From positions 1,135 through 65,134 of the forward strand of contig CAVVHF010000018.1 of assembly GCA_963747905.1 (NCBI GenBank): a stretch of DNA of 64,000 nucleotides. The letters run 5' to 3'. Below are positions 1 through 64,000 of this stretch, piece after piece. A program made the translations under genes and the position numbers. Source of the stretch: an uncultured bacterium. Its GTDB lineage: Bacteria; Patescibacteriota; Minisyncoccia; UBA6257; 2-01-FULL-56-20. How positions within the stretch are numbered: position 1 is the first letter of the stretch; every line of letters begins with the position of its first letter. The notes beneath the pieces are model-generated. The model was given only the letters and a program-made list of their open reading frames with translations. It had not been told where the DNA came from and did not search any database.

Positions 1-350
1 CAAAATCGCTGGTGGTCATTTTTCTCGTAATCGTTGCCGGCTGGGGCTACTATGATTACTTTTTTGTGTGGGCACAAAACCCCAATGTGTCCGGCGCGTT
101 CAGCGCAAACTACGTGACGATCGGTCAGCAGATCAACGCGTTGCCGACGAGTACGCCCAAGTACGCCGTCGTGAATGCGGGCGGAGTCATCGCGCGCGGC
201 ATCCCCGTGTCGGCAGAGACGACGATGTTCGTCACGCACTCCTTTACCACAAGCGATGCCGCGGCGGCGAATATTCACTATTTATTGCCCACACAAACGA
301 GCAGTATTCCCATGGAAACGCCAAGCGCAGATGTGTTTGAGATAAATTAG
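1..350 (+). CDS. C-terminal fragment of a membrane protein, possibly an ArnT/GT39-like glycosyltransferase; the gene runs off the 5' window edge
   Basis: The open frame continues upstream of position 1 with no stop; the hydrophobic stretch VIFLVIVAGWGYYDYFFVW precedes a soluble tail; the family assignment is only a guess. Confidence 0.3.
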   Translation, partial: KSLVVIFLVIVAGWGYYDYFFVWAQNPNVSGAFSANYVTIGQQINALPTSTPKYAVVNAGGVIARGIPVSAETTMFVTHSFTTSDAAAANIHYLLPTQTSSIPMETPSADVFEIN

Positions 351-486
351 CAATCACGCTCTGCTTTCTCTAGCGTCTGATTCAATCCCAACTGTATTTC
401 CTCGCTAACCAGATCGATATAGACAGATTTCGCTTTTTTATGTAAGACTGCTCTGTATACTCATTAAATCTTCTTTTTTGCGATCC

Positions 487-723
487 CTATTTCCTAAATA
501 ATTCCCCGAACTTCAGCTTACACACCGCAAAAAGATAGATGATCTCCAAAATGCCGACAGTGTTCACGACGAGCATGATCACGAACCACCACGGCTGCCC
601 GCGACGTCCCGCATGCCACAACGCGAGGCCTTTCCAAAACAGGCTCCAAACGACGAGGCACAGCAACCACGAACCAAACGACGCCGACAACCCCGTCCCC
701 AACGCCGAATTTAAGATATTCAT
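487..723 (-). CDS. small 2-TM membrane protein (resembles DUF5652-type proteins), co-oriented downstream of rplU
   Basis: The internal Met MNILNSALGTG gives a 79-aa product that does not overlap rplU; the motif LWHAGRRGQPWWFVIMLVVNTVGILEIIYL is typical of small CPR membrane proteins. Confidence 0.45.
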   Translation of the reverse strand: MNILNSALGTGLSASFGSWLLCLVVWSLFWKGLALWHAGRRGQPWWFVIMLVVNTVGILEIIYLFAVCKLKFGELFRK

Positions 724-730
724 ATCAAAA

Positions 731-1045
731 TTATATCTTTGTGATCTCAATCTCTGTATACTCCTGCCGATGCCCTTTTTTCTTCCGTCCGCGGGTTTTC
801 GGATGATATTTGAAGACGATCGCTTTCTTGCCGCGACCATCGCCCATCACTTTTGCCTCGGTCTTTGCACCAGTGACGTACGGCGCGCCTACTTTGACCG
901 TGTCGCCAACCGACATCAAAAGAACGGTCTCAAAGACCACCGTATCGCCTGCCTTCACGTCCAACTTCTCTACTTTAAGCTTCGCTCCAACGGAGACGCG
1001 GTACTGCTTGCCCCCCGTTTCAATAACTGAAAAATCGTTTGCCAT
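731..1045 (-). CDS. rplU: 50S ribosomal protein L21
   Basis: N-terminus FSVIETGGKQYRV and the overall 104-aa basic protein match the L21 family. Confidence 0.9.
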   Translation of the reverse strand: MANDFSVIETGGKQYRVSVGAKLKVEKLDVKAGDTVVFETVLLMSVGDTVKVGAPYVTGAKTEAKVMGDGRGKKAIVFKYHPKTRGRKKKGHRQEYTEIEITKI

Positions 1046-1070
1046 GGTGTTAATACCTTTTTAATAGAAT

Positions 1071-1415
1071 TTAATTGACTTTGATTATAGCCGTGAAGGC
1101 CAAAAAAAGCAAGATGGCCATAACGAGAGTCATTACGGCGACGATCTTTCCCAAAACATTGTCCCGCGCTTCAAGATCCAGCGCGATAAAAAAGTTTATA
1201 ACGATGATGGCGATGCCGAGTATTCCCATCCACAGAAGACTGCCAAAACTCCCAATGCTCGTGATGCCGGCCATATCATTGAAATGTAGGATGAGCGGTC
1301 CGGAGGTCTCACCGCCGAGCGCGCCGAGCGCCCAAAAGAATCCGCCCGCCGCAAATGCGAGCGAAACAAGAGAGAGCAGGCCGACAAGACGATATTTTTT
1401 TATCTTTTCGATCAT
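1071..1415 (-). CDS. hypothetical small membrane protein (3 predicted TM segments)
   Basis: 114-aa ORF with hydrophobic segments and no recognised motif. Confidence 0.4.
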   Translation of the reverse strand: MIEKIKKYRLVGLLSLVSLAFAAGGFFWALGALGGETSGPLILHFNDMAGITSIGSFGSLLWMGILGIAIIVINFFIALDLEARDNVLGKIVAVMTLVMAILLFLAFTAIIKVN

Positions 1416-1448
1416 GGTTTTGTTGTGCGATGGAATGCAACCCGCGTG

Positions 1449-2444
1449 TTATGCTTTTTTCCCTCTTCCACGTAGGATCGCGGCAGCCTGATCCGGATCG
1501 ACGATATTGATCTCGATGTTGGTAGAGAATTCGAACCCGGCGTCAGAAGATGTTCGCGGTATCACCTGTATATGCCAATGATGATGACGATAATCCTTAT
1601 TGTCCAACGGCGTGTCATGCACAAAAAAATTCAGGTCGGGATCGTTAAGATTTTTTTTCATTCTTCGCATTACCAACTGAAGCGCGAGCGCGATGCCGCG
1701 CACTGCAGCAGGCGGTGTCTCGCGGAACGACGGCCAATGTCTCTTAGGAATAACGCTTACTTCAAACGGTCGCTTTGAGGCGTACGGCGCGAGTGCAATC
1801 GCATGCTCGTTCTCCGCAACGACGCGAACCCTCTTTTTACTCTCCACTTTTATGATGTCGCATCGCACACATCGGCCATATTTTTTGAAATACTCATTGG
1901 TGCCACGTAGCGAATGGACGGTATGTGGCGGAACGATCGGAAGGGTAAGCATTTGATAATGGGGATGCCAGATCGAAGCGCCCGCGCCTGGACCGTAATT
2001 ATAAAACGATGAAATGTATGCCGCACACTTGTCTTTCGTCGCCATATCATGAAATGCTTGCAGCACCCCGAATACTTTTGCCGCTTCATTTTTATTGAGA
2101 TCGATAAAATGCTTATGGTGGTCGCGGGTAATGAGCACATTATGCGTTCCCACCGCAGTGCGCGCATGATAGATCTCATGGCGCAACGGTACCGAGCATA
2201 CTGCGCCACGCTCGACGGCGGGATATTTATTTTGGACAACCGCAACTTCCCATTTTTTTTCATTGGGGAAAACGAAAATCGGAGGCCAGTTGCCCGATTT
2301 TTTTAGGTTCTCGAACGGACACGTGCTCTTCGGCGATGGTTTGCGTGGCTTCTTTTTTTGATCCAAAAACTTCGGCCGCGCAGCGCGCCCCGGCGCCAAC
2401 AACACCCAGTCCCCTGAAATGAGATCTTGTCGCAATTCGCTCAT
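1449..2444 (-). CDS. galT: galactose-1-phosphate uridylyltransferase (HIT-family GalT)
   Basis: HPHYQ (HxHxQ) active-site motif and CPF zinc motif near the N-terminus; the start MSELRQ is chosen because it abuts the pbp2 stop without overlap. Confidence 0.75.
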   Translation of the reverse strand: MSELRQDLISGDWVLLAPGRAARPKFLDQKKKPRKPSPKSTCPFENLKKSGNWPPIFVFPNEKKWEVAVVQNKYPAVERGAVCSVPLRHEIYHARTAVGTHNVLITRDHHKHFIDLNKNEAAKVFGVLQAFHDMATKDKCAAYISSFYNYGPGAGASIWHPHYQMLTLPIVPPHTVHSLRGTNEYFKKYGRCVRCDIIKVESKKRVRVVAENEHAIALAPYASKRPFEVSVIPKRHWPSFRETPPAAVRGIALALQLVMRRMKKNLNDPDLNFFVHDTPLDNKDYRHHHWHIQVIPRTSSDAGFEFSTNIEINIVDPDQAAAILRGRGKKA

Positions 2445-2445
2445 G

Positions 2446-4374
2446 TTATTGTGCGGTGCTCGTGGCATTCTTGCCGCCGGTCATCCTGTTGTTATAGTAC
2501 CAATCAAATACCTCCTTGGCGATAGGCACCGCGTTCAAACTGCCCTGCTTTGAGTTCTCAATCAATATAAGAAGCGCAATTTTTGGATTGGTGCATGGGA
2601 AATAGCCTACAAAGAGCGCGTTCTCCTCCTGGTTATTCTGTACCTGCGCACTGCCGGTCTTCGCGCACGCCTGCGCCGGAAGACCGTCCATCGTGTAGGC
2701 GGTACCGCGCGGGTCGGACACTGTCTCAAGCATCCCCTGCTGCACCTGCTGTATCTGCGGCAAAAGATACGTCAGATCTTCGCTCACCACCGGCGTGGAG
2801 CTGGCATTCAGGAATGGCTTGTAGATCTTTCCGCCGTTCGCGATCGCGTCGATATAGCTCAGTAGCTGGATCGGCGTGACGGCGAGCGAACCCTGCCCGA
2901 TGGAAATGTTGTACGTATCGCCGAGCGACCATGGCCGTGTGGAAACGGTGCTCCACCAAGCGGGCGTCGGCAAAAATCCTTCCGCTTCGCTCGGCAGGTC
3001 GATTCCGGTCGGCTTTCCCAACCCGAACGTCGTCCACCAGTCATATAATTTTGCCGCACCTAATCCGCTAACGCCGTAATCGACCGGATTGTTGAGCGGA
3101 GGCGTAGTGTATTCCGGTGAACCACCACCCACAATATAAAAGTAAACGTCGGACGATTGCGCGAGCGCGGACGCAAGATCGATATAGCCATGCGATTCCC
3201 AGTCCGCATACTTCGTCGGCGTGGAAGAATTGTACGGATCGGGAACCGTAAGATAACCGGGAGAATACAGTTGGCGATCCGGCGTGATGACGCCTTCCTT
3301 CAATGCCGCAACACCGTCGAGCGGCTTGATGGTGGATCCCGGCTGGTATTGCCCGGAAACAACGCGATCAAACAGTGGCTTATCGAGCGATGTAAGATAA
3401 TCCTGGATTTCCGCACTGCTACTTGCGGGATTCTCAAATGCATTGTTATCAAACCCCGGTAGATTGACAAGCGAGAGCACCGCGCCCGTCTGCGGGTTGA
3501 TGGCAAGCCCCACGCCCACCTGCCGCCCAAGCACGGCGAGCTCCTGCGCAATGCCGTCATACATCTCCGTCTGCAACCCACCGTCGATCGTCAGATGCAC
3601 CGAACCGCCGATGGTGGAAGCGGATTGTTGCTCTTCTCCCAGCACCTTCCCATACGCGTCGGTAAATTTGATATCCACGCCCGGCGTACCCTGCAATGCC
3701 GTATCATATTCTTCTTCGATGCCCATCTTACCGACAAAGTCATCCGCGGTAAGTTTTGAATTATTTGCGAGATCGGCTTGGCTCACGCGACCGACATATC
3801 CCACGACAGATGAGAATACTGTGCCATTTAGATAATATCGCTCAAAATCGCTCTGAACCTTTATTGTTGATGATGCTCCAAGCGCCTGCAGGTTCACCAG
3901 CTCCGATTGATTGAGATCCTGCGTGAGCACCACGGGCGTAGAAAAATCCTGCGCCTCGCTTTGGCCGAGTAGTGACCACACTGTGGATGATGGCACGCCG
4001 AGGATACTTTGCGCTTCGGCAATCGTAGAGCTTTGCAACGATGGATCGGAGATGAAAAGCTGCGCATCGAGCACCGCGTCGAACACCGCTTCGTTCGTGA
4101 CGAGAGGATCTCCTTCCGCGTCGTAGATAATGCCCCGCGGCGCGGGCGTCGCCTGCTCCTGGCTGGCGTTGTCGATCGCGCGCGCGGCATAATATGCTCC
4201 ACCGGTCCAGTTTAAATACACCACGCGACCGAGGACGACGAGCGCAATGCACGCAATGACCACACCAAGGATGACGACCGGGCGAGTGCCAAGCGGTACT
4301 TCCACCATATCAAGGTCGTGGCCCCAATCATCATTCAATGAATCCTCAAATGGGATCTCCGGCTTTTTTTTCAT
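2446..4374 (-). CDS. mrdA: penicillin-binding protein 2 / peptidoglycan D,D-transpeptidase
   Basis: N-terminal TM anchor; transpeptidase motifs STIKP (SxxK), SSD (SxN) and KTGSA (KTG); sits immediately downstream of mreBCD. Confidence 0.8.
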   Translation of the reverse strand: MKKKPEIPFEDSLNDDWGHDLDMVEVPLGTRPVVILGVVIACIALVVLGRVVYLNWTGGAYYAARAIDNASQEQATPAPRGIIYDAEGDPLVTNEAVFDAVLDAQLFISDPSLQSSTIAEAQSILGVPSSTVWSLLGQSEAQDFSTPVVLTQDLNQSELVNLQALGASSTIKVQSDFERYYLNGTVFSSVVGYVGRVSQADLANNSKLTADDFVGKMGIEEEYDTALQGTPGVDIKFTDAYGKVLGEEQQSASTIGGSVHLTIDGGLQTEMYDGIAQELAVLGRQVGVGLAINPQTGAVLSLVNLPGFDNNAFENPASSSAEIQDYLTSLDKPLFDRVVSGQYQPGSTIKPLDGVAALKEGVITPDRQLYSPGYLTVPDPYNSSTPTKYADWESHGYIDLASALAQSSDVYFYIVGGGSPEYTTPPLNNPVDYGVSGLGAAKLYDWWTTFGLGKPTGIDLPSEAEGFLPTPAWWSTVSTRPWSLGDTYNISIGQGSLAVTPIQLLSYIDAIANGGKIYKPFLNASSTPVVSEDLTYLLPQIQQVQQGMLETVSDPRGTAYTMDGLPAQACAKTGSAQVQNNQEENALFVGYFPCTNPKIALLILIENSKQGSLNAVPIAKEVFDWYYNNRMTGGKNATSTAQ

Positions 4375-4395
4375 AACAAAAATTTGATTGAAAAA

Positions 4396-4836
4396 TTATT
4401 TGACCTCCAACCGGTCGAAGATGAGAAAAACCAGACCCCCGAAGATCAACGCGCCAAATAGATCGATGAAGAATAAATTCCAGTTTGTAAGGAATGCCGC
4501 TGGGGCGATGGCGAGATAGAGAAGAATGAAGCCACAGACGATTGCCACCGGCGCCGCCACCCACGCTGTCCACGCGAAGACTTTATGAAACGCGTATGCC
4601 ACGATCGGAATGATGGCAAAAAGAAAAATATCCACGCTCATGATCGGCTGCCAGTTGACCACAAAAATAGCAAAGAGGACAAACACAAGCAATTCCCAAA
4701 TATCAAAAAAGAATGCGAAAACAATGAGCGTCGCCAAAATGAAGTTGATGAACACTCCCACCGACGCAAACCAAAATTGAAACGCACACGCGAGGAGAAG
4801 AATAAGAATGGCAAGAATGGATCGCAATCGCAACAT
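4396..4836 (-). CDS. mreD: rod shape-determining protein MreD (polytopic membrane protein)
   Basis: 146-aa multi-TM protein in the canonical position between mreC and pbp2. Confidence 0.5.
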   Translation of the reverse strand: MLRLRSILAILILLLACAFQFWFASVGVFINFILATLIVFAFFFDIWELLVFVLFAIFVVNWQPIMSVDIFLFAIIPIVAYAFHKVFAWTAWVAAPVAIVCGFILLYLAIAPAAFLTNWNLFFIDLFGALIFGGLVFLIFDRLEVK

Positions 4837-4837
4837 G

Positions 4838-5548
4838 TTATTTCATAATGAGAACTGTCTCAATATTGTTCACGTTATACGGAAAGCTGAGCGTCGCCTG
4901 CTGAAAAAGACTGTCCGCCGAAGTGCCCGTCGCCACCACTTCCGCAATTGGTTGCGCGTACGGGATGCCCGGCGTAGCAGAATATACAATATCGCCCGAC
5001 GTAATTGTCGCCGCACTTGCGATTGATCCGACCACAGGATCCGCGCCGCCCTGCAAAAGAGCGTCGGTACCGGCGGAACCGATACGCACCGGCATCTTGA
5101 GATTGTTATCAAAGATCGTCTGAACGATCGACTCGTCAGAAAACACTTTTAACACCTGGCCGATCAGCATTCCCTGAAACACAACTGCGGCACCGGGCGT
5201 CACGCCAACGTTTGCACCCGCGTTTACCAACAGCTCGTTCCGAAAATTCATCGGATAACGCGAATACACCATGGCACGGATTGTGTTCGGTGTGGATGTC
5301 GGCAACTGCGATGCCATCACCTGCAAGGTAGCAAGTTGCGCCTGCAACGCATCGTTCTGTGCCGCAAGCGTTGGACTGTCCACCTGCGATAGGGCCGCGT
5401 TATTGTTCTCGACTGAGCCGCCCAGCGCGGGGCTCAACCACGCGCGAAGCGTCCATCCAAAAGACGGTATAAAAACAATAAGGAACAAAAGGATGACGAT
5501 GAGCGCGCCAGAGACCCAACGATTATTTGATGAACGCTCTCGCCCCAT
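4838..5548 (-). CDS. mreC: rod shape-determining protein MreC
   Basis: N-terminal TM segment, a coiled-coil-like QAQLATLQ region and Gly-rich beta domains (GVTPGAAVVFQGMLIGQV); its position follows mreB. Confidence 0.7.
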   Translation of the reverse strand: MGRERSSNNRWVSGALIVILLFLIVFIPSFGWTLRAWLSPALGGSVENNNAALSQVDSPTLAAQNDALQAQLATLQVMASQLPTSTPNTIRAMVYSRYPMNFRNELLVNAGANVGVTPGAAVVFQGMLIGQVLKVFSDESIVQTIFDNNLKMPVRIGSAGTDALLQGGADPVVGSIASAATITSGDIVYSATPGIPYAQPIAEVVATGTSADSLFQQATLSFPYNVNNIETVLIMK

Positions 5549-5563
5549 TGAATATCGGTTCCA

Positions 5564-6607
5564 TTATAAATTGATGTAGAGCGGCTTCAGTGGATTATCG
5601 AGCAGCTCGCGGTTCCCCTCGAAGTCGTCCACCATCTGGCCAAGCCCGCGTACTACGCAGGTCAGCGGATCGTCGGCCACGGTCACGGTAACGCCGGTCT
5701 CTTTTTCAAGCAGCTCGTCGAGTCCGCGCAGGAGCGCGCCGCCGCCACACATCACGATGCCCCCACGTAAGACGTCGCCCGCCAACTCCGGCGGTGTTTC
5801 TTCGATCACCTCGTGCACCGAATCGATGATCTGGCGAAGCGACTTTGAGATCGCCATGCGGACGTGATTGTTCTTCATCCCCACTTCTCGCGGAAGACCG
5901 CTCGTATAATCGCGTCCGCGGATGGGGACTTCCATGCGCTCGTCGAGCGGGATGGCAGAACCAACCGCGATCTTGGCAAACTCCGCCGTCGGCTCGCCAA
6001 TCGCCAGATGAAATTCGTCACGCACGTAACGAATGATATCTTCGTTGAACTTATCCCCCGCCACCTTGAGCGTCCGCGAGACCACCGTGCCGCCGAGCGA
6101 GATGACCGCGATGTCGGTCGTGCCACCGCCGATGTCGATAATCATACTCGCCGTCGGTGCCATGATCGGCAACCCGGCGCCGAGAGCGGCCGCCGTCGTC
6201 GATTCGACCAGATATACCTTTGAACAACCGGCATTCAACGCGGCGTCCTCAACGGACTTTCGTTCCACTTCAGTGAGGTTGTTTGGAATCGCGATGATAG
6301 CGCGGCGATACGACATGATCGGGCTCGTCTTCGGGCGGCTAAGCAGATGGCGAAGCATCTCTTCGGTCATCTCAAAATCGGAAATAACGCCATTCACGAG
6401 CGGACGCACGACGTTGATGTGCGGTGGTACACGACCCAACATTTTTTTTGCTTCATCGCCGACCGCGAGGACGTGGTTCGTTTTGGTATTAATCGCCGCG
6501 ACGGACGGCTCATTCACCACGATACCCTTGTTTTTTAAATAGATGAGAGAGTTCGCTGTGCCGAGATCAATGCCGATGTCTTTGAAAACATTGTCGAAGA
6601 GTGCCAT
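5564..6607 (-). CDS. mreB: rod shape-determining actin homologue MreB
   Basis: Actin-fold motifs IGIDLGTANS and DIGGGTTD; 347 aa. Confidence 0.9.
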   Translation of the reverse strand: MALFDNVFKDIGIDLGTANSLIYLKNKGIVVNEPSVAAINTKTNHVLAVGDEAKKMLGRVPPHINVVRPLVNGVISDFEMTEEMLRHLLSRPKTSPIMSYRRAIIAIPNNLTEVERKSVEDAALNAGCSKVYLVESTTAAALGAGLPIMAPTASMIIDIGGGTTDIAVISLGGTVVSRTLKVAGDKFNEDIIRYVRDEFHLAIGEPTAEFAKIAVGSAIPLDERMEVPIRGRDYTSGLPREVGMKNNHVRMAISKSLRQIIDSVHEVIEETPPELAGDVLRGGIVMCGGGALLRGLDELLEKETGVTVTVADDPLTCVVRGLGQMVDDFEGNRELLDNPLKPLYINL

Positions 6608-7851
6608 TATTTTTTAATAAGATTTAATGCTTCATTCAGGTCCACCACCCGCGAATCTTTTTCCGTGCGCTTTTTGATTTCCACTTTGCCATCGCCAAGC
6701 TTTGGACTGACCACAATCCTCCAGGGAATACCGATCAAATCAGCCTCCGCGAACTTCTCGCCCGCGGACATTTCCCTATCGTCATAGAGTACTTTGATGC
6801 CCGCTTTTTGTAAAGTTTCATAGGCTTTTTCGCCATCCGCGCCACCGAGCGCGAGCAGATGCACCGCGAACGGTGCGACCGACTCCGGCCAGATGATACC
6901 GCGCTCGTCATGATACTTTTCCACGATCACGCCCATAGCACGCGAGATGCCGATGCCGAAACAACCCATGATTGGATACTGCTTTTTGCCCTCCTTGTCG
7001 GTATATGTCACGTCAAAGTCCTTCGCAAACTTAGTCCCGAGGTCAAAGACGTTCCCCACCTCCGACGCACGTGCCTTCGCAAGCGTCCCCTTACTACATC
7101 GCGTGCACTTTTCGTCTTCCTTCTCTTTCGCAATCTCTACGTTCACACAAAAGTCGCATGCATCGCAATATAAGATATCATCCTCGCCCGCGTCGGTAAG
7201 CACCATGAATTCATACGAAATTTTTTGCGTGAACGCGCCGCCAGAGGCTTCGGTCGCTTTTGCCACGAGTCCCATCCGATCGTAAATGCGGAAATACGCT
7301 TTCTTCATCTCTGCGTAAAACCGCTCAAAATCTTCCTGCGTCTCGTGGAAGCTATACATGTCCTTCATCAAAAATTCCACGCCGCGCATGAGGCCGGACT
7401 TCGAGCGCAACTCGTCGCGAAACTTCCAGTTAATCTGATATACCGCCCTTGGAAGGTCTTTATAATTATTGATATAACGCATGACGAGCGGCGTCACTAC
7501 CTCTTCCTCGCTCTGCCCAAGCACGTATTCTTTTTCGGTGCGGCTCTTTATTTTGAACAGCACATCGATCTTATCCCAGCCGCCGGTCGTCGCCCAAATA
7601 CTTTTGGGATGGATCATCGGCATGGAAATTTCCTGGCCGCCGACGGCGTCCATTTCCTCACGGACGATGTTCTCTATATTATCCAACACCCGCAACCCGA
7701 GCGGCAGATAGCTGTACACTCCCGCCATCAATTTTGAAACAAATCCCGCCCGCGTTAGGAGCTGGGCGTTTACCGTCGCCTCGTCCTTTGGAGCATTCCG
7801 CTCGGTCTTCGTGAATAATTGAGATTGGCGCATATAGGCACATTTTAGCAC
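6607..7851 (-). CDS. proS: proline--tRNA ligase (compact form without an editing insertion)
   Basis: Class II aaRS motifs, a Zn-binding CxxC...CxxC region (CDACDFC...CTRCS) and a C-terminal anticodon-binding domain; the start may instead be M7 at 7833; its stop overlaps the mreB start (TAATG). Confidence 0.85.
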   Translation of the reverse strand: MLKCAYMRQSQLFTKTERNAPKDEATVNAQLLTRAGFVSKLMAGVYSYLPLGLRVLDNIENIVREEMDAVGGQEISMPMIHPKSIWATTGGWDKIDVLFKIKSRTEKEYVLGQSEEEVVTPLVMRYINNYKDLPRAVYQINWKFRDELRSKSGLMRGVEFLMKDMYSFHETQEDFERFYAEMKKAYFRIYDRMGLVAKATEASGGAFTQKISYEFMVLTDAGEDDILYCDACDFCVNVEIAKEKEDEKCTRCSKGTLAKARASEVGNVFDLGTKFAKDFDVTYTDKEGKKQYPIMGCFGIGISRAMGVIVEKYHDERGIIWPESVAPFAVHLLALGGADGEKAYETLQKAGIKVLYDDREMSAGEKFAEADLIGIPWRIVVSPKLGDGKVEIKKRTEKDSRVVDLNEALNLIKK

Positions 7852-7866
7852 TCACGGCGCGGAGAA

Positions 7867-8964
7867 TCAAAGGATGATACCGCCGCCAAGCATCTCGCCA
7901 TCCGCATCGTAAAACACCGCCGACTGACCTTCTGCCACGAACTTTTGTGGCGCCGCGAACACCAATTTATAATTTCCGTTTTCGAGCTTTGAAAGCGTTG
8001 CATTGGAAAGTGGCTGGCGATAACGCACGCGAGCGCGGACGGGTAAAACTTCTTCCACCGCCCTCCCGGAAATAAAATTCATCTGCGCCAGCTCAACCTC
8101 GTTCCGGTAGAGCGCCGAGTTTTCGCTGCCCTCCGCAAGCACCACCGTATTTGTCGCCGCATCTTTCGACGAAATATAGAGCGGTTTGCGCTCCGCTCCA
8201 GCGCCGCCGGCCGGACCGGTCTTTGGAAACGCAAAGTCAGCATCGATGTGCCGCTGGCCGATGGTATAGAATTCCGCGCCGGAATGCTCGCCAATCTTCT
8301 CGCCAGCCGTGGTTATCAAAGCACCGCGATGTTCCGGAATGTATTGCTTGAGAAAATCATCGAGCGAGAACTTCCCAAGGAAACAAATCCCCTGCGAATC
8401 TTTCTTTTCCGCCGTCGGCAATCCGGCGCGTCGCGCGATTGCGCGAACTTCCGGCTTTATGATTCCGCCTACCGGGAATAAACAATGAGCGAGTTGCTTC
8501 TGGCCAAGCGTCCACAAAAAATACGATTGATCTTTGTTGGAATCGATAGCCTCGAATAATTTAAAAATCCCCTCCGCGGACTTTTCTATCTTTATATAAT
8601 GCCCCGTCGCCACAAAGTCCGCACCGCTTGCGAGCGCTTTCTCCAAAAAAAACCCAAATTTGATCTCGCGATTGCACATCACATCCGGATTCGGCGTGAT
8701 CCCGGCGCGATAGCCTTCTATCATGTACTGTACGACGCGGTCCTTATACTCCTGCTCGAAATCCCAAACATAGAATGAGATGCCGATATGCTCCGCCACG
8801 CGGCGCGCGTCTTCGGCATCGACTTCAGCACAACCGTCGATGTTATAACACTTCATAAATACGCCCACGACATCATAGCCCTGTTCCTTAAGTAAATGCG
8901 CCGCGACGGAGCTATCCACTCCGCCCGACATCCCGACGAAGACGGTCATTGAGTGCCTTAACAT
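7867..8964 (-). CDS. mnmA: tRNA-specific 2-thiouridylase MnmA
   Basis: PP-loop motif GMSGGVDSSV, with a conserved cysteine and C-terminal domains. Confidence 0.85.
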   Translation of the reverse strand: MLRHSMTVFVGMSGGVDSSVAAHLLKEQGYDVVGVFMKCYNIDGCAEVDAEDARRVAEHIGISFYVWDFEQEYKDRVVQYMIEGYRAGITPNPDVMCNREIKFGFFLEKALASGADFVATGHYIKIEKSAEGIFKLFEAIDSNKDQSYFLWTLGQKQLAHCLFPVGGIIKPEVRAIARRAGLPTAEKKDSQGICFLGKFSLDDFLKQYIPEHRGALITTAGEKIGEHSGAEFYTIGQRHIDADFAFPKTGPAGGAGAERKPLYISSKDAATNTVVLAEGSENSALYRNEVELAQMNFISGRAVEEVLPVRARVRYRQPLSNATLSKLENGNYKLVFAAPQKFVAEGQSAVFYDADGEMLGGGIIL

Positions 8965-9000
8965 TTTCTTAAAATTATTTAAAATGGTCTCGGAGGGTTT

Positions 9001-9249
9001 ATGAAAAATCCATTCGGTCTTCGTGTTTACTCGTTCCTTGAAATCAACGATTTTTTGAGTTTCTTGCCGATGTGCACCATCGGAATAACCTTGGCGAGCT
9101 TACTAATCTATCTCGACCTATTCGCTATGGGTATTCGTTTAGGATTGGCTGGCATCTTCCTCATTGCGATACCTACGGGCAAAGGGATTGCCATCATCGG
9201 CTTCCTTTTTCTCCGCCGCAGCGCCACCAACCCCGCCCCTTCCTTATAA
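9001..9249 (+). CDS. hypothetical small membrane protein
   Basis: 82-aa hydrophobic ORF that ends inside a rho-independent terminator; no recognised motif. Confidence 0.3.
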   Translation: MKNPFGLRVYSFLEINDFLSFLPMCTIGITLASLLIYLDLFAMGIRLGLAGIFLIAIPTGKGIAIIGFLFLRRSATNPAPSL

Positions 9250-9265
9250 AGGGGCGCCTTTTTTA
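9228..9265 (+). terminator. rho-independent terminator (stem GCCCCTT/AAGGGGC followed by a T6 run)
   Basis: Hairpin read directly from the sequence, followed by GCCTTTTTT. Confidence 0.5.
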
Positions 9266-9267
9266 TT

Positions 9268-9831
9268 CTACACCCGCTCCACGTAATCCCCCGTCTGCGT
9301 GTTCACGCGGATCATATCGCCTTCGTTCACAAACAGCGGTGCGGAAATCTTTGCGCCTCCTTCGATCGTCACCACCTTGCTGCCGCCCTGTGCGGTATTG
9401 CCCTTGAGCGCCGGCGGCGCCTCTACCACTTTGAACTCCATCTTTACCGGGATCTCGATCGTGATGACCTTGTCTTCGAAGATCATCGTCTGCACGCGGG
9501 TACCCGGTTTCAAAAAACGACCCTGATCGCCAACGACGTCCGCCTCCAAGACAAAACGATCCTTCGGATTATTCTCTTCGTGAAACCAGTACTGACCCTT
9601 GCTCTCGTAGATGAAAATCGCGTGCTTGCGCTCGATCTCCGCCTCTTCGAACGAATCGCTCGCCTGGAAATTGCGGTCCAAAAGCTTACCCGTGATAAGG
9701 TTGCGGATGCGCGTCTGCACGACGGCCTTACGCTGTTGCATACGCAAAAAATGCGTCTCGAGCACCTCGTACGGCGCGCCGTCCATGATGAACAAAACTC
9801 CCTTGGTTAAGTCGGTGTATGCGAGTGCCAT
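9268..9831 (-). CDS. efp: elongation factor P
   Basis: KOW/OB three-domain pattern (GKGGAFVRTK-like region, QFMD-like segments); 187 aa from Met MALAYTD. Confidence 0.9.
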   Translation of the reverse strand: MALAYTDLTKGVLFIMDGAPYEVLETHFLRMQQRKAVVQTRIRNLITGKLLDRNFQASDSFEEAEIERKHAIFIYESKGQYWFHEENNPKDRFVLEADVVGDQGRFLKPGTRVQTMIFEDKVITIEIPVKMEFKVVEAPPALKGNTAQGGSKVVTIEGGAKISAPLFVNEGDMIRVNTQTGDYVERV

Positions 9832-9924
9832 GTCGGATGTTATTGTAGCAGAAATAAAAAAAGCGCACAATGCTGGTAATCAGCAAATGTGCGCTAAGAC
9901 AATTCTTTTTTTTGCCTGTTGCTC

Positions 9925-11409
9925 CTATCGCGGCGGCAGCGGGATGCCGTGAAAGGTCATCCATGCAGCCCCAAGCGAGGCCGGCAAAATAATCACGAGG
10001 AGGCAGACCGCGTAGGCCACTGCCAGCTTTACAAAACTTTCTTCCCGCGAATCCGTCTCCTTGCCTTTGACTGCCAGGCCAAGGCAGAAAAACGTCATCG
10101 CGAAGAACAGCAGGCGAAGCCCATTTGCTTCCAGCGCCACGACTTTTGCCGCGCGGAAGAATTGGGGCGAATGTAGCGAGAAAAACAACACCGTCCCGAA
10201 TGTGAGAACACACCCGAAAAGGAATTTGGGGAAGCGTACCCATATCTCGCCCACCCCGATCGTTTTGTCGGATGTTGCGTCAGATCGAAGTCGAAGTGCC
10301 CAGATGCCCGCGAGAAGTACAGCGAAGATCCCGATGAAGAGATCTATCTCCAACTTCATCGCGGTGGTGGTCATGAGAATCCACCCTGCCTGATAGCCCG
10401 CGCCCGTAACGGCAACAGCCTTTGCTTGGATCGCCGCCTCGGTTATCGTACCCGCTGCTACCGCCGCTCCGTCGGTCTTTACCGACATCGCCATGAAGCT
10501 TCCGGCGACCAGCGGCTCCTTGTACAAGAACTCACCGGCAACCATGGGAAGAACCACGACCTCGAGGACGGAGAAGCAAACCACGAGCGACGATACCATT
10601 GCAATGACCGCAGGACGGGCTTTGACCGCTGCGCCGATCGCGATCGCGGCAGCGACGCCGCAGATCGAGATCGCCGTCGCGAACACTGCGGCGTCCTCAG
10701 GACTCAAGTGAAAGACCTTGAGCATGACAACAAATACCAATATCCAATCGATCAAGTACACGACGACGACCGCAACGAATCCCCGAAACACGATGGTCCT
10801 TGCAAGATCCAGTTGCGTAGCGTTGTTCGTACCCGCGACCTGCACGGCAAGATAGGCGCCCAATAGGATGAGCCCGATCTTGATGTACAGATCCGCCTGA
10901 AAAGCCTGCAACGGCTTTTCTGTGGTCGCAGAAAAGAATCTGCGATTCCTGAAAGCGAGCCCGGCCAAAAGAAGCAAGACAAGCCCCGCCTCGCTGGTAA
11001 GCCCGAGAGACCATCCGATACCGAAGTCTTTCCGTCGATCGGCAGTGGCAGCGATGTAGCCGAAGCTGCCGATGAATAGCCCCGCCAAGCTGATCCAAAA
11101 AATCGCCGTGAACTCCGCGGCAAATCGCTTGAGGTCATATTTCAACAGCTTCGCGCCAGCCACCATGACGGCCAGCAAGAAGAGATACGTGCAGACCGCC
11201 GAGAGAAAACCCGGCATCCACACATAGCTCTTTGATATCGGAGCGAGCGACTTGGCCACATTTGTCCAAACGCTTACCCCAACTCCCCATCCAAGCGCAT
11301 CTCGGCCCGCGAGAGCGCCCACTAACGCCACGAAGAAAAGGAAAAGGCCCATTCCGAGAGCCATCCAATCCTCCTTAACGCCCGTCGCCAAACTTCTCCA
11401 TCTGTTCAT
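9925..11409 (-). CDS. polytopic inner-membrane protein of unknown function (at least 10 TM segments)
   Basis: 494-aa highly hydrophobic ORF; no catalytic motif recognised; the start may be M16 at 11364. Confidence 0.5.
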   Translation of the reverse strand: MNRWRSLATGVKEDWMALGMGLFLFFVALVGALAGRDALGWGVGVSVWTNVAKSLAPISKSYVWMPGFLSAVCTYLFLLAVMVAGAKLLKYDLKRFAAEFTAIFWISLAGLFIGSFGYIAATADRRKDFGIGWSLGLTSEAGLVLLLLAGLAFRNRRFFSATTEKPLQAFQADLYIKIGLILLGAYLAVQVAGTNNATQLDLARTIVFRGFVAVVVVYLIDWILVFVVMLKVFHLSPEDAAVFATAISICGVAAAIAIGAAVKARPAVIAMVSSLVVCFSVLEVVVLPMVAGEFLYKEPLVAGSFMAMSVKTDGAAVAAGTITEAAIQAKAVAVTGAGYQAGWILMTTTAMKLEIDLFIGIFAVLLAGIWALRLRSDATSDKTIGVGEIWVRFPKFLFGCVLTFGTVLFFSLHSPQFFRAAKVVALEANGLRLLFFAMTFFCLGLAVKGKETDSREESFVKLAVAYAVCLLVIILPASLGAAWMTFHGIPLPPR

Positions 11410-11474
11410 ACGTCCTCCCTTATAAAGACAAGGTTCTAAGCGGATGGTATCACCTATACTAATTGATGTAAATC

Positions 11475-11510
11475 AAAAAGCCCCTTCCAAAAAAAGAAGG
11501 GGCTTTTTGA
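11475..11510. terminator. bidirectional rho-independent terminator (8-bp stem GCCCCTTC/GAAGGGGC, A-run upstream, T-run downstream)
   Basis: aaaaagccccttccaaaaaaagaaggggcttttt read directly; it lies immediately 3' of the KH gene on the minus strand. Confidence 0.55.
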
Positions 11511-11511
11511 T

Positions 11512-11832
11512 TTAATTCTCCGTATGCTCTTCCTCCACCTGCGGCGGATGCTCCGTGCGAGGAGCGCGGGTGCTGCCTTCCGGCTCTTCGATTTTGAGGT
11601 TCACGCGGGCATTGTTCTTGACGCCGACGATCCTCAAGAGCGAACGGATGGCCTTCGCAGTCGCGCCCTGGCGACCGACGACCTGCCCCATGTCCTGCGC
11701 ATTCACGTGAAGCGAGAGCAATACTCCCATCTCGTCGACCTTACGGTCGACCTTCACATCATCCGGATGGTCCACAAGCGACTTTACCAAGTACTCGAGG
11801 AACTCCTGATCTGCTGAAGATGTATTCGTCAT
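11512..11832 (-). CDS. KH-domain RNA-binding protein (YlqC/KhpA-like), downstream of rpsP
   Basis: GxxG KH motif (VVGRQGATAKAIRSLL); conserved rpsP-KH synteny. Confidence 0.7.
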   Translation of the reverse strand: MTNTSSADQEFLEYLVKSLVDHPDDVKVDRKVDEMGVLLSLHVNAQDMGQVVGRQGATAKAIRSLLRIVGVKNNARVNLKIEEPEGSTRAPRTEHPPQVEEEHTEN

Positions 11833-11921
11833 TGATTTTCTGTATGTACTTTTCGTTCGATGATTCGAACCGTCGACCTTTCGTTATGTCGGAAGTGCTA
11901 TCAGTAAGGAATATCTGTCTG

Positions 11922-12296
11922 CTACGCGGCGGCTTCTGTCTCTGTAGTTACCTCATCAGCAGGCACTTCTGCAACGGCTACTTCTTTTGCCAGCGCGGCA
12001 ACTTTCACTTCCACCGGAGCCTTGGCAACAGCCTTCGGCATCTTGACCGCGATCTTAGCACCCGTGAGAGCGCCCTGTTTTATCAAAAGGTTATGCGCGG
12101 TGACGGTCGGCTGGGCGCCCATCTTGACCCAATGTAAAACGCGTTCCTTTTTGACGGTCGTCGCCTTGCTGCGCGGATCGTACGCGCCCAAATCCTCCAC
12201 CGGCGGAGCCGCCATCTTTGAACGTTTTTCTGCAACCACTATCCGATAGCTCGGCTGGTGCTTCTTTCCGATGCGTTGTAATTTAATGACCAACAT
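11922..12296 (-). CDS. rpsP: 30S ribosomal protein S16
   Basis: MLVIKLQRIGKKHQPSYRIVV matches the S16 N-terminus; a C-terminal Ala/Lys-rich extension follows; the start is chosen at the ATG preceded by a promoter. Confidence 0.9.
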   Translation of the reverse strand: MLVIKLQRIGKKHQPSYRIVVAEKRSKMAAPPVEDLGAYDPRSKATTVKKERVLHWVKMGAQPTVTAHNLLIKQGALTGAKIAVKMPKAVAKAPVEVKVAALAKEVAVAEVPADEVTTETEAAA

Positions 12297-12303
12297 GCAG
12301 TCC

Positions 12304-12331
12304 ATTATACTACGATGACGCCGAAGGTCAA
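12304..12331 (-). promoter_or_regulatory. sigma70-like promoter of rpsP (TTGACC-N16-TATAAT); the -10 ends 7 nt before the ATG, implying a leaderless or near-leaderless mRNA
   Basis: Hexamers read on the minus strand, with the ATG 7 nt downstream of the -10. Confidence 0.45.
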
Positions 12332-12372
12332 GCAAATGTACAGTTAACACCAGGAGGTAACTCTTGCGGCGG

Positions 12373-13280
12373 CAAGGGGTGACGGTGTTCACTGGAACTA
12401 TGAACAACCAACCAACACCGTACGGCAAAGAGCTCCGTCTCCGGTGGTACCGTCTTGTCGAACGGGATCATCGGATGGTCGGAGATGTTTGCCAAACTTT
12501 CGGTATTCCCAAGAAGACATATTACAAATGGTACGCGCGGGATCACGGTTACGGATCAAACGATCACCGGAGCCGGAAGCCCGACGCCAAGACCAAGCTC
12601 GTACCGGATCTCGTCATGTGGATTGTGGAACGGAAGAAGAAAACAAATTACGGGCCACTCAAGATGAAGCTCGAGATCGGGAGAGTCTTCGGACTTACGG
12701 TTTCAACGACGATCCTCTTTCGCCTCTATCGGCGCAAAGGGCTCATTCGAAAGCCCCAGCGAAAGCTCGGCTGGCATGCGCCGCTCAAGGAACCGCTCGT
12801 GATCAGAAAGCCAGGAGAAGGGGTGCAGCTTGATGTGAAATATGTGTATGAAGGAGGCACCCGCCATTACCAGTTCTCGGTCTTCGATCCATGGACGGAG
12901 CTGTATTACTTTCATGTGTTCAAGACGAGAGAAAGCAGGAATGCGGCGGCGGCGATCGAGGAAGCTGAACGATACTTCGGCTTTCCCATTATCTCCGTTC
13001 AGACCGACAACGGGAGCGAGTTCCGCGGCGACTTCCACGCATGGTGCGAAAAGCGCGGTCTTCCGCATTTCTTCATCCCCAAGAGTTCGCCCTGGTGGGA
13101 CGGCAAGGTGGAACGGGTCCATCGCACGATTGATGACGAGTATTATCAGAATCCGTTGCGGCCGTGGCACACGAGGGAGGAATGGCTCACTTACTACAAT
13201 ACCGAACGCATCCATCTCTCGATTGGAGGCATCACGCCGCGAGAAAAGGCCGATCAATATTTATCCACCGTCACCCCTTG
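12373..13280 (+). mobile_element. IS481-family insertion sequence (about 908 bp) bounded by perfect 15-bp terminal inverted repeats CAAGGGGTGACGGTG
   Basis: 15-bp perfect inverted repeats at 12373-12387 and 13266-13280 enclose a single DDE transposase ORF; no target-site duplication is seen. Confidence 0.6.
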
Positions 13281-13281
13281 A
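12400..13281 (+). CDS. IS481-family DDE transposase (N-terminal HTH plus rve integrase core)
   Basis: D(VQLDVKYV)...D(VQTDNGSEF)...E(GKVERVHRT) catalytic triad spacing; N-terminal HTH GIPKKTYYKWY; the architecture matches IS481 Tnp. Confidence 0.8.
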   Translation: MNNQPTPYGKELRLRWYRLVERDHRMVGDVCQTFGIPKKTYYKWYARDHGYGSNDHRSRKPDAKTKLVPDLVMWIVERKKKTNYGPLKMKLEIGRVFGLTVSTTILFRLYRRKGLIRKPQRKLGWHAPLKEPLVIRKPGEGVQLDVKYVYEGGTRHYQFSVFDPWTELYYFHVFKTRESRNAAAAIEEAERYFGFPIISVQTDNGSEFRGDFHAWCEKRGLPHFFIPKSSPWWDGKVERVHRTIDDEYYQNPLRPWHTREEWLTYYNTERIHLSIGGITPREKADQYLSTVTP

Positions 13282-13290
13282 TGTTCACAG

Positions 13291-13370
13291 CAAACAAAAA
13301 ATAGCCCCTCTCTTTTTTGACCGTTATGTCTGCGCACTAGGTCAAAAAAGAGAGGGGCTGTTTTTTGTTT
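13291..13370. terminator. bidirectional rho-independent terminator: perfect 20-bp stem (AGCCCCTCTCTTTTTTGACC) with a 17-nt loop, A-run before and T-run after
   Basis: Read directly from the sequence; serves the transposase on the plus strand and the 13369..14052 gene on the minus strand. Confidence 0.55.
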
Positions 13371-14052
13371 AATGCGTCTCCGTCCTATCTTTCAACTTGT
13401 TCAATAAGTGCGCTGCATAGTCCTTGCCGCCAAGACCGAAGGCCAAGCCGCCGGCGAGCGCGAACATCGCAATGAATCCAGTCACGATCGTCTGGATGAT
13501 CGTCGCCGCAATATTCAGCTGCGTGAGCGCGGTCAACAATCCGAACACGGCAATCGTCCAATACGTGACCGTGCCGAGGAACGGTCCCGAGTGCAGCTTC
13601 GCACTCATCACCGAGGCCGTCACGAGCCTGCGCAGGAAATGCGCGAGCACGAGCGCCGCGAGCATGATGAGCACCGCTGCGATCACGTTCGGCAGATAAT
13701 TCAGGATCGCCGTCAGAAATTCCGACAACGCATACAACTGCAAACTATCCGCGATTGCCACGAAGAACGCAACGATGATGAACCAATATACGAGCTTGCC
13801 GAAAAAGTATGCCGCGCGCAACTTGAGCCCGGCGCGCTCGAAGATCGGCTTCAACCCGATCTTCTCAAGGAATACATCAAGACGGATCCCTTCGAGGATC
13901 TTCTCCACAAGTGCGCCTAACCCCGCCGCCACAATCAAGCCGATGATCAGCACCACGAGTGCACCGACGATATTCGGCAAGTAATTGATAACTCCCCACC
14001 AAAGGTTTTGGAGTGAACCTACCACCACATCCGTCCAACTTTGTACAACCAT
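13369..14052 (-). CDS. membrane protein with a duplicated conserved-TM-helix repeat (MscS-associated TM_helix-like)
   Basis: Internal repeat YLPNIVGALVVLIIG / YLPNVIAAVLIMLAA; 6 predicted TM segments. Confidence 0.45.
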   Translation of the reverse strand: MVVQSWTDVVVGSLQNLWWGVINYLPNIVGALVVLIIGLIVAAGLGALVEKILEGIRLDVFLEKIGLKPIFERAGLKLRAAYFFGKLVYWFIIVAFFVAIADSLQLYALSEFLTAILNYLPNVIAAVLIMLAALVLAHFLRRLVTASVMSAKLHSGPFLGTVTYWTIAVFGLLTALTQLNIAATIIQTIVTGFIAMFALAGGLAFGLGGKDYAAHLLNKLKDRTETH

Positions 14053-14155
14053 AATAATTGATTAAATAACGATTAATATATAAGCTTTTTTTGCTTCTCC
14101 TTCTCTCGACCTTTTAGCTATTACTTTTATTATAGCAAAGTGGGGTGAGCACAAC

Positions 14156-14183
14156 TTGAAATTCCACGCCGTTTCTCTATAAT
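14156..14183 (+). promoter_or_regulatory. sigma70-like promoter (TTGAAA-N16-TATAAT) 13 nt upstream of tRNA-Ala
   Basis: Hexamers read directly from the sequence. Confidence 0.4.
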
Positions 14184-14196
14184 CAGTGAGCAAAGA

Positions 14197-14267
14197 GGGC
14201 CCATAGTAAAGTGGTATTACGCGGCATTCGCATTGCTGAGGCGGGAGTCCGATTCTCCCTGGGTCCA
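14197..14267 (+). tRNA. tRNA-Ala (anticodon CGC), atypical: 7-nt D-loop, 4-nt variable loop, T-loop TCCGATT, no encoded CCA
   Basis: Hand-folded cloverleaf: 7-bp acceptor with G3:U70 (the alanine identity pair), D-stem GTAA/TTAC, anticodon stem CGGCA/TGCTG, loop TTCGCAT, T-stem GGGAG/CTCCC, discriminator A. Confidence 0.5.
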
Positions 14268-14478
14268 CACCATCATTTTTTGCGTTTCGGCGCATTTCAA
14301 CACGGCCCATGGAAAATGGGTTTATGTACCGTCATTGTCCATAATACTGCTGGCATAATGCTTCGCTAGATGGCACCAATTGCTGCTTTAGGCAACATTT
14401 TGAGTGTTACCCGTACTTTGCCGGGATAGTGCCTCCGACCTTTGACTTCCTTTTATAGCAGAGTAGGATTCAAGACAA

Positions 14479-14988
14479 ATGAACGCAATTGCAATAAACG
14501 GGTCACTGACATTACTTGGTTGGCTCAATCTAAATCAGGACCTAGCACAATGGATGACCGTCGTGATTTTGATAATCACTGCTTATCTTGCATATCGGAT
14601 TGGAATAAAACAAAATTCAATAAACGAGTTGATTGAGAAAATTGAGGATTCAGCAGAAGTCTTTGCGTACGCAGCAAAGGGCAATAATCCCAATTTAACT
14701 ATCTGGGTTCTATTGGTAACAAACGTCGGGAAGGTGCAAATGTATATGAAGCGGTATACTGTCGAAACTCTTACCCCGATGGACGTCAACAACGCCCTGA
14801 TTCCTGCTGGACAACAGCAAAACGCATGGTATCAAATAGTATTACCGCCAATGGCTGTTAATACTATTTGTAATATTTCCCTCGAATTAGAAGATCACGT
14901 TGGGAGAATGTGGGAATCAAGCATTGATGCCACATTTTTTGGTAGTGGATGGACGACAAACGTTCATAAAATTGAGCAGGTTATATAA
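14479..14988 (+). CDS. hypothetical protein with one TM segment (first gene of the low-GC islet)
   Basis: 169-aa ORF in an AT-richer region; no motif recognised. Confidence 0.4.
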   Translation: MNAIAINGSLTLLGWLNLNQDLAQWMTVVILIITAYLAYRIGIKQNSINELIEKIEDSAEVFAYAAKGNNPNLTIWVLLVTNVGKVQMYMKRYTVETLTPMDVNNALIPAGQQQNAWYQIVLPPMAVNTICNISLELEDHVGRMWESSIDATFFGSGWTTNVHKIEQVI

Positions 14989-15071
14989 GTTAACTCGTCG
15001 CCGAAGGAGAACAGAATCAAGTTGAGAGTTTTTTCCTCAGCCTCGGAGTCGTTTTCAACGATCTAAAAGGC

Positions 15072-15713
15072 TTGATTCTTTTTGATACGATGCTAACGGA
15101 TGACTATGACCCATTGAAGCTCGGCGAGGTAACCGACCACTCTGGCAATTTTGCTGGCGTCCGGGTACAAATTCAAAAACTAATCGCAAGCACCGTAAAC
15201 GAATTCTTTCGACTACTCGACAGCCAATATGGCATCCTTGCCAATCCCGAATTTAACGAGTTATTGGTTCGTCTGGCAAAATCGGATAAGGAACTTTGGG
15301 AGGAACTTTTTGCTGCGACACATGGGGAACATCCAAGCGCAAATGCACTCTTGAAAACACTTTTGTATATCCGCAACAACGTTGCTTTTCACTATGACCA
15401 ATCAGGGAAGGCTCTGACAAAAGCCTACGTCAGCAAATTCTTCGGCAAAGCAGACGATGCAACCAGAGACTCCGCCTATTACTCAATAGGTAACGACATG
15501 GGAGAAACCAGATTCTATTTTTCTGATGCTGCGGTTGAGGAAGCTCTCTATTTGGGAGCAGAGAAAACTTTCAAGGAAAAAAGCGTTGGAGACCCTTCTT
15601 TCGAGAAATATCAAGCGGAAGTAAGAGAAACTGTCGGGAAGATGAACGGTGCTATTACATCGCTTATGAAAAAATATATACAGTCACGTCGGAGTCGTCG
15701 CTCGTCTGCTTAG
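15072..15713 (+). CDS. hypothetical soluble protein with an R-x5-H motif (RNNVAFH), a possible HEPN-like nuclease (speculative)
   Basis: 213-aa ORF in the low-GC islet; only the short motif supports the HEPN idea. Confidence 0.45.
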   Translation: MILFDTMLTDDYDPLKLGEVTDHSGNFAGVRVQIQKLIASTVNEFFRLLDSQYGILANPEFNELLVRLAKSDKELWEELFAATHGEHPSANALLKTLLYIRNNVAFHYDQSGKALTKAYVSKFFGKADDATRDSAYYSIGNDMGETRFYFSDAAVEEALYLGAEKTFKEKSVGDPSFEKYQAEVRETVGKMNGAITSLMKKYIQSRRSRRSSA

Positions 15714-16339
15714 TCTCCAATCAAACAAAAATCGAGTTGCTCTCTAGGAATACCGATGGAGAGGCCATATTTGATTGCCGGTTGCCACGACGCTTTATCG
15801 TCGTAGTTGAATCGGAATTGTTTGTCCTTAAAAAGTGCCACTACGTCTCGATCTCTCCAGAAGTGGGCATACCATCGGTTGTCCTTTATTTCTTTGGTAA
15901 TCTTCCTAAAATCCCCTTCATCCACCATGACGGTATGGAGATGCCATGGATCGTCGTCATCAGTCACTTCGGTTTTTAGCACCTGGAACGATTTCAGGAT
16001 TTCCGGATGGATGAGACTTTCCTCGACGATATTTCCCTTATACATTTTTTCTTTTGCGAAGAACAGGATGATGATCTCGATAAGTGTTGGGCATCCTAAG
16101 ACAAAGAGTGTAGCTATCGTCCAAGTATATGCGAGTATTAGCTGAACCAAATCCGGAAGATATGTTAGTGTCGCGAGAACGACACCGAGGATGGGAATGA
16201 CGAACACGCCGAGGCAGACCAACAACCATTCCCCTATCATTGTAAGAGATCGATCATTAAGCTTATTTTTTCTAAGCTGGTAGAGAATGTAAACGAACAA
16301 ATAGAGCCCGACAAGCACACTAAGTTGCACCGAGAGCAT
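15710..16339 (-). CDS. hypothetical membrane protein (N-terminal 4 TM segments plus an acidic C-terminal soluble domain)
   Basis: 209-aa ORF, convergent with the previous gene and overlapping it by 4 nt. Confidence 0.45.
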   Translation of the reverse strand: MLSVQLSVLVGLYLFVYILYQLRKNKLNDRSLTMIGEWLLVCLGVFVIPILGVVLATLTYLPDLVQLILAYTWTIATLFVLGCPTLIEIIILFFAKEKMYKGNIVEESLIHPEILKSFQVLKTEVTDDDDPWHLHTVMVDEGDFRKITKEIKDNRWYAHFWRDRDVVALFKDKQFRFNYDDKASWQPAIKYGLSIGIPREQLDFCLIGD

Positions 16340-16641
16340 GAGGGACTGCGCGTTAGTATGATTTGTGTGATGACGCCGAGGTTATAGAAAAGCACGGGGA
16401 AAAATAGCGAGATCGTGATTAGCAGCTGGAACCGACTCTCAATATCCTCCTTCATGCCCATAAGAATAGGACGTTTCGGAGATTTGTCCACCCAAATGGC
16501 TATTGCCGCCCACGACAACTCCGCCGATACCTTGTCAAACTGTCGACTTAGTTGTATGGTGCATTGGCTTACCGCTAATACTGGAAAGCCTTATCTCGTG
16601 CTAACCCCACGAATATGCACCTTCACAACAGGAGAAACACC

Positions 16642-17136
16642 ATGTCTGCTAACACCAGATCGTTCGAAACACGTCCAGCAAGGGCCTACAGCGAAACGCG
16701 GGCACGGCTCGCCATCCTCAGTGTAACGGCAGTCGAATTAATTCACAGCGGTGCCCGATCCCCAAACATGATCGAGGAACTGCTCTTTTCCCTGCAGCTC
16801 TTCAAGGAGGACCGGCTGAGCTCGGTTCATCCCATTGCACCAGTTGGCAAGGTGGAGCGGGATAGCTTACGGCGTGGATTGAAGGAGCAAATTGCCCAGG
16901 AAGGCGAGGATGTCGTCTATCAAGCATTTCTGAACGAGCTCCCACTGCGCATTCAGACAATCCTATGCGGGTTGGGGATCCGAACCTTTCATGAACTCCT
17001 TCGGAGCAACAGATTCAAAATCACTTCGGCACGAGGCTCGGGGCGTAAATGCGCCGAGATGCTTGAAGAGGTCATGGCACGATACGGCCTCAGCTTCACG
17101 TTGAACGAGGAACAGATCGCGGGGCTCTTCTCCTAA
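16642..17136 (+). CDS. standalone protein with a C-terminal RNA-polymerase alpha-subunit CTD-like helix-hairpin-helix domain
   Basis: LNELPLRIQTILCGLGIRTFHELLRSNRFKITSARGSGRKCAEMLEEVMARYGLSF aligns by eye to the RpoA alpha-CTD ([11 protein letters not shown]...[19 protein letters not shown]). Confidence 0.45.
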   Translation: MSANTRSFETRPARAYSETRARLAILSVTAVELIHSGARSPNMIEELLFSLQLFKEDRLSSVHPIAPVGKVERDSLRRGLKEQIAQEGEDVVYQAFLNELPLRIQTILCGLGIRTFHELLRSNRFKITSARGSGRKCAEMLEEVMARYGLSFTLNEEQIAGLFS

Positions 17137-17152
17137 GCGCCGCACAACAACA

Positions 17153-17185
17153 GACGGCCACTCTCATGGGTGGCCGCTTTATATT
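17153..17185 (+). terminator. rho-independent terminator (stem CGGCCAC/GTGGCCG followed by a U-rich tract)
   Basis: Read directly, 17 nt after the stop of the alpha-CTD-like gene. Confidence 0.5.
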
Positions 17186-17256
17186 TCTGTTGTCAAGAAC
17201 GACAACTCCGCCCGTCTTTTCAGGCGGGATCAAAGGCTTAGAATAAGCGCGGGGCG

Positions 17257-17475
17257 CTATTCTGACTTATTCTCTTTCTCTTTCCGGAGACTCTCCCTCG
17301 CAACCTCTCCGGCGAGGATGAGGTACTGCTTGAGATTCCGAACGGCTATTTCAAGCTCCTCTTCGCTGAAATTGGGAGAGAGTGTCCTAAGATATTCCCG
17401 AAGTTTTTCGTCCGGGTCTTTTTTGGCATCCATTGTATTTTGTGGTCCGACAAGTCCGCCGATATATACCACCAC
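17257..17475 (-). CDS. hypothetical small acidic protein
   Basis: 72-aa ORF with no motif; last ORF of the low-GC islet. Confidence 0.3.
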   Translation of the reverse strand: MVVYIGGLVGPQNTMDAKKDPDEKLREYLRTLSPNFSEEELEIAVRNLKQYLILAGEVARESLRKEKENKSE

Positions 17476-17519
17476 AAATCACACTCGGTTTTGTTGAGTG
17501 AAATTTTCTGAACCCATCT

Positions 17520-19769
17520 TTAGCTCTTTGCCGTCAATCCCTCCCCTTCCGGCTCCAGCTTGAGCGACACCACCTTCGAGCTCCCATCCTCGGCGAGGGT
17601 CACGCCATACAATATGTCGGCAGCTTCCATTGTGGCACGGTTATGAGTGACGACGATGAACTGCGTGTGTTTGGAGAAATCCTTGAGCATCGTGCCGAAG
17701 CGGCGTGTGTTGCGCTCGTCGAGTGGCGCATCGATCTCGTCGAGCACGAGGAACGGCGGCGGGCTGACGGACACCAATGCAAAGACTGCGGCGATACCAA
17801 CGAGCGATCGCTCGCCGCCGGAGAGCATGTCGAGTGATGTCGTCTTTTTACGCGGCAATTTTATCTCAATGTCCACGCCGCCGTTCTTTTCCTGATAGAG
17901 CTCATCCTCAGTTTGTTCGATCATTTCCTTCACGTCCCCACCTTCTTCTTCGTCTTCCTCATCCACAGCACGTTCCCCTTTCGGCTTCAATACTTTCAAC
18001 TTTGCCGATCCCCCGTCAAACATAAGCGCAAAGAATTTTGCAAACTCGTCGTTGATCTTGGAAAGCGATTTATCGAACTCGCTCTTGATCTTCTCGTTCA
18101 GTTCGCGCATGAGCGCGGTGAGGTCCGCGACGGCCTTGTTAAGGTCATCCGATTCTTTTACTAAAAATGCATGGCGCGTAGCAGTGTCCTCCGCCTCTTT
18201 CATCAACGCCTGATCCACTTCGCCGATGCTCGCGAGGTCGCCGCGCAGGCGGAATATCCGGTGCTCTATGTCAGCGCCCGTTGCGGCAACCGCATCTGCA
18301 ATCGATATGTCGCGAAATTCTTCCGCGCGGCGACCGGCCTGATCCACCTGACGCAGAACCTCGTCGCGGCGGAGGTCGAGCCGCTCCTTCTCAAGCAACA
18401 GTTCGCGATTGACTTTCTCCCACGCATCAAGCTTACCCTGTGTGGCCTGCACATCGGCGACGGCGCCTTTGAATGTTTTATAAAAATCTTCCTGACCGGA
18501 CTCCAATGCTTTTTCCTGCGCACGGAGCGATGCAATATTTTTTTCAAGATCGGACAGGTCTTTCGCCGCTTCTTCGAATTCCCGACGCAACGAGCTCGGC
18601 ATCGGCGCGCTCGTGGCCGCTTTGACAGAACGCGGTTCATCCTTTTCCTCAAGCGCGAAAGTTATCTCCTCGAGCACCGTCTCAATGGCAGCCTGCACCG
18701 CGAGTGGTTCCTCGTTCAATACCGACTCCAACTCCATTTTTATCTTTTCTAAAACATCGATAAGATTTTCCGCCGAGCGATCGCTCGCGTCGCGCGCGGG
18801 AGCGACCAAACGCTTCGCCATCTCGATCTGCGCCTCGATGCGACCGGCATCCTTTTGCAGCTTGCTCCGCGCATCCATGAGCGCGGCCATCTCCTCTTTT
18901 ATCTTGGCGAGGCGCTTACGCTCCTCCGGCTGGCTCTCTTCGATCGCCGCCTGGCGCGTTTCCGCCGCGCGCTTTTCTTTCTCAAAAACCTCACACTGTT
19001 TCGTATGCGCGGCGATACGCCCGTCCACCTGCTCACCCTTCGCACGTAGCTCGTGCAATTGCGAACCAAAAAAATGATTTTCGAGCGAACGCAGCTCTTC
19101 CTCTAACGCACCACGGCGTTCCCAGCGGCCCGTCTGGCGCTTGAGCGATCGCAAATGCGGCTCGATCTCTTCGATCAGCGCCGTCACTTTATCAAGATTT
19201 ATTTTACTGTTTTTTAACCTCCGCTCGGCATCGACTTTTTTGATCTGGAACTCCCGCAAACCGAGCATTTCCTCGATCATCCCGCGGCGTTCAAGCGGCG
19301 ACGAGCGGATAAAAAGATCGCTGTCCCCTTGCCCGATAACGACCAATCCACGCGAACCAAGCCGCGCCTTTGCAAAAAAATCGATAAGGTCGCGCAACAA
19401 TATTTCCGACTTGTTCAAATAATATTTGCTCTGCCCGTCACGCGTGATCTGGCGTGACACCACCACTTCCTCAAAATCCACCGGAAAGAACTTGTTCTTA
19501 TTCTCAAAATATAAACTTGCCTGCGCCATACCCACGCGCGCGCGCTTCTGCGTGCCGGCAAAGATCAGGTCTTCAACACGCGCGCCACGGAGGTTCTTTG
19601 CATCGCGCTCGCCCAACAGCCATCGCACGGCGTCCACGATATTCGACTTGCCGGAACCGTTCGGCCCGACGACCGCCACGATCCCCGCCGGAAATTCCAA
19701 CACCGTCTTTCCCGCGAAAGATTTGAAGCCGTTTAGTTCGAGCCGTTTGAGAAAATGGGATTCTGACAT
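17520..19769 (-). CDS. smc: SMC-family chromosome segregation ATPase, compact 749-aa form with no recognisable hinge domain
   Basis: N-terminal LKRLELNGFKSF plus Walker A GPNGSGKSN; C-terminal signature LSGGERSLVGIA plus Walker B LVLDEID; a roughly 500-aa all-helical middle; conserved rnc-smc synteny. Confidence 0.75.
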   Translation of the reverse strand: MSESHFLKRLELNGFKSFAGKTVLEFPAGIVAVVGPNGSGKSNIVDAVRWLLGERDAKNLRGARVEDLIFAGTQKRARVGMAQASLYFENKNKFFPVDFEEVVVSRQITRDGQSKYYLNKSEILLRDLIDFFAKARLGSRGLVVIGQGDSDLFIRSSPLERRGMIEEMLGLREFQIKKVDAERRLKNSKINLDKVTALIEEIEPHLRSLKRQTGRWERRGALEEELRSLENHFFGSQLHELRAKGEQVDGRIAAHTKQCEVFEKEKRAAETRQAAIEESQPEERKRLAKIKEEMAALMDARSKLQKDAGRIEAQIEMAKRLVAPARDASDRSAENLIDVLEKIKMELESVLNEEPLAVQAAIETVLEEITFALEEKDEPRSVKAATSAPMPSSLRREFEEAAKDLSDLEKNIASLRAQEKALESGQEDFYKTFKGAVADVQATQGKLDAWEKVNRELLLEKERLDLRRDEVLRQVDQAGRRAEEFRDISIADAVAATGADIEHRIFRLRGDLASIGEVDQALMKEAEDTATRHAFLVKESDDLNKAVADLTALMRELNEKIKSEFDKSLSKINDEFAKFFALMFDGGSAKLKVLKPKGERAVDEEDEEEGGDVKEMIEQTEDELYQEKNGGVDIEIKLPRKKTTSLDMLSGGERSLVGIAAVFALVSVSPPPFLVLDEIDAPLDERNTRRFGTMLKDFSKHTQFIVVTHNRATMEAADILYGVTLAEDGSSKVVSLKLEPEGEGLTAKS

Positions 19770-19790
19770 GATAAAATTCTGGCGAGGCGC

Positions 19791-20483
19791 CTATTTATTC
19801 TTCTTGAGCACGTTCTTTGCCGCCTCAAGCTCAGCTTCCTGCTTGGACGGCCCCAGCCCTTTTGCGATCAACTTGTCGCCATAATAGACGCCCATCATAA
19901 AAATGCGTTTGTGCGCCGGGCCCGTCTCTTCGATCATTTTGTATGTCGGCGTCAGCTTCAGCTTTTCCTGTACCATCTCTTGCAACTCACTCTTTGCGTC
20001 TTTGTACGTTTTATTCTTCAACACCTCGTCAAGATTGCTCATCACGAACTCGTGCACGAACGGACGCATTTTTTCGAATCCCTGGTCGAGATAGATCGCA
20101 CCAATCAACGCCTCCATTGCATTCGCCAGAATGACCTCACGCGCTCGGCCGATATCTTTTTTTTCGCCACGCGACATCAAAATAAATTTTTGCATGCCGA
20201 TCCGCTCGGCCACCTTCGCCAAAATCTGATAGTTCACGAGCGCCGCGCGGAACACCGTGAGCTGTCCTTCCGGCTCGTTCGGAAATTTCTTAAACAACTC
20301 CTCGGAAACAAGGAGTTCGAGCACGGCATCACCGAGATATTCCAACCGCTCATTTTGCGGCAAAGGCCAGCGCGGATATTCGTTGAGATATGAACGATGC
20401 GTCAGCGCCTCCGTCAGAAGGTCCTTGTTGGTGAACGTGATCCCGATATTTTTTTCCAGTTCGTCGGTTGATGATGAAGCCAT
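19791..20483 (-). CDS. rnc: ribonuclease III
   Basis: RNase III signature ERLEYLGDAVL and a C-terminal dsRBD. Confidence 0.9.
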   Translation of the reverse strand: MASSSTDELEKNIGITFTNKDLLTEALTHRSYLNEYPRWPLPQNERLEYLGDAVLELLVSEELFKKFPNEPEGQLTVFRAALVNYQILAKVAERIGMQKFILMSRGEKKDIGRAREVILANAMEALIGAIYLDQGFEKMRPFVHEFVMSNLDEVLKNKTYKDAKSELQEMVQEKLKLTPTYKMIEETGPAHKRIFMMGVYYGDKLIAKGLGPSKQEAELEAAKNVLKKNK

Positions 20484-20911
20484 TATGATGCAGTAGGCAC
20501 TTTCTCCCGATAGACCGTCCCTAACACGCCGTTGATGAACCGCGCGGCGTTCGGGCCACCGTAGTTCTTCGCGAGCTCAATCGCCTCGTTGATGGCCACC
20601 TTCGGTGGCACCTCGTTCGGATCAGCGTAAAGCAATTCGTACAAACCAATACGCAAAATATTGCGGTCAATTACCGCGATCTTTTCGAGCGGCCATTCAG
20701 GTGCGGCGCGCCGGATGACGGCGTCAATATCTTTAAGGTGCGCCGCAACGCCTTGTAATATCTTCCAACCGAACTCGGGTTCGTCCACGCCCGGCGCAAA
20801 CTCGGCCATATCCCGTTCGAGGATCTCGGTAATGTCCTTTTTTTGATTATAAAAATCCCACTCGTAGAGTGACTGCAGGACGACGGTTCGGATTAAGTGC
20901 CGTGTGGCCAT
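20483..20911 (-). CDS. nusB: transcription antitermination factor NusB
   Basis: 142-aa all-helical NusB pattern (LYEWDF..., GVLGTV). Confidence 0.85.
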
Positions 20912-20965
20912 AGTTTAGGAAAGAACAATTTCTGCAAAGAGCGACCGATTCATGCTATTACGATA

Positions 20966-21118
20966 CTACATTTTTCCACACTGTGCGCACGTCCGATGCG
21001 CTCGGCGCGGAGCTCCGCAATTCTTGCAAACCAGCAATTTCGCTTTCTTCATAGCAAGATGCGAGCGTCGATTGCCAGTCTTACTATGGGTATGATGTTT
21101 GGTTGGTACGCCCGCCAT
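20966..21118 (-). CDS. rpmF: 50S ribosomal protein L32 (50 aa; below the 60-aa cutoff of the ORF track)
   Basis: Hand translation gives MAGVPTKHHTHSKTGNRRSHLAMKKAKLLVCKNCGAPRRAHRTCAQCGKM, with the L32 N-terminal basic motif and a CxxC...CxxC zinc ribbon. Confidence 0.7.
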   Translation of the reverse strand: MAGVPTKHHTHSKTGNRRSHLAMKKAKLLVCKNCGAPRRAHRTCAQCGKM

Positions 21119-21138
21119 GATGTTAATAAAAAGTTAAT

Positions 21139-21777
21139 TTATTTGTTTATTTTAAGGCGCTTACCCAAAAAAGTCAACCGGTGGACGTCGCATGAGCCAT
21201 TCTTTTTGATCGCGCGGAGATGCCCCGCCGTGCCATATCCCTTATGGATCTCAAAGCCATAGTGCGGATATTTTTTTGCCAACCGCCGCATATACCCATC
21301 GCGGGACACTTTTGCGATGATAGACGCCGCCGCGACCGCCGAGATCTTCTCGTCAGCTTTTACGACAGTCTTCGCGCTAACGATCTTACCGGCGGCCAAT
21401 TCTTGTTGACGATTCTTGCTGCCAAGATATAACCCACCGTCAAGAAAAACCGGCGTCTGCGGCGAGAATTTATATTTTTTTAATAACCGCGAGAAGGCAT
21501 TCTGCGCCGCGCGGTTAGCAGCGGCGGAAATATTCGTGCGTTCTATCTCGCGCGGGTAGACACGCGCGACCGCGAAACGCGCGCCGATATTACTCCGAAG
21601 CTCCTTCCCCCAGAATTCCCTTTGCGCCGCGCTCAGTTTTTTAGAATCTTTTAATGACCGGAATGGGGCGTGAGCGATACGACCATGGGCGTCGAGCGCG
21701 AGTATCGCGGCGGCGACCGTCACCGGCCCCGCGAGCGCCCCTCGGCCAACCTCATCAATACCGACGATCCACTTCAT
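21139..21777 (-). CDS. rnhB: ribonuclease HII
   Basis: GIDEVGRGALAGPV catalytic motif; the start is taken at MKWIVGIDE and could extend to 21807. Confidence 0.85.
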   Translation of the reverse strand: MKWIVGIDEVGRGALAGPVTVAAAILALDAHGRIAHAPFRSLKDSKKLSAAQREFWGKELRSNIGARFAVARVYPREIERTNISAAANRAAQNAFSRLLKKYKFSPQTPVFLDGGLYLGSKNRQQELAAGKIVSAKTVVKADEKISAVAAASIIAKVSRDGYMRRLAKKYPHYGFEIHKGYGTAGHLRAIKKNGSCDVHRLTFLGKRLKINK

Positions 21778-21806
21778 ATTATTAGTGCGCGCTCGTGCCG
21801 CAGCCA

Positions 21807-22250
21807 TCAGAGACCGCCGCCGCCAAGGCCTCCCAGGTTATTCACATCATTCAGCGATTGCTGGATATACCCCTGGATCCACAGGGTCGTCAGCCAGACC
21901 GCGACGATGCTCGACGCGACGAGCAGGACGAGCATGATGGCGCCAATCTGCTTGGCGCGCGGATCCGGCGAGCGGAGATATTTGATGCCCTGCCACTTGG
22001 TGATTGCAAGATACGCGATCCACGGGAGGACGATACTGAACGCATAGAGTAACAACTGGTCGCCGACGCCCGTGCCGAGAGGTGCCTCAGTCAGTTTCGC
22101 GCCGCAGTTCGGACAGAAATAATATTCCGGCTTTGTGGGAAAGTGGCAACGCGGGCAAATCTGCGCCCCGGCATATCCGGCTACCGTAGCAGGCACTGAC
22201 GGTTGCTGCGGCGTCTGTTGCGACAGTGTAGGTACTGCGTTCTCATCCAT
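21807..22250 (-). CDS. zinc-ribbon (CPRC...CPNC) membrane protein, hypothetical
   Basis: ICPRCHF...FCPNCGAKL zinc ribbon followed by two TM helices and a Gly-rich tail. Confidence 0.5.
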   Translation of the reverse strand: MDENAVPTLSQQTPQQPSVPATVAGYAGAQICPRCHFPTKPEYYFCPNCGAKLTEAPLGTGVGDQLLLYAFSIVLPWIAYLAITKWQGIKYLRSPDPRAKQIGAIMLVLLVASSIVAVWLTTLWIQGYIQQSLNDVNNLGGLGGGGL

Positions 22251-22270
22251 AGTATGTTCATTCTACCACG

Positions 22271-22978
22271 ATGGATTATAATGGCGGTATGGAGTTCAGT
22301 TTCCTTCCCGACGATACCATAAGGGACCTTCAGAAGTTCGTGACGGAGGTCTATGCCGTACCGGATGACCGGATCTATTCGTTATGGGATCTGCTCGTTC
22401 AGGAAGAGCGCTTTGCTATGCGGGCACTCAAGGGCATCCGGCAGAATGACATACAGAAACTGGGACATAATCTTCTCATTTCGTTTTCCTGGCTGATTTC
22501 CATCGCCAACCGGCTACATATCGACGTGGAGGAAGAAACATGGCGTCGGTTTCCGGGACTCTGCTCATATTGCGGCAAACAGCCGTGTGCGTGCCGGACG
22601 ATCAAACCCTCTGCGCGGCTCAAAATAACCGCCGATGAGAGTACCCGACCAAAAACATTGGCTGACACACAATCAATGTTTGAAGCGATCTATCCGGCCA
22701 ACAAGCGAACCCTCGCCGACGCAGGCGTCCACCTGGCGGAAGAGATCGGGGAAGTTAGCGAAGCGATCCATAACTATCTCGGCGAACATCGGGAAGAGCA
22801 GTTCGATGAGGTGAAGCTGGAGCTCGCCGATCTCGTCTCCTGTATATTCGGCGTCGCGAACTCCGCACACATCAATATCGCAAAAGAGCTCAGTGAAATA
22901 TATCGTGATAATTGCCATATCTGCCATAACGCTCCGTGTACCTGCACCTTCTCCGACATCGTGCGGTTGCGGACGTGA
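22271..22978 (+). CDS. two-domain MazG-like nucleotide pyrophosphohydrolase-fold protein; each domain is followed by a CxxC-x3-PCxC cysteine cluster
   Basis: Two EExxE / ELADLV all-alpha NTP-PPase-like halves; cysteine clusters CSYCGKQPCAC and CHICHNAPCTC. Confidence 0.5.
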   Translation: MDYNGGMEFSFLPDDTIRDLQKFVTEVYAVPDDRIYSLWDLLVQEERFAMRALKGIRQNDIQKLGHNLLISFSWLISIANRLHIDVEEETWRRFPGLCSYCGKQPCACRTIKPSARLKITADESTRPKTLADTQSMFEAIYPANKRTLADAGVHLAEEIGEVSEAIHNYLGEHREEQFDEVKLELADLVSCIFGVANSAHINIAKELSEIYRDNCHICHNAPCTCTFSDIVRLRT

Positions 22979-22994
22979 CGGCCAAGATGGTCCC

Positions 22995-23612
22995 TCAGGA
23001 CACCTTCCTCACTTCTGCCACCTTCAAGTGCGGGATCGCGCGATGCATAACCGGCGGTTTGTCTTCAAAGAATGTCTGCAATATCTGCAACGCATCGCCA
23101 TGGGAAACGAGCAGAATATTTTTGCCGGCGTAGCGCTCTCCCAAATCGTGAATGAGGGCGGCAACCCGAGCCGCGATCTCCGTCGTACTTTCCACATTCG
23201 CATCCCTATGGTCGGGATCGAGAACGTCCTTATCCCATACATTTTGATAATGGACGTCGCTTGTCCCCTCCCAATCGCCGAACCAACGCTCGCGTAACCG
23301 ATCGTCAAAAATAATTTCCACGGGCACCCCTAATACCTCCTTCGCAATCTCCGCCGTTCGCCGGCAACGCGAGAACGGAGAGGAAAAGATGATTGTGTCA
23401 TCTTTTAATAAACCCTGCGCCTTTGCCTCCCGCACCGAACGCCGAACCTGCTCCTCCCCATTCTTCGTAAGCGTATGTTCATCTTTTTCCCCTTCCTCTA
23501 AATGGCTTAAAATGACCCCACGGATATTCGGCATGCTTTCGCCGTGACGCAGGAGAAAATAATGATTTTTAAATATGGGCTTGATCGATTCCCGCGCACC
23601 CGCTTGCTTCAT
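22995..23612 (-). CDS. histidine phosphatase family protein (phosphoglycerate-mutase-like)
   Basis: LLRHGES catalytic RHG motif and a C-terminal SHGD region; the start is chosen at MKQAGARES. Confidence 0.7.
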   Translation of the reverse strand: MKQAGARESIKPIFKNHYFLLRHGESMPNIRGVILSHLEEGEKDEHTLTKNGEEQVRRSVREAKAQGLLKDDTIIFSSPFSRCRRTAEIAKEVLGVPVEIIFDDRLRERWFGDWEGTSDVHYQNVWDKDVLDPDHRDANVESTTEIAARVAALIHDLGERYAGKNILLVSHGDALQILQTFFEDKPPVMHRAIPHLKVAEVRKVS

Positions 23613-23614
23613 AT

Positions 23615-24046
23615 TTATATAATTTCCAATTTTTTGAACCAATATTCCCACGCCGGCTCCAACGTCAATCTTTTGATCTCTTCCTTCGAATACCATCCCG
23701 CCGATTTTGTTTCCCGCATACTGCGTGCGAGATCGCCGAAAATAGGGCAATAGAAAAGATACCAGTAGTGCGAGGTCGCTCCCTTACTACACCAATTCCA
23801 GTCAAGCTCTTCTTCTAAAAGCAACTTGGGATCATGCACATCAAAACCAATCTCCTCTTTGACCTCGCGCATGATGGCATGCCGCTCATCTTCACCCTCG
23901 TCAACGTGCCCCGCGACACCGGCGAACCCGAGCGGCGGCACGGCGCGTTCGATCAAAAGATATTTCCCATCCCGCTCAATGAGGGCGCCCACCGAAAAAT
24001 GCATCAGCTTCCCGTCTTTTGTTCTCCCTTCTTTCGGTGGCACCAT
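23615..24046 (-). CDS. NUDIX hydrolase
   Basis: Nudix box GHVDEGEDERHAIMREVKEEIGF. Confidence 0.8.
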   Translation of the reverse strand: MVPPKEGRTKDGKLMHFSVGALIERDGKYLLIERAVPPLGFAGVAGHVDEGEDERHAIMREVKEEIGFDVHDPKLLLEEELDWNWCSKGATSHYWYLFYCPIFGDLARSMRETKSAGWYSKEEIKRLTLEPAWEYWFKKLEII

Positions 24047-24053
24047 AGATCGA

Positions 24054-24500
24054 TCAAAAACGAATTTTGCTTATATCGCCATTTAAGAATATCGGCTGAA
24101 GACCGTAGATCTCTTCTTTAAAACCAAGGTCGTCAGAAATGGGATTCAGGATGTAGATCGGCTTGCCGTAATCGAAACCGATAGCTGCCTCGATGAGTGT
24201 GTTCCCGCCGATGTAACCGGGGACGCCCTTCTTCTCGTAATTGAGCACGAGCACTGCATCCCCGCTTTTTACTTTTCGCAGATGGTTTTTAATAAGCCAT
24301 GTCTTACGGGCATATTGCTTTGGATCGTCGAACCACGTCCTATAGGTACCCACGCGATAGTCACCGCTTTTTTTCATCTTCATCGCCGTGTACGGCAGCT
24401 TCACGGCATAGCCCATCGCAGTGAGCCGTTTCTCAACTTCCAGCGCCTGTTTAAAAAACGCAGCACTCGAGCAGATGGTGATTATCTTTTTCTTTTTCAT
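24054..24500 (-). CDS. nucleoside 2-deoxyribosyltransferase-like (SLOG superfamily) protein, paralogue 1
   Basis: N-terminal KIITICSS and the GGNTLIEAAIGFDYGKPIYILN motif (T..E.G.A...GKP), as in NDT/Rcl-like proteins. Confidence 0.55.
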   Translation of the reverse strand: MKKKKIITICSSAAFFKQALEVEKRLTAMGYAVKLPYTAMKMKKSGDYRVGTYRTWFDDPKQYARKTWLIKNHLRKVKSGDAVLVLNYEKKGVPGYIGGNTLIEAAIGFDYGKPIYILNPISDDLGFKEEIYGLQPIFLNGDISKIRF

Positions 24501-24501
24501 G

Positions 24502-24930
24502 TTATGCGATGGCAGATAAATTTCCTTTCAGACAAATAGGATCCATAGCCTTTATTTCATCAATATAGGGAACCTCGCTAGGAATATCGTTGAGCAGAAA
24601 TATCTTCTTTTTATTCACGTAGGCCATCCCCATTTCCATGAGACAGTTACCGCCAATATAATTTTTGATGCCTTTCTTCTCCAGGTTTACAATAAGAATC
24701 GCGTCGCTTTGGAGAATGTGGTTATAGTGCTGGCGGATATAATCATGCGCCCGCTTGAAATCAGCACTTTCGCCAGGCAACGCACCTTCGATGAACGCCA
24801 TTGTTTTGCCATTCACATGATCTTCATAATCCTGATGGATCCAGCCGTCGTAACCCAGATCGCAGAGCTGATTCTTGTAATCAACCATTTCCCTTACGAA
24901 GCTATTACTACCAAGAACGTAGACCTTCAT
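24502..24930 (-). CDS. nucleoside 2-deoxyribosyltransferase-like (SLOG superfamily) protein, paralogue 2
   Basis: KVYVLGSNSF and GGNCLMEMGMAYVNKKKIFLLN; clear paralogue of the adjacent gene. Confidence 0.55.
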   Translation of the reverse strand: MKVYVLGSNSFVREMVDYKNQLCDLGYDGWIHQDYEDHVNGKTMAFIEGALPGESADFKRAHDYIRQHYNHILQSDAILIVNLEKKGIKNYIGGNCLMEMGMAYVNKKKIFLLNDIPSEVPYIDEIKAMDPICLKGNLSAIA

Positions 24931-24951
24931 AAAAAATATTGTCGCACCAAT

Positions 24952-25027
24952 CCGACAGAAAAACAAACAGCCGTTCCGCTGAATTATTCTTATCACAAGG
25001 CGGAACGGCTGTTTGTTTTTCTGTCGG
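24952..25027. repeat. perfect 28-bp stem hairpin abutting the 3' end of tRNA-Lys; its loop contains GAATTATTCTTATCAC, the same 16-nt loop as the 63273..63318 hairpin
   Basis: CCGACAGAAAAACAAACAGCCGTTCCGC / GCGGAACGGCTGTTTGTTTTTCTGTCGG with a 20-nt loop, read directly. Confidence 0.5.
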
Positions 25028-25101
25028 TGCCCCCACCAGGATTTGAACCTGGGACCATCTCCTTAAAAGGGAGCTGCTCTACCAGACTGAGCTATAGGGG
25101 C
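25028..25101 (-). tRNA. tRNA-Lys (anticodon UUU); CCA not encoded
   Basis: Hand-folded cloverleaf: acceptor GCCCCTA/TGGGGGC, D-arm GCTCAGTCTGGTAGAGC, anticodon loop CTTTTAA, T-arm CCAGGTTCAAATCCTGG. Confidence 0.8.
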
Positions 25102-25112
25102 AATTCCTGCTA

Positions 25113-25141
25113 ATAGTAGTGAAAATTGTCGGATATTTCAA
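25113..25141 (-). promoter_or_regulatory. sigma70-like promoter of tRNA-Lys (TTGAAA-N17-TACTAT)
   Basis: Hexamers read on the minus strand, 14 nt upstream of the tRNA 5' end. Confidence 0.4.
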
Positions 25142-25153
25142 CCGACGGCATTA

Positions 25154-25537
25154 TTATTTGGATTTCGTCCGATATGCTTTTTTAATATCCAGATACGCCG
25201 CGTACGTCCCATGCTCCCCCTTTTGCTTTCTCATAAGATCGGCGGGATATTTTTTCTCGATACGCGCGAGTTTCGCGCGGATGATCTTTTCGGAATCAAG
25301 ATCGAGGAGCACCGCCATCTCGATCGCATAGAGAAACACATCAGCCAATTCTCCTTTCAACTTTTCCATTTTCTCCTTATTTTTCTTTGTATCTTTGATA
25401 TCCAAACTTTGCCATTGGAAAAGCTCCAGCAGTTCGGCGGCCTCGATGGATATGGATTTTGCGATGTCGGACGGACGCAGCACATGCCAATTCCTCGCGC
25501 GCAGGTATGCCTTGATGTCTTTCTCTAGTTTCTTCAT
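25154..25537 (-). CDS. MazG-like nucleotide pyrophosphohydrolase (single-domain, YpjD/dCTPase-like)
   Basis: EAAELLE...ELADVFLY motifs; 127 aa, all-alpha. Confidence 0.7.
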   Translation of the reverse strand: MKKLEKDIKAYLRARNWHVLRPSDIAKSISIEAAELLELFQWQSLDIKDTKKNKEKMEKLKGELADVFLYAIEMAVLLDLDSEKIIRAKLARIEKKYPADLMRKQKGEHGTYAAYLDIKKAYRTKSK

Positions 25538-25546
25538 ATTTGTTTA

Positions 25547-25963
25547 TTATGCCTTCTTTCTAAACACCGTCAACCCGCTACGCTTCGCATATCCGCATTT
25601 TTCGGCGAAGACGAAATTTTTCTTTTCGGTCTCAAAATAGATCGACGTGCCTTTCGCGAGTGTGGCGATCTTTTTCATCATCCGCAACCCTAACCCCTGG
25701 CGTTGATATTCCGGCGCAATGACGAGGTCGAGGATCTTCGTGTCGATGGCAAAGTCGCTGAGCGCTCTGCCAATGCCGATAAGTTCGCCGTCACCGTTCC
25801 GCGCGGAGATGACGATGTCGCAGTTCGCGAGAGAGCGCTTCATCCGTACCGTGGAATATTCTTTCGCGGCACCCCAGCCAAGCTCTATATACAGCGCCGC
25901 CGCTTCGGCGGGTTTTACCGATTTTTTATCGGCAGAGATGACGATATCGAGCGCGATAGACAT
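25547..25963 (-). CDS. GNAT family N-acetyltransferase
   Basis: Acetyl-CoA motif QRQGLGLRMMKKI. Confidence 0.7.
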   Translation of the reverse strand: MSIALDIVISADKKSVKPAEAAALYIELGWGAAKEYSTVRMKRSLANCDIVISARNGDGELIGIGRALSDFAIDTKILDLVIAPEYQRQGLGLRMMKKIATLAKGTSIYFETEKKNFVFAEKCGYAKRSGLTVFRKKA

Positions 25964-25969
25964 GACACG

Positions 25970-27064
25970 CTACTGCTCTTTCTCTAATTTTTCCAACAGC
26001 TCTTTTGCCTTCGCACCCGGCTTCTTCGGGGCCTTGATAATAAAATTCACTAACAGATCACCACAGGCGCGCGAATTGATGTGCGGCATACCGTGCCCGG
26101 CCACCCGCAACGACTCCTTAAGATTGAACCCTGCAGGGATCTCCACGGTCGTCGTGCCGCCGGAGACCACCGGTACCGCGATCGCTTTGCCAAGTAAGAC
26201 GTCGACCAACTTGAGCTCTTTTGTGACGATGAGATCGGCGCCGTGCCGCGCGAATACCGCGCTCGGCCGCACGCGCACGCGCACATAGAGATCGCCCGCG
26301 ACAGTGCCGCGTTCGCCGGCCTCGCCCATCCCCTTCACTTTAATAAGCTGATTGTCGTCAATGCCCGCCATGATGTCGATCTTGATCTCGCGATCCGCCA
26401 TCACGCGCCCCGCGCCGCGGCATGCGCCGCACGGTTTCTTCGGTACTTCACCCGCGCCATGACATTTTGAGCACGCCTTGACCTGCGAAAAATTGCCGAA
26501 CATTGTTCGGCGCTGCTCGCGCACCTGGCCCTGCCCATCGCACGTGGAACATTTTTCAAAACCGCTGCCCAGTTCCGCGCCTTTGCCGCCGCATTTCGCA
26601 CATTGGACAAATGTTTTCAAGCGGACAGTTTTAATCGTTCCGGAAAACGCCTCTTCTAATGTGATCTGCTCGTGCACCTCGAGATCGGATCCCGACTCGT
26701 AGGTCTTGCGCCGCGATGCGCCGCCCATTCCACCGCCAAAGAACGTTTCAAAAATGTCGCCGAGGTCGCCCATATCGCCGAATTGTGACGGATCAAAACC
26801 ACCGAAGCCGCCGCTCCATTGTGCACCGCCATTTGCGCCGCCGCCAAATCCGCCCATCGGATCCGCCGTGCCAAAGCGATCGTACTGCGCGCGTTTGTTT
26901 TTGTCGGACAACACCTGATACGCCTCGTTGATTTCTTTGAACTTTGCCTCATTGCCACCAGCCTTGTCTGGATGATGTTGGTGCGCAAGTTTGCGATATG
27001 CTTTTTTAACCTCTTCTTCCGAAGCGGTCTTTTGTACTCCTAAAATTGAATAATAATCTTTCAT
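25970..27064 (-). CDS. dnaJ: molecular chaperone DnaJ
   Basis: J-domain with HPD; Gly-rich linker; four CxxCxGxG zinc-finger repeats. Confidence 0.9.
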
Positions 27065-27092
27065 AAAAATTTAATACATTATTGCGCGCCTA

Positions 27093-28082
27093 TTAATATC
27101 CAATAACCTCCCGCGAATGCGGCTCTTCGGATATCTTCATGAACCCCGACGCAAGGAGCAGCTCGTAAAAAACGAGACATATGAATTGCGCAAACCATAC
27201 GAACAGGATGCCGAGCGTGCGCAAGCCGATAAAGAGCACCGTCACCCAGCCGACATCGAACCATCCCGACGACTGGCTCTGCCACGCGTTCAGCACGCCA
27301 TTCAGCACATTATAGAACGCGTCACTCGTGGGCGATGACGTGACGACTGTGCCGGACGCGTCTTCCAAAAAGTTTTGCGTGAACTGGGTGGTCGCCTGCT
27401 GGAGCGCGATATTTTTCTGGGCATCGTTCAGGCTTTGAAAACTCGGATTGTTCGCCAGCTCCATCTTGGAAACGCTTTGCGCGAAATCGCCGAACGAGCC
27501 GTTGAGTGACAGCTCCGGATAGAAGCTGTTCACGAGCCCGGAGGTCCAGTCAAAGAACGTTCGGAAACTTTGTTGGGAAACGATGAGCGCATTGCCGCCG
27601 AGCTGTGGAACATACGCAAGGATCATAAAGAGCAGGACTGCGGTCGTGAACTTTCCCAACACGTCTCCGCTCGCGCCCAAGAACGGGATCTCGATCCCAT
27701 TCCGCACCTGCGTGCGAGCGCTGAAATGCCCCCACACGAGCATGACAATCATAATGACGGCAATAACGCCGATGATCTGCGCATTGTCCCGCCAAAAAAA
27801 TCCGAGCATCGCCACTGTTTCAAAAAAAATAACGAGCATGCTCCGCCATCCGTTCTTGGACAAAAATACCTCCATGACGGATACCACCCCAAAGAACGTG
27901 AGCGCGGCGAATAAGAACCACACCGACCATCCTTGCGTGAGATAGCGATAGTAGCAATAGCCAAACAGCGCGGCGGACAACACCGCCGCCGCATCAAGAC
28001 TAAGCGACCGCCACGTGCCCGACGGGCGCTGGGCCGTGCTGATCTTAGGCCGATTGATCAGGTTTTGGTTCTGCGGGTCCAT
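27093..28082 (-). CDS. hypothetical polytopic membrane protein inserted between dnaK and dnaJ
   Basis: Hydrophobic ORF; the longest frame (to 28208) overlaps the dnaK 3' end, so a start at MDPQNQ (28082) is assumed. Confidence 0.5.
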
Positions 28083-29982
28083 CGGGTTGCTGCCCAACAT
28101 TATCCCCCTGAGGTTCATTGGGTTTATTATACGCCGCTTGCCCGATCTTTTGTATCTCTGTCGAAAGTGCCTCGGTCGCAGCTTTGATCGCCGCTTCATC
28201 TTCGGCATCTTTCACGCTCTTCAGCGCCGCCAGTTTTTCTTCCACGCCGGCCTTCACCTCCGCCGGCAGTTTATCACCCGCATCCTTTATCGATTTCTCG
28301 GCAAGATAGATGAGCGACTCCGCCTGATTGCGCGTCTCAATGAGTGCCTTTCTCTTTTCATCTTCCACCGCATGTTCTGCCGTTTCCTTCTTTAACTTCT
28401 CGATCTCTTCTTTTGAAAGGTTGCTCGACGCTTCCACTTTAACCGACTGCACTTTGCCGCTCGCTTTGTCTTTTGCCGAGACGTTCAAGATGCCGTTCGC
28501 GTCGATGTCGAACGTGACCTCCACCTGCGGGACGCCGCGCGGCGATGGCGGAATTCCGTCGAGAATGAACTTCGCGAGCGTCTTGTTGTCGCCGGACATC
28601 GGACGCTCACCCTGCAAAACATGCACTTCCACCGACGTCTGATTGTCCGCCGCCGTCGAGAAGATCTGCGACTTCGCTGTCGGCACCGTCGTGTTCTTCG
28701 GGATCATCGGCGTCGCCACGCCGCCGTATGTCTCGATGCTCAGCGAGAGCGGCGTCACATCCAAAAGTAAAATATCCTTCACTTCGCCTTCCGTCTTGCG
28801 GCCTTCTGCTTTCGCTGCCAAAATTTCGGCCTGAATGCCCGCGCCGAGCGCGACCACCTCGTCGGGATTGATCCCTTGATGCGGCTCTTTTCCAAATAAC
28901 GCCTTCACCGCTTCCTGCATCGCCGGCATACGCGTCTGCCCACCGACGAGGATCACTTCCGCGATCTCGCTTAGCTGATATCCGGCGCCCTTCGGCGCGG
29001 GCGATGTCACTGTTTCTTTCGTCAGTTGGATCGAACGATCGACGTATTCTTGAACGAGCGACTCGAGCTTCGCACGCGTCAGCTTGATCTGAAAGTGCTT
29101 CGGTCCGTTCGCATCGGACGAGATGTACGGAATGTTGATCTCCGTCTCGAGCGCGGTCGAAAGCTCGTGTTTCGCGCGCTCCGCAGCTTCCTTCAGCCGC
29201 TGGACCGCAAGCGGGTCTTTGGAGATATCGATGCCTTCCTGTTTCTTATATTCCGCGACTAGATATTCCTGGATCTTCTTATCGAAATCGTCGCCGCCAA
29301 GGTGCGTGTCACCGCCCGTCGCGCGAACCTCCACCGTTTGCTCTTTGGATTCGGCGTCGTAGCCCATTTCCAAAACAGACACATCAAATGTTCCGCCTCC
29401 AAAATCATAGACCACGATCTTCTGATTTTTTTCTTTGTTCACTCCATACGCGAACGCAGCGGCGGTCGGCTCGTTCAAGATGCGATCCACTTTCAGCCCT
29501 GCGATCTCGCCGGCGTTCTTTGTCGCTTGTCTTTGCGAATCATCAAAATACGCAGGCACGGTGATGACCGCCTCGGTGATCTTCTCTCCAAGTTTTGCTT
29601 CGGCATCGGCCTTCAGTTTACTCAAGATGAACGCGGAGATCTCCTCCGGCGAATACCACTTATCGCCCATCTTCACTTCCACGCCGCCGGTCGCGCCGGC
29701 GCGGATCTCGTACGGAAGCCACGCTTTGTCGCGTTGGACCTCCGCATCGGTAAACTTACGTCCAATCAGGCGCTTCACGGAAAATATCGTGTTCGTTGGG
29801 TTCGTTACCGACTGCCGCTTGGCGAGCAATCCCACCAGCCGCTCACCGCCTTTCGAGAGCGCAACGATGGAGGGCGTCGTACGATTACCCTCGCTGTTCT
29901 CCAATATCTGCAACTCGCCATTCTTCATGACGGAGACGGCTGAGTTTGTTGTTCCTAAATCGATTCCAATTATTTTTGCCAT
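28045..29982 (-). CDS. dnaK: molecular chaperone DnaK (Hsp70)
   Basis: [10 protein letters not shown] and DLGGGTFD motifs; 645 aa. Confidence 0.95.
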
Positions 29983-29983
29983 G

Positions 29984-30142
29984 TTATTTTTTTAATGATT
30001 TTTTTATTTTTTCATCTACCGCTCCGCACCACGGGCAAAACCAATCTTTCTTTTTCTTCGGTGCGTCGCCGATCGCCCACCACTTCTTACATTTCCAGCA
30101 TTGAAAATGATTCAATGCCTCCACCGCGCGTTTGTGTTTCAT
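29984..30142 (-). CDS. small zinc-ribbon protein (52 aa, CWKC...CPWC) translationally coupled to grpE through an ATGA overlap
   Basis: Hand translation gives [52 protein letters not shown]; its ATG overlaps the grpE TGA stop. Confidence 0.45.
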
Positions 30143-30633
30143 GTTCCCTTGCTTATAATCACGCGCGCCGGGCGCAAGACCTTTTCATGTAATCGGTATC
30201 CCTGCTCAATCACCTCCACCACGGCACCCGCCAGTTTTTCGGACGCGACCTCCGCGAGCGCTTCCGCAGTCGCGGGATCGAACACGTCCCCTTCTTTTAC
30301 GTCCACCTTCTCCAATCCCCGCTTTTTTAAAATATCCTCGATCTGCGTGCGGATAAGATAGATCCCTTTTTCCACCGGCCCGACTTTCTCTAAAGTGCGC
30401 AAAGCGAGATCAAAGTTGTCCATCACTGAAATAAGGTCCTTGATCAGATCCTCACTTCCGTAGCGTGCGACCTCGATGGCGCGATTCGACTCCTCTTTTT
30501 TATAATTAATAAAGTCCGCTTTCGCGCGCTGCCATCCGGCAAGATATTCATCCCGCTGAGCCGACATCTCTTCTATCTGCTCCTCGAGGTCGACCACCGT
30601 CGGTTCCGGCAATTTGTTTTCTTCGTCCGCCAT
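30139..30633 (-). CDS. grpE: nucleotide exchange factor GrpE
   Basis: Coiled-coil N-terminus and a C-terminal beta domain; sits between hrcA and dnaK. Confidence 0.85.
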   Translation of the reverse strand: MADEENKLPEPTVVDLEEQIEEMSAQRDEYLAGWQRAKADFINYKKEESNRAIEVARYGSEDLIKDLISVMDNFDLALRTLEKVGPVEKGIYLIRTQIEDILKKRGLEKVDVKEGDVFDPATAEALAEVASEKLAGAVVEVIEQGYRLHEKVLRPARVIISKGT

Positions 30634-30651
30634 TGGTTTGTTAAAATTTGA

Positions 30652-31344
30652 TTAAAGATTTTTAAATATTCGTATGACCTTTTTGTAGTCCATCCGTTTG
30701 GGGCCGATGGCAAAGATGGAGATTGTCGCGTCGCCGATCTGATAGTTTCCACCCACAACGGAGAGATTGTCGCTCGTCGTCAGCGGACTTTTCTTCCCGA
30801 TGAAGATCTGCGGGCCGATGCCCATCTTCTCCGCCGCGCGCGGCGCGCGCTCGTCTACTTCCTCGAAATCGTGAATGACCGAACGGATGCCGCTCTGATC
30901 CTGCCAGTCGAGATGGTCGATCAGGTGTTGGAGGCCCGCTTTATATACCGATTCGCGCGCGCGATCCGCGGCGACGGAAAGCAAGCCGAGCTGAGCCGAA
31001 AGCTCGTTCAAAAGATCGGGCCACGCCTGCTCTTGGAGCAATAGATGGAGATCATTTTGTTTTGCGGTAACGGTGCGATCGCCCGAGGCGCTCGGCACGC
31101 TTGCAATCCCCAACATTCGCTTCGCAAAAAATTCATAGCCGGCGTTCGTCGGCATGCGTCCCGCCGAGTGGTGCGGCTGCTCGAGATACCCAGTGTTCTC
31201 AAGCTCATCAAGCTCGAGCCGAATCATCGCCGGCTTTATCCCGAAGTCGTAACGATCGTAGAGTAAGCCGGAGCTCACCGGATCGCCGGTGTTGATAAAC
31301 TCCTGGATCGCCGCTTCTAAAATCTGTGCCGTTCGATCAGTCAT
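30652..31344 (-). CDS. hrcA: heat-inducible transcription repressor HrcA (short, 230 aa)
   Basis: N-terminal winged-HTH (ILEAAIQEFINTGDPVSSGLL) and operon position; a CIRCE-like element lies upstream. Confidence 0.75.
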   Translation of the reverse strand: MTDRTAQILEAAIQEFINTGDPVSSGLLYDRYDFGIKPAMIRLELDELENTGYLEQPHHSAGRMPTNAGYEFFAKRMLGIASVPSASGDRTVTAKQNDLHLLLQEQAWPDLLNELSAQLGLLSVAADRARESVYKAGLQHLIDHLDWQDQSGIRSVIHDFEEVDERAPRAAEKMGIGPQIFIGKKSPLTTSDNLSVVGGNYQIGDATISIFAIGPKRMDYKKVIRIFKNL

Positions 31345-31365
31345 GCACTATCTATTTTAGCCAGA

Positions 31366-31392
31366 TTAGCAATCAAGTCAAGGGATTGCCAA
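31366..31392. promoter_or_regulatory. CIRCE-like operator TTAGCAATC-N9-GATTGCCAA (8/9 inverted repeat; variant of TTAGCACTC-N9-GAGTGCTAA) upstream of hrcA
   Basis: Read directly; GAGTGC also occurs immediately 3' of it. Confidence 0.5.
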
Positions 31393-31463
31393 GAGTGCGG
31401 GCGTGGATAAAAAAGGGCGACCGAACATTGCGTTGTTCGACCGCCGTATGGAGCACGCGCACG

Positions 31464-31667
31464 CTAGGAGAAACATCCTCCCATACCGCCCTCTTCCAGG
31501 AGATGGATCGCCTCACTAATCTGATCTGAGGAGCTACTGGTTTGCCGCTCCGTTTCTTGGATATCGGCGAGCGACAACCGCCAGTCCAACGTATTCTGTC
31601 GCAACTGTTGCCCTAGAATCTTCTCGCGGGCAACGCTCTTTCTCTGCACCGAAGCACTGCTTGGCAT
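31464..31667 (-). CDS. hypothetical small protein (about 67 aa from an internal Met)
   Basis: ORF only; no motif recognised. Confidence 0.2.
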   Translation of the reverse strand: MPSSASVQRKSVAREKILGQQLRQNTLDWRLSLADIQETERQTSSSSDQISEAIHLLEEGGMGGCFS

Positions 31668-31778
31668 TGATCCTCCCCAGAAAACTTTATTTCTAAGATT
31701 AGTTATATCATAATCACAATAAAATGGAAGCCTCCCCCTCTGCGGTATGCACAAGCTTTTTTATGTTAAAATATCATT

Positions 31779-32660
31779 ATGGAAATAAAGAAAGGGAAAG
31801 GGGTCCAGTGGGTCGACGTGGCGAAGCCGACGGACAAGGATCTGGCGTGGCTCGAAAAGGAATATAAGCTCCATCCCGTTATCGTGGAGGAATTGCGGGG
31901 GCCCTCGGCACGGGGGCGCGTAGAGGCATATAAAGATTATCTTTATTTCATCTATTACTTCCCTGTTTATGATCGCGACGACGAGGCGTCGACACGCACC
32001 GAGATCGATTTCATCGTCACTAAGGACAGCATCGCGACCGTCCACTATGACGGCTTGGACGATGTGATGAACGGCTTGGACGTAACAGAATGCGATTCAT
32101 CGCTCGCGGTGATGTACCGTCTCATCGAACATCTCATCAACTTTCAGGAGCGGCAGTTGCGCCACATCCGCGAAAAAGTGGAAGCGGTCGGCAAGGAGAT
32201 TTTTAAAGACAAAGAGAAAGAGGTGCTTGAACGCATTACCTACCTCAAGCGCGACGTTTCGGAGTACCGCATCGTCGTACGCCTCCAAGAACCAATCCTG
32301 CGCTCGCTCCTCGCAAAAGGAAAAAAGTTCTGGGGCGACAGCGCCGAGATCTATCTGAACGATCTCATCGGCGACCAGCTGAAGGTTGTAAATCAGCTTG
32401 AAGACTATCGCGAAGCGATTGCCGACTTTGAAGACACCAACAATCAGCTGATGAACCTCAAGATCAACAGCGTCATGAAAACATTCACGTCGCTTTCATT
32501 CCTCACCTTCCCCTTCATGCTCATCGCCGCGCTCTTCAGTATGAACACTCGCGGCACGCCGATCATCGAACTCCCCTACTCATTCTGGATCATCTTTGGC
32601 ATCATGATCGTCGGAATGGTCGCAATGACCGTTTACTTCAAGCGAAAGGGATGGTTCTAG
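31779..32660 (+). CDS. corA: CorA-family divalent cation (Mg2+/Co2+) transporter
   Basis: 293 aa with a soluble N-terminal domain and two C-terminal TM helices; FSMN in place of the canonical GMN loop. Confidence 0.65.
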   Translation: MEIKKGKGVQWVDVAKPTDKDLAWLEKEYKLHPVIVEELRGPSARGRVEAYKDYLYFIYYFPVYDRDDEASTRTEIDFIVTKDSIATVHYDGLDDVMNGLDVTECDSSLAVMYRLIEHLINFQERQLRHIREKVEAVGKEIFKDKEKEVLERITYLKRDVSEYRIVVRLQEPILRSLLAKGKKFWGDSAEIYLNDLIGDQLKVVNQLEDYREAIADFEDTNNQLMNLKINSVMKTFTSLSFLTFPFMLIAALFSMNTRGTPIIELPYSFWIIFGIMIVGMVAMTVYFKRKGWF

Positions 32661-32684
32661 GTCTCGCGCAGTTCTCATCATCGT

Positions 32685-34100
32685 ATGATCACGCTCTATA
32701 ATACACTCTCACGCAAGAAGGAATCGCTTAAACCCATTCATCCGGACTGGGTCGGTCTCTATACCTGCGGGCCGACGGTGTATAACTTCGCGCACATCGG
32801 CAATCTCCGCACCTATATTTTTGAAGACGTCCTCGAACGAACTCTGCGCTTCGACGGCCACGCCGTACGGCGCGTGATGAATATCACGGACGTTGGCCAC
32901 CTTACCGGCGACACCGACGCGGGCGACGATAAGCTTGAGACTGCGGCCGAGACACAAAAAAAATCAGTGGAGGAAATTGCCAAGTTCTATACCGATGCAT
33001 TCTTTGAGGACCTTGCGAAGCTGAATATTATAAAACCAGATATCGTCGCACCCGCGAGCGCGTACGTGCGCGAGCAGATTGCGTTAGTTCAGATATTGCT
33101 CGAAAAAGGGTTCGCGTATGACACACCGAAAGCGGTTTATTTTAATGTAACCGCGTTCCCCGATTACGGCGCCCTCTCTGGACAATCGCTCGCGGAAAAA
33201 ATGACCGGCGCGCGCGAAGAAGTGGTCGTTGACGACGACAAGCGCAATCCCGCCGATTTCGCGCTCTGGTTCAAGTTGGAAGGAAAGTTTAAAAAACACT
33301 TACTGCATTGGCCGTCACCATGGGGTGAAGGATTTCCCGGATGGCATATCGAGTGCTCCGCGATCGCACGGCACTTCCTTGGACAGCCGTTCGACATCCA
33401 TGCGGGCGGCATCGACCTTGTGGGCACGCATCACACGAACGAGATCGCGCAATCGGAGGCCGCATACGACGTTCCGCTCGCACACATGTGGATGCACGGC
33501 GAACATCTACTGATCGACAACGGCAAGATGGCAAAGTCGGAGGGAAATTTTCTTACGCTCACCGAGCTGGAAGCAAAAGGATATCATCCCCTCGTCTATC
33601 GCTATCTCGTGCTCGGCGCGCACTATCGCACGCGGCTGAACTTTACCTGGGAAAGTTTGGACGCGGCGCGGAACGGCATTGAGCGGCTCTATGAAGCGGT
33701 GAATGATCTCTATGGAGAAAGCGCGTCGACCAAATCGCCGAAAAAATCTCTCGAACAATACGTCGCCGAATTCCGCGCCGCGATGGACGACGATCTGAAC
33801 ACGCCCCAGGCGCTTGCCATACTCCACGAAATGCTGGCTGATGGCGGCAATCCAAAAGAGAAGCTTACGCTCGTCAAGCAGTGTGATACAGTTTTGGGAC
33901 TTGGATTGGAAGATGCCATGGCCGACGCAAGCGTGGCCGAGAACGACCCCAAAATCGCAGAAATGGCCCGAATATATGCCGATTTGCGGGGCAATAAACA
34001 GTTTATCCAGTCCGACGCTTTGAGAAAAGAGATAGAAGCATTAGGATATTCCATAAGGGATACCAAAGACGGTTCACGAATTAGGAAAAGATTTTTTTAA
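32685..34100 (+). CDS. cysS: cysteine--tRNA ligase
   Basis: HIGN (HIGH-type) motif, KMAKS (KMSKS) motif and Zn-binding cysteines. Confidence 0.9.
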   Translation: MITLYNTLSRKKESLKPIHPDWVGLYTCGPTVYNFAHIGNLRTYIFEDVLERTLRFDGHAVRRVMNITDVGHLTGDTDAGDDKLETAAETQKKSVEEIAKFYTDAFFEDLAKLNIIKPDIVAPASAYVREQIALVQILLEKGFAYDTPKAVYFNVTAFPDYGALSGQSLAEKMTGAREEVVVDDDKRNPADFALWFKLEGKFKKHLLHWPSPWGEGFPGWHIECSAIARHFLGQPFDIHAGGIDLVGTHHTNEIAQSEAAYDVPLAHMWMHGEHLLIDNGKMAKSEGNFLTLTELEAKGYHPLVYRYLVLGAHYRTRLNFTWESLDAARNGIERLYEAVNDLYGESASTKSPKKSLEQYVAEFRAAMDDDLNTPQALAILHEMLADGGNPKEKLTLVKQCDTVLGLGLEDAMADASVAENDPKIAEMARIYADLRGNKQFIQSDALRKEIEALGYSIRDTKDGSRIRKRFF

Positions 34101-34124
34101 TCTTTTAAATAATTATTAAAAACG

Positions 34125-35489
34125 ATGGCGGTCATCAAAAAATCACAACTGAAACTCCCACCGCAGAACCTGGAAGCAGAACAGGCGGTGTTGGGTTCCG
34201 TCCTCATCGATAAGAACGCGATCTTCCGTGTGGCGGATATTTTATTGCCGGAAGATTTTTACACGCCGACGCACGAACGGATCTACAAAGCCATCCTTAC
34301 GCTCTATGAAAAGCATCAGCCGATTGATGTGCTCAGCCTCACCAATTTCCTCAAAGAGCACGAGCTCTTAAAAGAGGTCGGCGGATCGGCGTATCTTGCG
34401 GACCTTACGAACCATGTGTCGAGCGCATCGCACGTCCAACACTATGCCACGATTGTAAAAGAGAAAAAGGTTTTGCGCGATCTCATCAAGGCGTCGGCGG
34501 AGATCGCCGAAGACGTGTTCTCGAACGGCGGCGAGGTGGAAGACCTACTTGATGACGTCGAGCAGAAGATCCTTTCGATCTCACAGAAATCCATGCCGCA
34601 AAATTTCGTATCGCTCAAGGACGACCTCACGAGCGCATACGAGCGCATCGCCAGCCTCCACGCCGGTGGCGGAAAGTTGCGCGGCGTGCCCACTGGCTTC
34701 CCTGCGCTCGACGAGACGCTTTCCGGACTTCAAAAATCCGAGCTCGTCATTCTCGGTGCGCGTCCGTCGGTCGGCAAGACGTCGCTCGCACTCGACATCG
34801 CGCGGAACGCGGGCAAGGCGGGATTCACCGTCGGACTTTTTTCGCTCGAAATGTCGCGTGAATCATTGCAGGACCGCATCATCGCTGCCGAATCGCAGGT
34901 GCCGCTCTGGAACATTCTCACCGGCCGCATTTCGAACGACAGCGAATTCTCCATGATTCAGAACGCGCTGGATCGACTTTCTACGATCAAACTTTTTATT
35001 GACGACTCTCCGTCACTGAACGTGTTGCAAATGCGCTCTATGGCACGACGGTTGCAGGTGGAACACGGGCTTGATCTGCTCATCGTGGACTACCTCCAGC
35101 TCATCCGCCCGCGCACGAACAGCGATAACATGGTGAATATGATCACCGAGATATCGCGTGGACTCAAGGCGCTTGCGCGCGAGCTCAAGGTACCGGTGCT
35201 CGCGCTCTCCCAGCTCTCGCGCGGCGTGGAACAGCGCGATCACAAGATCCCCCGCCTTTCGGATCTCCGCGAATCCGGCGCGATCGAACAGGACGCGGAC
35301 GTTGTAATGTTCCTCTGGCGCGACGAGCGTAACCCAAACGACACTACGTCGTCCATCGACAATACCGTCCACTTGCGGATCGCCAAGCACCGCAACGGCG
35401 CGCTCAAGGATCTCGACTTCTTCTTCGACGCGGAACGCGCGAGCTTCAAGACGATAGAGAAAAGATACGAGGAACTGCCGGCCCTCTGA
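34125..35489 (+). CDS. dnaB: replicative DNA helicase DnaB
   Basis: N-terminal domain LEAEQAVLGS; Walker A GARPSVGKTS; RecA-fold motifs. Confidence 0.9.
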   Translation: MAVIKKSQLKLPPQNLEAEQAVLGSVLIDKNAIFRVADILLPEDFYTPTHERIYKAILTLYEKHQPIDVLSLTNFLKEHELLKEVGGSAYLADLTNHVSSASHVQHYATIVKEKKVLRDLIKASAEIAEDVFSNGGEVEDLLDDVEQKILSISQKSMPQNFVSLKDDLTSAYERIASLHAGGGKLRGVPTGFPALDETLSGLQKSELVILGARPSVGKTSLALDIARNAGKAGFTVGLFSLEMSRESLQDRIIAAESQVPLWNILTGRISNDSEFSMIQNALDRLSTIKLFIDDSPSLNVLQMRSMARRLQVEHGLDLLIVDYLQLIRPRTNSDNMVNMITEISRGLKALARELKVPVLALSQLSRGVEQRDHKIPRLSDLRESGAIEQDADVVMFLWRDERNPNDTTSSIDNTVHLRIAKHRNGALKDLDFFFDAERASFKTIEKRYEELPAL

Positions 35490-35608
35490 GGTATAGCCTA
35501 CATACTTTTTTCAGGTACGCGTCACCGCCTTCTGGCGAGGCGCTCCATCTCAATCGCCTTCGCGACCTCCGATAGCCCCCAAAGTATGTGGCTATACCTC
35601 AGAGGGCC
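35480..35608. repeat. 28-bp inverted repeat (GGCCCTCTGAGGTATAGCCTACATACTTT) forming a long hairpin with a 70-nt spacer in the convergent dnaB/VanY intergenic region
   Basis: Read directly; the left arm overlaps the dnaB stop codon and the right arm ends 6 nt before the VanY stop. Confidence 0.5.
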
Positions 35609-35614
35609 AACACC

Positions 35615-36316
35615 TTAGCGTTTCCTCTCTTTCTTTTCGAAATGCCAATGCCACGGTTCATACATAACGCCATCTTTGTTTTTTTTGGGATATGACAAAT
35701 AAAAGCCAAATTTGTTTGCATTGCGTATCAACCATTCAAATTCTATTGTCTTTCCAAATTTTAAAAGATCATCATCTTCTGGAATTCCTTCTTCTGTCAT
35801 AAAATCGATTGCTTGTCGTTGGGGGTTACTGTGCTCACTGTAACCCGGGAAAGCAGCCCATCTGACGGTTTTCCTAAAATCAAAGCCCGTATATTCAAAC
35901 AAAGAAAGGAACACTATAATTTGATAAGTTGGCGATCGGTAGCCAGACGCTACGAGTAACGACTTTCCAATATCCTTCTTTATCGCTGAATTCAGATGCC
36001 GATAAGCTTTATACACGGTACCGGGCAATAATTGCTCATTCATAGTTTTAGCTCTTCCTTTATGGAAAAACCTTTGCTTTCTTATCTTAACGATATCAGA
36101 CGGAACGTTTTGTATACCAAAAAATTTTCCTTTAAAACCGTAGCGGCGAGGATCGATCGACAAAAACTTTTTAATGGCCAACCTTTCATCTTTTTCAAGG
36201 AATTTATAAAGTTTGGAAAAGGTGATCAACCGAAGGTCTTTTATTGCATTAGGACGATCTATCTTTTTTAAAATTGTTTTAACGATTTCCGGATCAAGAA
36301 AGCCGCGCTGTTTCAT
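35615..36316 (-). CDS. VanY/M15-family D-alanyl-D-alanine carboxypeptidase-like peptidase (in a low-GC segment)
   Basis: SGYRSPTYQ, SEHSNPQRQAIDF (SxHxxGxAxD-type) and EPWHWH motifs. Confidence 0.7.
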   Translation of the reverse strand: MKQRGFLDPEIVKTILKKIDRPNAIKDLRLITFSKLYKFLEKDERLAIKKFLSIDPRRYGFKGKFFGIQNVPSDIVKIRKQRFFHKGRAKTMNEQLLPGTVYKAYRHLNSAIKKDIGKSLLVASGYRSPTYQIIVFLSLFEYTGFDFRKTVRWAAFPGYSEHSNPQRQAIDFMTEEGIPEDDDLLKFGKTIEFEWLIRNANKFGFYLSYPKKNKDGVMYEPWHWHFEKKERKR

Positions 36317-36399
36317 TGAATTAAGTATATATCATCTAGATCTCCCAGCCGTTGAAATCCTCCTTGCTCCTTTATCCCCTATCTTCTATCCTTGTCTAT

Positions 36400-37005
36400 A
36401 TGATGAAACTTCCGGAGCCAGTGCAGAAGGTGGTGGACGAGCTTGCTGAGCTGCCGTCCATCGGGCCGCGCCAGGCGGTGCGACTTGCGTTCTATCTGAT
36501 TGGACGGCCGAAAGAAGGCCTGCGCGTGCTCGCGCAAAGCATTGACGCGCTACGCTTGATCAAGATCTGCGAGCGGTGCTTCTTCGTCCATCAAAATGAG
36601 GGAACGCTGTGCGACGTCTGTGCGAATCCGGCGCGGAACCAGCGCGTCATCATGGTGGTGGAAAAGGAGACGGATTATCTTTCCCTCGAGAACACAAAAA
36701 AATTCACCGGACGGTATTTTATTATTGGGCCGGTACCTAAAACGGGATTTTTGGAACAGTGGCAGAAAACGCGTCTGCTTAGCTTGAAAAAATATATCGC
36801 GGACGCTCTCGGTGGCGCGGCGGATGAGATTATTCTCGGTTTCAGTCCCACCACACTTGGCGATTTCCAGGCGTCGCTCTTATTGAAAGAGCTCGCACCG
36901 CTTGCCAAGCGGATTAGCCGCCTCGGTCGCGGCCTCCCCACCGGCGGCGAGATCGAATTCGCGGACGACGAGACGTTGGGCGCGGCCATGGAAAGGAGGA
37001 ATTAG
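36400..37005 (+). CDS. recR: recombination protein RecR
   Basis: HhH (LPSIGPRQAVRLAF), a C4 zinc finger (CERC...CDVC) and a Toprim domain. Confidence 0.85.
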   Translation: MMKLPEPVQKVVDELAELPSIGPRQAVRLAFYLIGRPKEGLRVLAQSIDALRLIKICERCFFVHQNEGTLCDVCANPARNQRVIMVVEKETDYLSLENTKKFTGRYFIIGPVPKTGFLEQWQKTRLLSLKKYIADALGGAADEIILGFSPTTLGDFQASLLLKELAPLAKRISRLGRGLPTGGEIEFADDETLGAAMERRN

Positions 37006-37652
37006 AATTCTTTTCTCCCCCATTCCACAATTTTCCCCGCCTCAATCTCGCTCCGGTCAGCGCGGCGTAAACGGCGCGTAGCGGCGGCGCTTACTATTTG
37101 AAAGTGTTTTGAGGAATCCAATGCTTCGGCGATGTTCGAAAGATCCCCGCGCGATGTGAGCCACTCGTCGCCGCGCGCCGCGCGGCATTGCAGAAGATCG
37201 AACGGCGCAGAGTAGCTGCGCATCGTCTTTATACCACTGTCCAAAAAATATTCGTTGAAGTACGACATCGCGAGTTCGTGCGGGTCGCGGTAGACCGGGT
37301 CGCGGTAGCGCAGGACGGCGTGGTTCGTTTTGCTGATTGCGCCCCATCGCCCGCCCTCTTTAAAGAGCGCGACCACGTGGTCGTCGTCGTGATCGGTCGT
37401 CTTCAGATCGAGGAGCAGCGGCGGATGGCCGATGTGCCACAGCGCAGCGGCGGCGAGCATCGCGCCCTCCATGCAATGCGCCTTTCCGGTTTGCAATACC
37501 ACGAGCGGCGATGCGTACGTATGCCGCCGCCCAGTGAAGTTCATCTCAAAATCGTTCACAAAATCCTGGATGGCGGCGGGGATGCGCAACTTTTTGAATA
37601 TCGAAAATTCCTCGGGAAATTCCTTGATGACCGCTCTTGGAAAAGCACGCAT
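37002..37652 (-). CDS. transglutaminase-like / papain-fold cysteine peptidase superfamily protein
   Basis: GKAHCMEGAMLAAAALWHIGHP (G-x-C-x3-A Cys motif) and a downstream HVVALF...GRWGAI His region. Confidence 0.45.
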   Translation of the reverse strand: MRAFPRAVIKEFPEEFSIFKKLRIPAAIQDFVNDFEMNFTGRRHTYASPLVVLQTGKAHCMEGAMLAAAALWHIGHPPLLLDLKTTDHDDDHVVALFKEGGRWGAISKTNHAVLRYRDPVYRDPHELAMSYFNEYFLDSGIKTMRSYSAPFDLLQCRAARGDEWLTSRGDLSNIAEALDSSKHFQIVSAAATRRLRRADRSEIEAGKIVEWGRKEF

Positions 37653-37751
37653 AAAAGAATTATAGCAGACGCCCAACGAACTCCATCACGTAATCGCTAA
37701 TTTGACATACCACTTCCAACATATTATAATTGCACCCAGCGAGGTAGAGGA

Positions 37752-38072
37752 ATGCTCATCAGCTCGGCGGCTTATTTTGACGTTTGCGGTTGCGGGCGTC
37801 ACGGCAGGATTGTTACCGCAACCGGCGAGAGTAGCGTCGTATTCTGCTCAAAAGAAGTGGCGCACGCGACACTCAACGCGGCGATAAAAGAAGGAAGGAT
37901 CGCTGCCGACGAGCAGCTCATCGTATCCTCCCAGATTGATGGATCATTATTGGCGGAAGAAGAGTACGACGCCAACATCGACGCCAGGATCAAAGCGGAG
38001 ATCATCAACGCCGTCCATGAGATTTGGCTGGAAAGGGCCGAAGAACTACCACAGCCGGAATACGTCAATTGA
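37752..38072 (+). CDS. hypothetical small protein
   Basis: 106-aa ORF followed by a strong terminator; no motif recognised. Confidence 0.35.
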   Translation: MLISSAAYFDVCGCGRHGRIVTATGESSVVFCSKEVAHATLNAAIKEGRIAADEQLIVSSQIDGSLLAEEEYDANIDARIKAEIINAVHEIWLERAEELPQPEYVN

Positions 38073-38095
38073 CCGCGTCCCTTTCCCGTTCCCGA

Positions 38096-38130
38096 GCCTG
38101 CAACCAGACAATGGTTGTGGGCTCTTTTTT
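38096..38130 (+). terminator. rho-independent terminator (11-bp stem GCCTGCAACCA/TGGTTGTGGGC, T-run)
   Basis: Read directly from the sequence. Confidence 0.6.
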
Positions 38131-38133
38131 ATT

Positions 38134-39162
38134 CTATCCGTGCCGGACCTCGATCACATCCCCATCATTTACCACATATTCCTTTCCCTCCACTCTTAGC
38201 CATCCTTTCTGCTTCGCCTTGCTCCAGCCGCCCACTTCCAATAATTTGTCCGTTGGGACAATCTCCATACGGATGAACTTCTCCTCGAAATCGGTGTGGA
38301 TGACGCCTGCGGCCTGCGGCGCCTTTGTCCCCCGCTCGATCGTCCACGCGCGCGTCTCGTCGTCGCCGGTCGTAAAGAAGCTGATGAGGTCCAGCACGTG
38401 ATATGCTTTTTTGACGAGCAGCGGGATCTCCACCGACTCCACCTCCGGCGACGAAAGATCGCTCACGAGATAGTCCGCACCGAGCGCCGCGATCTTGGCA
38501 AGCAGTTCGGGCGACACATCCGATTCTTTTCCGTTGATAAGATACAGTTGGCGCTTGATCGTAAGCAAACGCAGATCATTCAACCGCGGCTCGCTCTTGA
38601 TTGCGTGGGAAAGTTCCGCGTCGCTCACCGGCAAAATGCCACTCTCGAGCGATTTCTTCAATCGCTCCAAAAGCTCCTTATCGTGCAACGCTTCTTTCTT
38701 ACCCGCGCGCGCTTCCGCCTCCACGCGCACGAGACGCTTGTCCACCGCCGCGAGATCCTTCAGCATCAGCTCCAGATTAATCACATCGATGTCGCGTACT
38801 GGGTCGACAGAATTCTCCACATGGATGATATCCGGATTTTCGAACGCACGCACCACCATGACGATTGCCTGCGTGAGTTGGATGTCGTCCAAAAAAGCGT
38901 TGCCCAATCCCTCACCCTTATTCGCGCCCTTTACGAGACCCGCGATGTCAAAGAATTCCACGACCGCGGAAATTTTTTTCTTGGACGCGCTCATTACGTT
39001 CAATTTTTCCAGACGCTCGTCAGGAACGGCAACGACGCCGACGTTGGGGTCGATCGTCGCGAACGGATAGTTGGCAATCGTGATGTTCTGCTTCGTTAAT
39101 ATTTTAAACAACGTGGATTTGCCCACATTCGGAAGACCGACGATGCCAAGAGAAAGTTTCAT
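38134..39162 (-). CDS. ychF: ribosome-binding ATPase YchF (Obg-family GTPase/ATPase with a TGS domain)
   Basis: P-loop GLPNVGKST and a C-terminal TGS domain. Confidence 0.85.
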   Translation of the reverse strand: MKLSLGIVGLPNVGKSTLFKILTKQNITIANYPFATIDPNVGVVAVPDERLEKLNVMSASKKKISAVVEFFDIAGLVKGANKGEGLGNAFLDDIQLTQAIVMVVRAFENPDIIHVENSVDPVRDIDVINLELMLKDLAAVDKRLVRVEAEARAGKKEALHDKELLERLKKSLESGILPVSDAELSHAIKSEPRLNDLRLLTIKRQLYLINGKESDVSPELLAKIAALGADYLVSDLSSPEVESVEIPLLVKKAYHVLDLISFFTTGDDETRAWTIERGTKAPQAAGVIHTDFEEKFIRMEIVPTDKLLEVGGWSKAKQKGWLRVEGKEYVVNDGDVIEVRHG

Positions 39163-40025
39163 TATTGTAGTGTACTCGTAGACATATACGCCGGCAATGT
39201 GTTCAAATCGATCGCCGACGTCCCATCCTTCTGGATGATAAACGTGAAGCCGAACGGATCCGCTGGCACTGACGGGATGATCCCCTTCGCGACGAGCTCA
39301 GCGGTGGATGTAGGATATGCGCCGAACTCTTTTTTATACATCGCCGATGCGGCATCCAGATAATCAAAATCCTGCAGGTGATCGATGTATGCCTGTGCGC
39401 GCGCCTGCGTGTCCAGGTCATTCGTGGAATCTTTGATGGTCTCCCAGAGCTGTTCCGTCTTCTGGCGCTGGTTCGTCTCAATGCCAAAGTTCAATGAGAA
39501 CCGCTCGGCGTACCCTGGAATGCCCGGCGTCTCCGCCGCAAGGTTATAATACTCCGCCGCCGCCGGATCATTCTTGGCATATAAAAATTCGTTCGTTGCT
39601 ATGTAGTACGGGATGCGCCAGTCGGAGTCGCCGTTCACGATTCCCTGTTGCCCGATCGCGTCGGCCTGCGCAACCGCCTGCGGATCATCCTGTGCCGGCA
39701 CTGCCGGCAGCGTGAGTACCGAGAATGCGTATGGATAGCTGAGTTTCGGATCGACGGCGTTCACGAAGGCAAGGTCGGAAAAATATTCCGCTTTGCCATT
39801 CCATAAGTCCAGAATCTCCGGCATCGTCGTTGCCCACAGGAACGACGCAACTGCGGGATGAAATCCCATGTCGAGCAAGCGCACCATGAACGGCGACACC
39901 TCCTGCGCACTCGAGGCAGGCAGGGCGATCTTCGTGGTGTCGTACTCAAACTGCAAAAGCGCGACGAGCGCGAGCAGCAATCCCACTGTTATTATTTTTG
40001 TGAATGGATTATTGAGCCGCGCCAT
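39162..40025 (-). CDS. hypothetical exported or membrane-anchored protein, co-operonic with the ABC-2 transporter
   Basis: N-terminal signal-anchor; 287 aa; no catalytic motif. Confidence 0.45.
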   Translation of the reverse strand: MARLNNPFTKIITVGLLLALVALLQFEYDTTKIALPASSAQEVSPFMVRLLDMGFHPAVASFLWATTMPEILDLWNGKAEYFSDLAFVNAVDPKLSYPYAFSVLTLPAVPAQDDPQAVAQADAIGQQGIVNGDSDWRIPYYIATNEFLYAKNDPAAAEYYNLAAETPGIPGYAERFSLNFGIETNQRQKTEQLWETIKDSTNDLDTQARAQAYIDHLQDFDYLDAASAMYKKEFGAYPTSTAELVAKGIIPSVPADPFGFTFIIQKDGTSAIDLNTLPAYMSTSTLQ

Positions 40026-40790
40026 TTAAATTTCTTTCTTGTCAAATATCCACACAGCGGCAGTGAGGAGGAGCACGATGTACACCACGGCATATGCGAC
40101 GGCGAGGCCAAACGAAGTCCATGGGGTGGTAACCGCGTGGATTGCAAAGTCGCGCACGTCGAATTTCTCCAGATTCGGGAATATATAATAGAATATCTCC
40201 ACGAGCCATAGTTTGATGCCGCCGAGCCCGATGGCCTTCGCATCGGTCACAAGCTGGCTTACGATGTGACCGAGGAAAAATACGCCAGATGTGTACACGA
40301 TGGAAAGCAATGAACTCGCGAACGTAGAGACGAAGATCGCGAACGCGAGGAAGAGCGCCATCTCTAGAAACTGCATCGCGATAGCGGTGAGTCCGACCCA
40401 GTCGAATCCGGCGCCCGCATGGAGCACCACGCCCATGTACGCCACGCCAAGGATGACGCTCGTCAGCAGGAGTACCATGCATAGTCCAAAAAATTTTCCC
40501 AGCACAAATTGCGCGCGCGATACTGGTTTAGAAAGAATAAAATAAACCACCTTACGATCCACGTCCTTAAAGAACGATGTCGTGCCGAGGAAAAGCGCGA
40601 TGATCGCGTTAAAGAAATAGATGCCAGTCAGCCCAAACGCCTTCACCATCGAAGGCTCTTTAAGCACGAGGTCGGCGAGGAACAGTGTAAAGAACACATA
40701 GAGGAGACCGAACACGATGATGCCGTAGAGGATCTTGTCGCGAATCTCAAGCTTGAGCGTATTTTTTGCGATAATGAAAATGTTTCTCAT
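40026..40790 (-). CDS. ABC-2 family transporter permease
   Basis: 6-TM 254-aa protein downstream of the ABC ATPase. Confidence 0.7.
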   Translation of the reverse strand: MRNIFIIAKNTLKLEIRDKILYGIIVFGLLYVFFTLFLADLVLKEPSMVKAFGLTGIYFFNAIIALFLGTTSFFKDVDRKVVYFILSKPVSRAQFVLGKFFGLCMVLLLTSVILGVAYMGVVLHAGAGFDWVGLTAIAMQFLEMALFLAFAIFVSTFASSLLSIVYTSGVFFLGHIVSQLVTDAKAIGLGGIKLWLVEIFYYIFPNLEKFDVRDFAIHAVTTPWTSFGLAVAYAVVYIVLLLTAAVWIFDKKEI

Positions 40791-40798
40791 AGTGCTGA

Positions 40799-41548
40799 TT
40801 ATTTGGGGGGTGGTTCAAGACGTGCTTCCGTTTCGTGCGCCTGCACCGCTTCCATAAATCGCTCCTCCAGCGGCTTGCCCGCACAGAATGTTTTCACACC
40901 GCCCGCATACAACAATTTTCCTTTATGCACGATCCCCACTTCGTCGCAGATCTCCTCCACATCGGCAAGGATGTGTGTATTCAAAAAGATCCGACGCCCT
41001 TCGTGCTTGAGATCGAGCATCACTTCTTTCATCTCGCGGCGGCCGATCGGGTCGAGCCCGTCGAGCGGTTCGTCGAGAAAAAGATATTCCGGATCGTTTA
41101 CGAGTGATTGCGCAAAGCCGAGACGCTGGCGCATGCCCTTTGAATACGTGCGGATCTCCGCGTTGCGCGCGGCAAAGATGCCAACCTTCTTTAAAATTTC
41201 CTCATAGTGAGAGTTTCGCGCCGCTGGGCTTGCTCCGCTGTTCGTGTTATCAAAAAGCTCGTCACAAAATCGCAAAAATTCCATACCGGTCATCCGTTCA
41301 TAAAAGTAGGGTGCTTCCGGCATATAGCCCAGCTTCTTTTTGAAAATAGGATGCGACGAGAGCGCCCCGTCGATCGTGATTGTGCCGCTCGTTGGCGCGA
41401 GCAAACCCACGACCATCTTCATGATCGTCGTCTTCCCCGCCCCGTTCTGCCCCAAAAAACCGAAGATCGGCACATCCACGGAGAGGGTGAAGTCGTCCAC
41501 GACCACCTTCTTTTTATAGGCTTTCGTCAGATGCGAGAACTCAACCAT
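40799..41548 (-). CDS. ABC transporter ATP-binding protein
   Basis: Walker A GQNGAGKTT; signature-like YSKGMRQRLGFAQSL; Walker B LFLDEPLDGLD. Confidence 0.85.
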   Translation of the reverse strand: MVEFSHLTKAYKKKVVVDDFTLSVDVPIFGFLGQNGAGKTTIMKMVVGLLAPTSGTITIDGALSSHPIFKKKLGYMPEAPYFYERMTGMEFLRFCDELFDNTNSGASPAARNSHYEEILKKVGIFAARNAEIRTYSKGMRQRLGFAQSLVNDPEYLFLDEPLDGLDPIGRREMKEVMLDLKHEGRRIFLNTHILADVEEICDEVGIVHKGKLLYAGGVKTFCAGKPLEERFMEAVQAHETEARLEPPPK

Positions 41549-41588
41549 GGAAAGAGTATAACAAAAAATTCCCTTGGGAAAAAGTCCA

Positions 41589-41989
41589 TTAACGGTACTC
41601 TACCGGCACGCTCTCGAACTTGTTCTTGGTAACGATCACGTGGCCGAGTAGGCTGATACCAAGAATTTTTCCGGCTTCGACAATCTGCTTTGTAATAAGA
41701 ATGTCCGTCTCGCTCGGTTTCGCCACGCCAGGGGGATGGTTATGCGCGAGGATTACCGCTGACGCGAAATACTCGAGCGCGGGGCGCGGAAAAAGAGCCG
41801 ATCGGTCGCACAGTCAAAGAACCGCTTGCACCGCGCGAACGAAAGCGCACTGATAATGGCGGCAAGAATATTCACCACTTCGTCGTTGGGATAGAAGAAT
41901 TTTCCCGTGACAAACTCGATGGTGAAAAACATTACGGCGATAGCGACGATGGATAAAAGATACGAGATGGCGCGGGCACGTGTTTTCAC
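41589..41989 (-). pseudogene. RadC-like JAB/MPN domain remnant split over two reading frames at a T5 run (frameshift or sequencing indel)
   Basis: The C-terminal frame encodes VILAHNHPPGVAKPSETDILITKQIVEAGKILGISLLGHVIV (the RadC HNHPSG...SxxD motif) but has no ATG; the upstream part is in another frame. Confidence 0.4.
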
Positions 41990-42036
41990 TCATCCACCAT
42001 AAACCGGATTAAAGAAATATTAAAGACGCCGGAGGG

Positions 42037-43317
42037 CTAATGGAACGCCCTGACACGTCGCAACGCACGATGATAACTGATGGCGAACCGATGGGCCTCG
42101 TCGCGCACTTTGATAAGCGTTGTTTTTTGCACTCCTTTCGGTACGAGGCCGATGATGTCGTTGCGGTCGCGGCGCGGCCCTTTTGCAATCCCGATAATGG
42201 GGATCTTTATCCCGGCGCGAAGCAGGACGCGGCGGGCAGTGTTCACCTGCGCGAGACCGCCGTCGATGAGGACGAGGTCGGGCAGCGGCCACGGATTTTT
42301 TGACTCCACCGCTGCGTGCGCAAAGCGCCGCTCCAATACCTCTTTTAACATTCCAACATCGTTCGGTTGAAAGATGCTACGAATCTTAAACTTGCGGTAT
42401 TCATTTTTGTCTGGCGCGCCGTCCTCGAACACCACCATGGACCCGACGGCGGACGTGCCGGAAATATTTGAAATGTCATAACCTTCAATGCGATAACCAT
42501 CTTTTAACGCGGCAGCGGTGCCAGTGCCTGCACCACGCGCCATCAGCACCTCATTGTCGGAAATGAGCGCCGTGTCCTGGATATGCTGTAACGCGAACAT
42601 CTGTCGTCGCAACACTTCCGCCCGCTCGAACTCCTGCTTTTTTACTGCCATACGCATTTCCTTTTCCAACGCGTGGATAATGCGCGCCTTCCTTCCCTCA
42701 AAAAACAACTTGAGCCGATCGATATTTTTTATATAATCCTCATGGGTGATCGCGCCGACGCACGTACCCGGGCAAAGCCCGATCTCGTAGTTGAAGCACG
42801 GGCGTTTCATCTTACCAATCTCATCCGAATCGTGTGTGCTCCACGGGAATATTCGCCGGAGGATACGCAACGCTTCGCGCGCGCTGGAAGCCGAAGTGAA
42901 GGGGCCGAAGCGCTTTCCTTGAACCACGCCACCGCCCACACCGCCACGGCCCCCGTTGGCCACACCACTCCCGCGCACCAGTAGCACTCGCGGAAATTTC
43001 TCGCGCGTGATTTCAAAATATAAAAAACTCTTGTCATCTTTTTCGCGCACATTGAACGGTGGCACAATCTTTTTGATCAGTTCCGCCTCGCGGATCAGGG
43101 CCTCAAGCGCGGTATCCTTCTGCTCAAACTCAATGTGCGCAATCTTGCTCACGAGCGTCTGAATGCGCACGTCATGCGGACGCTCAAAGTAGCTTGAGAC
43201 GCGGCGGCGTAGATTTCCCGCCTTGCCGACGTACAACACGCGCCCGGCGGCGTCTTTCATAATATAAACACCCGGCGTTTCGGGAAATTTTTTGTACAAA
43301 GCGAAAGTTTTCACCAT
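42037..43317 (-). CDS. uvrC: excinuclease ABC subunit C (compact, lacking the C-terminal HhH2 domain)
   Basis: GIY-YIG motif (GVYIM...YVGKA), a UvrBC-homology region and an RNase-H-like endonuclease domain. Confidence 0.85.
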   Translation of the reverse strand: MVKTFALYKKFPETPGVYIMKDAAGRVLYVGKAGNLRRRVSSYFERPHDVRIQTLVSKIAHIEFEQKDTALEALIREAELIKKIVPPFNVREKDDKSFLYFEITREKFPRVLLVRGSGVANGGRGGVGGGVVQGKRFGPFTSASSAREALRILRRIFPWSTHDSDEIGKMKRPCFNYEIGLCPGTCVGAITHEDYIKNIDRLKLFFEGRKARIIHALEKEMRMAVKKQEFERAEVLRRQMFALQHIQDTALISDNEVLMARGAGTGTAAALKDGYRIEGYDISNISGTSAVGSMVVFEDGAPDKNEYRKFKIRSIFQPNDVGMLKEVLERRFAHAAVESKNPWPLPDLVLIDGGLAQVNTARRVLLRAGIKIPIIGIAKGPRRDRNDIIGLVPKGVQKTTLIKVRDEAHRFAISYHRALRRVRAFH

Positions 43318-43323
43318 ACTCGG

Positions 43324-43602
43324 CTAATCCTGCAACAGCACGTGCACCGCGCACTTCTCGAGCAACGGCACTGTGCCTTCTATCTCCTCGTTGATCTTCT
43401 CAAGCGGAACCGAAGTGCCGCCATTTTCGAACCTTAGCTCGTTCTCATAAATGTAAGCCACCTTATGGCCCTGCATATTATAAATAAAGCCGTTCTCAAA
43501 ATAGCCAAGTTTTTGGTCGCCTTGATCTGTGCGAACATGGTTACCGTCGATCCATGCGATCTTTTGCCCATCCCGCCAGATCTTGTTGTCGAAGATTTTC
43601 AT
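43324..43602 (-). CDS. hypothetical 92-aa protein embedded between uvrA and uvrC
   Basis: ORF only; no motif recognised. Confidence 0.4.
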   Translation of the reverse strand: MKIFDNKIWRDGQKIAWIDGNHVRTDQGDQKLGYFENGFIYNMQGHKVAYIYENELRFENGGTSVPLEKINEEIEGTVPLLEKCAVHVLLQD

Positions 43603-43624
43603 AATCTTATTATACCACCCGGCG

Positions 43625-46198
43625 CTATTTCTGTAGTAACGGCCTCAAGTACTCCCCTGTCACGCTCGCCTTTTTGCGCACAATCTCCTCCGGCGTACCG
43701 GTGGCGACGACAGTCCCGCCACGGGCGCCGCCTTCCGGGCCAAGATCAATCACCCAATCGGCACATTTAATGACATCCAAGTTGTGCTCAATGACGACGA
43801 TCGTGTTGCCGCGGTCCACCAAACGCTGCAGCACCTTGAGGAGTTGGTCCACGTCGGCGAAGTGCAAACCGGTTGTCGGCTCGTCGAGTAGGTAGAGCGT
43901 GCGGCGCGTGTCGCGCTTGCCAAGCTCGGCGGACAGCTTGATGCGCTGCGCCTCACCGCCGGAAAGCGTTGTCGCCGATTGTCCAAGTTCCAAATATCCC
44001 AAACCGACCTCCTCTAATATAGTGAGTTTGTCCATCAGCCATGGAATGTCGCTGAAAAATTCCACCGCTTCCTCGATTGTCATCTGCAGAATGTCGAAAA
44101 TATTTTTTCCTTTGTATTCTACGGCGAGCGTCTCGCGGTCGAAGCGCTTGCCCTTACACACGTCGCACGTGACGTACACCGTCGGCAAGAAATGCATCTC
44201 GATGGCGATCGTGCCGTGACCCTCGCAGTTCTCGCACCGACCACCCGGGACGTTGAAACTGAACCGGCCCGGCTTGTACCCGCGCACGCGCGCGTCTTCC
44301 GTACCGGCAAAGAGATCGCGGATATGCGTCCACGCACCCACGTACGTGGCCGGGTTGGAGCGTGGCGTGCGGCCGATCGCCGCCTGGTCGATATTGATGA
44401 TACGCGTGATATATTCCATACCGAATATGGACTTATATCCACCCGCTTTGAAACTGGCATGATTTAATTTATCCGCGACGGCTTTATACAGCACATCATA
44501 CACGAGTGATGATTTTCCGCTGCCAGACACGCCGGTCACTGCGGTAAAGCGGCGCAACGGAATATCCACATCAATGTCTTTCAAATTATTTGCATGTGCG
44601 CCGCGGATCTTTAAAAATTCCTGCGCGCTACCGCTGCTCCCCAATTTGGTCTTTGCACTCTTTGCGCCGCGTTCCGCCGGCAATACCACCTTACGCCGCG
44701 TCTCCGGCACCTCGATAAATTTTTTACCGCGTAGATATTGCAGGGTGAGCGAATCCTGCTTCATATCTTTGATCAGTTCCGGCATCGGCCCCTGCGCCAC
44801 CACATTGCCGCCATGTACACCTGCGCCCGGCCCGATATCCACCAGATAATCCGACTCGCGAATCGTGTCCTCATCGTGCTCGACGACGATGATCGTGTTG
44901 CCGAGATCACGGAGATCTTTGAGCGTCTGAATAAGCTTCGCGTTATCGCGCTGATGCAGGCCAATCGTCGGCTCATCCAATATATAGAGCGTTCCCACCA
45001 GGCGCGAGCCGATTTGCGACGCGAGCCGGATGCGTTGACCCTCGCCACCGGAAAGCGATCCCGCCCTACGATCGAGCGTCAAATATTCCAAACCAACGTC
45101 CATCATGAATTTTAATCGGTTTTTAATCTCGCGAAGCGGCGCTTCGGCGACTTCATTAAGAGATCCACCGGTAAATTTCAATCCCGAAAAAAACGCGAGC
45201 GCGTCTTCTATCGATAATGCCGTGACGGTATGGATGCTCTTGTCGTCAATCAGTACGTTCAAACTTTCCACACGCAAACGCTTGCCTTCGCATGCCACGC
45301 AGATCTCGTCCGACCAAATATCCTTTGTGCCCAAGCCGTGGCACTCCGGACACGCGCCGTACGGGCTGTTGAATGAGAACAGGCGCGGCTCGATCTCCGG
45401 GAACGAGAACCCGTCGTGCGGGCATGTGAACTTTGCCGACAAAGAAACTTCTTTGTCAGTGATGAGCGTCACGACCGCGTTGCCATATTTGAGCGCGCTC
45501 TCGATTGCTTCCGCTAAACGCAAACGATTATCTTTGTCTTTAAAGTTCATTCCCGACGGAAGGCGATCTACGATGAGGTCGATATCGTGCGCCTTATAGC
45601 GCGAAAGCTCCACGCGTTCGCGGAGTGAATGATATGTGCCGTCAATGCGCACCTCGGAAAATCCCGCATTCAGAAAATCATAAAGCATCTGGTAATACTC
45701 GCCTTTCCGTCCACGCACCACTGGCGCGAGAATAACGAAATTTTTTTTATCTTTATTACCGTCCGAAATCTCGATCGCGACATCCACGATCTCCTCGTTC
45801 GTCAATTTTTTAATTTCACGGCCGCACATGGGGCAATATGGCTTGCCCGCGCGGGCAAAAAGCACACGGAGGTAATCGTAGATCTCGGTGATTGTGGCCA
45901 CCGTGGAACGTGGATTCGCGGAGTGGGATTTTTGGTCGATGGAAATGGCAGGCGAAAGTCCCTCGATCTCGTCCACGTCCGGCTTATCGAGGCGACCCAA
46001 AAACTGTCGCGCGTACGCGGAAAGCGATTCGATGTAACGCCGCTGGCCCTCGGCAAAAATCGTGTCGAACGCGAGCGACGATTTGCCGCTCCCGGAAAGT
46101 CCGGTGAAGACGACCATTTTGTCGCGCGGGATTTCGAGGTCAATGTTCTTAAGGTTGTGCTCACGCGCGCCTTTGATGATTATTTTGTCGTGTTTCAT
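43625..46198 (-). CDS. uvrA: excinuclease ABC subunit A
   Basis: Two ABC ATPase modules (GLSGSGKSS / GVSGSGKSS), zinc-finger CxxC pairs, and LSGGE signatures. Confidence 0.9.
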
Positions 46199-48285
46199 GA
46201 TTTTTTAATAGTGGGTTTTTTCTTAACGCCCACGTCTTTTTCCTTCGATATCCTTGCGCCTTTCATCGCCTCCTCCACCACCGCTACCTTCTTATTCAGC
46301 TCCCGTATCTCATCCCGCAAGATTCCCGCAAGCTCAAAATTTAGTTCTTTCGCAGCCATGCGCATCTCTCTTTCTTTCTCTGTAATTAATCGCTGAAGCG
46401 CAGTCTTTGATCTCGGCACGGGCATCGTTTCTAATTTTAGAATCTCATCGATATCAACGCTCGGCAAGATATCCGAGATCTTCCGTACCACCGTGCGTGG
46501 TGTTATGTTGTGCTCTTTATTGTACGCGACTTGAATCGCGCGGCGGCGATCGGTCTCTCCGACGGCACGCTCAATTGAACCGGTGATATTGTCTGCATAC
46601 ATTACCACCTCACCCTCCACGTTGCGTGCCGCGCGGCCTATCGTCTGAATGAGCGAGACCTCGCTGCGCAGGAACCCTTCCTTGTCCGCATCTAAAATCG
46701 CGACGAGCGAAACTTCGGGAAGGTCCAAGCCTTCGCGGAGCAAGTTTACGCCGACGAGCACTTCTATTTTGCCACGGCGCAGATCGGTCAAGATCTTAAT
46801 GCGATCCATCGTTTTCACATCGCTGTGGAGATAATTCACTTTTATTTTCTTCTCTTCTAAATACGCGCTAAGATCTTCCGCCATACGCTTAGTAAGCGTC
46901 GTCACCAGCACGCGCTCGTGCTTAGCCACGCGCTCCTGAATGCGCGGAATGAGGTCTTCCACCTGCCCGCGCGCAGGCTTGATGGTAATCTTTGGATCGA
47001 CAAGGCCCGTCGGGCGAATGATCTGCTCTACTATCTGTCCACGCGGCGGCTTGCTCTCCTCACGCTCATAAAGGCTCGGCGTCGCGGACGTGTAAATGAC
47101 CTGCCCGATGCGCTCCTTAAACTCCGCAAACCGAAGCGGCCGGTTATCGATGGCCGACGGCAAGCGAAATCCGTATTCCACTAAAGTTTTTTTTCGCGCC
47201 GCGTCGCCATTGAACATGCCCTGCAATTGCGGCACCGTCATGTGCGATTCGTCGATGATGGTAAGAAAATCCGGCGAGCCGTCCTCGTTGTGAGGGAAAT
47301 AATCCAAAAGCGTTGCCGGCGGCTCGCCTGCGGCGCGGCCGGAGAGATGGCGCGAATAGTTCTCAATGCCATGACAATACCCCACCTCGGCCATCATCGC
47401 GAGGTCGAACTTGGTGCGGCGCTCGATGCGTTCCGCCTCCAAAAACTTTTTCTCTTTTTCAAACTTCGTCAACTGCTCTTTTAATTCTTTTTTAATCTCA
47501 ACGAGGGCACGCTCGCGAGACGCCGGCGCGGTAATAAAATGCTTTGCCGGCGCAAAAAGAATGTCCGGAATCGATGGCGTCTTGCCCGGCTGAAATCCTT
47601 TCACCGGATCGGTCTCATAGATGGCGCGGATAACACCGCCGGACACCTCCAGGTTATAAATGATCTCGCGGTCAGCGGGCATGATCTCCCAGTTCTCGCC
47701 GCGCAGGCGGTACGTCGCGCGCTTAAGGTCTGCCGTCGTGCGGTTGAACTGTAGAGAAACAAGCTTGCGCGAAAAATCGCGGCGCTCCACCGCGTCGCCA
47801 ACTTTGAAACGAATGATGTTCTTGGCATACTCTTCCGGCGCGCCCAAGCCGTAGATGCACGACACCGACGCCACGATGATCACGTCGCGCCGCGTGAGCA
47901 GCGCCATCGTCGCCGCGTGGCGCAACTTGTCAATCTCGTCGTTGATCAGCGCCTCCTTGTCTATATAGGTGTCGCTCGACGGCATATACGCCTCCGGCTG
48001 ATAGTAGTCGTAGTACGAAACAAAATAATTGACGGATGAGTTCGGGAAAAGCTCGCGAAACTCGTTGCAAAGCTGTGCGGCGAGCGTCTTGTTGTGCGCG
48101 ATCACGAGCGTCGGCTTCCCGATCTGCTGGATCACATTCGCCATCGTGAAGGTCTTGCCAGAGCCGGTGACGCCAAGCAGAGTCTGGTCGCGAAACCCCT
48201 CGCGCAAACCCGAAACAAGCGATGTGATCGCCTTCGGCTGGTCCCCCGCAGGTTTGTTATCGGATATGATCTCGAAATGATTCAT
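46195..48285 (-). CDS. uvrB: excinuclease ABC subunit B
   Basis: Helicase motifs GVTGSGKT and DESH; a C-terminal UvrB/UvrC interaction coiled coil. Confidence 0.9.
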
Positions 48286-48430
48286 AGTAACAATAGATAG
48301 CACTTAGTGCACATAATAAGCAAAGCGCCCCTCGCCCGAGGGCTATAGGGGGTACTCATGCAAAACTTCCTCCCCAGTTTAATCGAAATTTGATGAGGAG
48401 TCAAAGCGAGATATATATAAAAACGAAAAA

Positions 48431-48459
48431 CCGCATTCCGGCCTCACACCGGAAAGCGG
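48431..48459 (-). terminator. rho-independent terminator downstream of nth (stem CCGCATTCCGG/CCGGAAAGCGG; the A-run on the plus strand gives a U-run on the minus strand)
   Basis: Read directly from the sequence. Confidence 0.5.
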
Positions 48460-48483
48460 TCTTTCTTCTAACTAACAAGATTC

Positions 48484-48510
48484 ATTTTAGCACACTTTTG
48501 GGAATGTCAA
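48484..48510 (-). promoter_or_regulatory. strong sigma70-like promoter on the minus strand (TTGACA-N15-TGcTAAAAT, extended -10) between the nth stop and the terminator hairpin
   Basis: Hexamers read on the minus strand. Confidence 0.35.
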
Positions 48511-48529
48511 AATGTGGATAGTCCCCCCC

Positions 48530-49186
48530 CTACACCAGCACTTTCGTTAGTGGGCACAACTCGTGCTCGTGCGGACGCGCCACGCAGTAGGCCCGGCCGT
48601 AATCGATGATCATATACGTCGCCGCGAACCAATCTTTGCACGGGATGATGGCCATGAGGTCCCGCTCGATCTTCTCCGGCGTCTTCTCGCGCGAAAGGCC
48701 AAGCACGCGCGACAGACGTATTACATGCGTGTCCACCGCGATCCCCTCCACCACACCGTAGGCGTTGCCGAGGATGACGTTCGCCGACTTGCGCCCGACG
48801 CCCGGGATCGTCACCATCTCCGCCATCGTGCGCGGCAACTTGCCGCCAAACTTTTCCTTGACCACGCGCGCGGCGCCGAGGATGTTGCGCGTCTTGGCGC
48901 GATAGAAACCGCAGGCGTGGATGGTCTTTTCAAACGCTCGCACACCGCGCGCGGTCTTGCCCGCACGGACATATGCATCAAGCGTGGGATATTTCTTGAA
49001 CAGTGCAGGGGTCACTTGATTCACCTTCTTGTCCGTGCACTGCGCGGAAAGCTGGACGGCCACGAGCAACTCCCATTTGTTGGAGAACGTCAGCGCGATC
49101 TTTGGATCCGGGAAAAGCTTATGCAGGGTCCGGGCGATCTTGGCCCAGCGCTTTTTGTAATACGGAAGATCCTTTTGGGAGATCAT
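48530..49186 (-). CDS. nth: endonuclease III (DNA glycosylase/AP lyase)
   Basis: HhH-GPD motif (LPGVGRKSANVIL), catalytic Lys/Asp and C-terminal Fe-S cysteines. Confidence 0.9.
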   Translation of the reverse strand: MISQKDLPYYKKRWAKIARTLHKLFPDPKIALTFSNKWELLVAVQLSAQCTDKKVNQVTPALFKKYPTLDAYVRAGKTARGVRAFEKTIHACGFYRAKTRNILGAARVVKEKFGGKLPRTMAEMVTIPGVGRKSANVILGNAYGVVEGIAVDTHVIRLSRVLGLSREKTPEKIERDLMAIIPCKDWFAATYMIIDYGRAYCVARPHEHELCPLTKVLV

Positions 49187-49216
49187 GAATTATATTATAG
49201 CCCGAATACACAGACA

Positions 49217-49245
49217 TTGCCCAAAAGATACTTTTGTGCTATATT
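49217..49245 (+). promoter_or_regulatory. sigma70-like promoter with an extended -10 (TTGCCC-N17-TGcTATATT)
   Basis: Read directly; it precedes the 49269 ORF. Confidence 0.35.
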
Positions 49246-49268
49246 GATTTCAGCGAAAGGACTGGCCC

Positions 49269-49544
49269 GTGCCAATAAAAAGACGAAAGAAGACGCCGAC
49301 GGTGGCCGAAGTCGCCATCCAAGAGACCTCCGGCATCTATTCCGCGCGCCGACCCGATTTCCTGGGAGCCCGGGAAGCCGCGTTGGACCACGTCGGGCTC
49401 GAACCATTCACCACCACGAGAAACGAAATCCGCAGCAAAGTTTCTCGGAATGGAGCTCACTGCAGTAATGCGGTCCAGCGGAAAAAGAAAAGAATCAAGT
49501 TCTTCAACGAACATCATGGGGATCTCTTCCCACCCGCCGCCTAG
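49269..49544 (+). CDS. hypothetical small basic protein (91 aa), or alternatively a roughly 300-nt non-coding RNA
   Basis: ORF with GC3 of about 64 % lying between a plus-strand promoter and a plus-strand terminator; no motif recognised. Confidence 0.3.
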   Translation: MPIKRRKKTPTVAEVAIQETSGIYSARRPDFLGAREAALDHVGLEPFTTTRNEIRSKVSRNGAHCSNAVQRKKKRIKFFNEHHGDLFPPAA

Positions 49545-49566
49545 CAAATGCCGGGCGGATTTTTTA
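49534..49566 (+). terminator. rho-independent terminator (CCGCC/GGCGG stem, T6 run)
   Basis: Read directly; the stop codon TAG lies inside the hairpin. Confidence 0.4.
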
Positions 49567-50073
49567 TCCGATTGCGTCCTCATTATCCTTGCGCTGTTTA
49601 TGTAAAATAACTTCCCCCGGAGAAAATGCCAAGTTATCCACCTTCATGGCGATGAGCGGCAGGCCACGCGCGCTCCCCTTCAATAGCTGCCCCTCCGCAG
49701 TCATATCAACTATCTTATCCGGAACAAAAGTGCCTTCGTCCTTAATTTGGGCCGTCGCCTCATCTTTGGTAAAACGGAAAAACACTCGGACTTGCTTCAT
49801 CTTATTTTCCCCTATCTCTTGCGCGGCTCTTATTCGTTCCGTAAAATCATTTTCTCCATCGCTTTTATTGATATTCAAATTTCCATGCACGATAGCATTC
49901 ATCATCGCCTCCCTCACGGCATCCGCAAACGCCCCCCTCTGATCTTCCGGCCATCCGAGTTCCTTTAATTTATCCTCCGTAATCGATACCGCTACGTCGA
50001 TATTTTCGAGGCTGTTATCCCATGAAAATTCCTCCTCGTAGACCTCGTTCTGTTCTCTTCCTTCGAACTTCAT
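49564..50073 (-). CDS. HATPase_c-fold protein, anti-sigma-factor/serine-kinase (RsbW/SpoIIAB)-like
   Basis: N-box AVREAMMNAIVHGN, a G1-like DEGTF and a G2 box GSARGLPLI; the start is taken at MKFEGRE to avoid overlapping the upstream gene. Confidence 0.55.
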   Translation of the reverse strand: MKFEGREQNEVYEEEFSWDNSLENIDVAVSITEDKLKELGWPEDQRGAFADAVREAMMNAIVHGNLNINKSDGENDFTERIRAAQEIGENKMKQVRVFFRFTKDEATAQIKDEGTFVPDKIVDMTAEGQLLKGSARGLPLIAMKVDNLAFSPGEVILHKQRKDNEDAIG

Positions 50074-50083
50074 ATTTATTTTT

Positions 50084-50566
50084 TTATTTAAACCGTACCG
50101 GGATACTAAGAGACGCGGCGTTTTGCGGCAACCCCGACGGGTTATCTTTTGATAGCACCACAGTGCCGGTCGCGCCATACGGCGCGGCAAATTGCGCGAT
50201 CGCTGTGAACGGCACGGAGCTTGTAGATGTCCAATCTACCTGCGCGTGCGCGATGCCAGTGCCAAGCACCGTACCGTCACCATCGAGCACCTTTACCGGG
50301 AACGACGCCTCGAAGAACCATCCACCGCCAGTGACCGTTCCGATGATAGTGACTGGTGATGTGATCAGCGCGCCCGCTTGCGGAGCCGTCACCCCAACAT
50401 GACCGTCCGCGGACATGGTCGGCTGAAGAATCTTCGCACCGCTAACGTTGTCCGGCGGCAACTGCGGCGCCTTCGCGGGATTGTAGAAAAACAGCACCCC
50501 AAGTAAAACAATGATGATCACGGCAAATACGATGGCCAATGTTTTTAGGGCGGTCAACGCTTTCAT
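50084..50566 (-). CDS. membrane-anchored Gmad2 immunoglobulin-like domain protein
   Basis: N-terminal TM anchor, then PVTIIGTVTGGGWFFEASFPVKVLDGDGTVLG...VPFTA, typical of the GerM/Gmad2 Ig-like domain. Confidence 0.5.
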   Translation of the reverse strand: MKALTALKTLAIVFAVIIIVLLGVLFFYNPAKAPQLPPDNVSGAKILQPTMSADGHVGVTAPQAGALITSPVTIIGTVTGGGWFFEASFPVKVLDGDGTVLGTGIAHAQVDWTSTSSVPFTAIAQFAAPYGATGTVVLSKDNPSGLPQNAASLSIPVRFK

Positions 50567-50599
50567 GCCTCTATTATACCAAAAGGCGCGACCGCGGCG

Positions 50600-50875
50600 C
50601 TACTTGAGCGGCCACGCGCCTTCACGGCGCAGGATCGCTATTTTGCGGTGCGTGCCGCGCGCATATCCGCCCGACGTGCCATCGGAGCGGACCACGCGAT
50701 GGCACGGCACTTTTGCGGTATCCGGATTGTTGTGCATAATGCTCCCTACCGCACGATATGCGTTCAGCCGCTCGGCGCGGCGCGCGACCTCTTTGTAAGT
50801 CATCGTACTCCCGCGCGGGATCTTGGCGACGACAGCATAGACTTTTTGCGTGAAAGATAATGGATATTTTGGCAT
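50600..50875 (-). CDS. MGMT-family protein (O6-alkylguanine-DNA alkyltransferase DNA-binding/active-site domain only)
   Basis: PCHRVV active-site cysteine motif and HTH (TYKEVARRA). Confidence 0.7.
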   Translation of the reverse strand: MPKYPLSFTQKVYAVVAKIPRGSTMTYKEVARRAERLNAYRAVGSIMHNNPDTAKVPCHRVVRSDGTSGGYARGTHRKIAILRREGAWPLK

Positions 50876-50937
50876 ATAAGGCATTATAAAGAAAACGGGC
50901 CGGGAGCAAAAGCTTCCGGTCCGCACTGCAAAAATTC

Positions 50938-51387
50938 CTAACCCGCTATGGCGCCCACGAGCGCATCGTCTTTTTCAACCAAATAGCATGCGTCGAAATC
51001 AACGATGACGAGTACGACCTCTACCCACGGAAAACGTCCCCGAAGCACTACGCCGGCCTTGAGAAGCATATCCTCATAATAATCCAGGTCTTGCTGTCTG
51101 CCGCACGCGACACACTCGTTATGCATTCTGGCCCTGATCTTCATAAGGTCATGGGCAAAAAGTGCGATCTTCTCCAGCAGACATTCACGATCGCGGGGAT
51201 CTTTTGGGTCCACCAGGTCTTTGATACCCCCTGGAATTGTTATTGGTATCGCCTCGTCGTCGCCAACACATTCCCCGACCAAACCTCTCGAACCTTTTAT
51301 GCGGCGGTCGGAACAGCCGATATCAACGGTTGACACGGGATTGTGAACCCGTGGAAAATCACGTTCCAAGATTTTTCTGCGGCTCAT
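50938..51387 (-). CDS. beta-class carbonic-anhydrase-like protein, paralogue 1
   Basis: Zn-ligand motifs CSDRR (CxDxR) and HNECVACG (HxxCG). Confidence 0.5.
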   Translation of the reverse strand: MSRRKILERDFPRVHNPVSTVDIGCSDRRIKGSRGLVGECVGDDEAIPITIPGGIKDLVDPKDPRDRECLLEKIALFAHDLMKIRARMHNECVACGRQQDLDYYEDMLLKAGVVLRGRFPWVEVVLVIVDFDACYLVEKDDALVGAIAG

Positions 51388-51433
51388 CGTCGCTCCTGCG
51401 AGTTGATTATGTACCGAACGAGATTATACCACG

Positions 51434-51883
51434 TTACGCGATTGCATACAACCCATCAAAATCCGCGAAATAGGCATACACGGAAATTCCAGAACCATCT
51501 TGAAGTTCTTTCCTCACAAAATCCTGCGCCTGATGCAATTGTTTTACCAACTCCGCTTTTTCCGCTTCTGCATCGGCAAAGCTCTTTGAACCGCCGTACG
51601 CGCCGCAATCGCGATGCAACATGAGCACCACGCGCTTCGTGCCGTGAAGTCGCGCGGATGTTTTGATCTGGTTCAGCACGAAATCGTGGTCGGGCGATGC
51701 GCTTTCTACTGACGCGAGCGCCTTCGCGCCACCGGCGATCTTTACAAGGTCAATATGGGCAAATCCTTCCTGCTTGCCGAAGGCTTTTAATAATTTATAG
51801 AAGCGGTCATCGAAACACCATACGACGCACGCATCAGCGGTGTAATGTTCTTTTAAAGATTCAAATTTAACGAGTAGCTCCAT
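51434..51883 (-). CDS. beta-class carbonic-anhydrase-like protein, paralogue 2
   Basis: CFDDRF (CxDxR) and HRDCGAYGG (HxxCG); paralogous to the adjacent gene. Confidence 0.5.
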   Translation of the reverse strand: MELLVKFESLKEHYTADACVVWCFDDRFYKLLKAFGKQEGFAHIDLVKIAGGAKALASVESASPDHDFVLNQIKTSARLHGTKRVVLMLHRDCGAYGGSKSFADAEAEKAELVKQLHQAQDFVRKELQDGSGISVYAYFADFDGLYAIA

Positions 51884-51898
51884 GATGATATTAAAAAA

Positions 51899-52147
51899 TT
51901 ATTGCGCTTCTTCCACTAAGATCTTTGCCTGACTACCCAAATCAACTTCCAAAAATCCGGAGCCGACGGGGATGAACACTTCTTTTCCTTCCCCATCCAC
52001 AATCGTCATTGTTCCTTTTTCCAAGATGGAGATGAGCGGCTCGTGATTGTCCAAGATGGTGATCTCGCCGGAGCGGGTATTGCAATTCACCGACTTCGCG
52101 TCGCCCTGGAACAATACTTTCTTCAATGAGTAGACGCCAAGTTTCAT
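51899..52147 (-). CDS. atpC: F1 ATP synthase epsilon subunit (beta-sandwich only, 82 aa)
   Basis: The N-terminal beta-sandwich pattern and operon position after atpD. Confidence 0.8.
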   Translation of the reverse strand: MKLGVYSLKKVLFQGDAKSVNCNTRSGEITILDNHEPLISILEKGTMTIVDGEGKEVFIPVGSGFLEVDLGSQAKILVEEAQ

Positions 52148-52162
52148 TTTTACGCCAAAAAA

Positions 52163-54519
<2,357 letters not shown>

Positions 54520-54537
54520 AGTATCGTTTATGTAAAA

Positions 54538-56064
54538 TTATTTTACAAGGAAATGCGAGATCGCTTCCTTCAATTTATTTTCGACGACTTCGTCAAACAA
54601 GCCCGTCTCGCGAATCGGTTTCAAGATATCCTCCTCGTGGAGTGTGGAAAGGTAATCGACGAGTTCGTTCTGCTTCTTTTTGACATCTTCCACCGCGATC
54701 GTCTCAAAATAATTATTGAGCACCGCGTAGAACACACACACCTGCTTTTCGATCGGCAACGGATCCTGATCATCCTGTTTGAGGATCTCGTTGATTTTCT
54801 GACCCTGTAAAATTTTCTTACGCGTCGCTTCATCCACGTCGGTGGCAAACTGCGCGAACGCCTGCAATTCGCGGAACTGCGCGTGCGCGAGCTTGAGCTT
54901 GCCCGCGACCTTCTTCATCGCCTTGGTCTGCGCAGCAGAACCAACGCGCGAAACCGAAATACCGACGTTCAGCGCCGGACGCTGGCCCTGGTTGAAGAGG
55001 TCGGTCTCGAGATAGATTTGGCCGTCCGTGATGGAGATGATGTTCGTCGGGATATATGCCGTCACGTCGCCGAGCTGGGTTTCCACGATCGGAAGCGCGG
55101 TCAAAGACCCCCCGCCAAGTTCTTTGGAAAGTTTTGCGGAGCGCTCCAGCAAACGGGAGTGCAAATAGAACACGTCGCCCGGATACGCTTCGCGTCCTGG
55201 CGGGCGCCGTAACAGCAAAGAGATCTGGCGATATGCCCATGCATGCTTGGAAAGATCATCGTAAACAATGAGCGCATCCATGCCTTTGTCGCGGAAGTAT
55301 TCGCCGATCGCGGTACCCGCGTACGGCGCAAGATACCACATCGCCGCTGGCGAGCCTGCCGATGCGGAAACGATGATGCTATATTTCAACGCGTCAAATT
55401 TTTTCAAAGTCTCCGCGATGCGCACTACTTTGGATTCTTTTTGTCCAATTGCCACGTAAATACAGATCGGCGTGCGGCGACCAGTATCGTTCTTTTGATT
55501 CAAAATGGCATCGAGTGCGACGGCGGTCTTGCCCGACTGGCGGTCACCGATGATAAGCTCGCGCTGTCCGCGGCCAATCGGGATTAAGGCATCAATGGCT
55601 TTGATGCCGGTGTGGAGTGGGGTATTCACCGACTCACGTTCCAAAATGCCGGGCGCGCGCGCTTCCAAAGAATTACGCTGAATTTTTACGCCGGGTTTAA
55701 AGATTGGTCCTAGTCCATCCTGCGGCTCACCTAATGGATCCACCACGCGGCCGATCAGATCGTCTCCCACCGGGATAGAAAGAATATCGCCGGTACGGCG
55801 CACGGTGTCGCCGACCGCGACGGAAAGAAAATCGCCGAGTACGAGGCCGCCGATGGATTCCTCCTCCAAGCTGAGCGCGAGCGCCGGACGTTCGCCATGC
55901 ACCGTTTCAATTATCAGAACTTCCTGACTCACGGCGTTGCGCAATCCTAAGATCTTTACAATACCGTCGCCAACCTCAATGACGCGGCCCACCTCAGCCC
56001 ATTCGGGTTTCTCTTTATATCCCTCGATATCCTTTTTTAATTTTTCGATTATTTCGTATGACAT
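54538..56064 (-). CDS. atpA: F1 ATP synthase alpha subunit
   Basis: P-loop GDRQSGKTA. Confidence 0.95.
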
Positions 56065-56091
56065 ATGATATGTGAATTGGCGGCGATGGCG

Positions 56092-56475
56092 CTACGCGCT
56101 TCCCAGCACCCCGTTCAATTTGTTCTTTAGCGACCCGTCGAACTGCATCTCGTCGTTCAGGATGATCTTGATCCCTGCAATGAGATCGGGGTCGATCCGC
56201 TCCTCCACCATGTCGCCCGGCTTTACGAAGTGCGCAATCAGGGCCTTCTGCGACGGAATGAGCGCGCGGGCCGACTCAACCGTCACCTTCCGCACGCCAC
56301 TCTTGCCGCGCGCGAACCGTGACGCTTCCTCGAGGATCTTCCGTAAGTACCGCTCATCGCCATTCTTGCGCACGAGCGCAAGAAAATTCTTTGCGAACTC
56401 GTCGTCGGTCTTTTTGCCGGGCCCGGAAAGCACTTCTACGAGCGCCTTGGCGTACACGTGCGGTGCGTACTTCAT
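56092..56475 (-). CDS. atpH: F1 ATP synthase delta (OSCP) subunit, short form
   Basis: Position between atpF and atpA; all-alpha 127-aa protein. Confidence 0.7.
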   Translation of the reverse strand: MKYAPHVYAKALVEVLSGPGKKTDDEFAKNFLALVRKNGDERYLRKILEEASRFARGKSGVRKVTVESARALIPSQKALIAHFVKPGDMVEERIDPDLIAGIKIILNDEMQFDGSLKNKLNGVLGSA

Positions 56476-56975
56476 ACGGCGTGCGCGGCGTCGCCGACCG
56501 CTTTTGCGATTAGCGCGTCATCGATCTTTTCCGGCGAGAGTTCGACCGTTCTCACAATGGCGGCACGCACAAGTCCCGCCGCTTCTTTCTCCAACGCGCG
56601 GCGCGAATCTTCCTCTTGTGAGCGCAACCGCATGGCGGCGCTTCGTACCGCTTCTTCCTCGTGGCGCTTTGCCTCGGCAAGAAGTTTTTCTTCTAATGTC
56701 TTCGCCTCCGACTCCGTCCGCTTCAAAATATTGATCGCCTCATGTTCCGCATCTTTGATCTTTCCCGCCCCGATGACATCCACCTCCTGGAGACGACGCT
56801 CGGCCTCGTCGGCCATCGCCAATCCCCTTTCGATCCGCGAGCGACGATCATGCAACAGCTTTAACACCGGCTTATACACAAAAATACGCAGTATGATCAG
56901 GAGCAATGCAAAATTGACCGCCTGACTGAGCAGGAGCTCCCAATTGATGCCAAGATTATCCAACAGTTGCTGCAT
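56472..56975 (-). CDS. atpF: Fo ATP synthase b subunit
   Basis: Single N-terminal TM segment and a long charged helix. Confidence 0.75.
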   Translation of the reverse strand: MQQLLDNLGINWELLLSQAVNFALLLIILRIFVYKPVLKLLHDRRSRIERGLAMADEAERRLQEVDVIGAGKIKDAEHEAINILKRTESEAKTLEEKLLAEAKRHEEEAVRSAAMRLRSQEEDSRRALEKEAAGLVRAAIVRTVELSPEKIDDALIAKAVGDAAHAV

Positions 56976-57009
56976 GATTATTTTTTGCGCGAGAGCGCGA
57001 ACCAAGTTA

Positions 57010-57237
57010 TTACACGAACTTTATAATGAGAGCGATAACAAGCGCGTAAATGGCGACGGCCTCCGCGAACGCGATGGCGAGAATTGCCATCGTCTGCACT
57101 TTGGACGACGCTTCCGGATTCCTTCCAATTGCCTCCACCGACTTCGAGCCGATCCAACCAATCGCGAGCCCGGGACCGAGTGTACCCAATCCCATCACGA
57201 ACGCGGTGGCGAGAAGCCGCATACTATTAACATCCAT
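57010..57237 (-). CDS. atpE: Fo ATP synthase c subunit
   Basis: Hairpin of two TM helices with the conserved carboxylate (AFAEAVAIYALV). Confidence 0.85.
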   Translation of the reverse strand: MDVNSMRLLATAFVMGLGTLGPGLAIGWIGSKSVEAIGRNPEASSKVQTMAILAIAFAEAVAIYALVIALIIKFV

Positions 57238-57299
57238 AATGATTATTTAATAAAATATAATTTTAATGATTTCTTTCCACGACCTTTCCCTTCGCGACA

Positions 57300-58067
57300 C
57301 TAGTGACCCGCCTCCTCGCCTTCGTGAGGAGTGATCGCTAAGGCAACGAATACCAATGTAAGCATCCCGAAGATGAACGCCTGGATAAAACCCACAAACA
57401 CCTCAAGAAACATGAATGGCAGCGGAACGAGATATGGCACAAGGAGCGCCATGATGGCAAGCAGAACCTCGCCCGCGAACACGTTGCCGAAAAGACGGAA
57501 CGTGAACGAGATAATTCTAGCAAATTCTGAGAGAAGCTCAAGTATGCCGACGAAAAACTTGATCGGGCTCGAAAAATTGAAAAAGACGGAAATACGGTCG
57601 CGCAATCCCACAATAGAAACCGCGAACACGTTGATCATCGTGACCGCAATGAGCGCAAGCGCGAGTGTAAGGTTGAGATCGCTCGCCGGCGATCGTAAAA
57701 GTGGCACCGCATTCGCACCCTGACCGATCGTCACCGATCCCACGCCGGGGATGAGCCCGGACCAGTTAGAGATCAAGATAAAGATGAAAATAGTGAAGAT
57801 TAGCGGAAAATATTTTTCCGATTCCTTGCGGTTTCCCAACACCGAATCCATCAGGCCAAGCGCGCCTTCGAGCATCACTTCGATAACATTTTGGAACATG
57901 CCGGGAATCATCTTGAGCTTATTCCTAAGCGTGACGGCAATGATAGCAAGAAATACCAACACCAGAAATGCCAGTAAGAGGGCGTTCGTTACTGGCAACG
58001 ATCCGATATGAAAAATGTTTTCAGCGCTGAGAGAGATATTCAACATAATACCCCGCAATAATAACAA
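57300..58067 (-). CDS. atpB: Fo ATP synthase a subunit
   Basis: Conserved TM4 arginine in the RLFGN motif. Confidence 0.85.
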   Translation of the reverse strand: MLLLRGIMLNISLSAENIFHIGSLPVTNALLLAFLVLVFLAIIAVTLRNKLKMIPGMFQNVIEVMLEGALGLMDSVLGNRKESEKYFPLIFTIFIFILISNWSGLIPGVGSVTIGQGANAVPLLRSPASDLNLTLALALIAVTMINVFAVSIVGLRDRISVFFNFSSPIKFFVGILELLSEFARIISFTFRLFGNVFAGEVLLAIMALLVPYLVPLPFMFLEVFVGFIQAFIFGMLTLVFVALAITPHEGEEAGH

Positions 58068-58100
58068 AATATTGGCGATTTTACCAGCTCTGCGGTTATG

Positions 58101-59072
58101 CTATTCCGCTAAACACGCATTAAATGCGGTCACCTGGGTGTCGTACGTGTCGACGGCAGTCTTGGTCTCGGCAGCGAGGGCGTTATATTGCGCGGCGAGA
58201 TTATTGTAATCCTCCACCTGCGCATTGTACGCAGGGCCGGATTGCGGGGACATCGCGTCAATGGCGGCTTTGTCGGCGGTGAGTTCCACGGACGTGGAGC
58301 TGATCTGCTGCTCGGAAAGATTGATGCTGTTTTCTAAATTCGCATCCGGCGCGGTGCAATCCGATGACGGCCTGCCGAAGATCTGTACCGCAAGCCATGT
58401 CTCCTGTCCTTCAAACATCCCTTCGCGCACGACGACCCCGATCTGCGTGTAGTGCGTGTCCAAAATGTTTGCGCGGTGGCCGGGGCTATTCATCCACGCG
58501 GTGACGACACCAGCGTCGCCGGCATAATTGCCAAGCGCAAGATTCTCGCCGAGCGCAAGATGTGTGTATCCGACACTTGACGCCACGGTGATTGCGCTCT
58601 CCCCTTGTGGTCCAACATGCGCGAAATATTGCTGCGTGAACATATCGTCAAGGCGCAGCGTGGCAATGTCATCGAGCGTCGCGTTCTCCGCGAGTGGCGG
58701 CAGATTGCCATTCGCAGCGCGCTGGTCGTTCGTCTCGGCGATCACGCCCGCGACCGTCAACGCATTTGTTTTCTTTGGCGCAACCTTCGTTGCCTGCTGT
58801 ATCGGCGGCGGCTGGGAAAACCCAGACTGGCTGCTGGTGGGCGCAGGAGCGGCAGGATTCTCGAACGACTCAAGGCTCTGCAACGGCAAAGAAAGAGATT
58901 TCTGGAAATACCACAAAGCGCCGACGGCGATGATTACTACGCCGGCGATAATGACCAGTCGCCGTCGCGCCTTTTTTTTGCGCAATACAGCAGGCACGTC
59001 GTGCGAAGGCGGCGTCGGTGTGTCCATCACCGGAGGCGATGGCGGCATATCTTGTGGGTTGATGTCGTTCAA
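58101..59072 (-). CDS. membrane-anchored CAP/SCP/PR1-like domain protein
   Basis: Pro-rich N-terminus, TM anchor and CAP motifs (GENLALG...WMNSPGHRANIL...YTQIGV). Confidence 0.65.
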   Translation of the reverse strand: MNDINPQDMPPSPPVMDTPTPPSHDVPAVLRKKKARRRLVIIAGVVIIAVGALWYFQKSLSLPLQSLESFENPAAPAPTSSQSGFSQPPPIQQATKVAPKKTNALTVAGVIAETNDQRAANGNLPPLAENATLDDIATLRLDDMFTQQYFAHVGPQGESAITVASSVGYTHLALGENLALGNYAGDAGVVTAWMNSPGHRANILDTHYTQIGVVVREGMFEGQETWLAVQIFGRPSSDCTAPDANLENSINLSEQQISSTSVELTADKAAIDAMSPQSGPAYNAQVEDYNNLAAQYNALAAETKTAVDTYDTQVTAFNACLAE

Positions 59073-59074
59073 AG

Positions 59075-59983
59075 CTAGTTCTTCAAATAACGGCGCACTG
59101 CCCAGAAACTGGAGAGTCCTCCAATCACCACGCCGAATAAAAGTTCATAGATAAAAAGCTGGAGGATATGCGTATAGAAATACTGGAAGATGTTCAGCCC
59201 CGGGATGAACTCATTCAGATAGGGCGAGACGAAATAGAGCACGGGCGCAAACACGATGAGACTGACCAGTGCCGCGATCAATCCCCACAACATCCCCTCC
59301 ACCACGAACGGCCCGCGTACCAAGCTGTTTGAAGCGCCCACCACGCGCATCACGCCAATCTCCTCGCGATTGGCATAGATGGCAAGGCGGATCGTGTTGA
59401 ACATCACGAGCCCCGCCACGAGCGCGAGGAAAATAGTCACGATCCATCCCCCGAGGTTGACGTCGCGCACGATCGCCGCGAGGCGATTGATCACATCCTG
59501 GTTCTGCGCGTAGCTGATTGTGTCAATGTATTGGGAAAGGTCGGGTGAACTCAGGTAATTGTTAATGGCGCCGTACTCGCTCGGGTCCTTTGCCGTGACA
59601 TTGAGCGATGCCTCGAGCGGATTTGTGTCGAGCTCGTTCACGGCCTGGCTGACCGTCGGATCGCTCGCATGATTTTGTTGGAACGTGGCGAGTGCCTGAT
59701 CCTGCGAAATGTAATTCACACTTGCCACCTGTGAGAGCCCTTCGAGCGATTGCTGGATGTTCAAGATCTCATCCTCTGACGTGTTGGTATTAAAATAAAC
59801 ACTGATGTCAATCTTGCTTTGGATAGCGTTCGCCGCCGCGTGCGTGATGACGCCGAACATAATAAGCCCCAAAAATCCGATTGACGCGAGCGTCATGATG
59901 GCGACCGTCGCCGTGGACAGCCAACCGTTGCGCCAGAAGTTCTTGAGGCCGAAATGGAATATGCGCGAGATGATGGTGAACAT
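59075..59983 (-). CDS. ftsX: cell division ABC transporter permease FtsX
   Basis: 4-TM topology with a large periplasmic loop; follows ftsE. Confidence 0.8.
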   Translation of the reverse strand: MFTIISRIFHFGLKNFWRNGWLSTATVAIMTLASIGFLGLIMFGVITHAAANAIQSKIDISVYFNTNTSEDEILNIQQSLEGLSQVASVNYISQDQALATFQQNHASDPTVSQAVNELDTNPLEASLNVTAKDPSEYGAINNYLSSPDLSQYIDTISYAQNQDVINRLAAIVRDVNLGGWIVTIFLALVAGLVMFNTIRLAIYANREEIGVMRVVGASNSLVRGPFVVEGMLWGLIAALVSLIVFAPVLYFVSPYLNEFIPGLNIFQYFYTHILQLFIYELLFGVVIGGLSSFWAVRRYLKN

Positions 59984-60666
59984 TATACTAAAATATATTT
60001 TCCTTTCTGTTCGTCGCGGATGAGGCGGCCCTTATCCAATGTTATCACTCTTTTCTCGAGGCTGTTAATGACCTCCTTATCATGTGTGGCGAGAACCACG
60101 GTGGTGCCCAGCTGGTTGATTTTCTCGAGCAATTTGATAATTTCAAAGGTATGGAATGGGTCGAGATTGCCCGTCGGTTCGTCGGCAATCACGACCTCCG
60201 GCCGGTGGATCATCGCGCGCGCAATCGCGACGCGCTGGCGTTCACCGCCTGAAAGTTCGTTCGGAAAATTCTTCATCTTATCCCCCAACCCTACCATATC
60301 AAGCACCTGCGGAACGAGTTCCGCGATCTCCCGCTGCGGCCGCCCGGCGACTTCAAGCGCAAATGCCACATTTTCGTACGCCGTTTTGGTGGGCAGTAGG
60401 CGGAAATCCTGGAACACGACGCCTATGTGCCGACGGAACGCCGGCAGTTCATTATCCTCCAATTTATTCACTTCATATTGCCCAAAAAAAACGCGACCCT
60501 TGGACGGTTTCTCCTCTCCGATCAATAACTTTATAACAGTGGACTTTCCCGCGCCGGAACGACCTGCCAGAGAAACAAATTCTCCGGGGTCAATTTCAAA
60601 ATTCACATCCTCAAGCGCGACCCCATGGCCCGTGTAATGTTTGGAAACTCCTTGAAAAACAATCAC
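59983..60666 (-). CDS. ftsE: cell division ATP-binding protein FtsE
   Basis: Walker A GRSGAGKST; signature LSGGERQRVAIARA; Walker B VVIADEPTGNLD. Confidence 0.9.
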   Translation of the reverse strand: MIVFQGVSKHYTGHGVALEDVNFEIDPGEFVSLAGRSGAGKSTVIKLLIGEEKPSKGRVFFGQYEVNKLEDNELPAFRRHIGVVFQDFRLLPTKTAYENVAFALEVAGRPQREIAELVPQVLDMVGLGDKMKNFPNELSGGERQRVAIARAMIHRPEVVIADEPTGNLDPFHTFEIIKLLEKINQLGTTVVLATHDKEVINSLEKRVITLDKGRLIRDEQKGKYILV

Positions 60667-60829
60667 GTAGTTAATGATACACTATTTTCCAAAAATAATC
60701 ACTGCTGGGGGATATTAAATTATTTTCCTTTCTAATTTACTTACGCGGAGATCGAGATCTGCAATATCCGCACGAGTACGAAGCTCCTTGCTGTTAATTT
60801 CCTAAAGTTAAAAACTTTTTAACAAATTT

Positions 60830-61894
60830 TTAATCCTTTTTTGCAGACGATTTTTGCTCAAGCATAGCTTCTATGAACATATCAATATTCCCCGCCAGCA
60901 CGTCATCCACGCGCGAGGTCTCGGCATTGGTGCGATGGTCCTTCACCATCTGATACGGGTTCAACACGTATGAACGGATCTGATTCCCCCACTCCGGCTT
61001 CACCTTGGTACGCAACGCGCCGACCTCTTCCACTTTTTCCTGCTCCATTAATTGGAACAACCGCGCCTTCAAAATCTTAAGCGCCTGCTCGCGATTTTGC
61101 TGCTGTGAGCGCTGGGCGCGCGAGCTGATCGCAATACCCGTCGGGATGTGTACGATACGCACGGCGGTTTCCACTTTGTTCACATTCTGGCCCCCCGGTC
61201 CGCCGGCGCGAGAAAACTCGAATTTCAAATCGCTCTCCGGAATCTGCAATTTTGATTCATCGAGCACGGGCAGGTCAGGCACGACCTCCACGAGCGCAAA
61301 AGATGTCTCGCGCGAGTGCTTTGCGTTGAATGGCGAAATACGCACAAGGCGATGCACGCCCTGCTCGTTCTTTACATAGCCGTATACGTACGCGCCGCTT
61401 ATCTCAATAGTGTATGAGCGCGGATTATCATCCACCACACGCACCTTCCAGCCACGCTCGCGCGCGTAGCCCTCATACATCACGCCGAGCATCCGCGCCC
61501 AGTCTTCCGCATCCTCGCCGCCTGCGCCCGGATAGATTGCAAGCACGGCCGATTGCTTGTCGTAGTGGCCGATGAAGAGCTGTGTTAATTCAAACTCGCG
61601 GAATTTTCGCTTGATCTCATGAAAATTATTTTCGTCGAATTGCCTTTTGACCGCATCAATGCCCGCACGAACATCTTCATATTTTACGACAACATCATTC
61701 AACTCGCCAAGCTCGCGGATCTTTGCATCAGCGTTTTGCCGGTCGTTCCAAAAGCCGGTGGAGGACATTTCCGCTTCAAGTTCCGCAATCCGTTTTTGTT
61801 TCGCCGCGAGGTCAAGGCGCTCGCCCAGTTGGCGAGCTTCAGTGTCCAATTCGTTGAGTGCTTCTGTATAATCCATAGATGAAGAATGTGACAT
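60830..61894 (-). CDS. prfB: peptide chain release factor 2 (no programmed frameshift)
   Basis: SPF tripeptide and GGQ motif; continuous 354-aa ORF. Confidence 0.85.
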
Positions 61895-61896
61895 AA

Positions 61897-62154
61897 CTAT
61901 TTTTCGTCCTCAATGCGGACAAACCTTGGTCCGGGGCCATCCACGTCCCGAGGAAGAGGACGCTCATAGCGCAATCCATCCGCATCGACATATATTCCAT
62001 CACCGACGCTGGTGAGGTCTTTTTTATATTGCTGCTTTCCATTTTCACGCTCACCATCAAAACATAACGCCCCGGCGATCTTTGCGCCTTTTTCATCAAA
62101 ATTAAACTCCATCTGCGGCACCTCTTGAGGTTGTCCCGATAGTTCTTGCCTCAT
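61897..62154 (-). CDS. hypothetical small protein
   Basis: The longest frame's GTG start lies inside tRNA-Thr, so the internal ATG at 62154 is used; no motif. Confidence 0.3.
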
Positions 62155-62205
62155 ACCACTATTATATATAATACATTCTTTTAGATTCTCACTCGTCCCT
62201 ATCTG

Positions 62206-62278
62206 AGCCACCTCCCGGATTCGAACCGGGGACCTTTGCTTTACGAAAGCACTGCTCTACCAACTGAGCTAAGGTGGC
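62206..62278 (-). tRNA. tRNA-Thr (anticodon CGU)
   Basis: Hand-folded cloverleaf: acceptor GCCACCT/AGGTGGC, D-arm GCTCAGTTGGTAGAGC, anticodon loop TTCGTAA, T-arm CCCGGTTCGAATCCGGG. Confidence 0.8.
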
Positions 62279-62323
62279 ACCTTACCGACACCGGCGCGAC
62301 GCGCGGTACCGCTACCTCAGGAA

Positions 62324-62352
62324 AATATAGCGAAAATAATGAGATTGTGCAA
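62324..62352 (-). promoter_or_regulatory. sigma70-like promoter of tRNA-Thr (TTGCAC-N17-TATATT)
   Basis: Read on the minus strand, about 45 nt upstream of the tRNA. Confidence 0.35.
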
Positions 62353-62393
62353 CCGATAAGCGAGCAGCGAAAAGGAGTAGTAAGGGTGCGACG

Positions 62394-63242
62394 CTATTCC
62401 GGAGTGGTAAGCCAGCGCCACAGGCGCATATACCACGTCAGCTTTTCTTTTGCCGTTCCTTTACGCCGGGTACCTGCCTGAGAAATGATTTTTTTGATCT
62501 TGGGCATCGCGAGCGTCGCCGCGCGGTAACCTTCTTTTATAAGGGGACCGACTTTCCCCCAGTCGGAAGACGTATAGGGTTCAAGGTGGGGTTCGATAAT
62601 AATGTCGGCCAGCTCTCTGTGTATGATACTCTGGCGAAACACCATGATATCCACCGAATTCATCATTACGCCAATAATGCTTTTGGGTCTTTTATAACTA
62701 CGCCATCGGGCGAGGTTCACGCCGATCTTCACGTCGGCATGCAAATCGGCCAGCTCCTTAATCGGAAGATTTTCCACAAGCCCCCCGTCCACGAGGAGAC
62801 GGCCATCTTTTGCGATCGGCGCGAAGAGGCCTGGGATGGCGGTGCTTGCGCGTACGGCATCGACAACGCTTCCCGACCGAAACACTACTTTTTCTCCCGT
62901 GCTGATATCGGTCGCGACAATCGCAAGGGGAATCTTTGCATCTTCGATATTCGCATCATGTCCGATGAGTTTTATAAGGAGGTCACCGACGATCTGATTT
63001 GTCGCGATGCCCATAGCCGAACGGAAGAATCTGGAGAATTTATGCCACGAGAGATTTTCTGCGGCCTTTGCCACATCACTCATTGGTACTCCAAACGCAT
63101 AGCATGCGGCAATGACGGATCCCGCGCTCGTTCCCGAAATACAATCAATGGCTATATCATGATCTTCGAATGACTGAATGACGCCGATATTGGCAATACC
63201 GAGTGCGCTGCCGCCGGAAAGGGCAACGCCGATTTTCTTCAT
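62394..63242 (-). CDS. patatin-like phospholipase
   Basis: Oxyanion GGSALG, nucleophile elbow GTSAGS, and the catalytic Asp in DGG. Confidence 0.8.
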   Translation of the reverse strand: MKKIGVALSGGSALGIANIGVIQSFEDHDIAIDCISGTSAGSVIAACYAFGVPMSDVAKAAENLSWHKFSRFFRSAMGIATNQIVGDLLIKLIGHDANIEDAKIPLAIVATDISTGEKVVFRSGSVVDAVRASTAIPGLFAPIAKDGRLLVDGGLVENLPIKELADLHADVKIGVNLARWRSYKRPKSIIGVMMNSVDIMVFRQSIIHRELADIIIEPHLEPYTSSDWGKVGPLIKEGYRAATLAMPKIKKIISQAGTRRKGTAKEKLTWYMRLWRWLTTPE

Positions 63243-63272
63243 ATTTTTATTGTACGCCTACTTACAACAAAA

Positions 63273-63318
63273 TGTCCCTTTCTGGCGAATTATTCTTATC
63301 ACGAGCCAGAAAGGAACA
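63273..63318. repeat. 14-bp stem hairpin 12 nt downstream of tRNA-Ser whose loop carries GAATTATTCTTATCAC, identical to the loop of the hairpin after tRNA-Lys; probably also the tRNA-Ser terminator
   Basis: TGTCCCTTTCTGGC / GCCAGAAAGGAACA with an 18-nt loop, read directly. Confidence 0.5.
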
Positions 63319-63330
63319 TTTTTGTCGTTG

Positions 63331-63417
63331 CGGAGAGAGTGGGATTCGAACCCACGGTACCCTTTCGAGTACACCGCATTTCGAGTGCGGCGCCTTCGAC
63401 CACTCAGCCATCTCTCC
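63331..63417 (-). tRNA. tRNA-Ser (anticodon CGA) with a long variable arm
   Basis: Acceptor GGAGAGA/TCTCTCC, D-arm GCTGAGTGGTCGAAGGC, anticodon loop CTCGAAA, long variable arm, T-arm GTGGGTTCGAATCCCAC. Confidence 0.8.
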
Positions 63418-63543
63418 CCTGCTCTATGGTTACAGAAACGCGACGCTAATTCAAGAGGCCTAGTGTCCGGATATAGTTATGCCGCCGTCCCTGGTAATAG
63501 GGACAGCGGCCCGTGCAATCTGGGGGTGAAAAATGGTTCAGGT

Positions 63544-63843
63544 CTACGACGCCAATCGCTTGTCTACCTCAGCGCGAATGGATGGCTGTATTTGAATCTC
63601 CCCACGAAGATATTCCCTCTGCGGCCCAGAAAGCAGGTCGAGCTGAAGCTCCGGGGTAATGAGATCCAAAATCCTTTGCACCTTTGGCTCAATGCGGAAT
63701 GGTTGTAGTACTGTGGGAACACTATGTCTCGGGATATGAAGTCCCCGGGTGCGGACTAATGATACAACAGCTGTCGCCATATTCCCCTCGTGGTCTGTTG
63801 CAAAGATTCGCCTTCGGCTTCTTAGTTGAGAAACCAAAAGCAA
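63544..63843 (-). CDS. hypothetical ORF (TTG start or internal Met); coding status uncertain
   Basis: ORF only; the region could instead be non-coding. Confidence 0.2.
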   Translation of the reverse strand: MLLVSQLRSRRRIFATDHEGNMATAVVSLVRTRGLHIPRHSVPTVLQPFRIEPKVQRILDLITPELQLDLLSGPQREYLRGEIQIQPSIRAEVDKRLAS

Positions 63844-63956
63844 CTCCTATCGCCATATCACTCTTTTAAAAAAGAAAAAGCTCTCCGGTGGATAAGCCAT
63901 CGGCAGTTGACTCGCCTACCAAAACGCTTTATACAGATAACAGGACTGGAGGGCAC

Positions 63957-64000
63957 ATGTTAGATATTTCGAATCGATTGCCCAACGGGATTGTTTATCG
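63957..64000 (+). CDS. 5' end of an unidentified gene (MLDISNRLPNGIVY...) running off the window
   Basis: ATG preceded by GGAGGG 6 nt upstream, with a TTGACT -35 and TATACA -10 upstream. Confidence 0.35.
   Translation, partial: MLDISNRLPNGIVY

Follow-up and report, generated by a model that had tools for sequence, protein, structure and literature searches.

A strain-specific mosaic islet between tRNA-Ala(CGC) and smc in a CPR bacterium, probably assembled from separately acquired pieces

Genes and features between tRNA-Ala and smc

The window, i.e., the whole 64-kb stretch of DNA that was analysed, belongs to a CPR bacterium (Parcubacteria/Minisyncoccia). The five reading frames announced between tRNA-Ala and smc by the first-pass annotation (O1 to O5) were all recovered in place, and the interval has the following content:

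12364-13281, strand not given: DDE (rve) transposase (Pfam), 900 bp off on the opposite side of the tRNA
14197-14268, plus strand: tRNA-Ala, anticodon CGC (ARAGORN; Rfam tRNA, 59.7 bits)
14269-14396, no strand: tRNA-proximal flank of the insert, kept among occupied sites and missing from empty sites (blastn)
14436-14481, plus strand: promoter-like site (TTGACT-16-TAGGAT), leader and ATG ahead of O1 (promoter scan; homology to locus L019)
14479-14988, plus strand: O1, intact 169-aa single-pass membrane protein (ORF; GC 40%)
14994-15713, plus strand: O2, remnant of a 252-258-aa gene with a predicted HEPN-like fold (29 homologues, alignments, frame translation)
15072-15713, plus strand: the 213-aa reading frame of O2 (ORF list)
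15372-15392, plus strand: R-x5-H motif of O2 (IRNNVAFH), R101/H107 of the 213-aa frame (alignments)
15710-16339, minus strand: O3, intact 209-aa membrane protein (ORF list)
16513-16529, plus strand: motif copy (a), CGACAACTCCGCC(GATA), 13-17 nt, at the boundary between low and normal GC (repeat count)
16615-17136, plus strand: O4, 173-aa reading frame (164 aa in the public gene call, start 16642), genome-typical GC
17155-17176, no strand: GC-rich, terminator-like hairpin with T runs on both strands, between the convergent O4 and O5 (terminator scan of both strands)
17188-17264, plus strand: conserved non-coding element of 77 nt, forming three short hairpins, directly 3' of O5 (nhmmer)
17200-17212, plus strand: motif copy (b), inside the 77-nt element
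17257-17475, minus strand: O5, small acidic helical protein, 72-aa reading frame (ORF list; tblastn)
17448-17464, plus strand: motif copy (c), CGACAAGTCCGCCGATA, 5' of O5, 56 nt away from the stop codon of smc
17520-19769, minus strand: smc, the conserved right-hand anchor (ORF list)

Composition of the islet and occupancy of the site

The GC content of bases 14269-16614 is 43.9% vs. 52.5% for the whole window, i.e., a mean drop of 8.6 points, with a maximum of 11 points for the 1-kb window lowest in GC. This tract begins immediately 3' of the tRNA, as had been claimed; the depth of 10-15 points and the length of about 3 kb given with that claim were overestimates, the measured length being about 2.35 kb. 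Normal GC is regained at about 16600, where O4 starts (GC 0.544, GC3 0.638), and not at smc as first supposed: O4 and the DNA as far as smc have average GC. GC3 is 0.40 for O1, 0.44 for O2 and 0.51 for O3, vs. 0.636 +/- 0.07 for 44 reference ORFs. Among 2-kb windows, 14001-16000 has both the most extreme GC content of the 64 kb (43.1%, z = -4.0) and the most extreme tetranucleotide distance (z = +5.1); the sliding-window check proposed at first pass returns the low-GC tract as the strongest tetranucleotide outlier. The first 2.35 kb are compositionally foreign, and the islet as a whole comprises three composition classes. In clusters built at 90% identity, O1, O2, O3 and O5 are each the sole member, and the cluster of O4 has three members.

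The site was compared with the smc loci of 15 relatives (L002-L016) taken from species-representative genomes, in which smc orthologues are 93-44% identical; L017 gave a 30% fragmentary match only. The relatives have smc and tRNA-Ala(CGC) in a tail-to-tail arrangement, the tRNA being identical or nearly so, and the spacer of empty sites is 11-115 nt. The distance from the tRNA 3' end to the smc stop is (i) short in L012 (11 nt), L006 (62 nt), L005 (107 nt) and L015 (115 nt); (ii) intermediate in L003 (380 nt) and L004 (500 nt); (iii) long in L002 (1.65 kb), the window (3.25 kb), L010 (5.0 kb) and L016 (5.1 kb). Since four lineages, the window's included, carry differing inserts of about 1.6-5 kb there, the smc/tRNA-Ala(CGC) junction is a hot spot for insertion and replacement among closely related Parcubacteria (Minisyncoccia). 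The synteny comparison suggested at first pass thus finds the islet variably present, with O1-O4 in none of the 15 loci.

When empty and occupied sites are compared, the left junction maps to within a few nt of the 3' end of the tRNA. L002 (smc 93%), which is the closest relative, has in common with the window's insert only 14269-14396 and 17189-17465; its homology starts in MscTM, continues across the tRNA and extends without a break up to 14396 (blastn; 83.5% for the whole, 74% for the flank alone). Flank homology stops at 14356 in L010, at 14324 in L016 and at 14268-14281 in L003, L004, L006 and L012. Between their ends, the four inserts have no relationship to each other beyond shuffled single genes: the 377-bp insert of L003 matches a gene in the middle of the L010 insert and a fragment in L016.

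These data bear on the idea that the genes are ancestral and native, AT-rich for functional reasons and repeatedly lost in relatives, with no horizontal transfer. Membrane proteins tend to be AT-richer, and O1 and O3 are membrane proteins; O4 and O5 are near-native in composition, and O5 and the 77-nt element are common to relatives. However, O2 is soluble and yet as rich in AT as O1, the tetranucleotide deviation is z = 5, the closest relative has none of O1-O4, and the islet proteins other than O4 stand alone in their 90%-identity clusters. O1 moreover interrupts O2, whose nearest homologue lies in an unrelated mobile context (see below). A purely native origin is thus highly improbable.

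The islet genes and the repeated elements

O1 has a conserved IGxxQNxIN motif after its membrane helix, followed by a domain of about 100 aa with alternating hydrophobic positions. Its homologues (50 cluster representatives at E<=1e-3) are mostly 140-190 aa long; no relatives were found in Pfam or PDB. The segment 14436-14481 is 85% identical over 46 nt to L019 (9958-10003), ending on the ATG of P0003, a gene of the O2 family. By this alignment, O1 stands behind O2's own promoter and ATG, and was inserted into O2, not beside it.

The homology of O2 begins right after an in-frame TAA (14991-14993). The first ~18 codons and the start codon are missing, and there is no start upstream of helix 1; the first possible ones (TTG 15072, ATG 15090) would remove most of that helix. 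The frame has neither internal stops nor frameshifts over 240 codons, and its nucleotide identity to L018 is 74.5% over 14993-15707. This would mean either a recent truncation or the continued production of a protein shortened at its N terminus.

The arginine and histidine of the R-x5-H motif (R143 and H149 of P0002) are invariant in 26/26 full-length homologues (alignment A2), and O2 of the window keeps both (alignment A1, window copy included). In the AF2 model the arginine closes helix 134-144 and the histidine precedes helix 150-166, with a low pLDDT there (57-58). The HEPN motif is described at the end of helix 3 or at the start of the loop to helix 4 (PMC3710099). The O2 family has an Rx4-6H at the end of helix 3/start of the loop to helix 4, a four-helix up-and-down bundle as core, and an invariant E86 within helix 64-93, i.e., helix 2 (alignment A2, AF2 model). 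Among curated HEPN profiles, Pfam HEPN_RiboL-PSP matches only 3/26 members (best E 0.006; one member, scanned on its own, scored 16.9 bits vs. a cut-off of 28.4), and a PDB profile search gave no HEPN match. O2 belongs to a family without a name so far, HEPN-like in fold and predicted to be RNase-like. The earlier HEPN-like assignment is borne out for the motif and for the fold and invariance of the family, but not for an intact gene.

Genes of the O2 family are elsewhere 4-8 GC points below their own loci. The nearest homologue (76%) lies in an unrelated mobile setting, where its neighbours are a large serine recombinase and a DnaB-like helicase (L018); one homologue comes from a region resembling a prophage, which has a faint match to terminase, a ParB-methylase and a LexA-like repressor (L020/L021), and one from inside a restriction-modification island (L023). 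In the six other loci carrying O2 homologues, neither O1, O3 or O4 as neighbours nor a common partner gene was found. No relative of the O2 or O3 families was found in IMG/VR contigs.

O3 consists of four N-terminal membrane helices and an alpha/beta domain of about 110 aa (invariant EESL, WH, WYAHFW and GLSxGIP; AF2 pLDDT >90 for residues 100-190). This domain, undescribed so far, occurs elsewhere as a stand-alone protein of about 115 aa: all 9 homologues cover the C-terminal half only. O3 has no Pfam match and no PDB sequence relative. O4 has a single homologue (P0041, 58%), from a different variable region. The C-terminal ~60 aa of O4 weakly resemble the RNA polymerase alpha C-terminal domain: residues ~100-165 align to it in three independent searches, all sub-threshold (NCBIfam RNAP alpha E=0.023, 13.7 bits vs. 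a cut-off of 277; PDB alpha-CTD chains E=0.28-1, below significance). The alpha-CTD-like reading of the first pass corresponds to these sub-threshold matches. Native in composition, O4 could be an older resident.

The islet had been proposed as a defence-related module. A functional abortive-infection-type system would have O1 and O3 sense or execute, O2 cleave RNA and O4 regulate transcription. Defence genes tend to collect at variable hot spots, and the site is one; the O2 family has its HEPN-like fold, invariant R-x5-H and invariant Glu in helix 2, the O2 frame is otherwise intact, one O2 homologue lies among restriction-modification genes, and one homologue of the O3 domain lies near an OLD-like ATPase. 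On the contrary, O2 of the window has lost its N-terminal codons and any start before helix 1, O1 sits inside it rather than adjoining it, the islet genes do not occur together elsewhere, and O4 and O5 differ in composition and history. The HMM searches suggested for the five proteins (Pfam, PADLOC, with NCBIfam and PHROGs) gave no significant match; PADLOC-DB 2.0 returned only a PglW fragment match for O4 (E 0.013), which does not amount to a defence system, and for the 26 O2-family members at best E=0.0036, in one member, with the candidate model PDC-S06. A working defence module is not supported by these data and is very improbable.

O5, for which no family match was obtained, is the only islet gene common to relatives (L002 68%, L010 63%, tblastn). 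Relatives keep a Met just ahead of the PDEKLRE motif, and the true start is likely ATG 17433, giving 58 aa. By nhmmer, the 77-nt element is present in one copy in the window, L002 and L016 and in two copies in L010, and nowhere else in the 64 kb or in the other loci among L001-L032. A metagenome scan returned it on 4 contigs only, all at the same locus, and none was found in viral contigs (IMG/VR). No covariation was detected in it. The 13-17-nt motif (core CGACAA[C/G]TCCGCC) has 3 copies in 64 kb vs. 0.11 expected; all three lie within the islet, share one orientation and fall at boundaries between segments. The excess of this motif, the restriction of the 77-nt element to the locus and the shuffling of cassettes between genomes are compatible with a cassette-exchange locus between smc and tRNA-Ala, using the motif core and the 77-nt element as recombination sites for a recombinase encoded elsewhere. 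This is very improbable; if true, CPR bacteria would have an integron-like gene capture with no sequence relationship to classical integrons.

Origin of the islet and comparison with known systems

The five islet ORFs contain no integrase or recombinase domain (Pfam), ten cargo ORFs scanned from L002, L010 and L016 have no Pfam match, so that no integrase was detected there either, and a Smith-Waterman scan of 12000-20000 reveals no second copy of the tRNA 3' half. No att repeat brackets any insert, in the window or in occupied relatives. The first-pass annotation had likewise seen neither integrase nor att direct repeat of the tRNA 3' end. The rve transposase is part of a strain-specific IS of normal GC, separate from the islet. 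It should be noted that L005, L015 and L016 carry partial copies of tRNA-Ala around the gene, bracketing a mini-insertion of about 170 nt and not cargo; the tRNA itself has therefore been a recombination target in the past.

The islet might be the decayed remnant of one integrative element (prophage, ICE- or IME-like) that entered tRNA-Ala via an integrase, then lost integrase, att site and most genes; the variable interior would reflect decay and not repeated acquisition. The start of the insert next to the tRNA 3' end, the retention of both ends in four lineages, the tRNA-fragment scars in three relatives, and the O2 homologues in a prophage-like region and beside a serine recombinase point this way. 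This origin is nevertheless less likely, given that no integrase was found in the scanned cargo ORFs and no att repeat around any insert, that only shuffled single genes relate the interior of one insert to that of another, that the islet has three composition classes, and that IMG/VR contigs yielded no relatives of O2 or O3 and no 77-nt element.

The best explanation, with a probability of roughly 0.78, is a strain-specific 3.25-kb mosaic of at least four separately acquired pieces at an insertion/replacement hot spot. It draws on the facts that occupancy of the site varies, that the composition is foreign, that the pieces meet at mosaic junctions, that O2 is truncated, and that no known defence or mobility gene is present. 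The pieces would be: (i) the short tRNA-side flank common to all occupied sites; (ii) a low-GC piece in which O1 would have landed between the promoter/ATG of O2 and its codon ~19, decapitating O2; (iii) O3, with its undescribed cytoplasmic domain; (iv) O4, at native GC; (v) O5 with the 77-nt hairpin element, a somewhat older resident common to two relatives. The first DNA may have come in through site-specific integration at the 3' end of the tRNA, which stays a proposal since neither integrase nor att repeat was found; later, deletions and recombination among related genomes would have reshuffled it. The residue would be accessory cargo (O1 and O3, probably envelope-related) plus a dead toxin-like gene, and the islet genes probably do not operate as one system. 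The earlier view of a horizontally acquired, old or degraded island at the tRNA 3' flank is upheld by the variable occupancy and the foreign first 2.35 kb. As both ends are shared by occupied sites, one ancient island that underwent repeated losses would fit as well.

Among HEPN proteins, the O2 family is closest to the «integron cassette HEPN» family (PDB 3JRT, Vpc_cass2; Anantharaman et al. 2013, PMC3710099), at 11% sequence identity, with no curated HEPN profile at threshold and no Foldseek match. It differs from that family by its length (~255 aa), extra helices and a conserved N-terminal segment, and the copy of the window is truncated. As in HEPN-MNT pairs and HEPN Abi proteins (AbiD/F, AbiU2, RloC/PrrC type), a predicted HEPN RNase-like gene lies in variable, prophage or restriction-modification neighbourhoods. 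Unlike the Abi proteins, O2 has no ABC-ATPase fusion and matches no PADLOC model; no NTP_transf_2 (MNT) neighbour was found in the window or in the six O2-homologue loci.

The locus resembles integron arrays by its short promoter-poor genes in a row, the hairpin-forming repeat 3' of some of them and the cassettes shuffled between relatives. It differs in that the 77-nt element has three short hairpins and not one long imperfect palindrome, has no RYYYAAC/GTTRRRY core sites and is absent from most genes at the locus, and the genes are in both orientations. With no intI gene identified among the ORFs adjoining the islet, the locus does not qualify as an integron.

Of the features of genomic islands, the islet shows insertion at the 3' end of a tRNA, presence that varies between relatives and, for 14269-16614 only, atypical composition; an integrase within the island and an attR repeat of the tRNA 3' part (12000-20000) are absent. 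The closest likeness is to tRNA-adjacent islets and to chromosomal integration hot spots flanked by core genes, a concept reportedly described by Oliveira, Touchon and Rocha in 2017: the islet lies at a tRNA 3' end between core genes, its occupancy varies among close relatives, its composition is atypical, its genes are small orphan or accessory ones, and mosaic turnover has left no mobility gene. Unlike usual hot spots, however, this one belongs to a tiny CPR genome with inserts of only 0.4-5 kb, and its occupied sites share both ends (the 128-nt flank and the 77-nt hairpin element), an uncommon trait in a simple hot spot.

Composition of the islet and of other low-GC sites

The islet comprises five ORFs (O1 to O5, in that order) between the tRNA-Ala(CGC) gene (14197-14268, + strand) and smc, all present at the positions given in the first-pass annotation. 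The overall GC content of the window is 52.5%. Directly 3' of tRNA-Ala it falls, to as low as 41.6% in 1-kb windows. The comparison of sliding-window GC and tetranucleotide usage that had been suggested shows that, in 2-kb windows, no part of the 64 kb deviates as strongly as 14001-16000 (GC z = -4.0, tetranucleotide distance z = +5.1). The anomaly is real and exceeds chance.

Its dimensions must be corrected. The drop does begin 3' of the tRNA, but it extends over about 2.35 kb and not 3 kb, and its mean is about 9 points and not 10-15. Nor does GC recover at smc, as had been proposed: the low-GC stretch stops at O4, the mean being 43.9% across 14269-16614 and 52.2% across 16615-17519. With reference to the GC3 of 44 reference ORFs (0.636 +/- 0.07), O1 (0.40), O2 (0.44) and O3 (0.51) are low, O5 is intermediate (0.52) and O4 is native (0.638).

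Two other sites of the window must be mentioned. A second low-GC stretch (23600-25540, 44.5-48%) surrounds tRNA-Lys(UUU) at 25026-25101 and contains two ORFs with no Pfam match (24054-24500 and 24502-24996) as well as NUDIX and MazG-like genes; it may be another variable spot, since the distance from tRNA-Lys to smc ranges from 2.6 to 5.4 kb across relatives. The lowest-GC gene of the window (35615-36316, GC 37%, GC3 0.37) encodes a VanY-type D-Ala-D-Ala carboxypeptidase and adjoins recR; it, too, may be of foreign origin.

The smc/tRNA-Ala interval in related genomes

A protein search with smc yielded orthologues in 15 loci of species-representative genomes (L002-L016), each from a CPR bacterium under the label Minisyncoccia, Parcubacteria or Liptonbacteria. 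Synteny is kept on both sides, i.e., the block rnhB-nusB-rnc-smc and the side MscTM-rpsP-ffh (MscTM being the gene on the tRNA side), and tRNA-Ala(CGC) lies between smc and the MscTM gene in all 10 relatives scanned for tRNAs. The interval itself is highly variable.

Gap between tRNA-Ala and smc (distance from the tRNA 3' end to the smc stop)
L012: 11 nt
L006: 62 nt
L005: 107 nt
L015: 115 nt
L003: 380 nt
L004: 500 nt
L002: 1.65 kb
window: 3.25 kb
L010: 5.0 kb
L016: 5.1 kb

O1-O4 were found in none of the relatives' smc loci (L002-L016), and O5 is the sole islet gene with counterparts there (68% in L002, the closest relative, and 63% in L010). The first-pass annotation had named conservation of the same genes at this site across relatives as a refutation; this is not what is seen, and the proposed horizontal acquisition is supported: the islet is genuine, horizontally acquired and strain-specific, and the smc/tRNA-Ala interval that holds it is a hot spot. 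By comparison with L002 (smc 93%), the DNA specific to the window is 14397-17188. The tRNA-proximal flank (14269-14396) is present wherever the site is occupied and lacking where it is empty.

The other occupied sites carry a cargo that differs from that of the window, and none of ten cargo ORFs from these sites matched Pfam. Pieces of hot-spot DNA have been shuffled among relatives: the 377-bp insert of L003 corresponds to a mid-insert gene of L010 and to a smc-adjacent fragment in L016. Most of the relatives' intervals are AT-richer than their own genomes. The smc gene of L016 (L016:10001-12288) is a mosaic with reference to that of the window (ends 94-97% identical, middle 66-78%, several frame breaks), which could reflect recombination at the hot-spot flank, fast coiled-coil evolution or long-read assembly errors.

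Repeated elements and mobility signatures

A non-coding element of 77 nt with three short hairpins is found in all occupied sites and in no empty ones; it directly follows the 3' ends of genes that are read in the same direction as smc.

Copies of the 77-nt element
window: 17188-17264
L002: 12866-12943
L010: 5864-5940 and 7233-7309
L016: 12510-12586

The rest of the 64 kb and the other loci compared contain no further copy, nor do IMG/VR viral contigs. Among 241 million metagenome records, a pattern scan found it in 4 contigs, belonging to L002-like and L010-like lineages. It is thus not a dispersed repeat, since these matches all come from this same locus. RNAalifold revealed no compensatory changes or covariation among the five copies, and the sole Rfam match over 13900-17700 is the tRNA, with none for the element.

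The 13-nt core of the element, CGACAACTCCGCC, occurs 3 times in the 64-kb window (0.11 expected). These copies of CGACAA[C/G]TCCGCC are all within the islet, in one orientation and at segment boundaries.

Copies of the motif
16513-16529: GC boundary ahead of O4
17200-17216: within the 77-nt element
17448-17464: 5' of O5

In relatives the motif is essentially confined to the hot spot, with one 1-mismatch match elsewhere, in L015. The repeat may mark junctions or operator sites. That repeated motif and hairpin element together are the recombination sites of a cassette-exchange locus is highly improbable.

The first-pass annotation saw neither integrase nor att repeat, and this reading holds: none of the five ORFs has a recombinase domain, and neither the whole islet nor its low-GC part lies between inverted or direct repeats. 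A strain-specific IS of about 1 kb (12333-13368, followed by a hairpin at 13294-13370) separates rpsP from the MscTM gene. It is absent from all relatives, of native GC and single-copy in the window; its rve-type DDE transposase (12364-13281) was rejected as an integrase of the island, the IS being a separate element.

Three relatives carry fragments of tRNA-Ala(CGC) on either side of the intact gene (L005:12325-12560; L016:17290-17529; L015:12258-12415): a 5' fragment (nt 1-18) about 69 nt upstream, behind a conserved promoter, and a 3' fragment (nt 25/26-72) 30 nt downstream of the gene. The intact copy of L005 lies between the arms of an 18-nt inverted repeat (GGTTTTGTTGCGGCTTAC / GTAAGCCGCAACAAAACC). 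It looks as if the original gene had been split by a mini-insertion of about 170 nt with a complete tRNA-Ala of its own. Recombination has thus clearly targeted the tRNA in this lineage; these fragments have no direct bearing on the arrival of the cargo in the window. For that cargo, entry would have been by integrase-mediated insertion, with subsequent decay and recombinational shuffling.

Islet genes and their interpretation

A word-indexed search gave 29 homologues of O2, nearly all of 251-262 aa; the ORF of the window has 213 aa. Its homology extends upstream of the TTG as far as an in-frame TAA (14991-14993), the first ~18 codons of the family are missing and no start codon is available ahead of 15072. 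With a start at 15072 or 15090, most of the first core helix would be lost. A promoter-like TTGACT-16-TAGGAT lies within 14436-14481, i.e., the 46 nt up to and including the ATG of O1. This segment has 85% identity with the DNA that leads up to, and includes, the ATG of the O2 homologue at L019. The O1 coding sequence is located between the promoter and ATG belonging to O2 and O2 codon ~19; O1 has therefore disrupted O2.

The suggestion that O2 is HEPN-like is upheld at the level of the family by motif, model and match list. R143 and H149 (R-x5-H), N145 and E86, numbered as in the full-length homologue P0002, show no or almost no variation across 26 sequences. The R-x5-H is found where helix 3 ends, which is the position described for the HEPN motif (PMC3710099). 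The AlphaFold model of P0002 has a pLDDT of 83.5, and the match list continues with further HEPN proteins (7ae2, 5yep, 8xdj, 1wwp, 1ylm, Las1). The family is graded only as a probable new HEPN family, because Foldseek found no match of the model in PDB and no curated HEPN profile was above threshold: in Pfam, HEPN_RiboL-PSP is sub-threshold in 3 of 26 members (best E 0.006). PADLOC found nothing above threshold in all 26, and the PDB sequence-profile search gave no significant match. A NifU match of O2 (PDB profile, E 0.004) looks like chance, since it is located on helical linker sequence.

Members of the O2 family reside in DNA that is mobile or variable. The one in L018 adjoins genes for a large serine recombinase and a DnaB-like helicase, that of L020/L021 belongs to a prophage-like region where a ParB-methylase, a LexA-like repressor and a faint terminase match are also found, and that of L023 is within a restriction-modification island. 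No conserved neighbours of O2 homologues were found; O1, O3 and O4 are beside them in no locus compared. IMG/VR viral contigs contain no relative of O2 or of O3.

O1 is intact. It is a small single-pass membrane protein, and its family has 50 cluster representatives (full HMMER search, E<=1e-3) and no relative in Pfam or PDB. O3 is intact as well, with four predicted membrane helices and an alpha/beta domain of ~110 aa (pLDDT >90). Elsewhere this domain is a stand-alone protein of ~115 aa, fused in one case to a glyoxalase domain and in another, close to an OLD-like ATPase, to a membrane anchor other than that of O3; no relative of the domain is known, and the PDB sequence-profile search gave no significant match. 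A 93-aa ORF upstream of O3 (16237-16518, - strand), overlapping it in another frame, encodes an additional hydrophobic helix, LLITISLFFPVLFYNLGVITQIIL; a frameshift may have split a fifth, N-terminal membrane helix off O3. O4 has a single homologue, situated in another variable region. Its matches to the RNA polymerase alpha C-terminal domain, the likeness proposed for it in the first-pass annotation, are all sub-threshold. O5 likely starts at 17433 (58 aa) and has no informative match in family or PDB profile searches; against PDB sequence profiles the O4 and O5 families gave nothing significant. In 90%-identity clusters O1, O2, O3 and O5 are sole members, and the cluster of O4 has three.

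It is thus very unlikely that the islet is a functional defence module, as the first-pass annotation had considered: (i) it matches no known defence system, no islet protein being above threshold in Pfam, PADLOC, NCBIfam or PHROGs; (ii) its parts were not found travelling together; (iii) O2, its only nuclease-like part, is broken. The islet is a mosaic of orphan accessory genes and a decapitated HEPN-like gene.

The practical value of this result is to forestall annotation of the region as a defence system. Its by-products are of modest use. It defines an unannotated family of ~255 aa with a HEPN-like fold, found in prophage-like and restriction-modification contexts of CPR bacteria, an undescribed domain of ~110 aa (WYAHFW / GLSxGIP) and the O1 family of small proteins with a membrane anchor. 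For ultra-small CPR genomes, in which the biology of mobile elements is poorly charted, it documents a hot spot of insertion that has both occupied and empty alleles. For the rest, the islet is an ordinary case of a strain-variable genomic islet and leaves current understanding unchanged.

Follow-up and report, generated by a model that had tools for sequence, protein, structure and literature searches.

The target gene lies within a 64-kb stretch of DNA (referred to below as the window), and its features and the signals around it are collected in Table 1. It is a real small gene of a candidate-phyla-radiation-type bacterium. The opposite-strand ORFs across the locus are short, the GC content of the gene (0.547) is host-like and differs from that of an adjacent low-GC block, and in a near-identical strain (L010) the ORF is identical throughout, the differences elsewhere resembling assembly indels. 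A further in-frame ATG lies upstream at 16615; it is used as a start in no homologue and, since every homologue begins at MSA-TR, it was not taken as the start of the target. The gene is bracketed by a promoter-like site and a terminator-like hairpin, which suggests a one-gene unit. If this promoter-like site is used, the transcript would start at about 16567, at the foot of the first of the hairpins described below, and promoter-like hexamers were also seen by eye 5' of the hairpins at two other loci (L023 and L033).

Table 1. Features of the target gene and its leader, with positions in the window.
Feature	Position	Strand	Basis or remark
tRNA-Ala gene	14197-14268		upstream of target, before low-GC block
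Promoter-like site TTGTCA, 17-nt spacer, TATGGT	16532..16560	+	consensus scan only
Hairpin 1: GGCTTACCG / CTAATAC / TGGAAAGCC	16566..16590	+	8/9 pairs, G.U closing pair; read from sequence
Hairpin 2: TCGTG / CTAACCC / CACGA	16596..16612	+	unbiased hairpin listing, MFE fold, RNAalifold (18 loci)
CCTT (16620-16623) pairing with AGGA of the Shine-Dalgarno sequence	16620..16634	+	predicted; MFE and centroid folds
Shine-Dalgarno sequence AGGAG	16630-16634	+	7 nt 5' of target ATG
Target ORF	ATG 16642, stop 17134-17136	+	164 aa; coordinates agree with the earlier note
Hairpin 3: GTCTG / CTAACAC / CAGAT	16644..16660	+	from G of ATG to codon 6 plus one base
N-terminal module, codons 1-60	16642..16821	+	AF2 secondary structure, family alignment
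Codons 61-98: lower-confidence linker (56-69), helices 70-87 and 89-97 before aCTD core	16822..16935	+	AF2 model, family alignment
aCTD-type (HhH)2 domain, codons 99-164 (core 99-154)	16936..17133	+	profiles, AF2 model, fold match
Hairpins of the (HhH)2 domain: GLGI, residues 110-113; GSGRK, residues 132-136			read from sequence
Intrinsic-terminator-like hairpin followed by T-run	17155..17186	+	3' of target gene

Activators and UP-element DNA engage bacterial RNA polymerase mainly through the C-terminal domain of its alpha subunit (aCTD), and the earlier note had likened the last 60 or so residues of the target to this domain by eye. For the single sequence this resemblance was not significant, and profiles were needed: the target searched alone matched nothing in Pfam even at E ≤ 10 and did not reach the gathering score of PF03118, the NCBIfam RpoA model gave E = 0.02 (13.8 bits, residues 93-157), and phmmer against the PDB gave E = 0.23-0.9, with aCTD making up four of the six matches. 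An index of 5.8 billion proteins held only three close homologues of the target. When a profile built from the three closest homologues was compared with the PDB, RpoA accounted for 27 of the 34 matches and took all of the first 22 places (best E = 0.0055). When 1.84 billion representatives were then searched exhaustively by profile, 120 proteins were retrieved at E ≤ 0.001, and the profile of an alignment of 38 short-form relatives of the target (A3) matched aCTD chains in the PDB at E = 4.5e-14 over target residues 95-153. PF03118 itself was matched by 50 of the 121 retrieved proteins, and five proteins that carry the N-terminal module of the target (P0005, P0023, P0046, P0081 and P0040) lay above its gathering score, with 27.5 bits for P0005, 55 bits for P0046 and 68 bits for P0081. 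The claim of the earlier note was therefore borne out by the family profile and the N-module relatives, although not by the Pfam search with one sequence.

Structure prediction gave the same picture. AlphaFold2 run with the A3 alignment produced a model of the target with a pLDDT of 91.7, and Foldseek with a first, shallower model had already matched aCTD chains at a probability of 0.94-0.95. The predicted domain is a compact four-helix (HhH)2 fold that can be superposed on the solved aCTD; G-x-G can be read in both of its hairpins, and a conserved C-terminal helix, EEQIAGLF, follows the core. The resemblance is thus to a genuine diverged double helix-hairpin-helix domain and extends beyond a low-complexity helix, to which the earlier note had allowed it might be confined. 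Judged by these comparisons, the C-terminal half of the target is a diverged homologue of the aCTD that lies outside RpoA. The N-terminal alpha assembly domain (PF01193 / PF01000) is absent from the target, of which residues 1-98 are an unrelated helical module. A split aCTD, with a host RpoA that would lack its own CTD, was also considered; no rpoA gene was found within the 64-kb window or in the homologous loci.

The E. coli aCTD sequence used as a reference is consistent with the PDB alignments. We take the '265 determinant' for DNA binding to be R265, N268, C269, G296, K298 and S299 (E. coli numbering). The target keeps equivalents of R265 (R103), G296 (G134) and K298 (K136), as well as of E261 (E99); N268, C269 and S299 are replaced (by T106, I107 and C137, respectively), and the activator-contact (287) surface is not conserved. 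The pI of the domain is 9.8. DNA binding is plausible from its sequence, though the replacement of N268, C269 and S299 makes it uncertain. Compared with the aCTD of RpoA, then, the target has no alpha assembly domain and itself falls below the Pfam threshold, part of the 265 determinant and the 287-determinant residues are replaced, and there is an extra conserved C-terminal helix (E-I-E-x-x-F-G).

Residues 1-60 make up a helical-hairpin module, conserved but so far undescribed, by which a rare family is defined; most of its members are from Patescibacteria. The earlier note had described a fused, unrelated N-terminus of about 100 amino acids; this region is indeed separate from the aCTD-like domain, but it is not arbitrary, as residues 1-60 are the conserved module and residues 70-97 supply two helices before the aCTD core. 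In the AF2 model the N-module consists of a flexible tail (residues 1-10) and a helical hairpin (H11-36 and H41-55), and it ends in the motif (S/A)LQLFKE(D/N)RL, of which the target copy is ALQLFKENRLG. It was present in 97 of the 121 cluster representatives, invariably at the N-terminus, and it is the N-module, not the aCTD, that is the most conserved part of the family. Synonymous sites in the ALQLFKENRL codons are free to vary, so that the constraint there acts on the protein. By eye, helix 1 has many Ala and Leu residues on more than one of its faces, in the manner of bundle-forming helices. The architectures headed by the module include a short form with a single aCTD-like domain, such as the target, proteins of 340-410 aa with a canonical aCTD at the end, and proteins in which the module is joined to unrelated, unknown C-termini, some members having no aCTD at all.

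Comparison of the N-module with Pfam, NCBIfam, PHROGs and PADLOC gave no match, nor did profile and fold comparison with known RNA-binding folds in the PDB; a profile search for homologous proteins returned four short fragments only, and the non-aCTD C-terminal domains of P0034 and P0056 had no informative match in the PDB. One apparent hit of the N-module profile, to designer PPR proteins in the PDB (E = 1.5e-11), was rejected as a repeat-summing artefact: nine repeats, alike over 13 residues (LEEALQLFQEMK) and each with an E value of about 140, had been added up to give this score.

In species-representative genomes the family was found at eight loci (five in Saccharibacteria and one each in Kerfeldbacteria, Thermoanaerobaculia and a gammaproteobacterial MAG), and metagenome contigs supplied seven further loci, with one copy of the family gene at each locus. 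No relative of the target family was found in IMG/VR with either a peptide pattern or a DNA signature. Eleven IMG/VR matches to ATGTCTGCNAANACCAGA all lacked the N-module and were set aside as chance. For the target and most members, PHROG gave nothing significant (three weak matches, E ≥ 0.05) and PADLOC gave no match, the aCTD region of P0040 alone giving a weak match to PglW.

The mRNAs of the family carry two or three stem-loops of one type, whatever the C-terminal domain. In this type the stem varies and covaries, the closing pair is always G-C and the loop reads C-(G/U)-A-A-N-A-C. A copy extends from the G of the start codon to codon 6 (in the target this is hairpin 3, which encodes S-A-N-T-R), and the 5' leader of nearly every family locus has one or two more such hairpins with differing stem sequences. 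At the position of hairpin 3 the first six codons read ATG TCT GCN AAN ACC AGA in 14 loci, which range in GC from 0.38 to 0.60, and the synonymous sites are frozen; in the genome of the target, TCT, GCT and AGA are rare codons (8%, 7% and 2% of their respective codon families). The consensus of hairpin 3 is a stem (G)UCUG/CAGA(Y) with a loop C-N-A-A-N-A-C. In the alignment four of its five pairs covary and 97.8% of cells are paired, a value reached by none of 500 shuffles, and complete compensatory stems were found in L013 (UUUG/CAAA), L023 (UCCG/CGGA) and L012 and L021 (CCUG/CAGG). Thus MSA(N/K)TR is conserved down to its synonymous sites because hairpin 3 is encoded there. The stem UCUG/CAGA was nevertheless present in 13 of 18 loci, whereas the stems of hairpin 2 were many and much more variable, which suggests some coding constraint on Ser2 and Arg6 too. 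Gly is residue 6 of the N-terminal peptide in 17 of 58 members, and over the first 22 residues the net charge averages only +1.8, from which it can be argued that the peptide is largely a passenger.

Hairpin 2 showed compensatory changes in four of its five pairs, the closing G-C pair being the invariant one. RNAalifold, run on a MAFFT alignment of 18 loci, returned exactly hairpins 2 and 3, with eight of their ten pairs compensated; by pair count 97.2% of cells were paired and 31 cells had changed on both sides, which 0 of 500 shuffles matched. Hairpin 1 is the weakest of the three copies, since the MFE fold of the window RNA favours another pairing; the same hairpin was found in L001, with an A-U closing pair and the mismatch in the identical place. 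With stems of 4-5 bp the hairpins are short and, taken singly, weak, and the fold z-score of the whole leader was only -1.0. The strict loop motif occurred at 7.8 per kb in leaders against a background of 0.43 per kb, and a stem of at least 4 bp enclosed 24 of the 27 leader copies compared with 3 of 177 in the background (Fisher p = 8e-25). In Rfam 15 the window had no match at gathering scores and positions 16450-16760 had none at E ≤ 10.

Hairpins of this type were also found with the long form (L030 and L017) and with forms that have no aCTD (L031 and L032), and so they travel with the N-module. Within the 64-kb window the hairpin cluster is unique to the leader of the target, and 414 kb of flanking DNA, made up of short flanks in other genomes, held only three copies, which is the chance level. 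An all-against-all BLAST of the neighbours at 11 loci revealed no conserved operon partner, and the Pfam annotation of neighbouring genes was heterogeneous between loci. As the hairpins are absent elsewhere in the DNA examined and there is no conserved neighbour, the gene and its leader appear to be a self-contained cassette, as would be expected for autoregulation. Hairpins 2 and 3 stand on either side of the Shine-Dalgarno sequence, and the latter hairpin takes in part of the start codon. The three conserved stem-loops of the target mRNA look like a built-in control element. In many family leaders a pyrimidine stretch (CACCUU, ACCUU or CUUU; YACYUU-like) was seen by eye 10-25 nt 5' of the Shine-Dalgarno sequence; in view of the predicted pairing in the target (Table 1) it may be an anti-Shine-Dalgarno element and part of the control region.

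The reading that we favour, with a probability of roughly 0.4, is that the target is a two-module nucleic-acid-binding regulator with an autoregulatory translational operator that is read by its own product. The hairpins would form the operator around the ribosome-binding site, and the product, most likely through the N-module acting as a dimer or oligomer, would bind it and so provide negative feedback. The basic aCTD-like domain would contact DNA through the minor groove and backbone, as the aCTD does at UP elements, or alternatively would contact the transcription machinery. Loops that are conserved on freely varying stems point to a sequence-specific reader of single-stranded nucleic acid, and as the N-module gene is the sole constant companion of the hairpins, the simplest model is an operator read by the product. 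To our knowledge, aCTD-type domains are DNA binders or protein hubs and not RNA binders. A wider set of hairpin targets is possible, the searches having covered short flanks of other genomes.

Several translational operators that are bound by the product of their own gene share this layout. In the MS2 coat protein/replicase hairpin, the E. coli thrS operator and ribosomal-protein leaders, as in the target, short stem-loops whose loops are conserved lie on both sides of the Shine-Dalgarno sequence and extend over the start codon, and the cassette is self-contained and moves with its gene. The target differs from them in having three copies of one hairpin, one of which is dual-coding with a conserved N-terminus, in having a motif that is not in Rfam, and in that binding by the product is at present a prediction. 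For the N-module a parallel is offered by Rop (Rom of ColE1), likewise a helical hairpin of about 55-60 residues, which forms a four-helix bundle as a dimer and in that way binds RNA stem-loops. Unlike Rop, the module has no detectable sequence match or specific fold match, and whereas Rop binds kissing loop pairs, the hairpins of the target family show no mutual complementarity.

The hairpins could also be acted on by a different cellular factor, or by their structure alone. The corresponding reading, possible though doubtful, makes the target a small DNA-binding architectural or transcription factor composed of a dimerising helical hairpin and an aCTD-type minor-groove binder, with hairpins whose reader is a different host factor or that function unaided, affecting mRNA stability or ribosome access without any feedback from the product. 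Such a protein fits the aCTD homology, the equivalents of R265, G296 and K298 and the pI of 9.8; the bundle-like, Ala/Leu-rich helix 1 seen by eye in the N-module and the failure to detect a known RNA-binding fold also agree with it. It accounts less well for the RNA, as a conserved loop and closing pair on free stems need a sequence-specific reader and the N-module gene alone always accompanies the hairpins.

The earlier note had proposed a free aCTD mimic, possibly phage-derived, that could compete for UP-element DNA or activator contacts. As a decoy or modulator it would titrate such DNA, or activators and other partners that bind the aCTD, away from RNA polymerase. We consider this unlikely. 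The fold is that of a true aCTD and keeps the equivalents of E261, R265, G296 and K298, small stand-alone aCTD proteins do exist in phages (matches in BFVD), and the gene adjoins variable DNA; however, the 287-determinant residues are not conserved, the N-module is more conserved than the aCTD and some members have no aCTD, and the GC content of the gene is that of the host genome and not that of the adjacent low-GC island. The phage origin in particular found no support, since no family member was found in IMG/VR and neither PHROG nor PADLOC gave a match for the target, whereas an association with variable or insertion-prone DNA was seen in several genomes, where the family gene lies at its edge.

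Proteins with an aCTD outside RpoA are already known as database annotations, phages included. Examples are the 'RNA polymerase alpha subunit C-terminal domain-containing protein' of Rhodococcus phage Finch and the multi-repeat protein P0015. Like the target, such stand-alone or repeated aCTD proteins of phages and bacteria can be small proteins of uncharacterised function with an aCTD-type domain, but it is the aCTD part alone that they share with it (local Foldseek matches, none at E ≤ 0.001), and none has the N-module or the leader hairpins of the target family. P0015, P0037, P0098 and P0104, which have no relationship to the N-module family, are large (650-1,030 aa) and contain as many as ten aCTD-like repeats in tandem; with N-termini that by eye resemble signal peptides, they may bind DNA outside the cell.

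A bolder reading, to which we attach little probability, is that the N-module and its hairpins are a new and portable RNA-recognition cassette and the aCTD-like form is an RNA-tethered transcription factor. The helical-hairpin domain, possibly with an N-like basic tail, would read the G-C-closed CKAANAC loops, and the protein, once loaded on nascent RNA, would touch DNA or RNA polymerase with its spare aCTD. If true, bacteria that have very few classical regulators would possess an N/boxB-like mechanism, or one with a 'third alpha-CTD in trans'.

A closer analogy with phage lambda N, in which the arginine-rich N-terminal tail (S-A-K/N-T-R-R...) would bind boxB-like loops on nascent RNA while the remaining parts, the aCTD-like domain among them, would dock on RNA polymerase or Nus factors and alter termination or elongation, is weak and quite improbable. 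In the phage, nutL lies upstream of N and mediates N autoregulation, and the family hairpins likewise stand upstream of the regulator's own gene, with 5-bp stems and G-A-A-N-A in the loop. The loops CGAAAAC and CGAAGAC contain GAAAA and GAAGA, which are the lambda boxB pentaloops (boxB being a 5-bp stem closed by a GNRA-like pentaloop, G-A-A-N-A), and the variable loop position is the one that is extruded in boxB. The tail, of a basic A-x-T-R-R type and strongly basic in several members (e.g. P0028, P0036, P0056 and P0064), resembles the N peptides of lambda, MDAQTRRRERR, and of P22, GNAKTRRHERRRK, both of which are present in PMC3153931. Yet the peptide is a direct translation of hairpin 3, so that the resemblance may be a by-product, and the homology is limited to a 5-residue motif. 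In most members the tail is mildly basic: the S-A-(K/N)-T-R(-R) motif is present while K and R make up only 17% of the first 22 residues, where the mean charge is +1.8, position 6 is Gly in 17 of 58 and position 4 is often acidic. The loop, moreover, has 7 nt rather than 5 and is flanked C...C, its inner five bases matching GAANA in about half of the copies. Very improbable, finally, is that the N-module is a trafficking or docking tag on interchangeable effectors, after the fashion of polymorphic effector families, the aCTD-like form being exported onto a host bacterium: one N-module heads several unrelated C-termini, the gene is found in variable regions and Saccharibacteria are epibionts, but there is no signal peptide, secretion-system neighbour, immunity-like partner or conserved neighbour, and most of the C-termini are of the aCTD/HhH type and not toxin-like.

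It appears that neither the N-module nor the hairpin motif nor the coupling of the two has been described, as there are no database models and the library searched had no papers on them; the literature searches likewise yielded nothing on paralogues of PF03118 or on aCTD-like proteins from Patescibacteria. The analysis places one non-RpoA aCTD paralogue in a defined family with a new N-terminal domain and a new structured RNA motif. Dual coding is clear in this family, where the sequence of a conserved N-terminal peptide is set by an RNA hairpin. The family also warns that RNA can be what keeps a peptide motif at an N-terminus conserved. The regulator and operator that we favour make a directly testable protein-RNA pair in candidate-phyla-radiation bacteria, in which gene regulation is almost unknown.

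The surroundings of the gene vary. A tRNA or tmRNA gene lies close by in about four or five of ten contexts, which is too weak to call. The window has a GC content of 0.525, but in it the tRNA-Ala gene precedes a low-GC block (0.40-0.445) within 14197-16520, whose ORFs at 14479-14988 (+), 15072-15713 (+) and 15710-16339 (-) had no significant family match; an rve-type transposase ORF lies at 12364-13281. This arrangement looks like an inserted island that ends just 5' of the target promoter. In strain L010, positions 1-391 hold the 3' end of an IS30-like transposase gene (...HSWERGSNENTNGLIRRFFPKKTDF...) that abuts window position 16521, so that the end of a transposase replaces the low-GC block directly 5' of the target promoter. 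The 17-mer CGACAACTCCGCCGATA occurs on the plus strand at window positions 16513-16529, 17200-17216 and 17448-17464 (100%, 82% and 94% identity, respectively), against a chance expectation of about 0.2 matches per 64 kb. Its copies flank the target gene; two are intergenic, and the third lies 5' of an internal ATG (17433) of a small ORF, inside the 72-aa GTG-start frame. The breakpoint of L010 falls within the first copy. The motif was not found in homologous loci of other organisms, and it could be an operator or a recombination site.

The small ORF just mentioned is convergent with the target (17257-17475, -), encodes 72 aa from the GTG or 58 aa from ATG 17433, with much Glu and Lys, and is provided with a terminator-like hairpin of its own at 17208-17227; it had no family match, and no counterpart was found beside the family gene in other genomes. 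Beyond it lies an SMC gene (17520-19769, -), followed on the same strand by RNase III and NusB. Its product has only 749 aa, whereas a typical bacterial SMC has roughly 1,100-1,200, which suggests a much shortened coiled coil.

At other loci, too, the gene lies beside variable or insertion-prone DNA. In L001 (4000-13800) about 10 kb of mostly hypothetical genes separates tuf from fusA, which are normally neighbours, and this block contains a radical-SAM gene, a PIF1-like fragment, a MIP channel and the target homologue, together with a tRNA-Val gene (10720-10793). In one Saccharibacteria lineage (L013, 5547-5865, and L022, 7547-7865) the homologue starts about 130 nt after a tmRNA gene with the tag peptide ANSNRVPALAVA, and the leader hairpins lie inside the short gap between the two. 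In L005 (8612-9980) a pair of Fic and HTH_3 genes stands beside the homologue, and in L006 (2753-3360) HigB and HTH_3 stand there instead, a swap of toxin-antitoxin modules between rpoC and the family gene.

Follow-up and report, generated by a model that had tools for sequence, protein, structure and literature searches.

In true nucleoside 2-deoxyribosyltransferases (NDTs), such as that of L. leichmannii, Asp72 is the general acid and Asp92, six residues before the catalytic Glu, binds the 5'-OH, while the Tyr of strand beta1 sets the 2'-deoxy specificity in MilB and Rcl. The CMP (hmCMP) N-glycosidases MilB and BlsM function in the biosynthesis of antibiotics, and MilA/ThyA-like genes are linked to theirs. 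DCTPP1 and DNPH1 act in series. Human DCTPP1 is an all-alpha dCTP pyrophosphatase (PMC7162842) and human DNPH1 an hmdUMP N-hydrolase (PMC10603095), and both are pool sanitisers. DNPH1 employs a Tyr-Asp-Glu catalytic triad (Y24/D80/E104 in the human enzyme) and holds the phosphate by Ser98 and the partner-subunit Ser128' (PMC10603095). In phages, the dATP/dGTP pyrophosphohydrolase DutZ is encoded next to, or as a fusion with, DmtZ, a dAMP N-glycosidase/phosphodeoxyribosyltransferase of the NDT family (PMC12884076).

Here we describe a variable set of nucleotide-hydrolase genes beside a tRNA-Lys gene, lying in a 64-kb window (the whole stretch of DNA analysed) of a Patescibacteria (CPR) genome of the Minisyncoccia/Paceibacteria type. 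Two of these genes encode NDT-A and NDT-B, members of an uncharacterised family that adopts the NDT fold. As in the DmtZ-DutZ system, an NDT-fold enzyme stands beside, or is fused with, a (d)NTP pyrophosphohydrolase. However, DmtZ serves 2-aminoadenine biosynthesis in phage Z-genomes with a trimeric-dUTPase-like partner, whereas the NDT-A/NDT-B family is cellular, is essentially absent from viral collections, has NUDIX, MazG, Maf and ITPase partners, and is unrelated to DmtZ in sequence at the BLAST/HMM level. Sequence similarity to DNPH1/Rcl is likewise not detectable, and, unlike in the DCTPP1-DNPH1 pair, the partners are encoded adjacently or fused. Motifs and spacing differ from those of MilB/BlsM and of LOG-type NMP phosphoribohydrolases, and, in contrast to the NDTs (PF05014; 7o62, 6evs, 1f8x), the fusion and genomic partners yield nucleotides rather than nucleosides.

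The tRNA-Lys locus and its variability

The islet is flanked by an hrcA-grpE-dnaK-dnaJ block on one side and by rnhB-nusB on the other. All the genes listed in the original prediction are present (Table 1), and the cluster is indeed made up of nucleotide-hydrolase genes. NDT-B, NDT-A, NUDIX and HisPhos form a tightly packed operon with intergenic gaps of 1-7 nt, the MazG-like and GNAT genes lie past tRNA-Lys, and the two-domain MazG is on the strand opposite to the operon.

Table 1. Features of the islet, with positions in the window
Feature	Position	Strand	Evidence
Two-domain MazG/dimeric-dUTPase superfamily NTP pyrophosphohydrolase, all-alpha, internally duplicated	22271..22978	+	
Histidine phosphatase branch 1 (HisPhos), 205 aa, final operon gene	22995..23612	-	His_Phos_1, E 3e-30
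NUDIX hydrolase, 143 aa	23615..24046	-	PF00293, E 1e-13
NDT-A, NDT-fold protein, 148 aa	24054..24500	-	Structure comparison; no Pfam match
NDT-B, NDT-A paralogue, 142 aa	24502..24930	-	PF05014, E 0.02
Inverted repeat, perfect, 28 bp, 20-nt loop	24952..25027		RNA fold
tRNA-Lys, anticodon UUU (gene ttt)	25026..25101	-	ARAGORN; Rfam tRNA, 69 bits
MazG-like NTP pyrophosphohydrolase, single-domain, 127 aa	25154..25537	-	PF12643, E 3e-10; PF03819, E 4e-3
GNAT acetyltransferase, 138 aa	25547..25963	-	Acetyltransf_1, E 2e-8

Both MazG proteins show the all-alpha four-helix bundle with an EExxE...ExxD metal-binding motif; in the two-domain protein, EExGE...ExxD occurs in the C-terminal half, the N-terminal half is degenerate, and a Cys4 motif (CxxCx4CxC) closes each half. 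The MazG-like protein also matches a PHROG pyrophosphatase (E 1.5e-8). NCBIfam matches of HisPhos are all below threshold, as are the weak matches of NUDIX to the NudB, NudG and MutT types. The gene call on the source contig gives a HisPhos of 205 aa, with 2 bases between it and the NUDIX stop codon; a 251-aa ORF starting at TTG 23750 was rejected as a longest-ORF artefact. The 28-bp inverted repeat, which abuts the tRNA-Lys 3' end and folds with a predicted -55.4 kcal/mol (z -8.8), looks like a bidirectional intrinsic terminator between tRNA-Lys and the NDT operon, and in an Rfam search no family reached its gathering score there.

The NDT pair and the MazG-like gene had been predicted to be AT-richer than their surroundings, and this difference is real but modest. 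It is largest in NDT-B, whose GC of 0.42 is the minimum of the cluster and the third lowest among 78 ORFs (z -2.4; GC3 z -1.4). NDT-A (GC 0.468) and the MazG-like gene (GC 0.46) deviate by z of about -1.2 to -1.4, but since their GC3 is close to the mean (z -0.3 and -0.4, respectively), their low GC mostly reflects amino-acid composition.

By comparison of synteny, the cluster is not conserved universally, and its composition is not uniform. In close relatives, NDT-B, MazG-like, NUDIX, HisPhos and two-domain MazG are exchanged, truncated or absent. The tRNA-Lys gene is conserved in the related loci L006 and L007, but its flanks are replaced or lost in both; in L006 a DUF7768 gene fills the slot of the missing MazG-like gene, and the GNAT beside DnaJ is retained at 83% identity. 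Nucleotide identity to L006 is 0.61-0.79 over NDT-B and about 0.90 from the B/A junction onwards, and this junction is a sharp recombination breakpoint. The suspicion that the cluster is accessory rather than core thus holds for the arrangement, as relatives differ in members and the B/A junction is a breakpoint; the individual gene families are widespread across Patescibacteria.

An NDT-fold family with apparently altered catalytic residues

NDT-A and NDT-B are paralogues, as the original prediction had proposed (27% identity; BLASTP E 5e-20; hhalign probability 99.9%), and NDT-B forms an orthologue group of its own. The family is found mainly in Patescibacteria (1,011 clusters at 50% identity, E<=1e-10), and most genomes with a member have NDT-A only. 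For both paralogues the NDT nature is hardly visible to sequence profiles: a Pfam search with NDT-A returned no match, NDT-B reaches 15.4 bits against the PF05014 gathering cut-off of 28.8, which neither paralogue passes, and hmmsearch of the PDB gave no match for the family. It is plain by structure comparison, which reveals a flavodoxin-like three-layer alpha/beta fold with a parallel sheet in proteins of about 140-160 aa. TIR structures match less well than NDT structures, and so do LOG-type and DprA structures; in structure and sequence the family does not lie closest to LOG/DprA/YpsA-type domains, as a member of SLOG (SMF/DprA-LOG) would.

Thirteen residues are invariant in both paralogue groups (S12, F15, H73, D81, N87, K90, Y96, G98, G99, L102, E104, K113 and E130). 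They include parts of the family loop N-x-E-K-x-G...Y-I-G-G-N, of which Y96-I-G98-G99-N is an invariant stretch in NDT-A. The Glu (E104 in NDT-A, E99 in NDT-B) is invariant in 60 sequences and is followed by K113; it lies at the N-terminal end of the helix that comes after beta3, ahead of a helix of small residues and a G/K-K-P strand, and is the putative nucleophile. Given the fold and this conserved Glu, the earlier suggestion that these proteins may exchange or cleave nucleobases is sound. The beta1 Tyr is retained in NDT-B (Y4, invariant), together with H68 and E99, and is replaced by Thr, Val or Ala in NDT-A.

Catalytic positions were compared by aligning NDT-A (A1) and NDT-B (A2) each with Rcl (2khz) and the L. 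leichmannii NDT (1f8x), both of verified identity. Three of these four alignments put E104 on Rcl E93/NDT E98 and H73 on Rcl D69/NDT D72, the His position being gapped when A2 is paired with 1f8x; both A2 pairings place NDT-B Y4 on Rcl Y13/NDT Y7. Alignment of the NDT-A and NDT-B profiles to Rcl and NDT by hhalign was not significant (probability <= 1.3%), and, with no PDB match either, the equivalence of H73 to the Asp and of G98 to Asp92/Ser87 rests on motif register and secondary-structure order. Tentatively, His would thus occupy the place of the usual catalytic Asp, and Gly-Gly that of the 5'-OH-binding Asp of true transferases, so that the L. leichmannii pair D72 and D92 would correspond to His and Gly here. 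With respect to the DNPH1/Rcl triad, the Glu is shared, the invariant His seems to take the place of the Asp (D80 in human, D69 in rat), and the Tyr is found in NDT-B only. To our knowledge, no characterised member has His in place of the general-acid Asp; DmtZ, in which the triad Asp is likewise substituted, carries Asn (Asn77).

The residue six before the Glu is Gly (G98), and Gly-Gly-Asn lies at the Ser98 position of DNPH1, although the loop leading to the Glu exceeds that of Rcl and NDT by 4-6 residues and this position could be mis-assigned. The NMP hydrolases have small uncharged residues here, namely S98 in DNPH1 (PMC10603095), S97/G99 in MilB (PMC4081090) and V98/G99 in DmtZ (PMC12884076), and like DmtZ the family has uncharged residues in the 5'-phosphate pocket. 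Unlike DNPH1/Rcl, the family has its own loop motif, and no recognisable counterpart of the phosphate-binding Ser98 or Ser128' was found.

Fusions, gene neighbours and a possible pathway

Of the 1,680 representatives of the family, the best 150 were surveyed for domain fusions. Among these 150, the NDT-like domain is fused to an NTPase_I-T ITP/XTPase in seven proteins, to NUDIX in five (in both orders), to MazG in three (including P0362, NDT-NDT-MazG), and to Maf and GNAT (P0374) in one each, while P0361 joins two NDT-like domains. In the fusions, neither MazG nor GNAT is orthologous to its counterpart in the cluster (E 0.05 and 0.02, respectively; the P0374 GNAT, at E 0.019, is not close to that of the cluster), and GNAT is an uncertain member of the functional unit.

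In a survey of 104 cases from 80 species, with 104 genes from the same loci as controls, NDT-A has a NUDIX gene beside it more often than any other kind of gene. Directly adjacent and on the same strand, NUDIX occurs in 20/104 cases against <=2/104 in the controls (Fisher p <= 2.6e-5), and this adjacency is strongly non-random. NDT-B is adjacent in about 17 neighbourhoods, and other neighbours are UDG (5), Maf (3), HIT, CYTH, MazG-like, cytidylate-kinase-like and HisPhos genes. The MazG-like gene occurs near NDT-A on the same strand as the next gene in L030 and with one ORF between in L050.

Domain fusions and gene neighbourhoods carry the most weight for function. The fusions with pyrophosphatases that produce NMPs point to nucleoside monophosphates, rather than nucleosides, as the likely substrates, and the best reading is that NDT-A and NDT-B follow NTP pyrophosphatases in a pathway, either as (d)NMP N-glycosidases or as phospho(deoxy)ribosyl-transferases, in the manner of human DCTPP1-DNPH1 and phage DutZ-DmtZ. 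We favour the former, with a probability of roughly 0.55 for irreversible nucleotide disposal by a probable heterodimer. The neighbouring NUDIX, MazG-like and two-domain MazG enzymes would convert (d)NTP to (d)NMP and PPi, and NDT-A and NDT-B, as retaining N-glycosidases using the invariant Glu as nucleophile, would cleave the (deoxy)nucleoside 5'-monophosphates to free base and (deoxy)ribose 5-phosphate. Non-canonical or surplus nucleotides would thereby be destroyed, with base and sugar phosphate returned to salvage, and the sugar phosphate or an NMP may be the substrate of HisPhos. The pair would probably have two non-equivalent composite active sites, and, as NDT-B alone keeps the beta1 Tyr, B may take deoxy and A ribo substrates. 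We infer the substrate class, the order of reactions, the heterodimer and the ribo/deoxy split; the heterodimer would not be obligatory, since most genomes have NDT-A alone. It is rather unlikely that the two are natural phospho(deoxy)ribosyl-transferases (NMP + base' <-> NMP' + base, direct base exchange as recently demonstrated for phage DmtZ) forming a ribo(A)/deoxyribo(B) heterodimer with His as the general acid. If such base swapping were true, genome-reduced Patescibacteria would gain a PRPP-independent interconversion of scavenged nucleotides.

A link to phage, anti-defence or defence had also been raised, and a nucleotide-based conflict system, in which NDT/TIR-like depletion or cleavage of NAD+, signalling nucleotides or dNTP-derived pools is combined with NUDIX/MazG partners, is highly improbable. 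In PADLOC-DB 2.0 neither NDT-A, NDT-B, the two MazG proteins, HisPhos nor GNAT has a match, the sole one being a generic match of NUDIX to the candidate model PDC-S07 (E 6e-9). A tblastn search of 50,697 phages gave no homologue, and 2.9 million IMG/VR contigs gave a single match, in host DNA flanking an inovirus-like prophage. The window lacks an att-type copy of the tRNA-Lys 3' end, the cluster genes that were scanned encode neither a transposase nor any other mobile-element domain, and the domains joined to NDT belong to house-cleaning enzymes rather than to sensors or effectors; the better match to NDT than to TIR structures also speaks against such a system. Alternatively, small housekeeping hydrolases may have piled up at a recombination-prone tRNA locus without a shared pathway, the NDT-like proteins acting on unrelated substrates, for example in modified-base/queuosine-type nucleotide salvage or cofactor metabolism. 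We consider this quite unlikely, although it would agree with the differing gene content of close relatives, with the many NDT-A genes that are solitary amid unrelated genes, and with the occurrence, as the next gene, of TGT (3 loci) and of glyoxalase-type genes (4-6). Without functional coupling it would be hard to account for independent fusions to four NTP-pyrophosphatase superfamilies and for a NUDIX adjacency enriched 10-fold or more relative to same-locus controls.

It is also possible, if unlikely, that the proteins are true nucleoside 2-deoxyribosyltransferases for salvage, with (d)NTP converted by NUDIX/MazG to (d)NMP and then, by HisPhos or an HD nucleotidase, to a nucleoside whose deoxyribosyl group NDT-A/NDT-B would move between free bases. 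This corresponds to the exchange option of the original prediction, taken at the level of nucleosides. The presence of HisPhos in the operon, and of an HD/YfbR-like (5'-nucleotidase-like) gene closely upstream on the opposite strand in L003, fits this nucleoside route equally well. Against it, the fusion partners (ITP/XTPase, NUDIX, MazG and Maf) release NMPs, and none among the best 150 of 1,680 representatives is a phosphatase or nucleotidase; Gly-Gly appears in place of the 5'-OH-binding Asp, and the invariant Lys (K90) and a Gly-rich loop fit a phosphate. Moreover, NDT-A is kept in L006, where HisPhos is reduced to its C-terminal 64 codons, and in L007, where HisPhos is absent.

Nucleotide hydrolases around tRNA-Lys

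The ORF listing, ARAGORN and the profile scans recovered every element that the original prediction had placed around tRNA-Lys, and the cluster gene calls match those on an identical public contig. The run NDT-B, NDT-A, NUDIX and histidine phosphatase (HisPhos) has gaps of 1–7 nt and is obviously one operon. The cluster is flanked on one side by dnaJ-dnaK-grpE-hrcA and on the other by the genes for a membrane protein with a zinc ribbon, for RNase HII and for NusB. Patescibacteria of the Minisyncoccia/Paceibacteria type are the source of its homologues and related loci.

Features of the cluster and other observations in the window
Feature	Position	Strand	Basis or remark
Long hairpin	13292-13370		31-nt arms, 97% complementary, 17-nt loop; between convergent genes
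Low-GC block	14062-16339		beside tRNA-Ala(cgc)
tRNA-Ala(cgc)	14197-14268		
Low-GC ORFs	14479-14988, 15072-15713, 15710-16339		within the low-GC block
Zinc-ribbon and transmembrane protein	21807-22250	-	conserved, 147 aa; upstream of rnhB
Two-domain MazG-type protein	22271-22978	+	235 aa; ORF listing, profile scans
HisPhos, branch-1	22995-23612	-	205 aa; profile scans
NUDIX hydrolase	23615-24046	-	profile scans
NDT-A	24054-24500	-	148 aa; ORF listing
NDT-B	24502-24930	-	142 aa; ORF listing
tRNA-Lys hairpin	24952-25027		perfect 28-bp inverted repeat, 20-nt loop; begins at the last base of tRNA-Lys
tRNA-Lys(UUU)	25026-25101	-	ARAGORN
MazG-like protein, PF12643	25154-25537	-	profile scans
GNAT	25547-25963	-	profile scans
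Conserved membrane protein	27093-28208	-	335-371 aa; between dnaK and dnaJ; without Pfam match
Imperfect 41-nt inverted repeat	35458-35498 / 35590-35630		at 3' end of VanY-type gene, one arm overlapping its last codons
VanY-type D-Ala-D-Ala carboxypeptidase	35615-36316	-	GC 0.375, GC3 0.37, z about -3

The Pfam match of the two-domain MazG-type protein is confined to its C-terminal half. The two halves align with each other (hhalign probability 96.7%, E = 4e-10), the C-terminal half carries an EExGE...ExxD motif that is invariant in an alignment of 26 family members (~60% identity across Patescibacteria), and a Cys4 motif, CxxCx4CxC, closes each half, which together show the protein to be internally duplicated. 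It is therefore read as an all-alpha NTP pyrophosphatase in which one half is catalytic and the other degenerate.

The tRNA-Lys hairpin folds as RNA at -55.4 kcal/mol (z -8.8 against shuffles) and, with its GC core between A-rich and U-rich flanks, looks like a bidirectional intrinsic terminator; an Rfam scan gave no match at gathering score, and scans for promoter and terminator consensus sequences did not rise above shuffled expectation. The other long hairpin in the window is of similar style, and such A/T-flanked hairpins may be the usual terminators of this genome.

The NDT-like pair and its active site

NDT-A and NDT-B are paralogues (27% identity, E = 5e-20; profile-profile probability 99.9%) and represent an uncharacterised, mainly patescibacterial family with a variant active site. 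Neither gave a usable match to Pfam or NCBIfam models, and an hmmsearch with both family profiles over the whole set of PDB sequences (E ≤ 10) brought up spurious matches only. The newly defined family is sizeable, comprising 1,680 clusters (50% identity) at E ≤ 1e-3 and 1,011 at E ≤ 1e-10 in a HMMER search of 1.84 billion representatives, and is covered by no Pfam or NCBIfam model; we know of no studied member. Two genes that lie close to the homologue from Falkowbacteria (locus L004) code for membrane proteins and were ruled out as further paralogues.

Thirteen residues are invariant in both paralogue groups (S12, F15, H73, D81, N87, K90, Y96, G98, G99, L102, E104, K113 and E130, in NDT-A numbering). 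The sequences of the templates Rcl (2khz) and L. leichmannii NDT (1f8x) were checked against PDB before hhalign to the family profiles; global mode gave nonsense and local mode a sensible topology at probabilities of at most 1.3%, so that these alignments serve as motif guides only. In the local alignments, which are not statistically significant, the family and the templates have the same order of strands, helices and motifs. At this motif level, E104 is matched with the nucleophile Glu (Rcl E93, NDT E98) in three of the four combinations of profile and template, and H73 with the Asp that acts as general acid (Rcl D69, NDT D72), also in three of four, with a gap where the NDT-B-group profile meets 1f8x. 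Y4 of NDT-B takes the position of the catalytic-triad Tyr in both pairings of its group profile, where NDT-A has Thr, Val or Ala.

In true NDTs, an Asp six residues before the Glu binds the 5'-OH. In a register inferred from motifs, the NDT-like family has at this distance an invariant Gly-Gly-Asn, with an invariant Lys ahead. Small uncharged residues occupy the position of the 5'-OH-binding Asp in DNPH1 (S98; PMC10603095), MilB (S97/G99; PMC4081090) and DmtZ (V98/G99; PMC12884076). Judged from its residues, the Gly-Gly-Asn and Lys pattern would suit a 5'-phosphate.

Association with NTP pyrophosphatases and a predicted two-step route

Pfam scanning of multi-domain proteins among the best 150 family matches revealed fusions of the NDT domain to NTPase_I-T (ITP/XTPase; seven proteins), NUDIX (five, in both orders), MazG (three, including P0362, which is NDT-NDT-MazG), and Maf, GNAT and DUF7768 (one each), as well as to a second NDT-like domain (P0361). 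Except for GNAT, DUF7768 and the duplicated NDT-like domain, these partners are house-cleaning NTP pyrophosphatases, whose product is a nucleoside monophosphate. Gene neighbourhoods in 80 species genomes were also surveyed, where NUDIX accounts for 20 of the 104 immediate same-strand neighbours of NDT-A, compared with no family above 2/104 among control genes lying four or five positions off in the same loci (Fisher p ≤ 2.6e-5 for the NUDIX excess). NDT-B adjoins NDT-A in ~17 loci; other recurrent neighbours of NDT-A are UDG (5), Maf (3), TGT (3) and cytidylate-kinase-like genes (2), and MazG-like, HIT, CYTH and HisPhos genes also occur.

The best-supported reading, to which we give a probability of roughly 0.55, is a predicted route in which NUDIX and MazG-type enzymes would convert (d)NTPs to (d)NMPs, and NDT-fold enzymes would then cut the N-glycosidic bond via a covalent Glu intermediate. 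Water as acceptor would give hydrolysis to base and sugar 5-phosphate, while a second base would give phospho-ribosyl or phospho-deoxyribosyl transfer. The proteins fused to ITPase, Maf or NUDIX would be expected to pass ITP/XTP or modified NTPs on to the free base. The sanitation or salvage function originally proposed for the cluster is supported and narrowed to putative NMP-level N-glycosidases coupled with NTP pyrophosphatases. In NDT and DNPH1 dimers both subunits contribute to every active site, and since A/B pairs are recurrently adjacent or fused, an NDT-A/NDT-B heterodimer can reasonably be inferred. DCTPP1 and DNPH1 work in series. Precedents for the proposed logic are available in these two human nucleotide-pool sanitisers (PMC7162842 and PMC10603095, respectively) and in Z-genome phages, where DutZ and DmtZ are fused or adjacent (PMC12884076). 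In MilB, the substitution F17Y, as cited in PMC4081090, switches specificity from CMP to dCMP. By analogy, the Tyr-bearing NDT-B may prefer deoxy and the Tyr-less NDT-A ribo substrates.

Patescibacteria have tiny genomes, and their nucleotide economy is poorly understood. The NDT-like family now gains a concrete role to test: it would remove or exchange the base of monophosphates that house-cleaning NTP pyrophosphatases release. Should this prove right, the "pyrophosphatase then N-glycosidase" design of DCTPP1-DNPH1 and DutZ-DmtZ would reach a major bacterial radiation, and the NDT superfamily, members of which are used as biocatalysts for nucleoside and nucleotide analogues, would gain an active-site variant with His for Asp and a Gly-rich phosphate loop. 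Metabolic reconstructions of CPR genomes, in which these genes are currently labelled "hypothetical", would also improve.

Three homologous loci in other genomes add to the picture of the neighbourhood. In L003, an HD/YfbR-like gene lies close upstream on the opposite strand. The NDT-B/NDT-A pair is followed in L010 (8459-9677, -) by inorganic pyrophosphatase and UppS, whereas the genes after it in L008 (9029-9475, +) are NUDIX, a HIT-family hydrolase and a 406-aa ORF that bears a HisPhos domain, all of these being additional nucleotide- or PPi-handling neighbours.

Variability and origin of the cluster

NDT-B has the third-lowest GC among 78 ORFs (z -2.4; GC3 z -1.4). The AT excess of NDT-A and the MazG-like gene lies chiefly in the first and second codon positions; with GC3 close to the mean, composition is a weak sign of foreign origin for these two genes, and comparison of relatives is more telling on the question of core or accessory. 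In the closest species-level relative (L006), NDT-A is 96% and NDT-B merely 61% identical to that of the window, and nucleotide identity steps from 0.61-0.79 to ~0.90 exactly at the B/A junction. A DUF7768 gene (6302-6775; E 4e-22), NDT/DUF4406-like by the look of its sequence, takes the slot of the MazG-like gene there, and a 610-bp segment inserted at the position of the tRNA-Lys hairpin carries a weak CYTH-domain gene (6934-7503; E 0.004) on the opposite strand, between tRNA-Lys and NDT-B. HisPhos is cut to its C-terminal 64 codons (8886-9077) by a deletion of ~420 bp relative to the window gene; the remnant is probably a pseudogene, which suggests that the NDT/NUDIX unit can do without the phosphatase. 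In L007 (NDT-A 91% identical), NDT-A comes immediately after tRNA-Lys, with the zinc-ribbon gene next, and the syntenic stretch is without NDT-B, NUDIX, HisPhos and the two-domain MazG. In L009 and L010, NDT-B is 84-87% identical to that of the window and NDT-A just 77%. These differences mark an islet at tRNA-Lys that is prone to recombination and exchanges different nucleotide hydrolases, and the DUF7768 and CYTH-like genes of L006 show that nucleotide and triphosphate hydrolases of several kinds are swapped. The accessory character first suggested for the cluster thus holds for its arrangement.

The variation has the look of flux by homologous recombination or replacement. The cluster is not termed an integrative element, since searches found neither a second, att-like copy of the 3' end of tRNA-Lys nor island-bounding repeats; the scanned cluster genes also have no mobile-element domains. 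Viral origin is rejected: tblastn of NDT-A and NDT-B against GenBank phages gave no match, and the single IMG/VR locus with a family member (L086, IMGVR_UViG_3300025162_000499, 752-1168) holds it next to a gene for an ABC transporter, in host DNA that flanks an inovirus-like prophage (Zot, Rep G2P, tyrosine integrase). Nor is the hint of a defence or anti-defence role supported: these searches gave no phage homologues, and PADLOC gives a generic NUDIX match only, with nothing specific for the NDT-like proteins in PADLOC or PHROGs scans. A literature search on YtoQ function brought no useful information.

Elsewhere in the window, the VanY-type gene has the lowest GC of all and is a better candidate than the NDT genes for recent acquisition. 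The ORFs beside tRNA-Ala(cgc) have a GC of 0.40-0.45 and no Pfam matches, and this low-GC block may be a second variable islet.

What the first reader, a model, noticed from the sequence alone, without database searches (positions are those of the whole stretch)
24952..25027. Giant perfect hairpin fused to the 3' end of tRNA-Lys; identical 16-nt loop recurs after tRNA-Ser
A perfect 28-bp stem begins at the nucleotide next to the tRNA-Lys discriminator base. Its loop contains GAATTATTCTTATCAC. The same 16-mer forms the loop of a different-stem hairpin 12 nt 3' of tRNA-Ser (63273-63318). Identical loops on unrelated, fully compensated stems imply selection on both pairing and loop sequence. Such elements could be a structured RNA or DNA element, a protein-binding terminator family, the subterminal hairpin of a small mobile element (IS200/IS605-like or MITE), or a recombination site that targets tRNA 3' ends. 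The loop is itself a near-palindrome (GAATTATTC / GAATAATTC).
Basis: seen in the sequence. Interest (0 to 1): 0.6.

Follow-up and report, generated by a model that had tools for sequence, protein, structure and literature searches.

The report
Terminator hairpins with a conserved cap
The two hairpins are real members of an apparently undescribed family of terminator-like hairpins that follow tRNA genes in a group of tiny uncultivated (Patescibacteria) bacteria, with fast-changing stems but a nearly invariant, strand-specific 18-base cap whose reader is unknown.

Summary
Observation confirmed. A 28-bp perfect hairpin abuts tRNA-Lys, and a roughly 22-bp hairpin lies 3-7 nt after tRNA-Ser. Both carry GTGATAAGAATAATTC on the tRNA strand.

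This is not chance. At least 85 further copies exist in three Patescibacteria genomes and in peat metagenomes, none in viral contigs.
- 52 of 54 tRNA-adjacent copies read the same way relative to the tRNA.
- Stems covary strongly: 96.9% of cells paired, 21 of 22 pairs with double changes.
- The layout is that of a bidirectional intrinsic terminator (A-tract, stem, T-tract).

The "loop" is a structured cap: an internal loop, a mini-helix and an N-R-G-A tetraloop. At least five sister families share it, one of them in the window at 13292-13370.

Stems are not truly unrelated. The nine cap-proximal pairs are semi-conserved, whole hairpins recur behind different tRNAs, and orthologous tRNAs carry this cap, another cap or none.

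In relatives, but not in the window, hairpin plus a new ~105-nt structured module sits between direct repeats of the tRNA 3' end.

Best reading: a terminator or 3'-end element with a factor-recognition cap, spread by recombination. Main rival: a selfish mobile palindrome. No Rfam family or paper matches. Function is untested.

The parts
24952..25027 (-). Family-1 hairpin A. The 5' arm is 25027-25000, the cap ('loop') is 24999-24980, and the 3' arm is 24979-24952. The GC-rich core CAGCCGUUCCGC/GCGGAACGGCUG is flanked by an A-tract and by the U-tract UUUGUUUUU.
   Evidence: Covariance model R1 scores it 71.1 bits on the - strand and 34.8 bits on the + strand.
24980..24999 (-). Cap of hairpin A. 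On the tRNA strand it reads CUUGUGAUAAGAAUAAUUCA. This is a variant of the family consensus UCGUGAUAAGAAUAAUUC: position 2 is U, and one extra unpaired base lies on each side.
25028..25101 (-). tRNA-Lys(UUU), whose 3' end abuts hairpin A.
25113..25141 (-). Promoter-like site TTGAAA-17-TACTAT directly upstream of tRNA-Lys. If real, the unit is monocistronic: promoter, tRNA, hairpin.
   Evidence: This is a consensus match only.
63265..63326 (-). Family-1 hairpin B. The perfect core arms are 63322-63305 and 63286-63269, and the helix extends with one bulge. The cap is 63304-63287.
   Evidence: R1 scores it 68.6 bits on the - strand and 21.1 bits on the + strand.
63287..63304 (-). Cap of hairpin B. 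It equals the family consensus UCGUGAUAAGAAUAAUUC and is closed by a C-G pair.
63331..63417 (-). tRNA-Ser(CGA), 3-7 nt upstream of hairpin B.
13292..13370 (-). Sister hairpin of family 2. It has 31-bp arms and a 17-nt cap, UAGUGCGCAGACAUAAC in sense, closed by GACC/GGUC. It lies between the convergent genes 12364-13281 (+) and 13369-14052 (-).
19791..20483 (-). RNase III gene. It is an inferred candidate for cutting the stems of 22 bp or more. It is not shown to act on them.
   Evidence: Pfam Ribonucleas_3_3 plus dsrm, E = 3.8e-39.
22165..25027 (-). Gene-content-variable stretch that starts at hairpin A. It holds five genes: 142 aa, 148 aa, NUDIX, His_Phos and MazG. Homology to relatives stops exactly at the tRNA end and resumes at the zinc-ribbon gene.
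62394..63242 (-). Patatin-like gene. Together with hairpin B it separates tRNA-Ser(CGA) from tRNA-Thr(CGU). In relative L086 the two tRNAs are adjacent and there is no hairpin.

Best explanation
Both hairpins belong to a lineage-specific family, here called family 1. Its members are long, almost perfect palindromes that close tRNA transcription units, and some protein-coding ones, in a clade of peat and soil Patescibacteria.

Step 1 (shown by anatomy, not by experiment). Each is built like a bidirectional intrinsic terminator: an A-rich tract, a stem and a U-rich tract. It most likely stops transcription of tRNA-Lys and tRNA-Ser and insulates the next gene.

Step 2 (inferred). The 18-nt 'loop' is a strand-specific structured cap. 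It consists of a 3x3 internal loop (UCG/UUC), a short mini-helix (U-A, G.A, A-U, U-A) and an AAGA tetraloop. It is read on the transcript of the upstream gene. I propose that it is the handle for a trans-acting factor acting in 3'-end formation or removal of the tRNA trailer. The perfect stems of 22 bp or more are natural substrates for the RNase III encoded in the window. Cleavage there would expose the tRNA 3' end for trimming.

Step 3 (shown comparatively). Copies turn over quickly. They are gained, lost, swapped for sister caps and copied between loci by recombination. Sometimes this happens as part of a ~170-nt insertion that duplicates the tRNA 3' end.
For: Family and specificity.
- The 16-mer occurs in multiple copies in three Patescibacteria genomes, always as the cap of a long hairpin.
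- The 19-mer found 90 metagenome loci. About 85 of the 92 matches lie in hairpins.
- None of the 43 viral matches is a hairpin.

Terminator layout.
- Positions -22..-18 are 68-82% A and positions +18..+22 are 66-82% T.
- Many copies lie between convergent genes.
- tRNA-Lys has its own promoter-like site.

Pairing under selection.
- 96.9% of cells are paired.
- 21 of 22 pairs show changes on both sides.
- The covariation score is 0.939, against 0.218 in shuffles and 0.17-0.21 in slid controls.

Strand specificity.
- In the crude neighbour table all 52 copies that directly follow a tRNA are in sense orientation.
- The separate census of 123 distinct tRNA 3' flanks gives 44 exact caps, 5 with one mismatch and 2 antisense. 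Both antisense copies have a convergent ORF in sense.
- L097 and L136 hold copies in both genomic orientations within 2.5 kb, each following its own tRNA. Orientation therefore tracks transcription, not replication.
- The arms are inverted repeats that could in principle flip the cap. The bias therefore suggests selection (inference).

Structured cap.
- Six cap types share a mini-helix plus an N-R-G-A tetraloop in sense orientation. The mini-helix covaries across them: CGAG/CTCG, TGCG/CGCA, TGTT/AACA, CACGT/ACGTG.
- The family-1 variant UCGUGCGAAGACGAAUUC changes both A-U pairs to C-G.

Cap more constrained than stems. Non-anchor copies show 0-1 changes in 18 nt, whereas the distal stem positions take all four standard pair types.

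RNase III is present in the window.

No known RNA family matches.
Against: - There is no expression or 3'-end data. Termination and RNase III cleavage are inferences.
- An 18-20-nt loop is atypical for intrinsic terminators. The simple terminator scan does not call these hairpins.
- Presence at a given tRNA is patchy among close relatives. tRNA-Lys(UUU) carries family 1 in the window, another cap in L260 and none in L259. tRNA-Ser(CGA) and tRNA-Thr(CGU) have it in some genomes and lack it in others. The element is therefore dispensable at each locus, which suits a selfish element as well.
- Stem mismatches show no bias towards the sense RNA: 17 G.U cells against 24 A.C cells. The stems behave as DNA palindromes or as two-strand terminators.
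- Most copies were found by exact match to the cap, so cap invariance is overstated by ascertainment.
- The predicted cap mini-helix is thermodynamically weak. RNAfold leaves the loop open.
- No binding factor has been identified.
Confidence: 0.45

Rival explanations
1. Selfish mobile palindrome. The cap, with a variable length of adjoining stem, is a small DNA element. It is copied into terminator apices and tRNA 3' ends by a strand-specific enzyme encoded elsewhere, such as an HUH nuclease or a tyrosine recombinase, or by ectopic gene conversion. The cap is conserved because it is the enzyme's recognition or nick site. Termination is a by-product.
For: - Whole hairpins that are nearly identical follow different tRNAs. 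The cluster AAAAGAAGGA.AG.T.TTTTC.GC lies behind Ser(cga), Lys(ctt), Val(tac) and Tyr(gta), and a close variant of it lies behind Arg(cct). Eleven non-orthologous pairs share 13 or more of 15 distal positions, against none in shuffles.
- Orthologous sites carry different caps or none.
- The window hairpin A and the L260 hairpin share about 19 basal pairs but have different apices.
- L124 and L141 share the stem base, but one has a family-1 apex and the other a GCAA loop.
- Stems are kept as strict Watson-Crick palindromes with no sense-strand bias.
- Several sister families have the same architecture.
- A conserved loop on variable stems is how rolling-circle and CRESS replication origins look. 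The cap core CGTGATAAGAATAA resembles the CTTGATA nick motif of the pC194 and phiX174 origins. That resemblance is from memory and was not tested.
Against: - No transposase, Rep or integrase was found in the window or next to the copies examined. The search was not exhaustive.
- There is no target-site duplication or terminal repeat around the window copies.
- Most copies have stems diverged to saturation while the cap is intact. Dead copies of a selfish element should also lose the cap.
- The 52:2 orientation bias relative to tRNAs would need an orientation-specific insertion mechanism at many different tRNAs and also behind ORFs.
Confidence: 0.3
2. Arm of an attachment site. The hairpin is the element-side flank of small integrative elements that recombine with the T-loop-to-3'-end segment of tRNA genes. 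It supplies a new terminator for the tRNA.
For: - In at least 13 related loci the order is: tRNA, hairpin, conserved ~105-nt module, exact copy of the last 18-27 nt of that tRNA, then a second and sometimes decayed terminator hairpin (for example L167 and L141).
- The identity block starts in the T-loop. From general knowledge of tRNA att sites, this is what T-loop-targeting tyrosine integrases produce.
- An empty site (L259) and a filled site with a decayed repeat (L260) exist for the very tRNA-Lys(UUU) of the window.
Against: - The window copies have no repeat of the tRNA end and no module.
- About 40% of copies follow protein genes.
- Three of the 13 aligned modules follow plain small-loop hairpins (L141, L198, L203) and a fourth, decayed copy (L152) follows a family-5 hairpin, so the cap is not required for the module.
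- No integrase lies nearby.
- The material between the repeats is only about 170 nt.
Confidence: 0.1
3. Trailer-derived small RNA. The hairpin is released from the tRNA precursor and acts in trans, with the single-stranded cap as a seed or sponge.
For: - The position directly 3' of tRNAs and the strand-specific cap.
- Precedents from general knowledge: 3'-ETS sponges in E. coli, and tRNA-linked pre-miRNA hairpins in MHV68 cut by RNase Z.
Against: - No complementary target was found. The 16-mer and near matches occur only in the hairpins in the window. All non-hairpin matches in the loci look like chance hits in coding sequence.
- The same cap also follows protein-coding genes.
- Sister caps are largely self-paired.
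Confidence: 0.07
4. Chance recurrence, recent local duplication or assembly artefact.
For: None beyond the AT-richness of the 16-mer, which gives many single chance hits in a 596-Gb collection.
Against: - The expected number in the window is 0.08.
- At least 85 hairpin-embedded copies occur in independent data sets.
- The sequence is identical in three full-length contigs from independent assemblies.
- The two window copies are 38 kb apart and have different stems.
Confidence: 0.01

Closest known systems
Bidirectional intrinsic (Rho-independent) terminators
   Same: An A-tract, a GC-containing stem and a T-tract. They sit at the 3' end of transcription units, often between convergent genes. 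Plain examples lie in the same window at 11469-11514 and 48421-48469.
   Different: The loops are 17-30 nt instead of 3-8 nt. They carry a conserved, strand-specific, partly self-paired sequence. The stems are 18-36 bp and nearly free of G.U pairs.
REP / BIME / REPIN elements (mobilised by RAYT)
   Same: Dispersed extragenic palindromes at gene 3' ends that can act as terminators or stabilisers. Copies spread within genomes.
   Different: In REPs the stem sequence is the conserved part and the loop is free. Here it is the reverse. Copy number is tens per genome, not hundreds. No RAYT was seen.
Integron attC sites
   Same: Structure-defined hairpins of variable sequence at the 3' end of genes. 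They are strand-specific and act, as folded single strands, as recombination sites next to variable gene content.
   Different: attC conserves the base of the hairpin (R''/R' boxes) and extrahelical bases. Here the base is a variable A/T tract and the apex is conserved. No arrays and no IntI were seen.
Stem-loop origins of rolling-circle replicons (CRESS viruses, pC194/phiX174-type dso)
   Same: A conserved loop motif on stems that differ between replicons, with strand specificity.
   Different: The copies are chromosomal, number many per genome, sit behind tRNAs and have no adjacent Rep gene. The sequence resemblance to CTTGATA is recalled from memory, not tested.
Rnt1p (yeast RNase III) substrates capped by AGNN tetraloops
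   Same: Long hairpins at RNA 3' ends or spacers whose conserved tetraloop, not the stem sequence, directs an RNase III-type enzyme.
   Different: That system is eukaryotic. The tetraloop consensus here is N-R-G-A, with an internal loop beneath it. Bacterial RNase III is not known to read loops. This is an analogy only.
tRNA-gene attachment sites of integrative elements (T-loop sublocation)
   Same: In relatives, a direct repeat running from the T-loop to the tRNA 3' end brackets hairpin plus module.
   Different: The bracketed DNA is about 170 nt with no genes. The same module sits at tRNAs of at least five amino-acid identities. No repeat is present in the window.

Membership tests
Intrinsic terminator | Stable stem followed directly by a U-rich tract on the transcribed strand | tested here: met
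   Hairpin A has the core GCGGAACGGCUG followed by UUUGUUUUU. In the family profile, positions +18..+22 are 66-82% T.
Intrinsic terminator | Short loop, about 3-8 nt | tested here: not met
   The loops are 18-20 nt. The consensus terminator scan does not report the hairpins.
Intrinsic terminator | RNA 3' ends map to the U-tract | not testable with these tools
   No transcript data are available.
REP/REPIN | Conserved stem sequence shared by the copies of a genome | tested here: not met
   The distal stem positions take all four standard pair types and have no consensus base, whereas the cap is invariant in the alignment.
REP/REPIN | Associated RAYT (Y1 transposase) gene | not tested
   Only 30 ORFs were scanned against Pfam, 20 in the window and 10 in related loci. 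None was a transposase.
Integron attC | R''/R' core sites (RYYYAAC / GTTRRRY) at the base of the hairpin, in arrays next to intI | tested here: not met
   The base is an A-tract/T-tract with no such motif. The copies are single and dispersed.
MITE | Terminal inverted repeats flanked by a target-site duplication | tested here: not met
   The whole element is one palindrome. No flanking duplication is seen at either window copy.
IS200/IS605 end or PATE | Paired, different left and right subterminal hairpins, with tnpA/tnpB in the genome | tested here: inconclusive
   Only single hairpins are present. No tnpA/tnpB was seen among the ORFs scanned, but the scan was not exhaustive.
tRNA-targeting integrative element (att site) | Direct repeat of the tRNA 3' segment downstream | tested here: not met
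   In the window, the tRNA-Lys and tRNA-Ser 3' ends occur only once each at up to 3 mismatches. In relatives the feature is met at 13 or more loci.
tRNA-targeting integrative element (att site) | Integrase gene within the bracketed DNA | tested here: not met
   The bracketed DNA is about 170 nt. The neighbouring genes are housekeeping genes.
Any Rfam family | Score at or above the gathering threshold | tested here: not met
   Only tRNAs pass in the window. In related loci the hairpins give only sub-threshold matches to miRNA and plastid-UTR families.
DNA uptake sequence | About one copy per kb, genome-wide | tested here: not met
   There are two copies in 64 kb.
Family 1 as defined here | Cap UCGUGAUAAGAAUAAUUC on the strand of the upstream gene, a C-G closing pair, the proximal stem CYYTYYGSC, and a long Watson-Crick stem with outer A/T tracts | tested here: met
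   Hairpin B matches fully. Hairpin A has cap position 2 as U and an A instead of G at the 3' closing position. R1 scores are 68.6 and 71.1 bits.

The most novel reading that the evidence does not exclude
The capped hairpins and the tRNA-end-copying module are parts of an unrecognised system in Patescibacteria. In it, a strand-specific enzyme reads a small structured cap (mini-helix plus N-R-G-A tetraloop). It does one of two things.
(a) It moves terminator cassettes and a ~105-nt RNA that mimics the tRNA 3' end into the T-loop-to-3'-end segment of tRNA genes.
(b) It acts as a loop-guided RNase III-type processing or termination factor that defines tRNA and mRNA 3' ends.
Either would be a mechanism not described for bacteria.
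Probability: 0.2. Interest if true: 0.8.

Novelty: new variant of a known kind. Interest (0 to 1): 0.62.

Why it matters
Patescibacteria have tiny genomes and a reduced set of RNA-processing enzymes. How they end transcripts and mature their tRNAs, many of which lack an encoded CCA, is largely unknown.

This family reverses the usual pattern for terminators and for extragenic repeats. The stem is free to change but the cap is nearly fixed and strand-specific. That points to a dedicated reader, either a protein that acts at RNA 3' ends or an enzyme that moves these hairpins.

Either outcome would be useful:
- a handle for annotating transcription units in uncultivated genomes;
- a candidate RNA-protein recognition pair;
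- a natural set of strong, modular terminators.

The associated module that copies each tRNA's 3' end is a separate, unexplained structured element. It could reveal how small elements target tRNA genes.

Tried and rejected
- **Chance or artefact.** Rejected.
- **Promoter in the cap.** UGAUAAGAAU gives a poor -10 (A at the last position). Many copies are followed by convergent genes or tRNAs. Rejected by inspection.
- **Known protein sites.** Fur, IHF, Rex/CRP, parS and a K-turn were compared by eye. None fits. These are leads from memory, not tests.
- **Antisense partner.** No complementary copy exists outside hairpins.
- **Phage origin.** The 43 viral matches to the 16-mer are all non-hairpin. 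The module core and the family-3 cap have no viral match.
- **Replication-linked orientation.** Rejected, because L097 and L136 hold both orientations within 2.5 kb.
- **RNA-only selection on the stem.** Not supported. G.U and A.C mismatches are equally frequent.
- **tRNA, tmRNA or a known ribozyme as identity of the module.** ARAGORN and Rfam find nothing. Reading the reverse strand as a tRNA fails by inspection.
- **Integrase next to modules.** Not found.
- **Literature.** Five full-text searches found nothing relevant.

Full report
**1. The observation**

On the + strand, arms 24952-24979 and 25000-25027 are 28 nt long and 100% complementary, with 20 nt between them. Arms 63269-63286 and 63305-63322 are 18 nt long and 94% complementary, with 18 nt between them.

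Both tRNAs lie on the - strand:
- tRNA-Lys(UUU): 25028-25101 by Rfam, 25026-25101 by ARAGORN.
- tRNA-Ser(CGA): 63331-63417.

Hairpin A therefore starts at the base after the discriminator. Hairpin B extends with one bulge to 63265-63326, so it starts 3-7 nt after the tRNA, not 12.

Folding energies on the tRNA strand are -55.4 kcal/mol (z = -9.5) for A and -31.6 kcal/mol (z = -8.5) for B.

The 16-mer occurs exactly twice in the window and has no near matches. The chance expectation is 0.08. Three full-length contigs from independent assemblies of the same species carry an identical hairpin A, and three shorter contigs end within the tRNA or the hairpin's 5' arm.

**2. It is a family**

*Genome collection.* Scanning one genome per species for the 16-mer gave mostly single chance hits. 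Three Patescibacteria genomes, however, hold several copies each. Every one of those copies is the cap of a long, near-perfect hairpin of 14-36 bp with a different stem.
- CAYQFA01, labelled Candidatus Saccharibacteria.
- OY970354.1, an 829-kb chromosome.
- JBEKBG01, labelled Minisyncoccia.

*Metagenomes.* The 19-mer TCGTGATAAGAATAATTCG found 90 metagenome loci, mostly from peatland samples. About 85 of the 92 matches are such hairpins.

*Viral contigs.* None of the 43 viral matches is a hairpin.

*Taxonomy of the window.* The window is 77-88% identical in DNA to several of these loci, including the JBEKBG01 genome. Homologues of its MazG-like protein carry Patescibacteria names in their source records.

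**3. Position and orientation**

*Neighbour table (crude ORF calls).*
- All 52 copies that directly follow a tRNA have the tRNA strand reading UCGUGAUAAGAAUAAUUC, with the hairpin starting between -6 and +15 nt of the tRNA end.
- About 22 further copies follow the stop codon of a co-directional ORF.

*Census of tRNA flanks.* Among 123 distinct tRNA 3' flanks, 44 have the exact cap, 5 have one mismatch and 2 are antisense. Both antisense copies have a convergent ORF in sense.

*Range of tRNAs.* The tRNAs cover at least 12 amino-acid identities.

*Transcription or replication.* L097 and L136 hold copies in both genomic orientations within 2.5 kb, each following its own tRNA. Orientation therefore follows transcription, not replication.

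**4. Anatomy**

An alignment of 68 distinct copies (A2) gives this profile:
- an outer A-rich 5' tract and T-rich 3' tract;
- a variable middle;
- a semi-conserved proximal stem, 5' C-Y-Y-T-Y-Y-G-S-C, with its complement on the 3' side;
- the 18-nt cap.

*Pairing.*
- 96.9% of cells are paired.
- 21 of 22 pairs carry changes on both sides.
- The covariation score is 0.939, against 0.218 in shuffles and 0.17-0.21 in slid controls.

*No strand bias in the stems.* Mismatches comprise 17 G.U cells and 24 A.C cells. The stems are therefore kept as DNA palindromes, or as terminators that work on both strands. Only the cap is asymmetric.

*Terminator layout.* The arrangement is that of a bidirectional intrinsic terminator. 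The window also holds plain versions at 11469-11514 and 48421-48469.

*Model search.* Covariance model R1 finds only the two family-1 copies in the window. They score 71.1 and 68.6 bits on the tRNA strand, against 34.8 and 21.1 bits on the other strand.

**5. The cap is structured and has sisters**

The same genomes hold other long hairpins with large conserved caps:

| Family | Cap length | Cap sequence (as written) | Closing pairs or note |
|---|---|---|---|
| 2 | 17 nt | GTTGYGTCTGCRCAGCA | GACC/GGTC; the window's 13292-13370 belongs here |
| 3 | 21 nt | TCACGTTCCTACGTGGCATTT | GACGG/CCGTC |
| 4 | 30 nt | GAGCGAGTGGACGTTCCTACGTCGGAGCGA | shares the ACGT-TCCT-ACGT core with family 3 |
| 5 | 19 nt | GAACKRTCATCTnnnnGGA | GCC/GGC |
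| 6 | 18 nt | TCCTGAAAGATTAATGTC | seen in L260 and L198 |

Most of these caps share one plan when oriented by their upstream gene: an internal loop, a 2-5-bp mini-helix and an N-R-G-A tetraloop. The mini-helix covaries across them.

Family 1 fits the plan as UCG-UGAU-[AAGA]-AUAA-UUC. Two copies read UCGUGCGAAGACGAAUU(C/U), which changes both A-U pairs to C-G.

Rfam has no family for any of them. Five literature searches found nothing.

**6. Turnover**

*Stems recur.* One stem type, AAAAGAAGGA.AG.T.TTTTC.GC, follows Ser(cga), Lys(ctt), Val(tac) and Tyr(gta), and a close variant of it follows Arg(cct). Eleven non-orthologous pairs share 13 or more of 15 distal positions, against none in shuffles.

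*Unbiased orthologues of hairpin A.* These were reached through the neighbouring MazG-like gene.
- L259 (86% protein identity) has tRNA-Lys(UUU) with no hairpin.
- L260 (83%) has a hairpin with the same basal ~19 bp but a family-6 apex. A decayed inverted T-loop copy plus a remnant of the tRNA end follow it, and then the sequence that directly follows the tRNA in L259.

*Variable gene content after tRNA-Lys.* Homology between the window and these relatives stops at the tRNA end (25027) and resumes at 22165. Different genes lie in between.

*Other sites.*
- tRNA-Ser(CGA) and tRNA-Thr(CGU) are adjacent in L086. In the window they are separated by hairpin B plus a patatin gene.
- uvrA is followed by a family-1 hairpin that overlaps its last codons, plus 0.7-1.6 kb of extra DNA, in L138, L153 and L197. 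The window has none of this.

**7. A second element in relatives**

At 13 or more loci, a tRNA and its terminator hairpin are followed by a conserved ~105-nt module. The module ends in an exact 18-27-nt copy of that tRNA's 3' end, running from the T-loop to the discriminator. In 10 of the 13 aligned copies the preceding hairpin is of family 1.

- Its 5' end is complementary to the T-loop/T-stem copy and covaries with the local tRNA.
- The consensus is a three-way junction. 21 of 38 pairs show compensatory changes.
- It has no Rfam match, no viral match and no neighbouring integrase.
- It is absent from the window.
- L193 shows a module next to a family-1 hairpin whose cap is inverted and with no tRNA upstream. 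The arrangement is therefore not rigid.

**8. Interpretation**

*What fits a terminator or 3'-end element.* The anatomy, the position at unit ends, and the strong orientation bias. The bias holds even though the arms could in principle flip the cap by recombination. Together these favour an element whose cap is read on the upstream gene's strand. The window encodes RNase III, for which perfect stems of 22 bp or more are natural substrates. Cutting there would free the tRNA 3' end. This step is inference.

*What fits a selfish, recombining palindrome equally well.* The patchy presence at orthologous tRNAs, the swapping of apices, the copying of whole hairpins between loci, and the strictly Watson-Crick stems. 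I cannot exclude that the cap is an enzyme's DNA recognition site.

*The attachment-site reading.* It explains the loci that carry the module, but not the window copies or the copies behind ORFs.

*Ascertainment.* Most copies were found by exact match to the cap, so its invariance is overstated. Copies that were not search anchors show 0-1 changes in 18 nt.

**9. Verdict**

The finding is real, belongs to a sizeable family that appears to be undescribed, and is tied to tRNA 3' ends. I rate it a new variant of a known kind: terminator-forming dispersed palindromes, but with the conservation pattern reversed and a structured, strand-specific cap. Function is untested. Interest 0.62.

Noticed in passing
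L136:311-434(-), L167:354-477(+), L086:2524-2647(-), L124:1684-1807(+) and 9 more (alignment A1); not in the window: A conserved ~105-nt structured module lies downstream of tRNA plus terminator hairpin. It forms a three-way junction, and 21 of its 38 pairs show compensatory changes. It ends in an exact copy of the local tRNA's last 18-27 nt. Its 5' end is complementary to that tRNA's T-loop. It has no Rfam match, no viral match and no neighbouring integrase.
   Followed up: partly
window 13292-13370: A 31-bp hairpin with a 17-nt cap lies between convergent genes. It belongs to a sister family (family 2) that has the same mini-helix plus N-R-G-A tetraloop design. At least five such cap families coexist in these genomes.
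   Followed up: yes
L206:1-226, and start regions of about 30 window genes: The 16S rRNA 3' end reads ...GGAUCAAUUAAACU, with no CCUCC anti-Shine-Dalgarno sequence. Nearly all start codons in the window are preceded by A/U-rich sequence without a Shine-Dalgarno motif. The one clear exception is 9925-11409.
   Followed up: partly
window 22165-25027: The stretch after tRNA-Lys and hairpin A is variable in gene content. The window has five genes there: 142 aa, 148 aa, NUDIX, His_Phos and MazG. Relative L259 has one 285-aa gene, and L260 has HIT plus His_Phos. Homology breaks exactly at the tRNA end.
   Followed up: partly
window 62279-63330: Hairpin B plus a patatin-like phospholipase gene (62394-63242) separates tRNA-Ser(CGA) from tRNA-Thr(CGU). 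In relative L086 the two tRNAs are adjacent.
   Followed up: partly
L138:5050-5850 and L197:5340-6980, against window 43603-43650: Relatives carry a family-1 hairpin that overlaps the last uvrA codons, plus 0.7-1.6 kb of extra DNA absent from the window. The extra DNA includes a TTGACA-17-TATTAT promoter-like site and a shared GC-rich stem-loop (GGGTTACCCACTGATCCCCGCA...). The uvrA C-terminal residues differ accordingly.
   Followed up: no
window 62324-62352 (-): A promoter-like site, TTGCAC-17-TATATT, lies upstream of tRNA-Thr(CGU). It is conserved in L086, L136 and L154.
   Followed up: no
window 63249-63254 (-) and 24938-24943 (-): The -10-like hexamers TACAAT and GACAAT lie only 6-7 nt upstream of the ATG of the genes that follow hairpins B and A. 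This suggests leaderless transcripts whose -35 regions overlap the hairpins' 3' arms.
   Followed up: no
L255, L256, L257 (same-species contigs): Several short-read contigs end inside tRNA-Lys or in the 5' arm of hairpin A. This is as expected if the repeat or hairpin breaks assemblies.
   Followed up: no
L193:107-317: A module copy lies next to a family-1 hairpin whose cap is inverted relative to the module, with no tRNA upstream. This suggests that caps can flip or that the arrangement can be rearranged.
   Followed up: no
window 63520-64000: The stretch upstream of tRNA-Ser has no Rfam match. Its only sizeable ORF is a 99-aa one at 63544-63843, which was not scanned against Pfam. The stretch is about 80% conserved in L145. 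A small 12-bp hairpin lies at 63481-63510.
   Followed up: no
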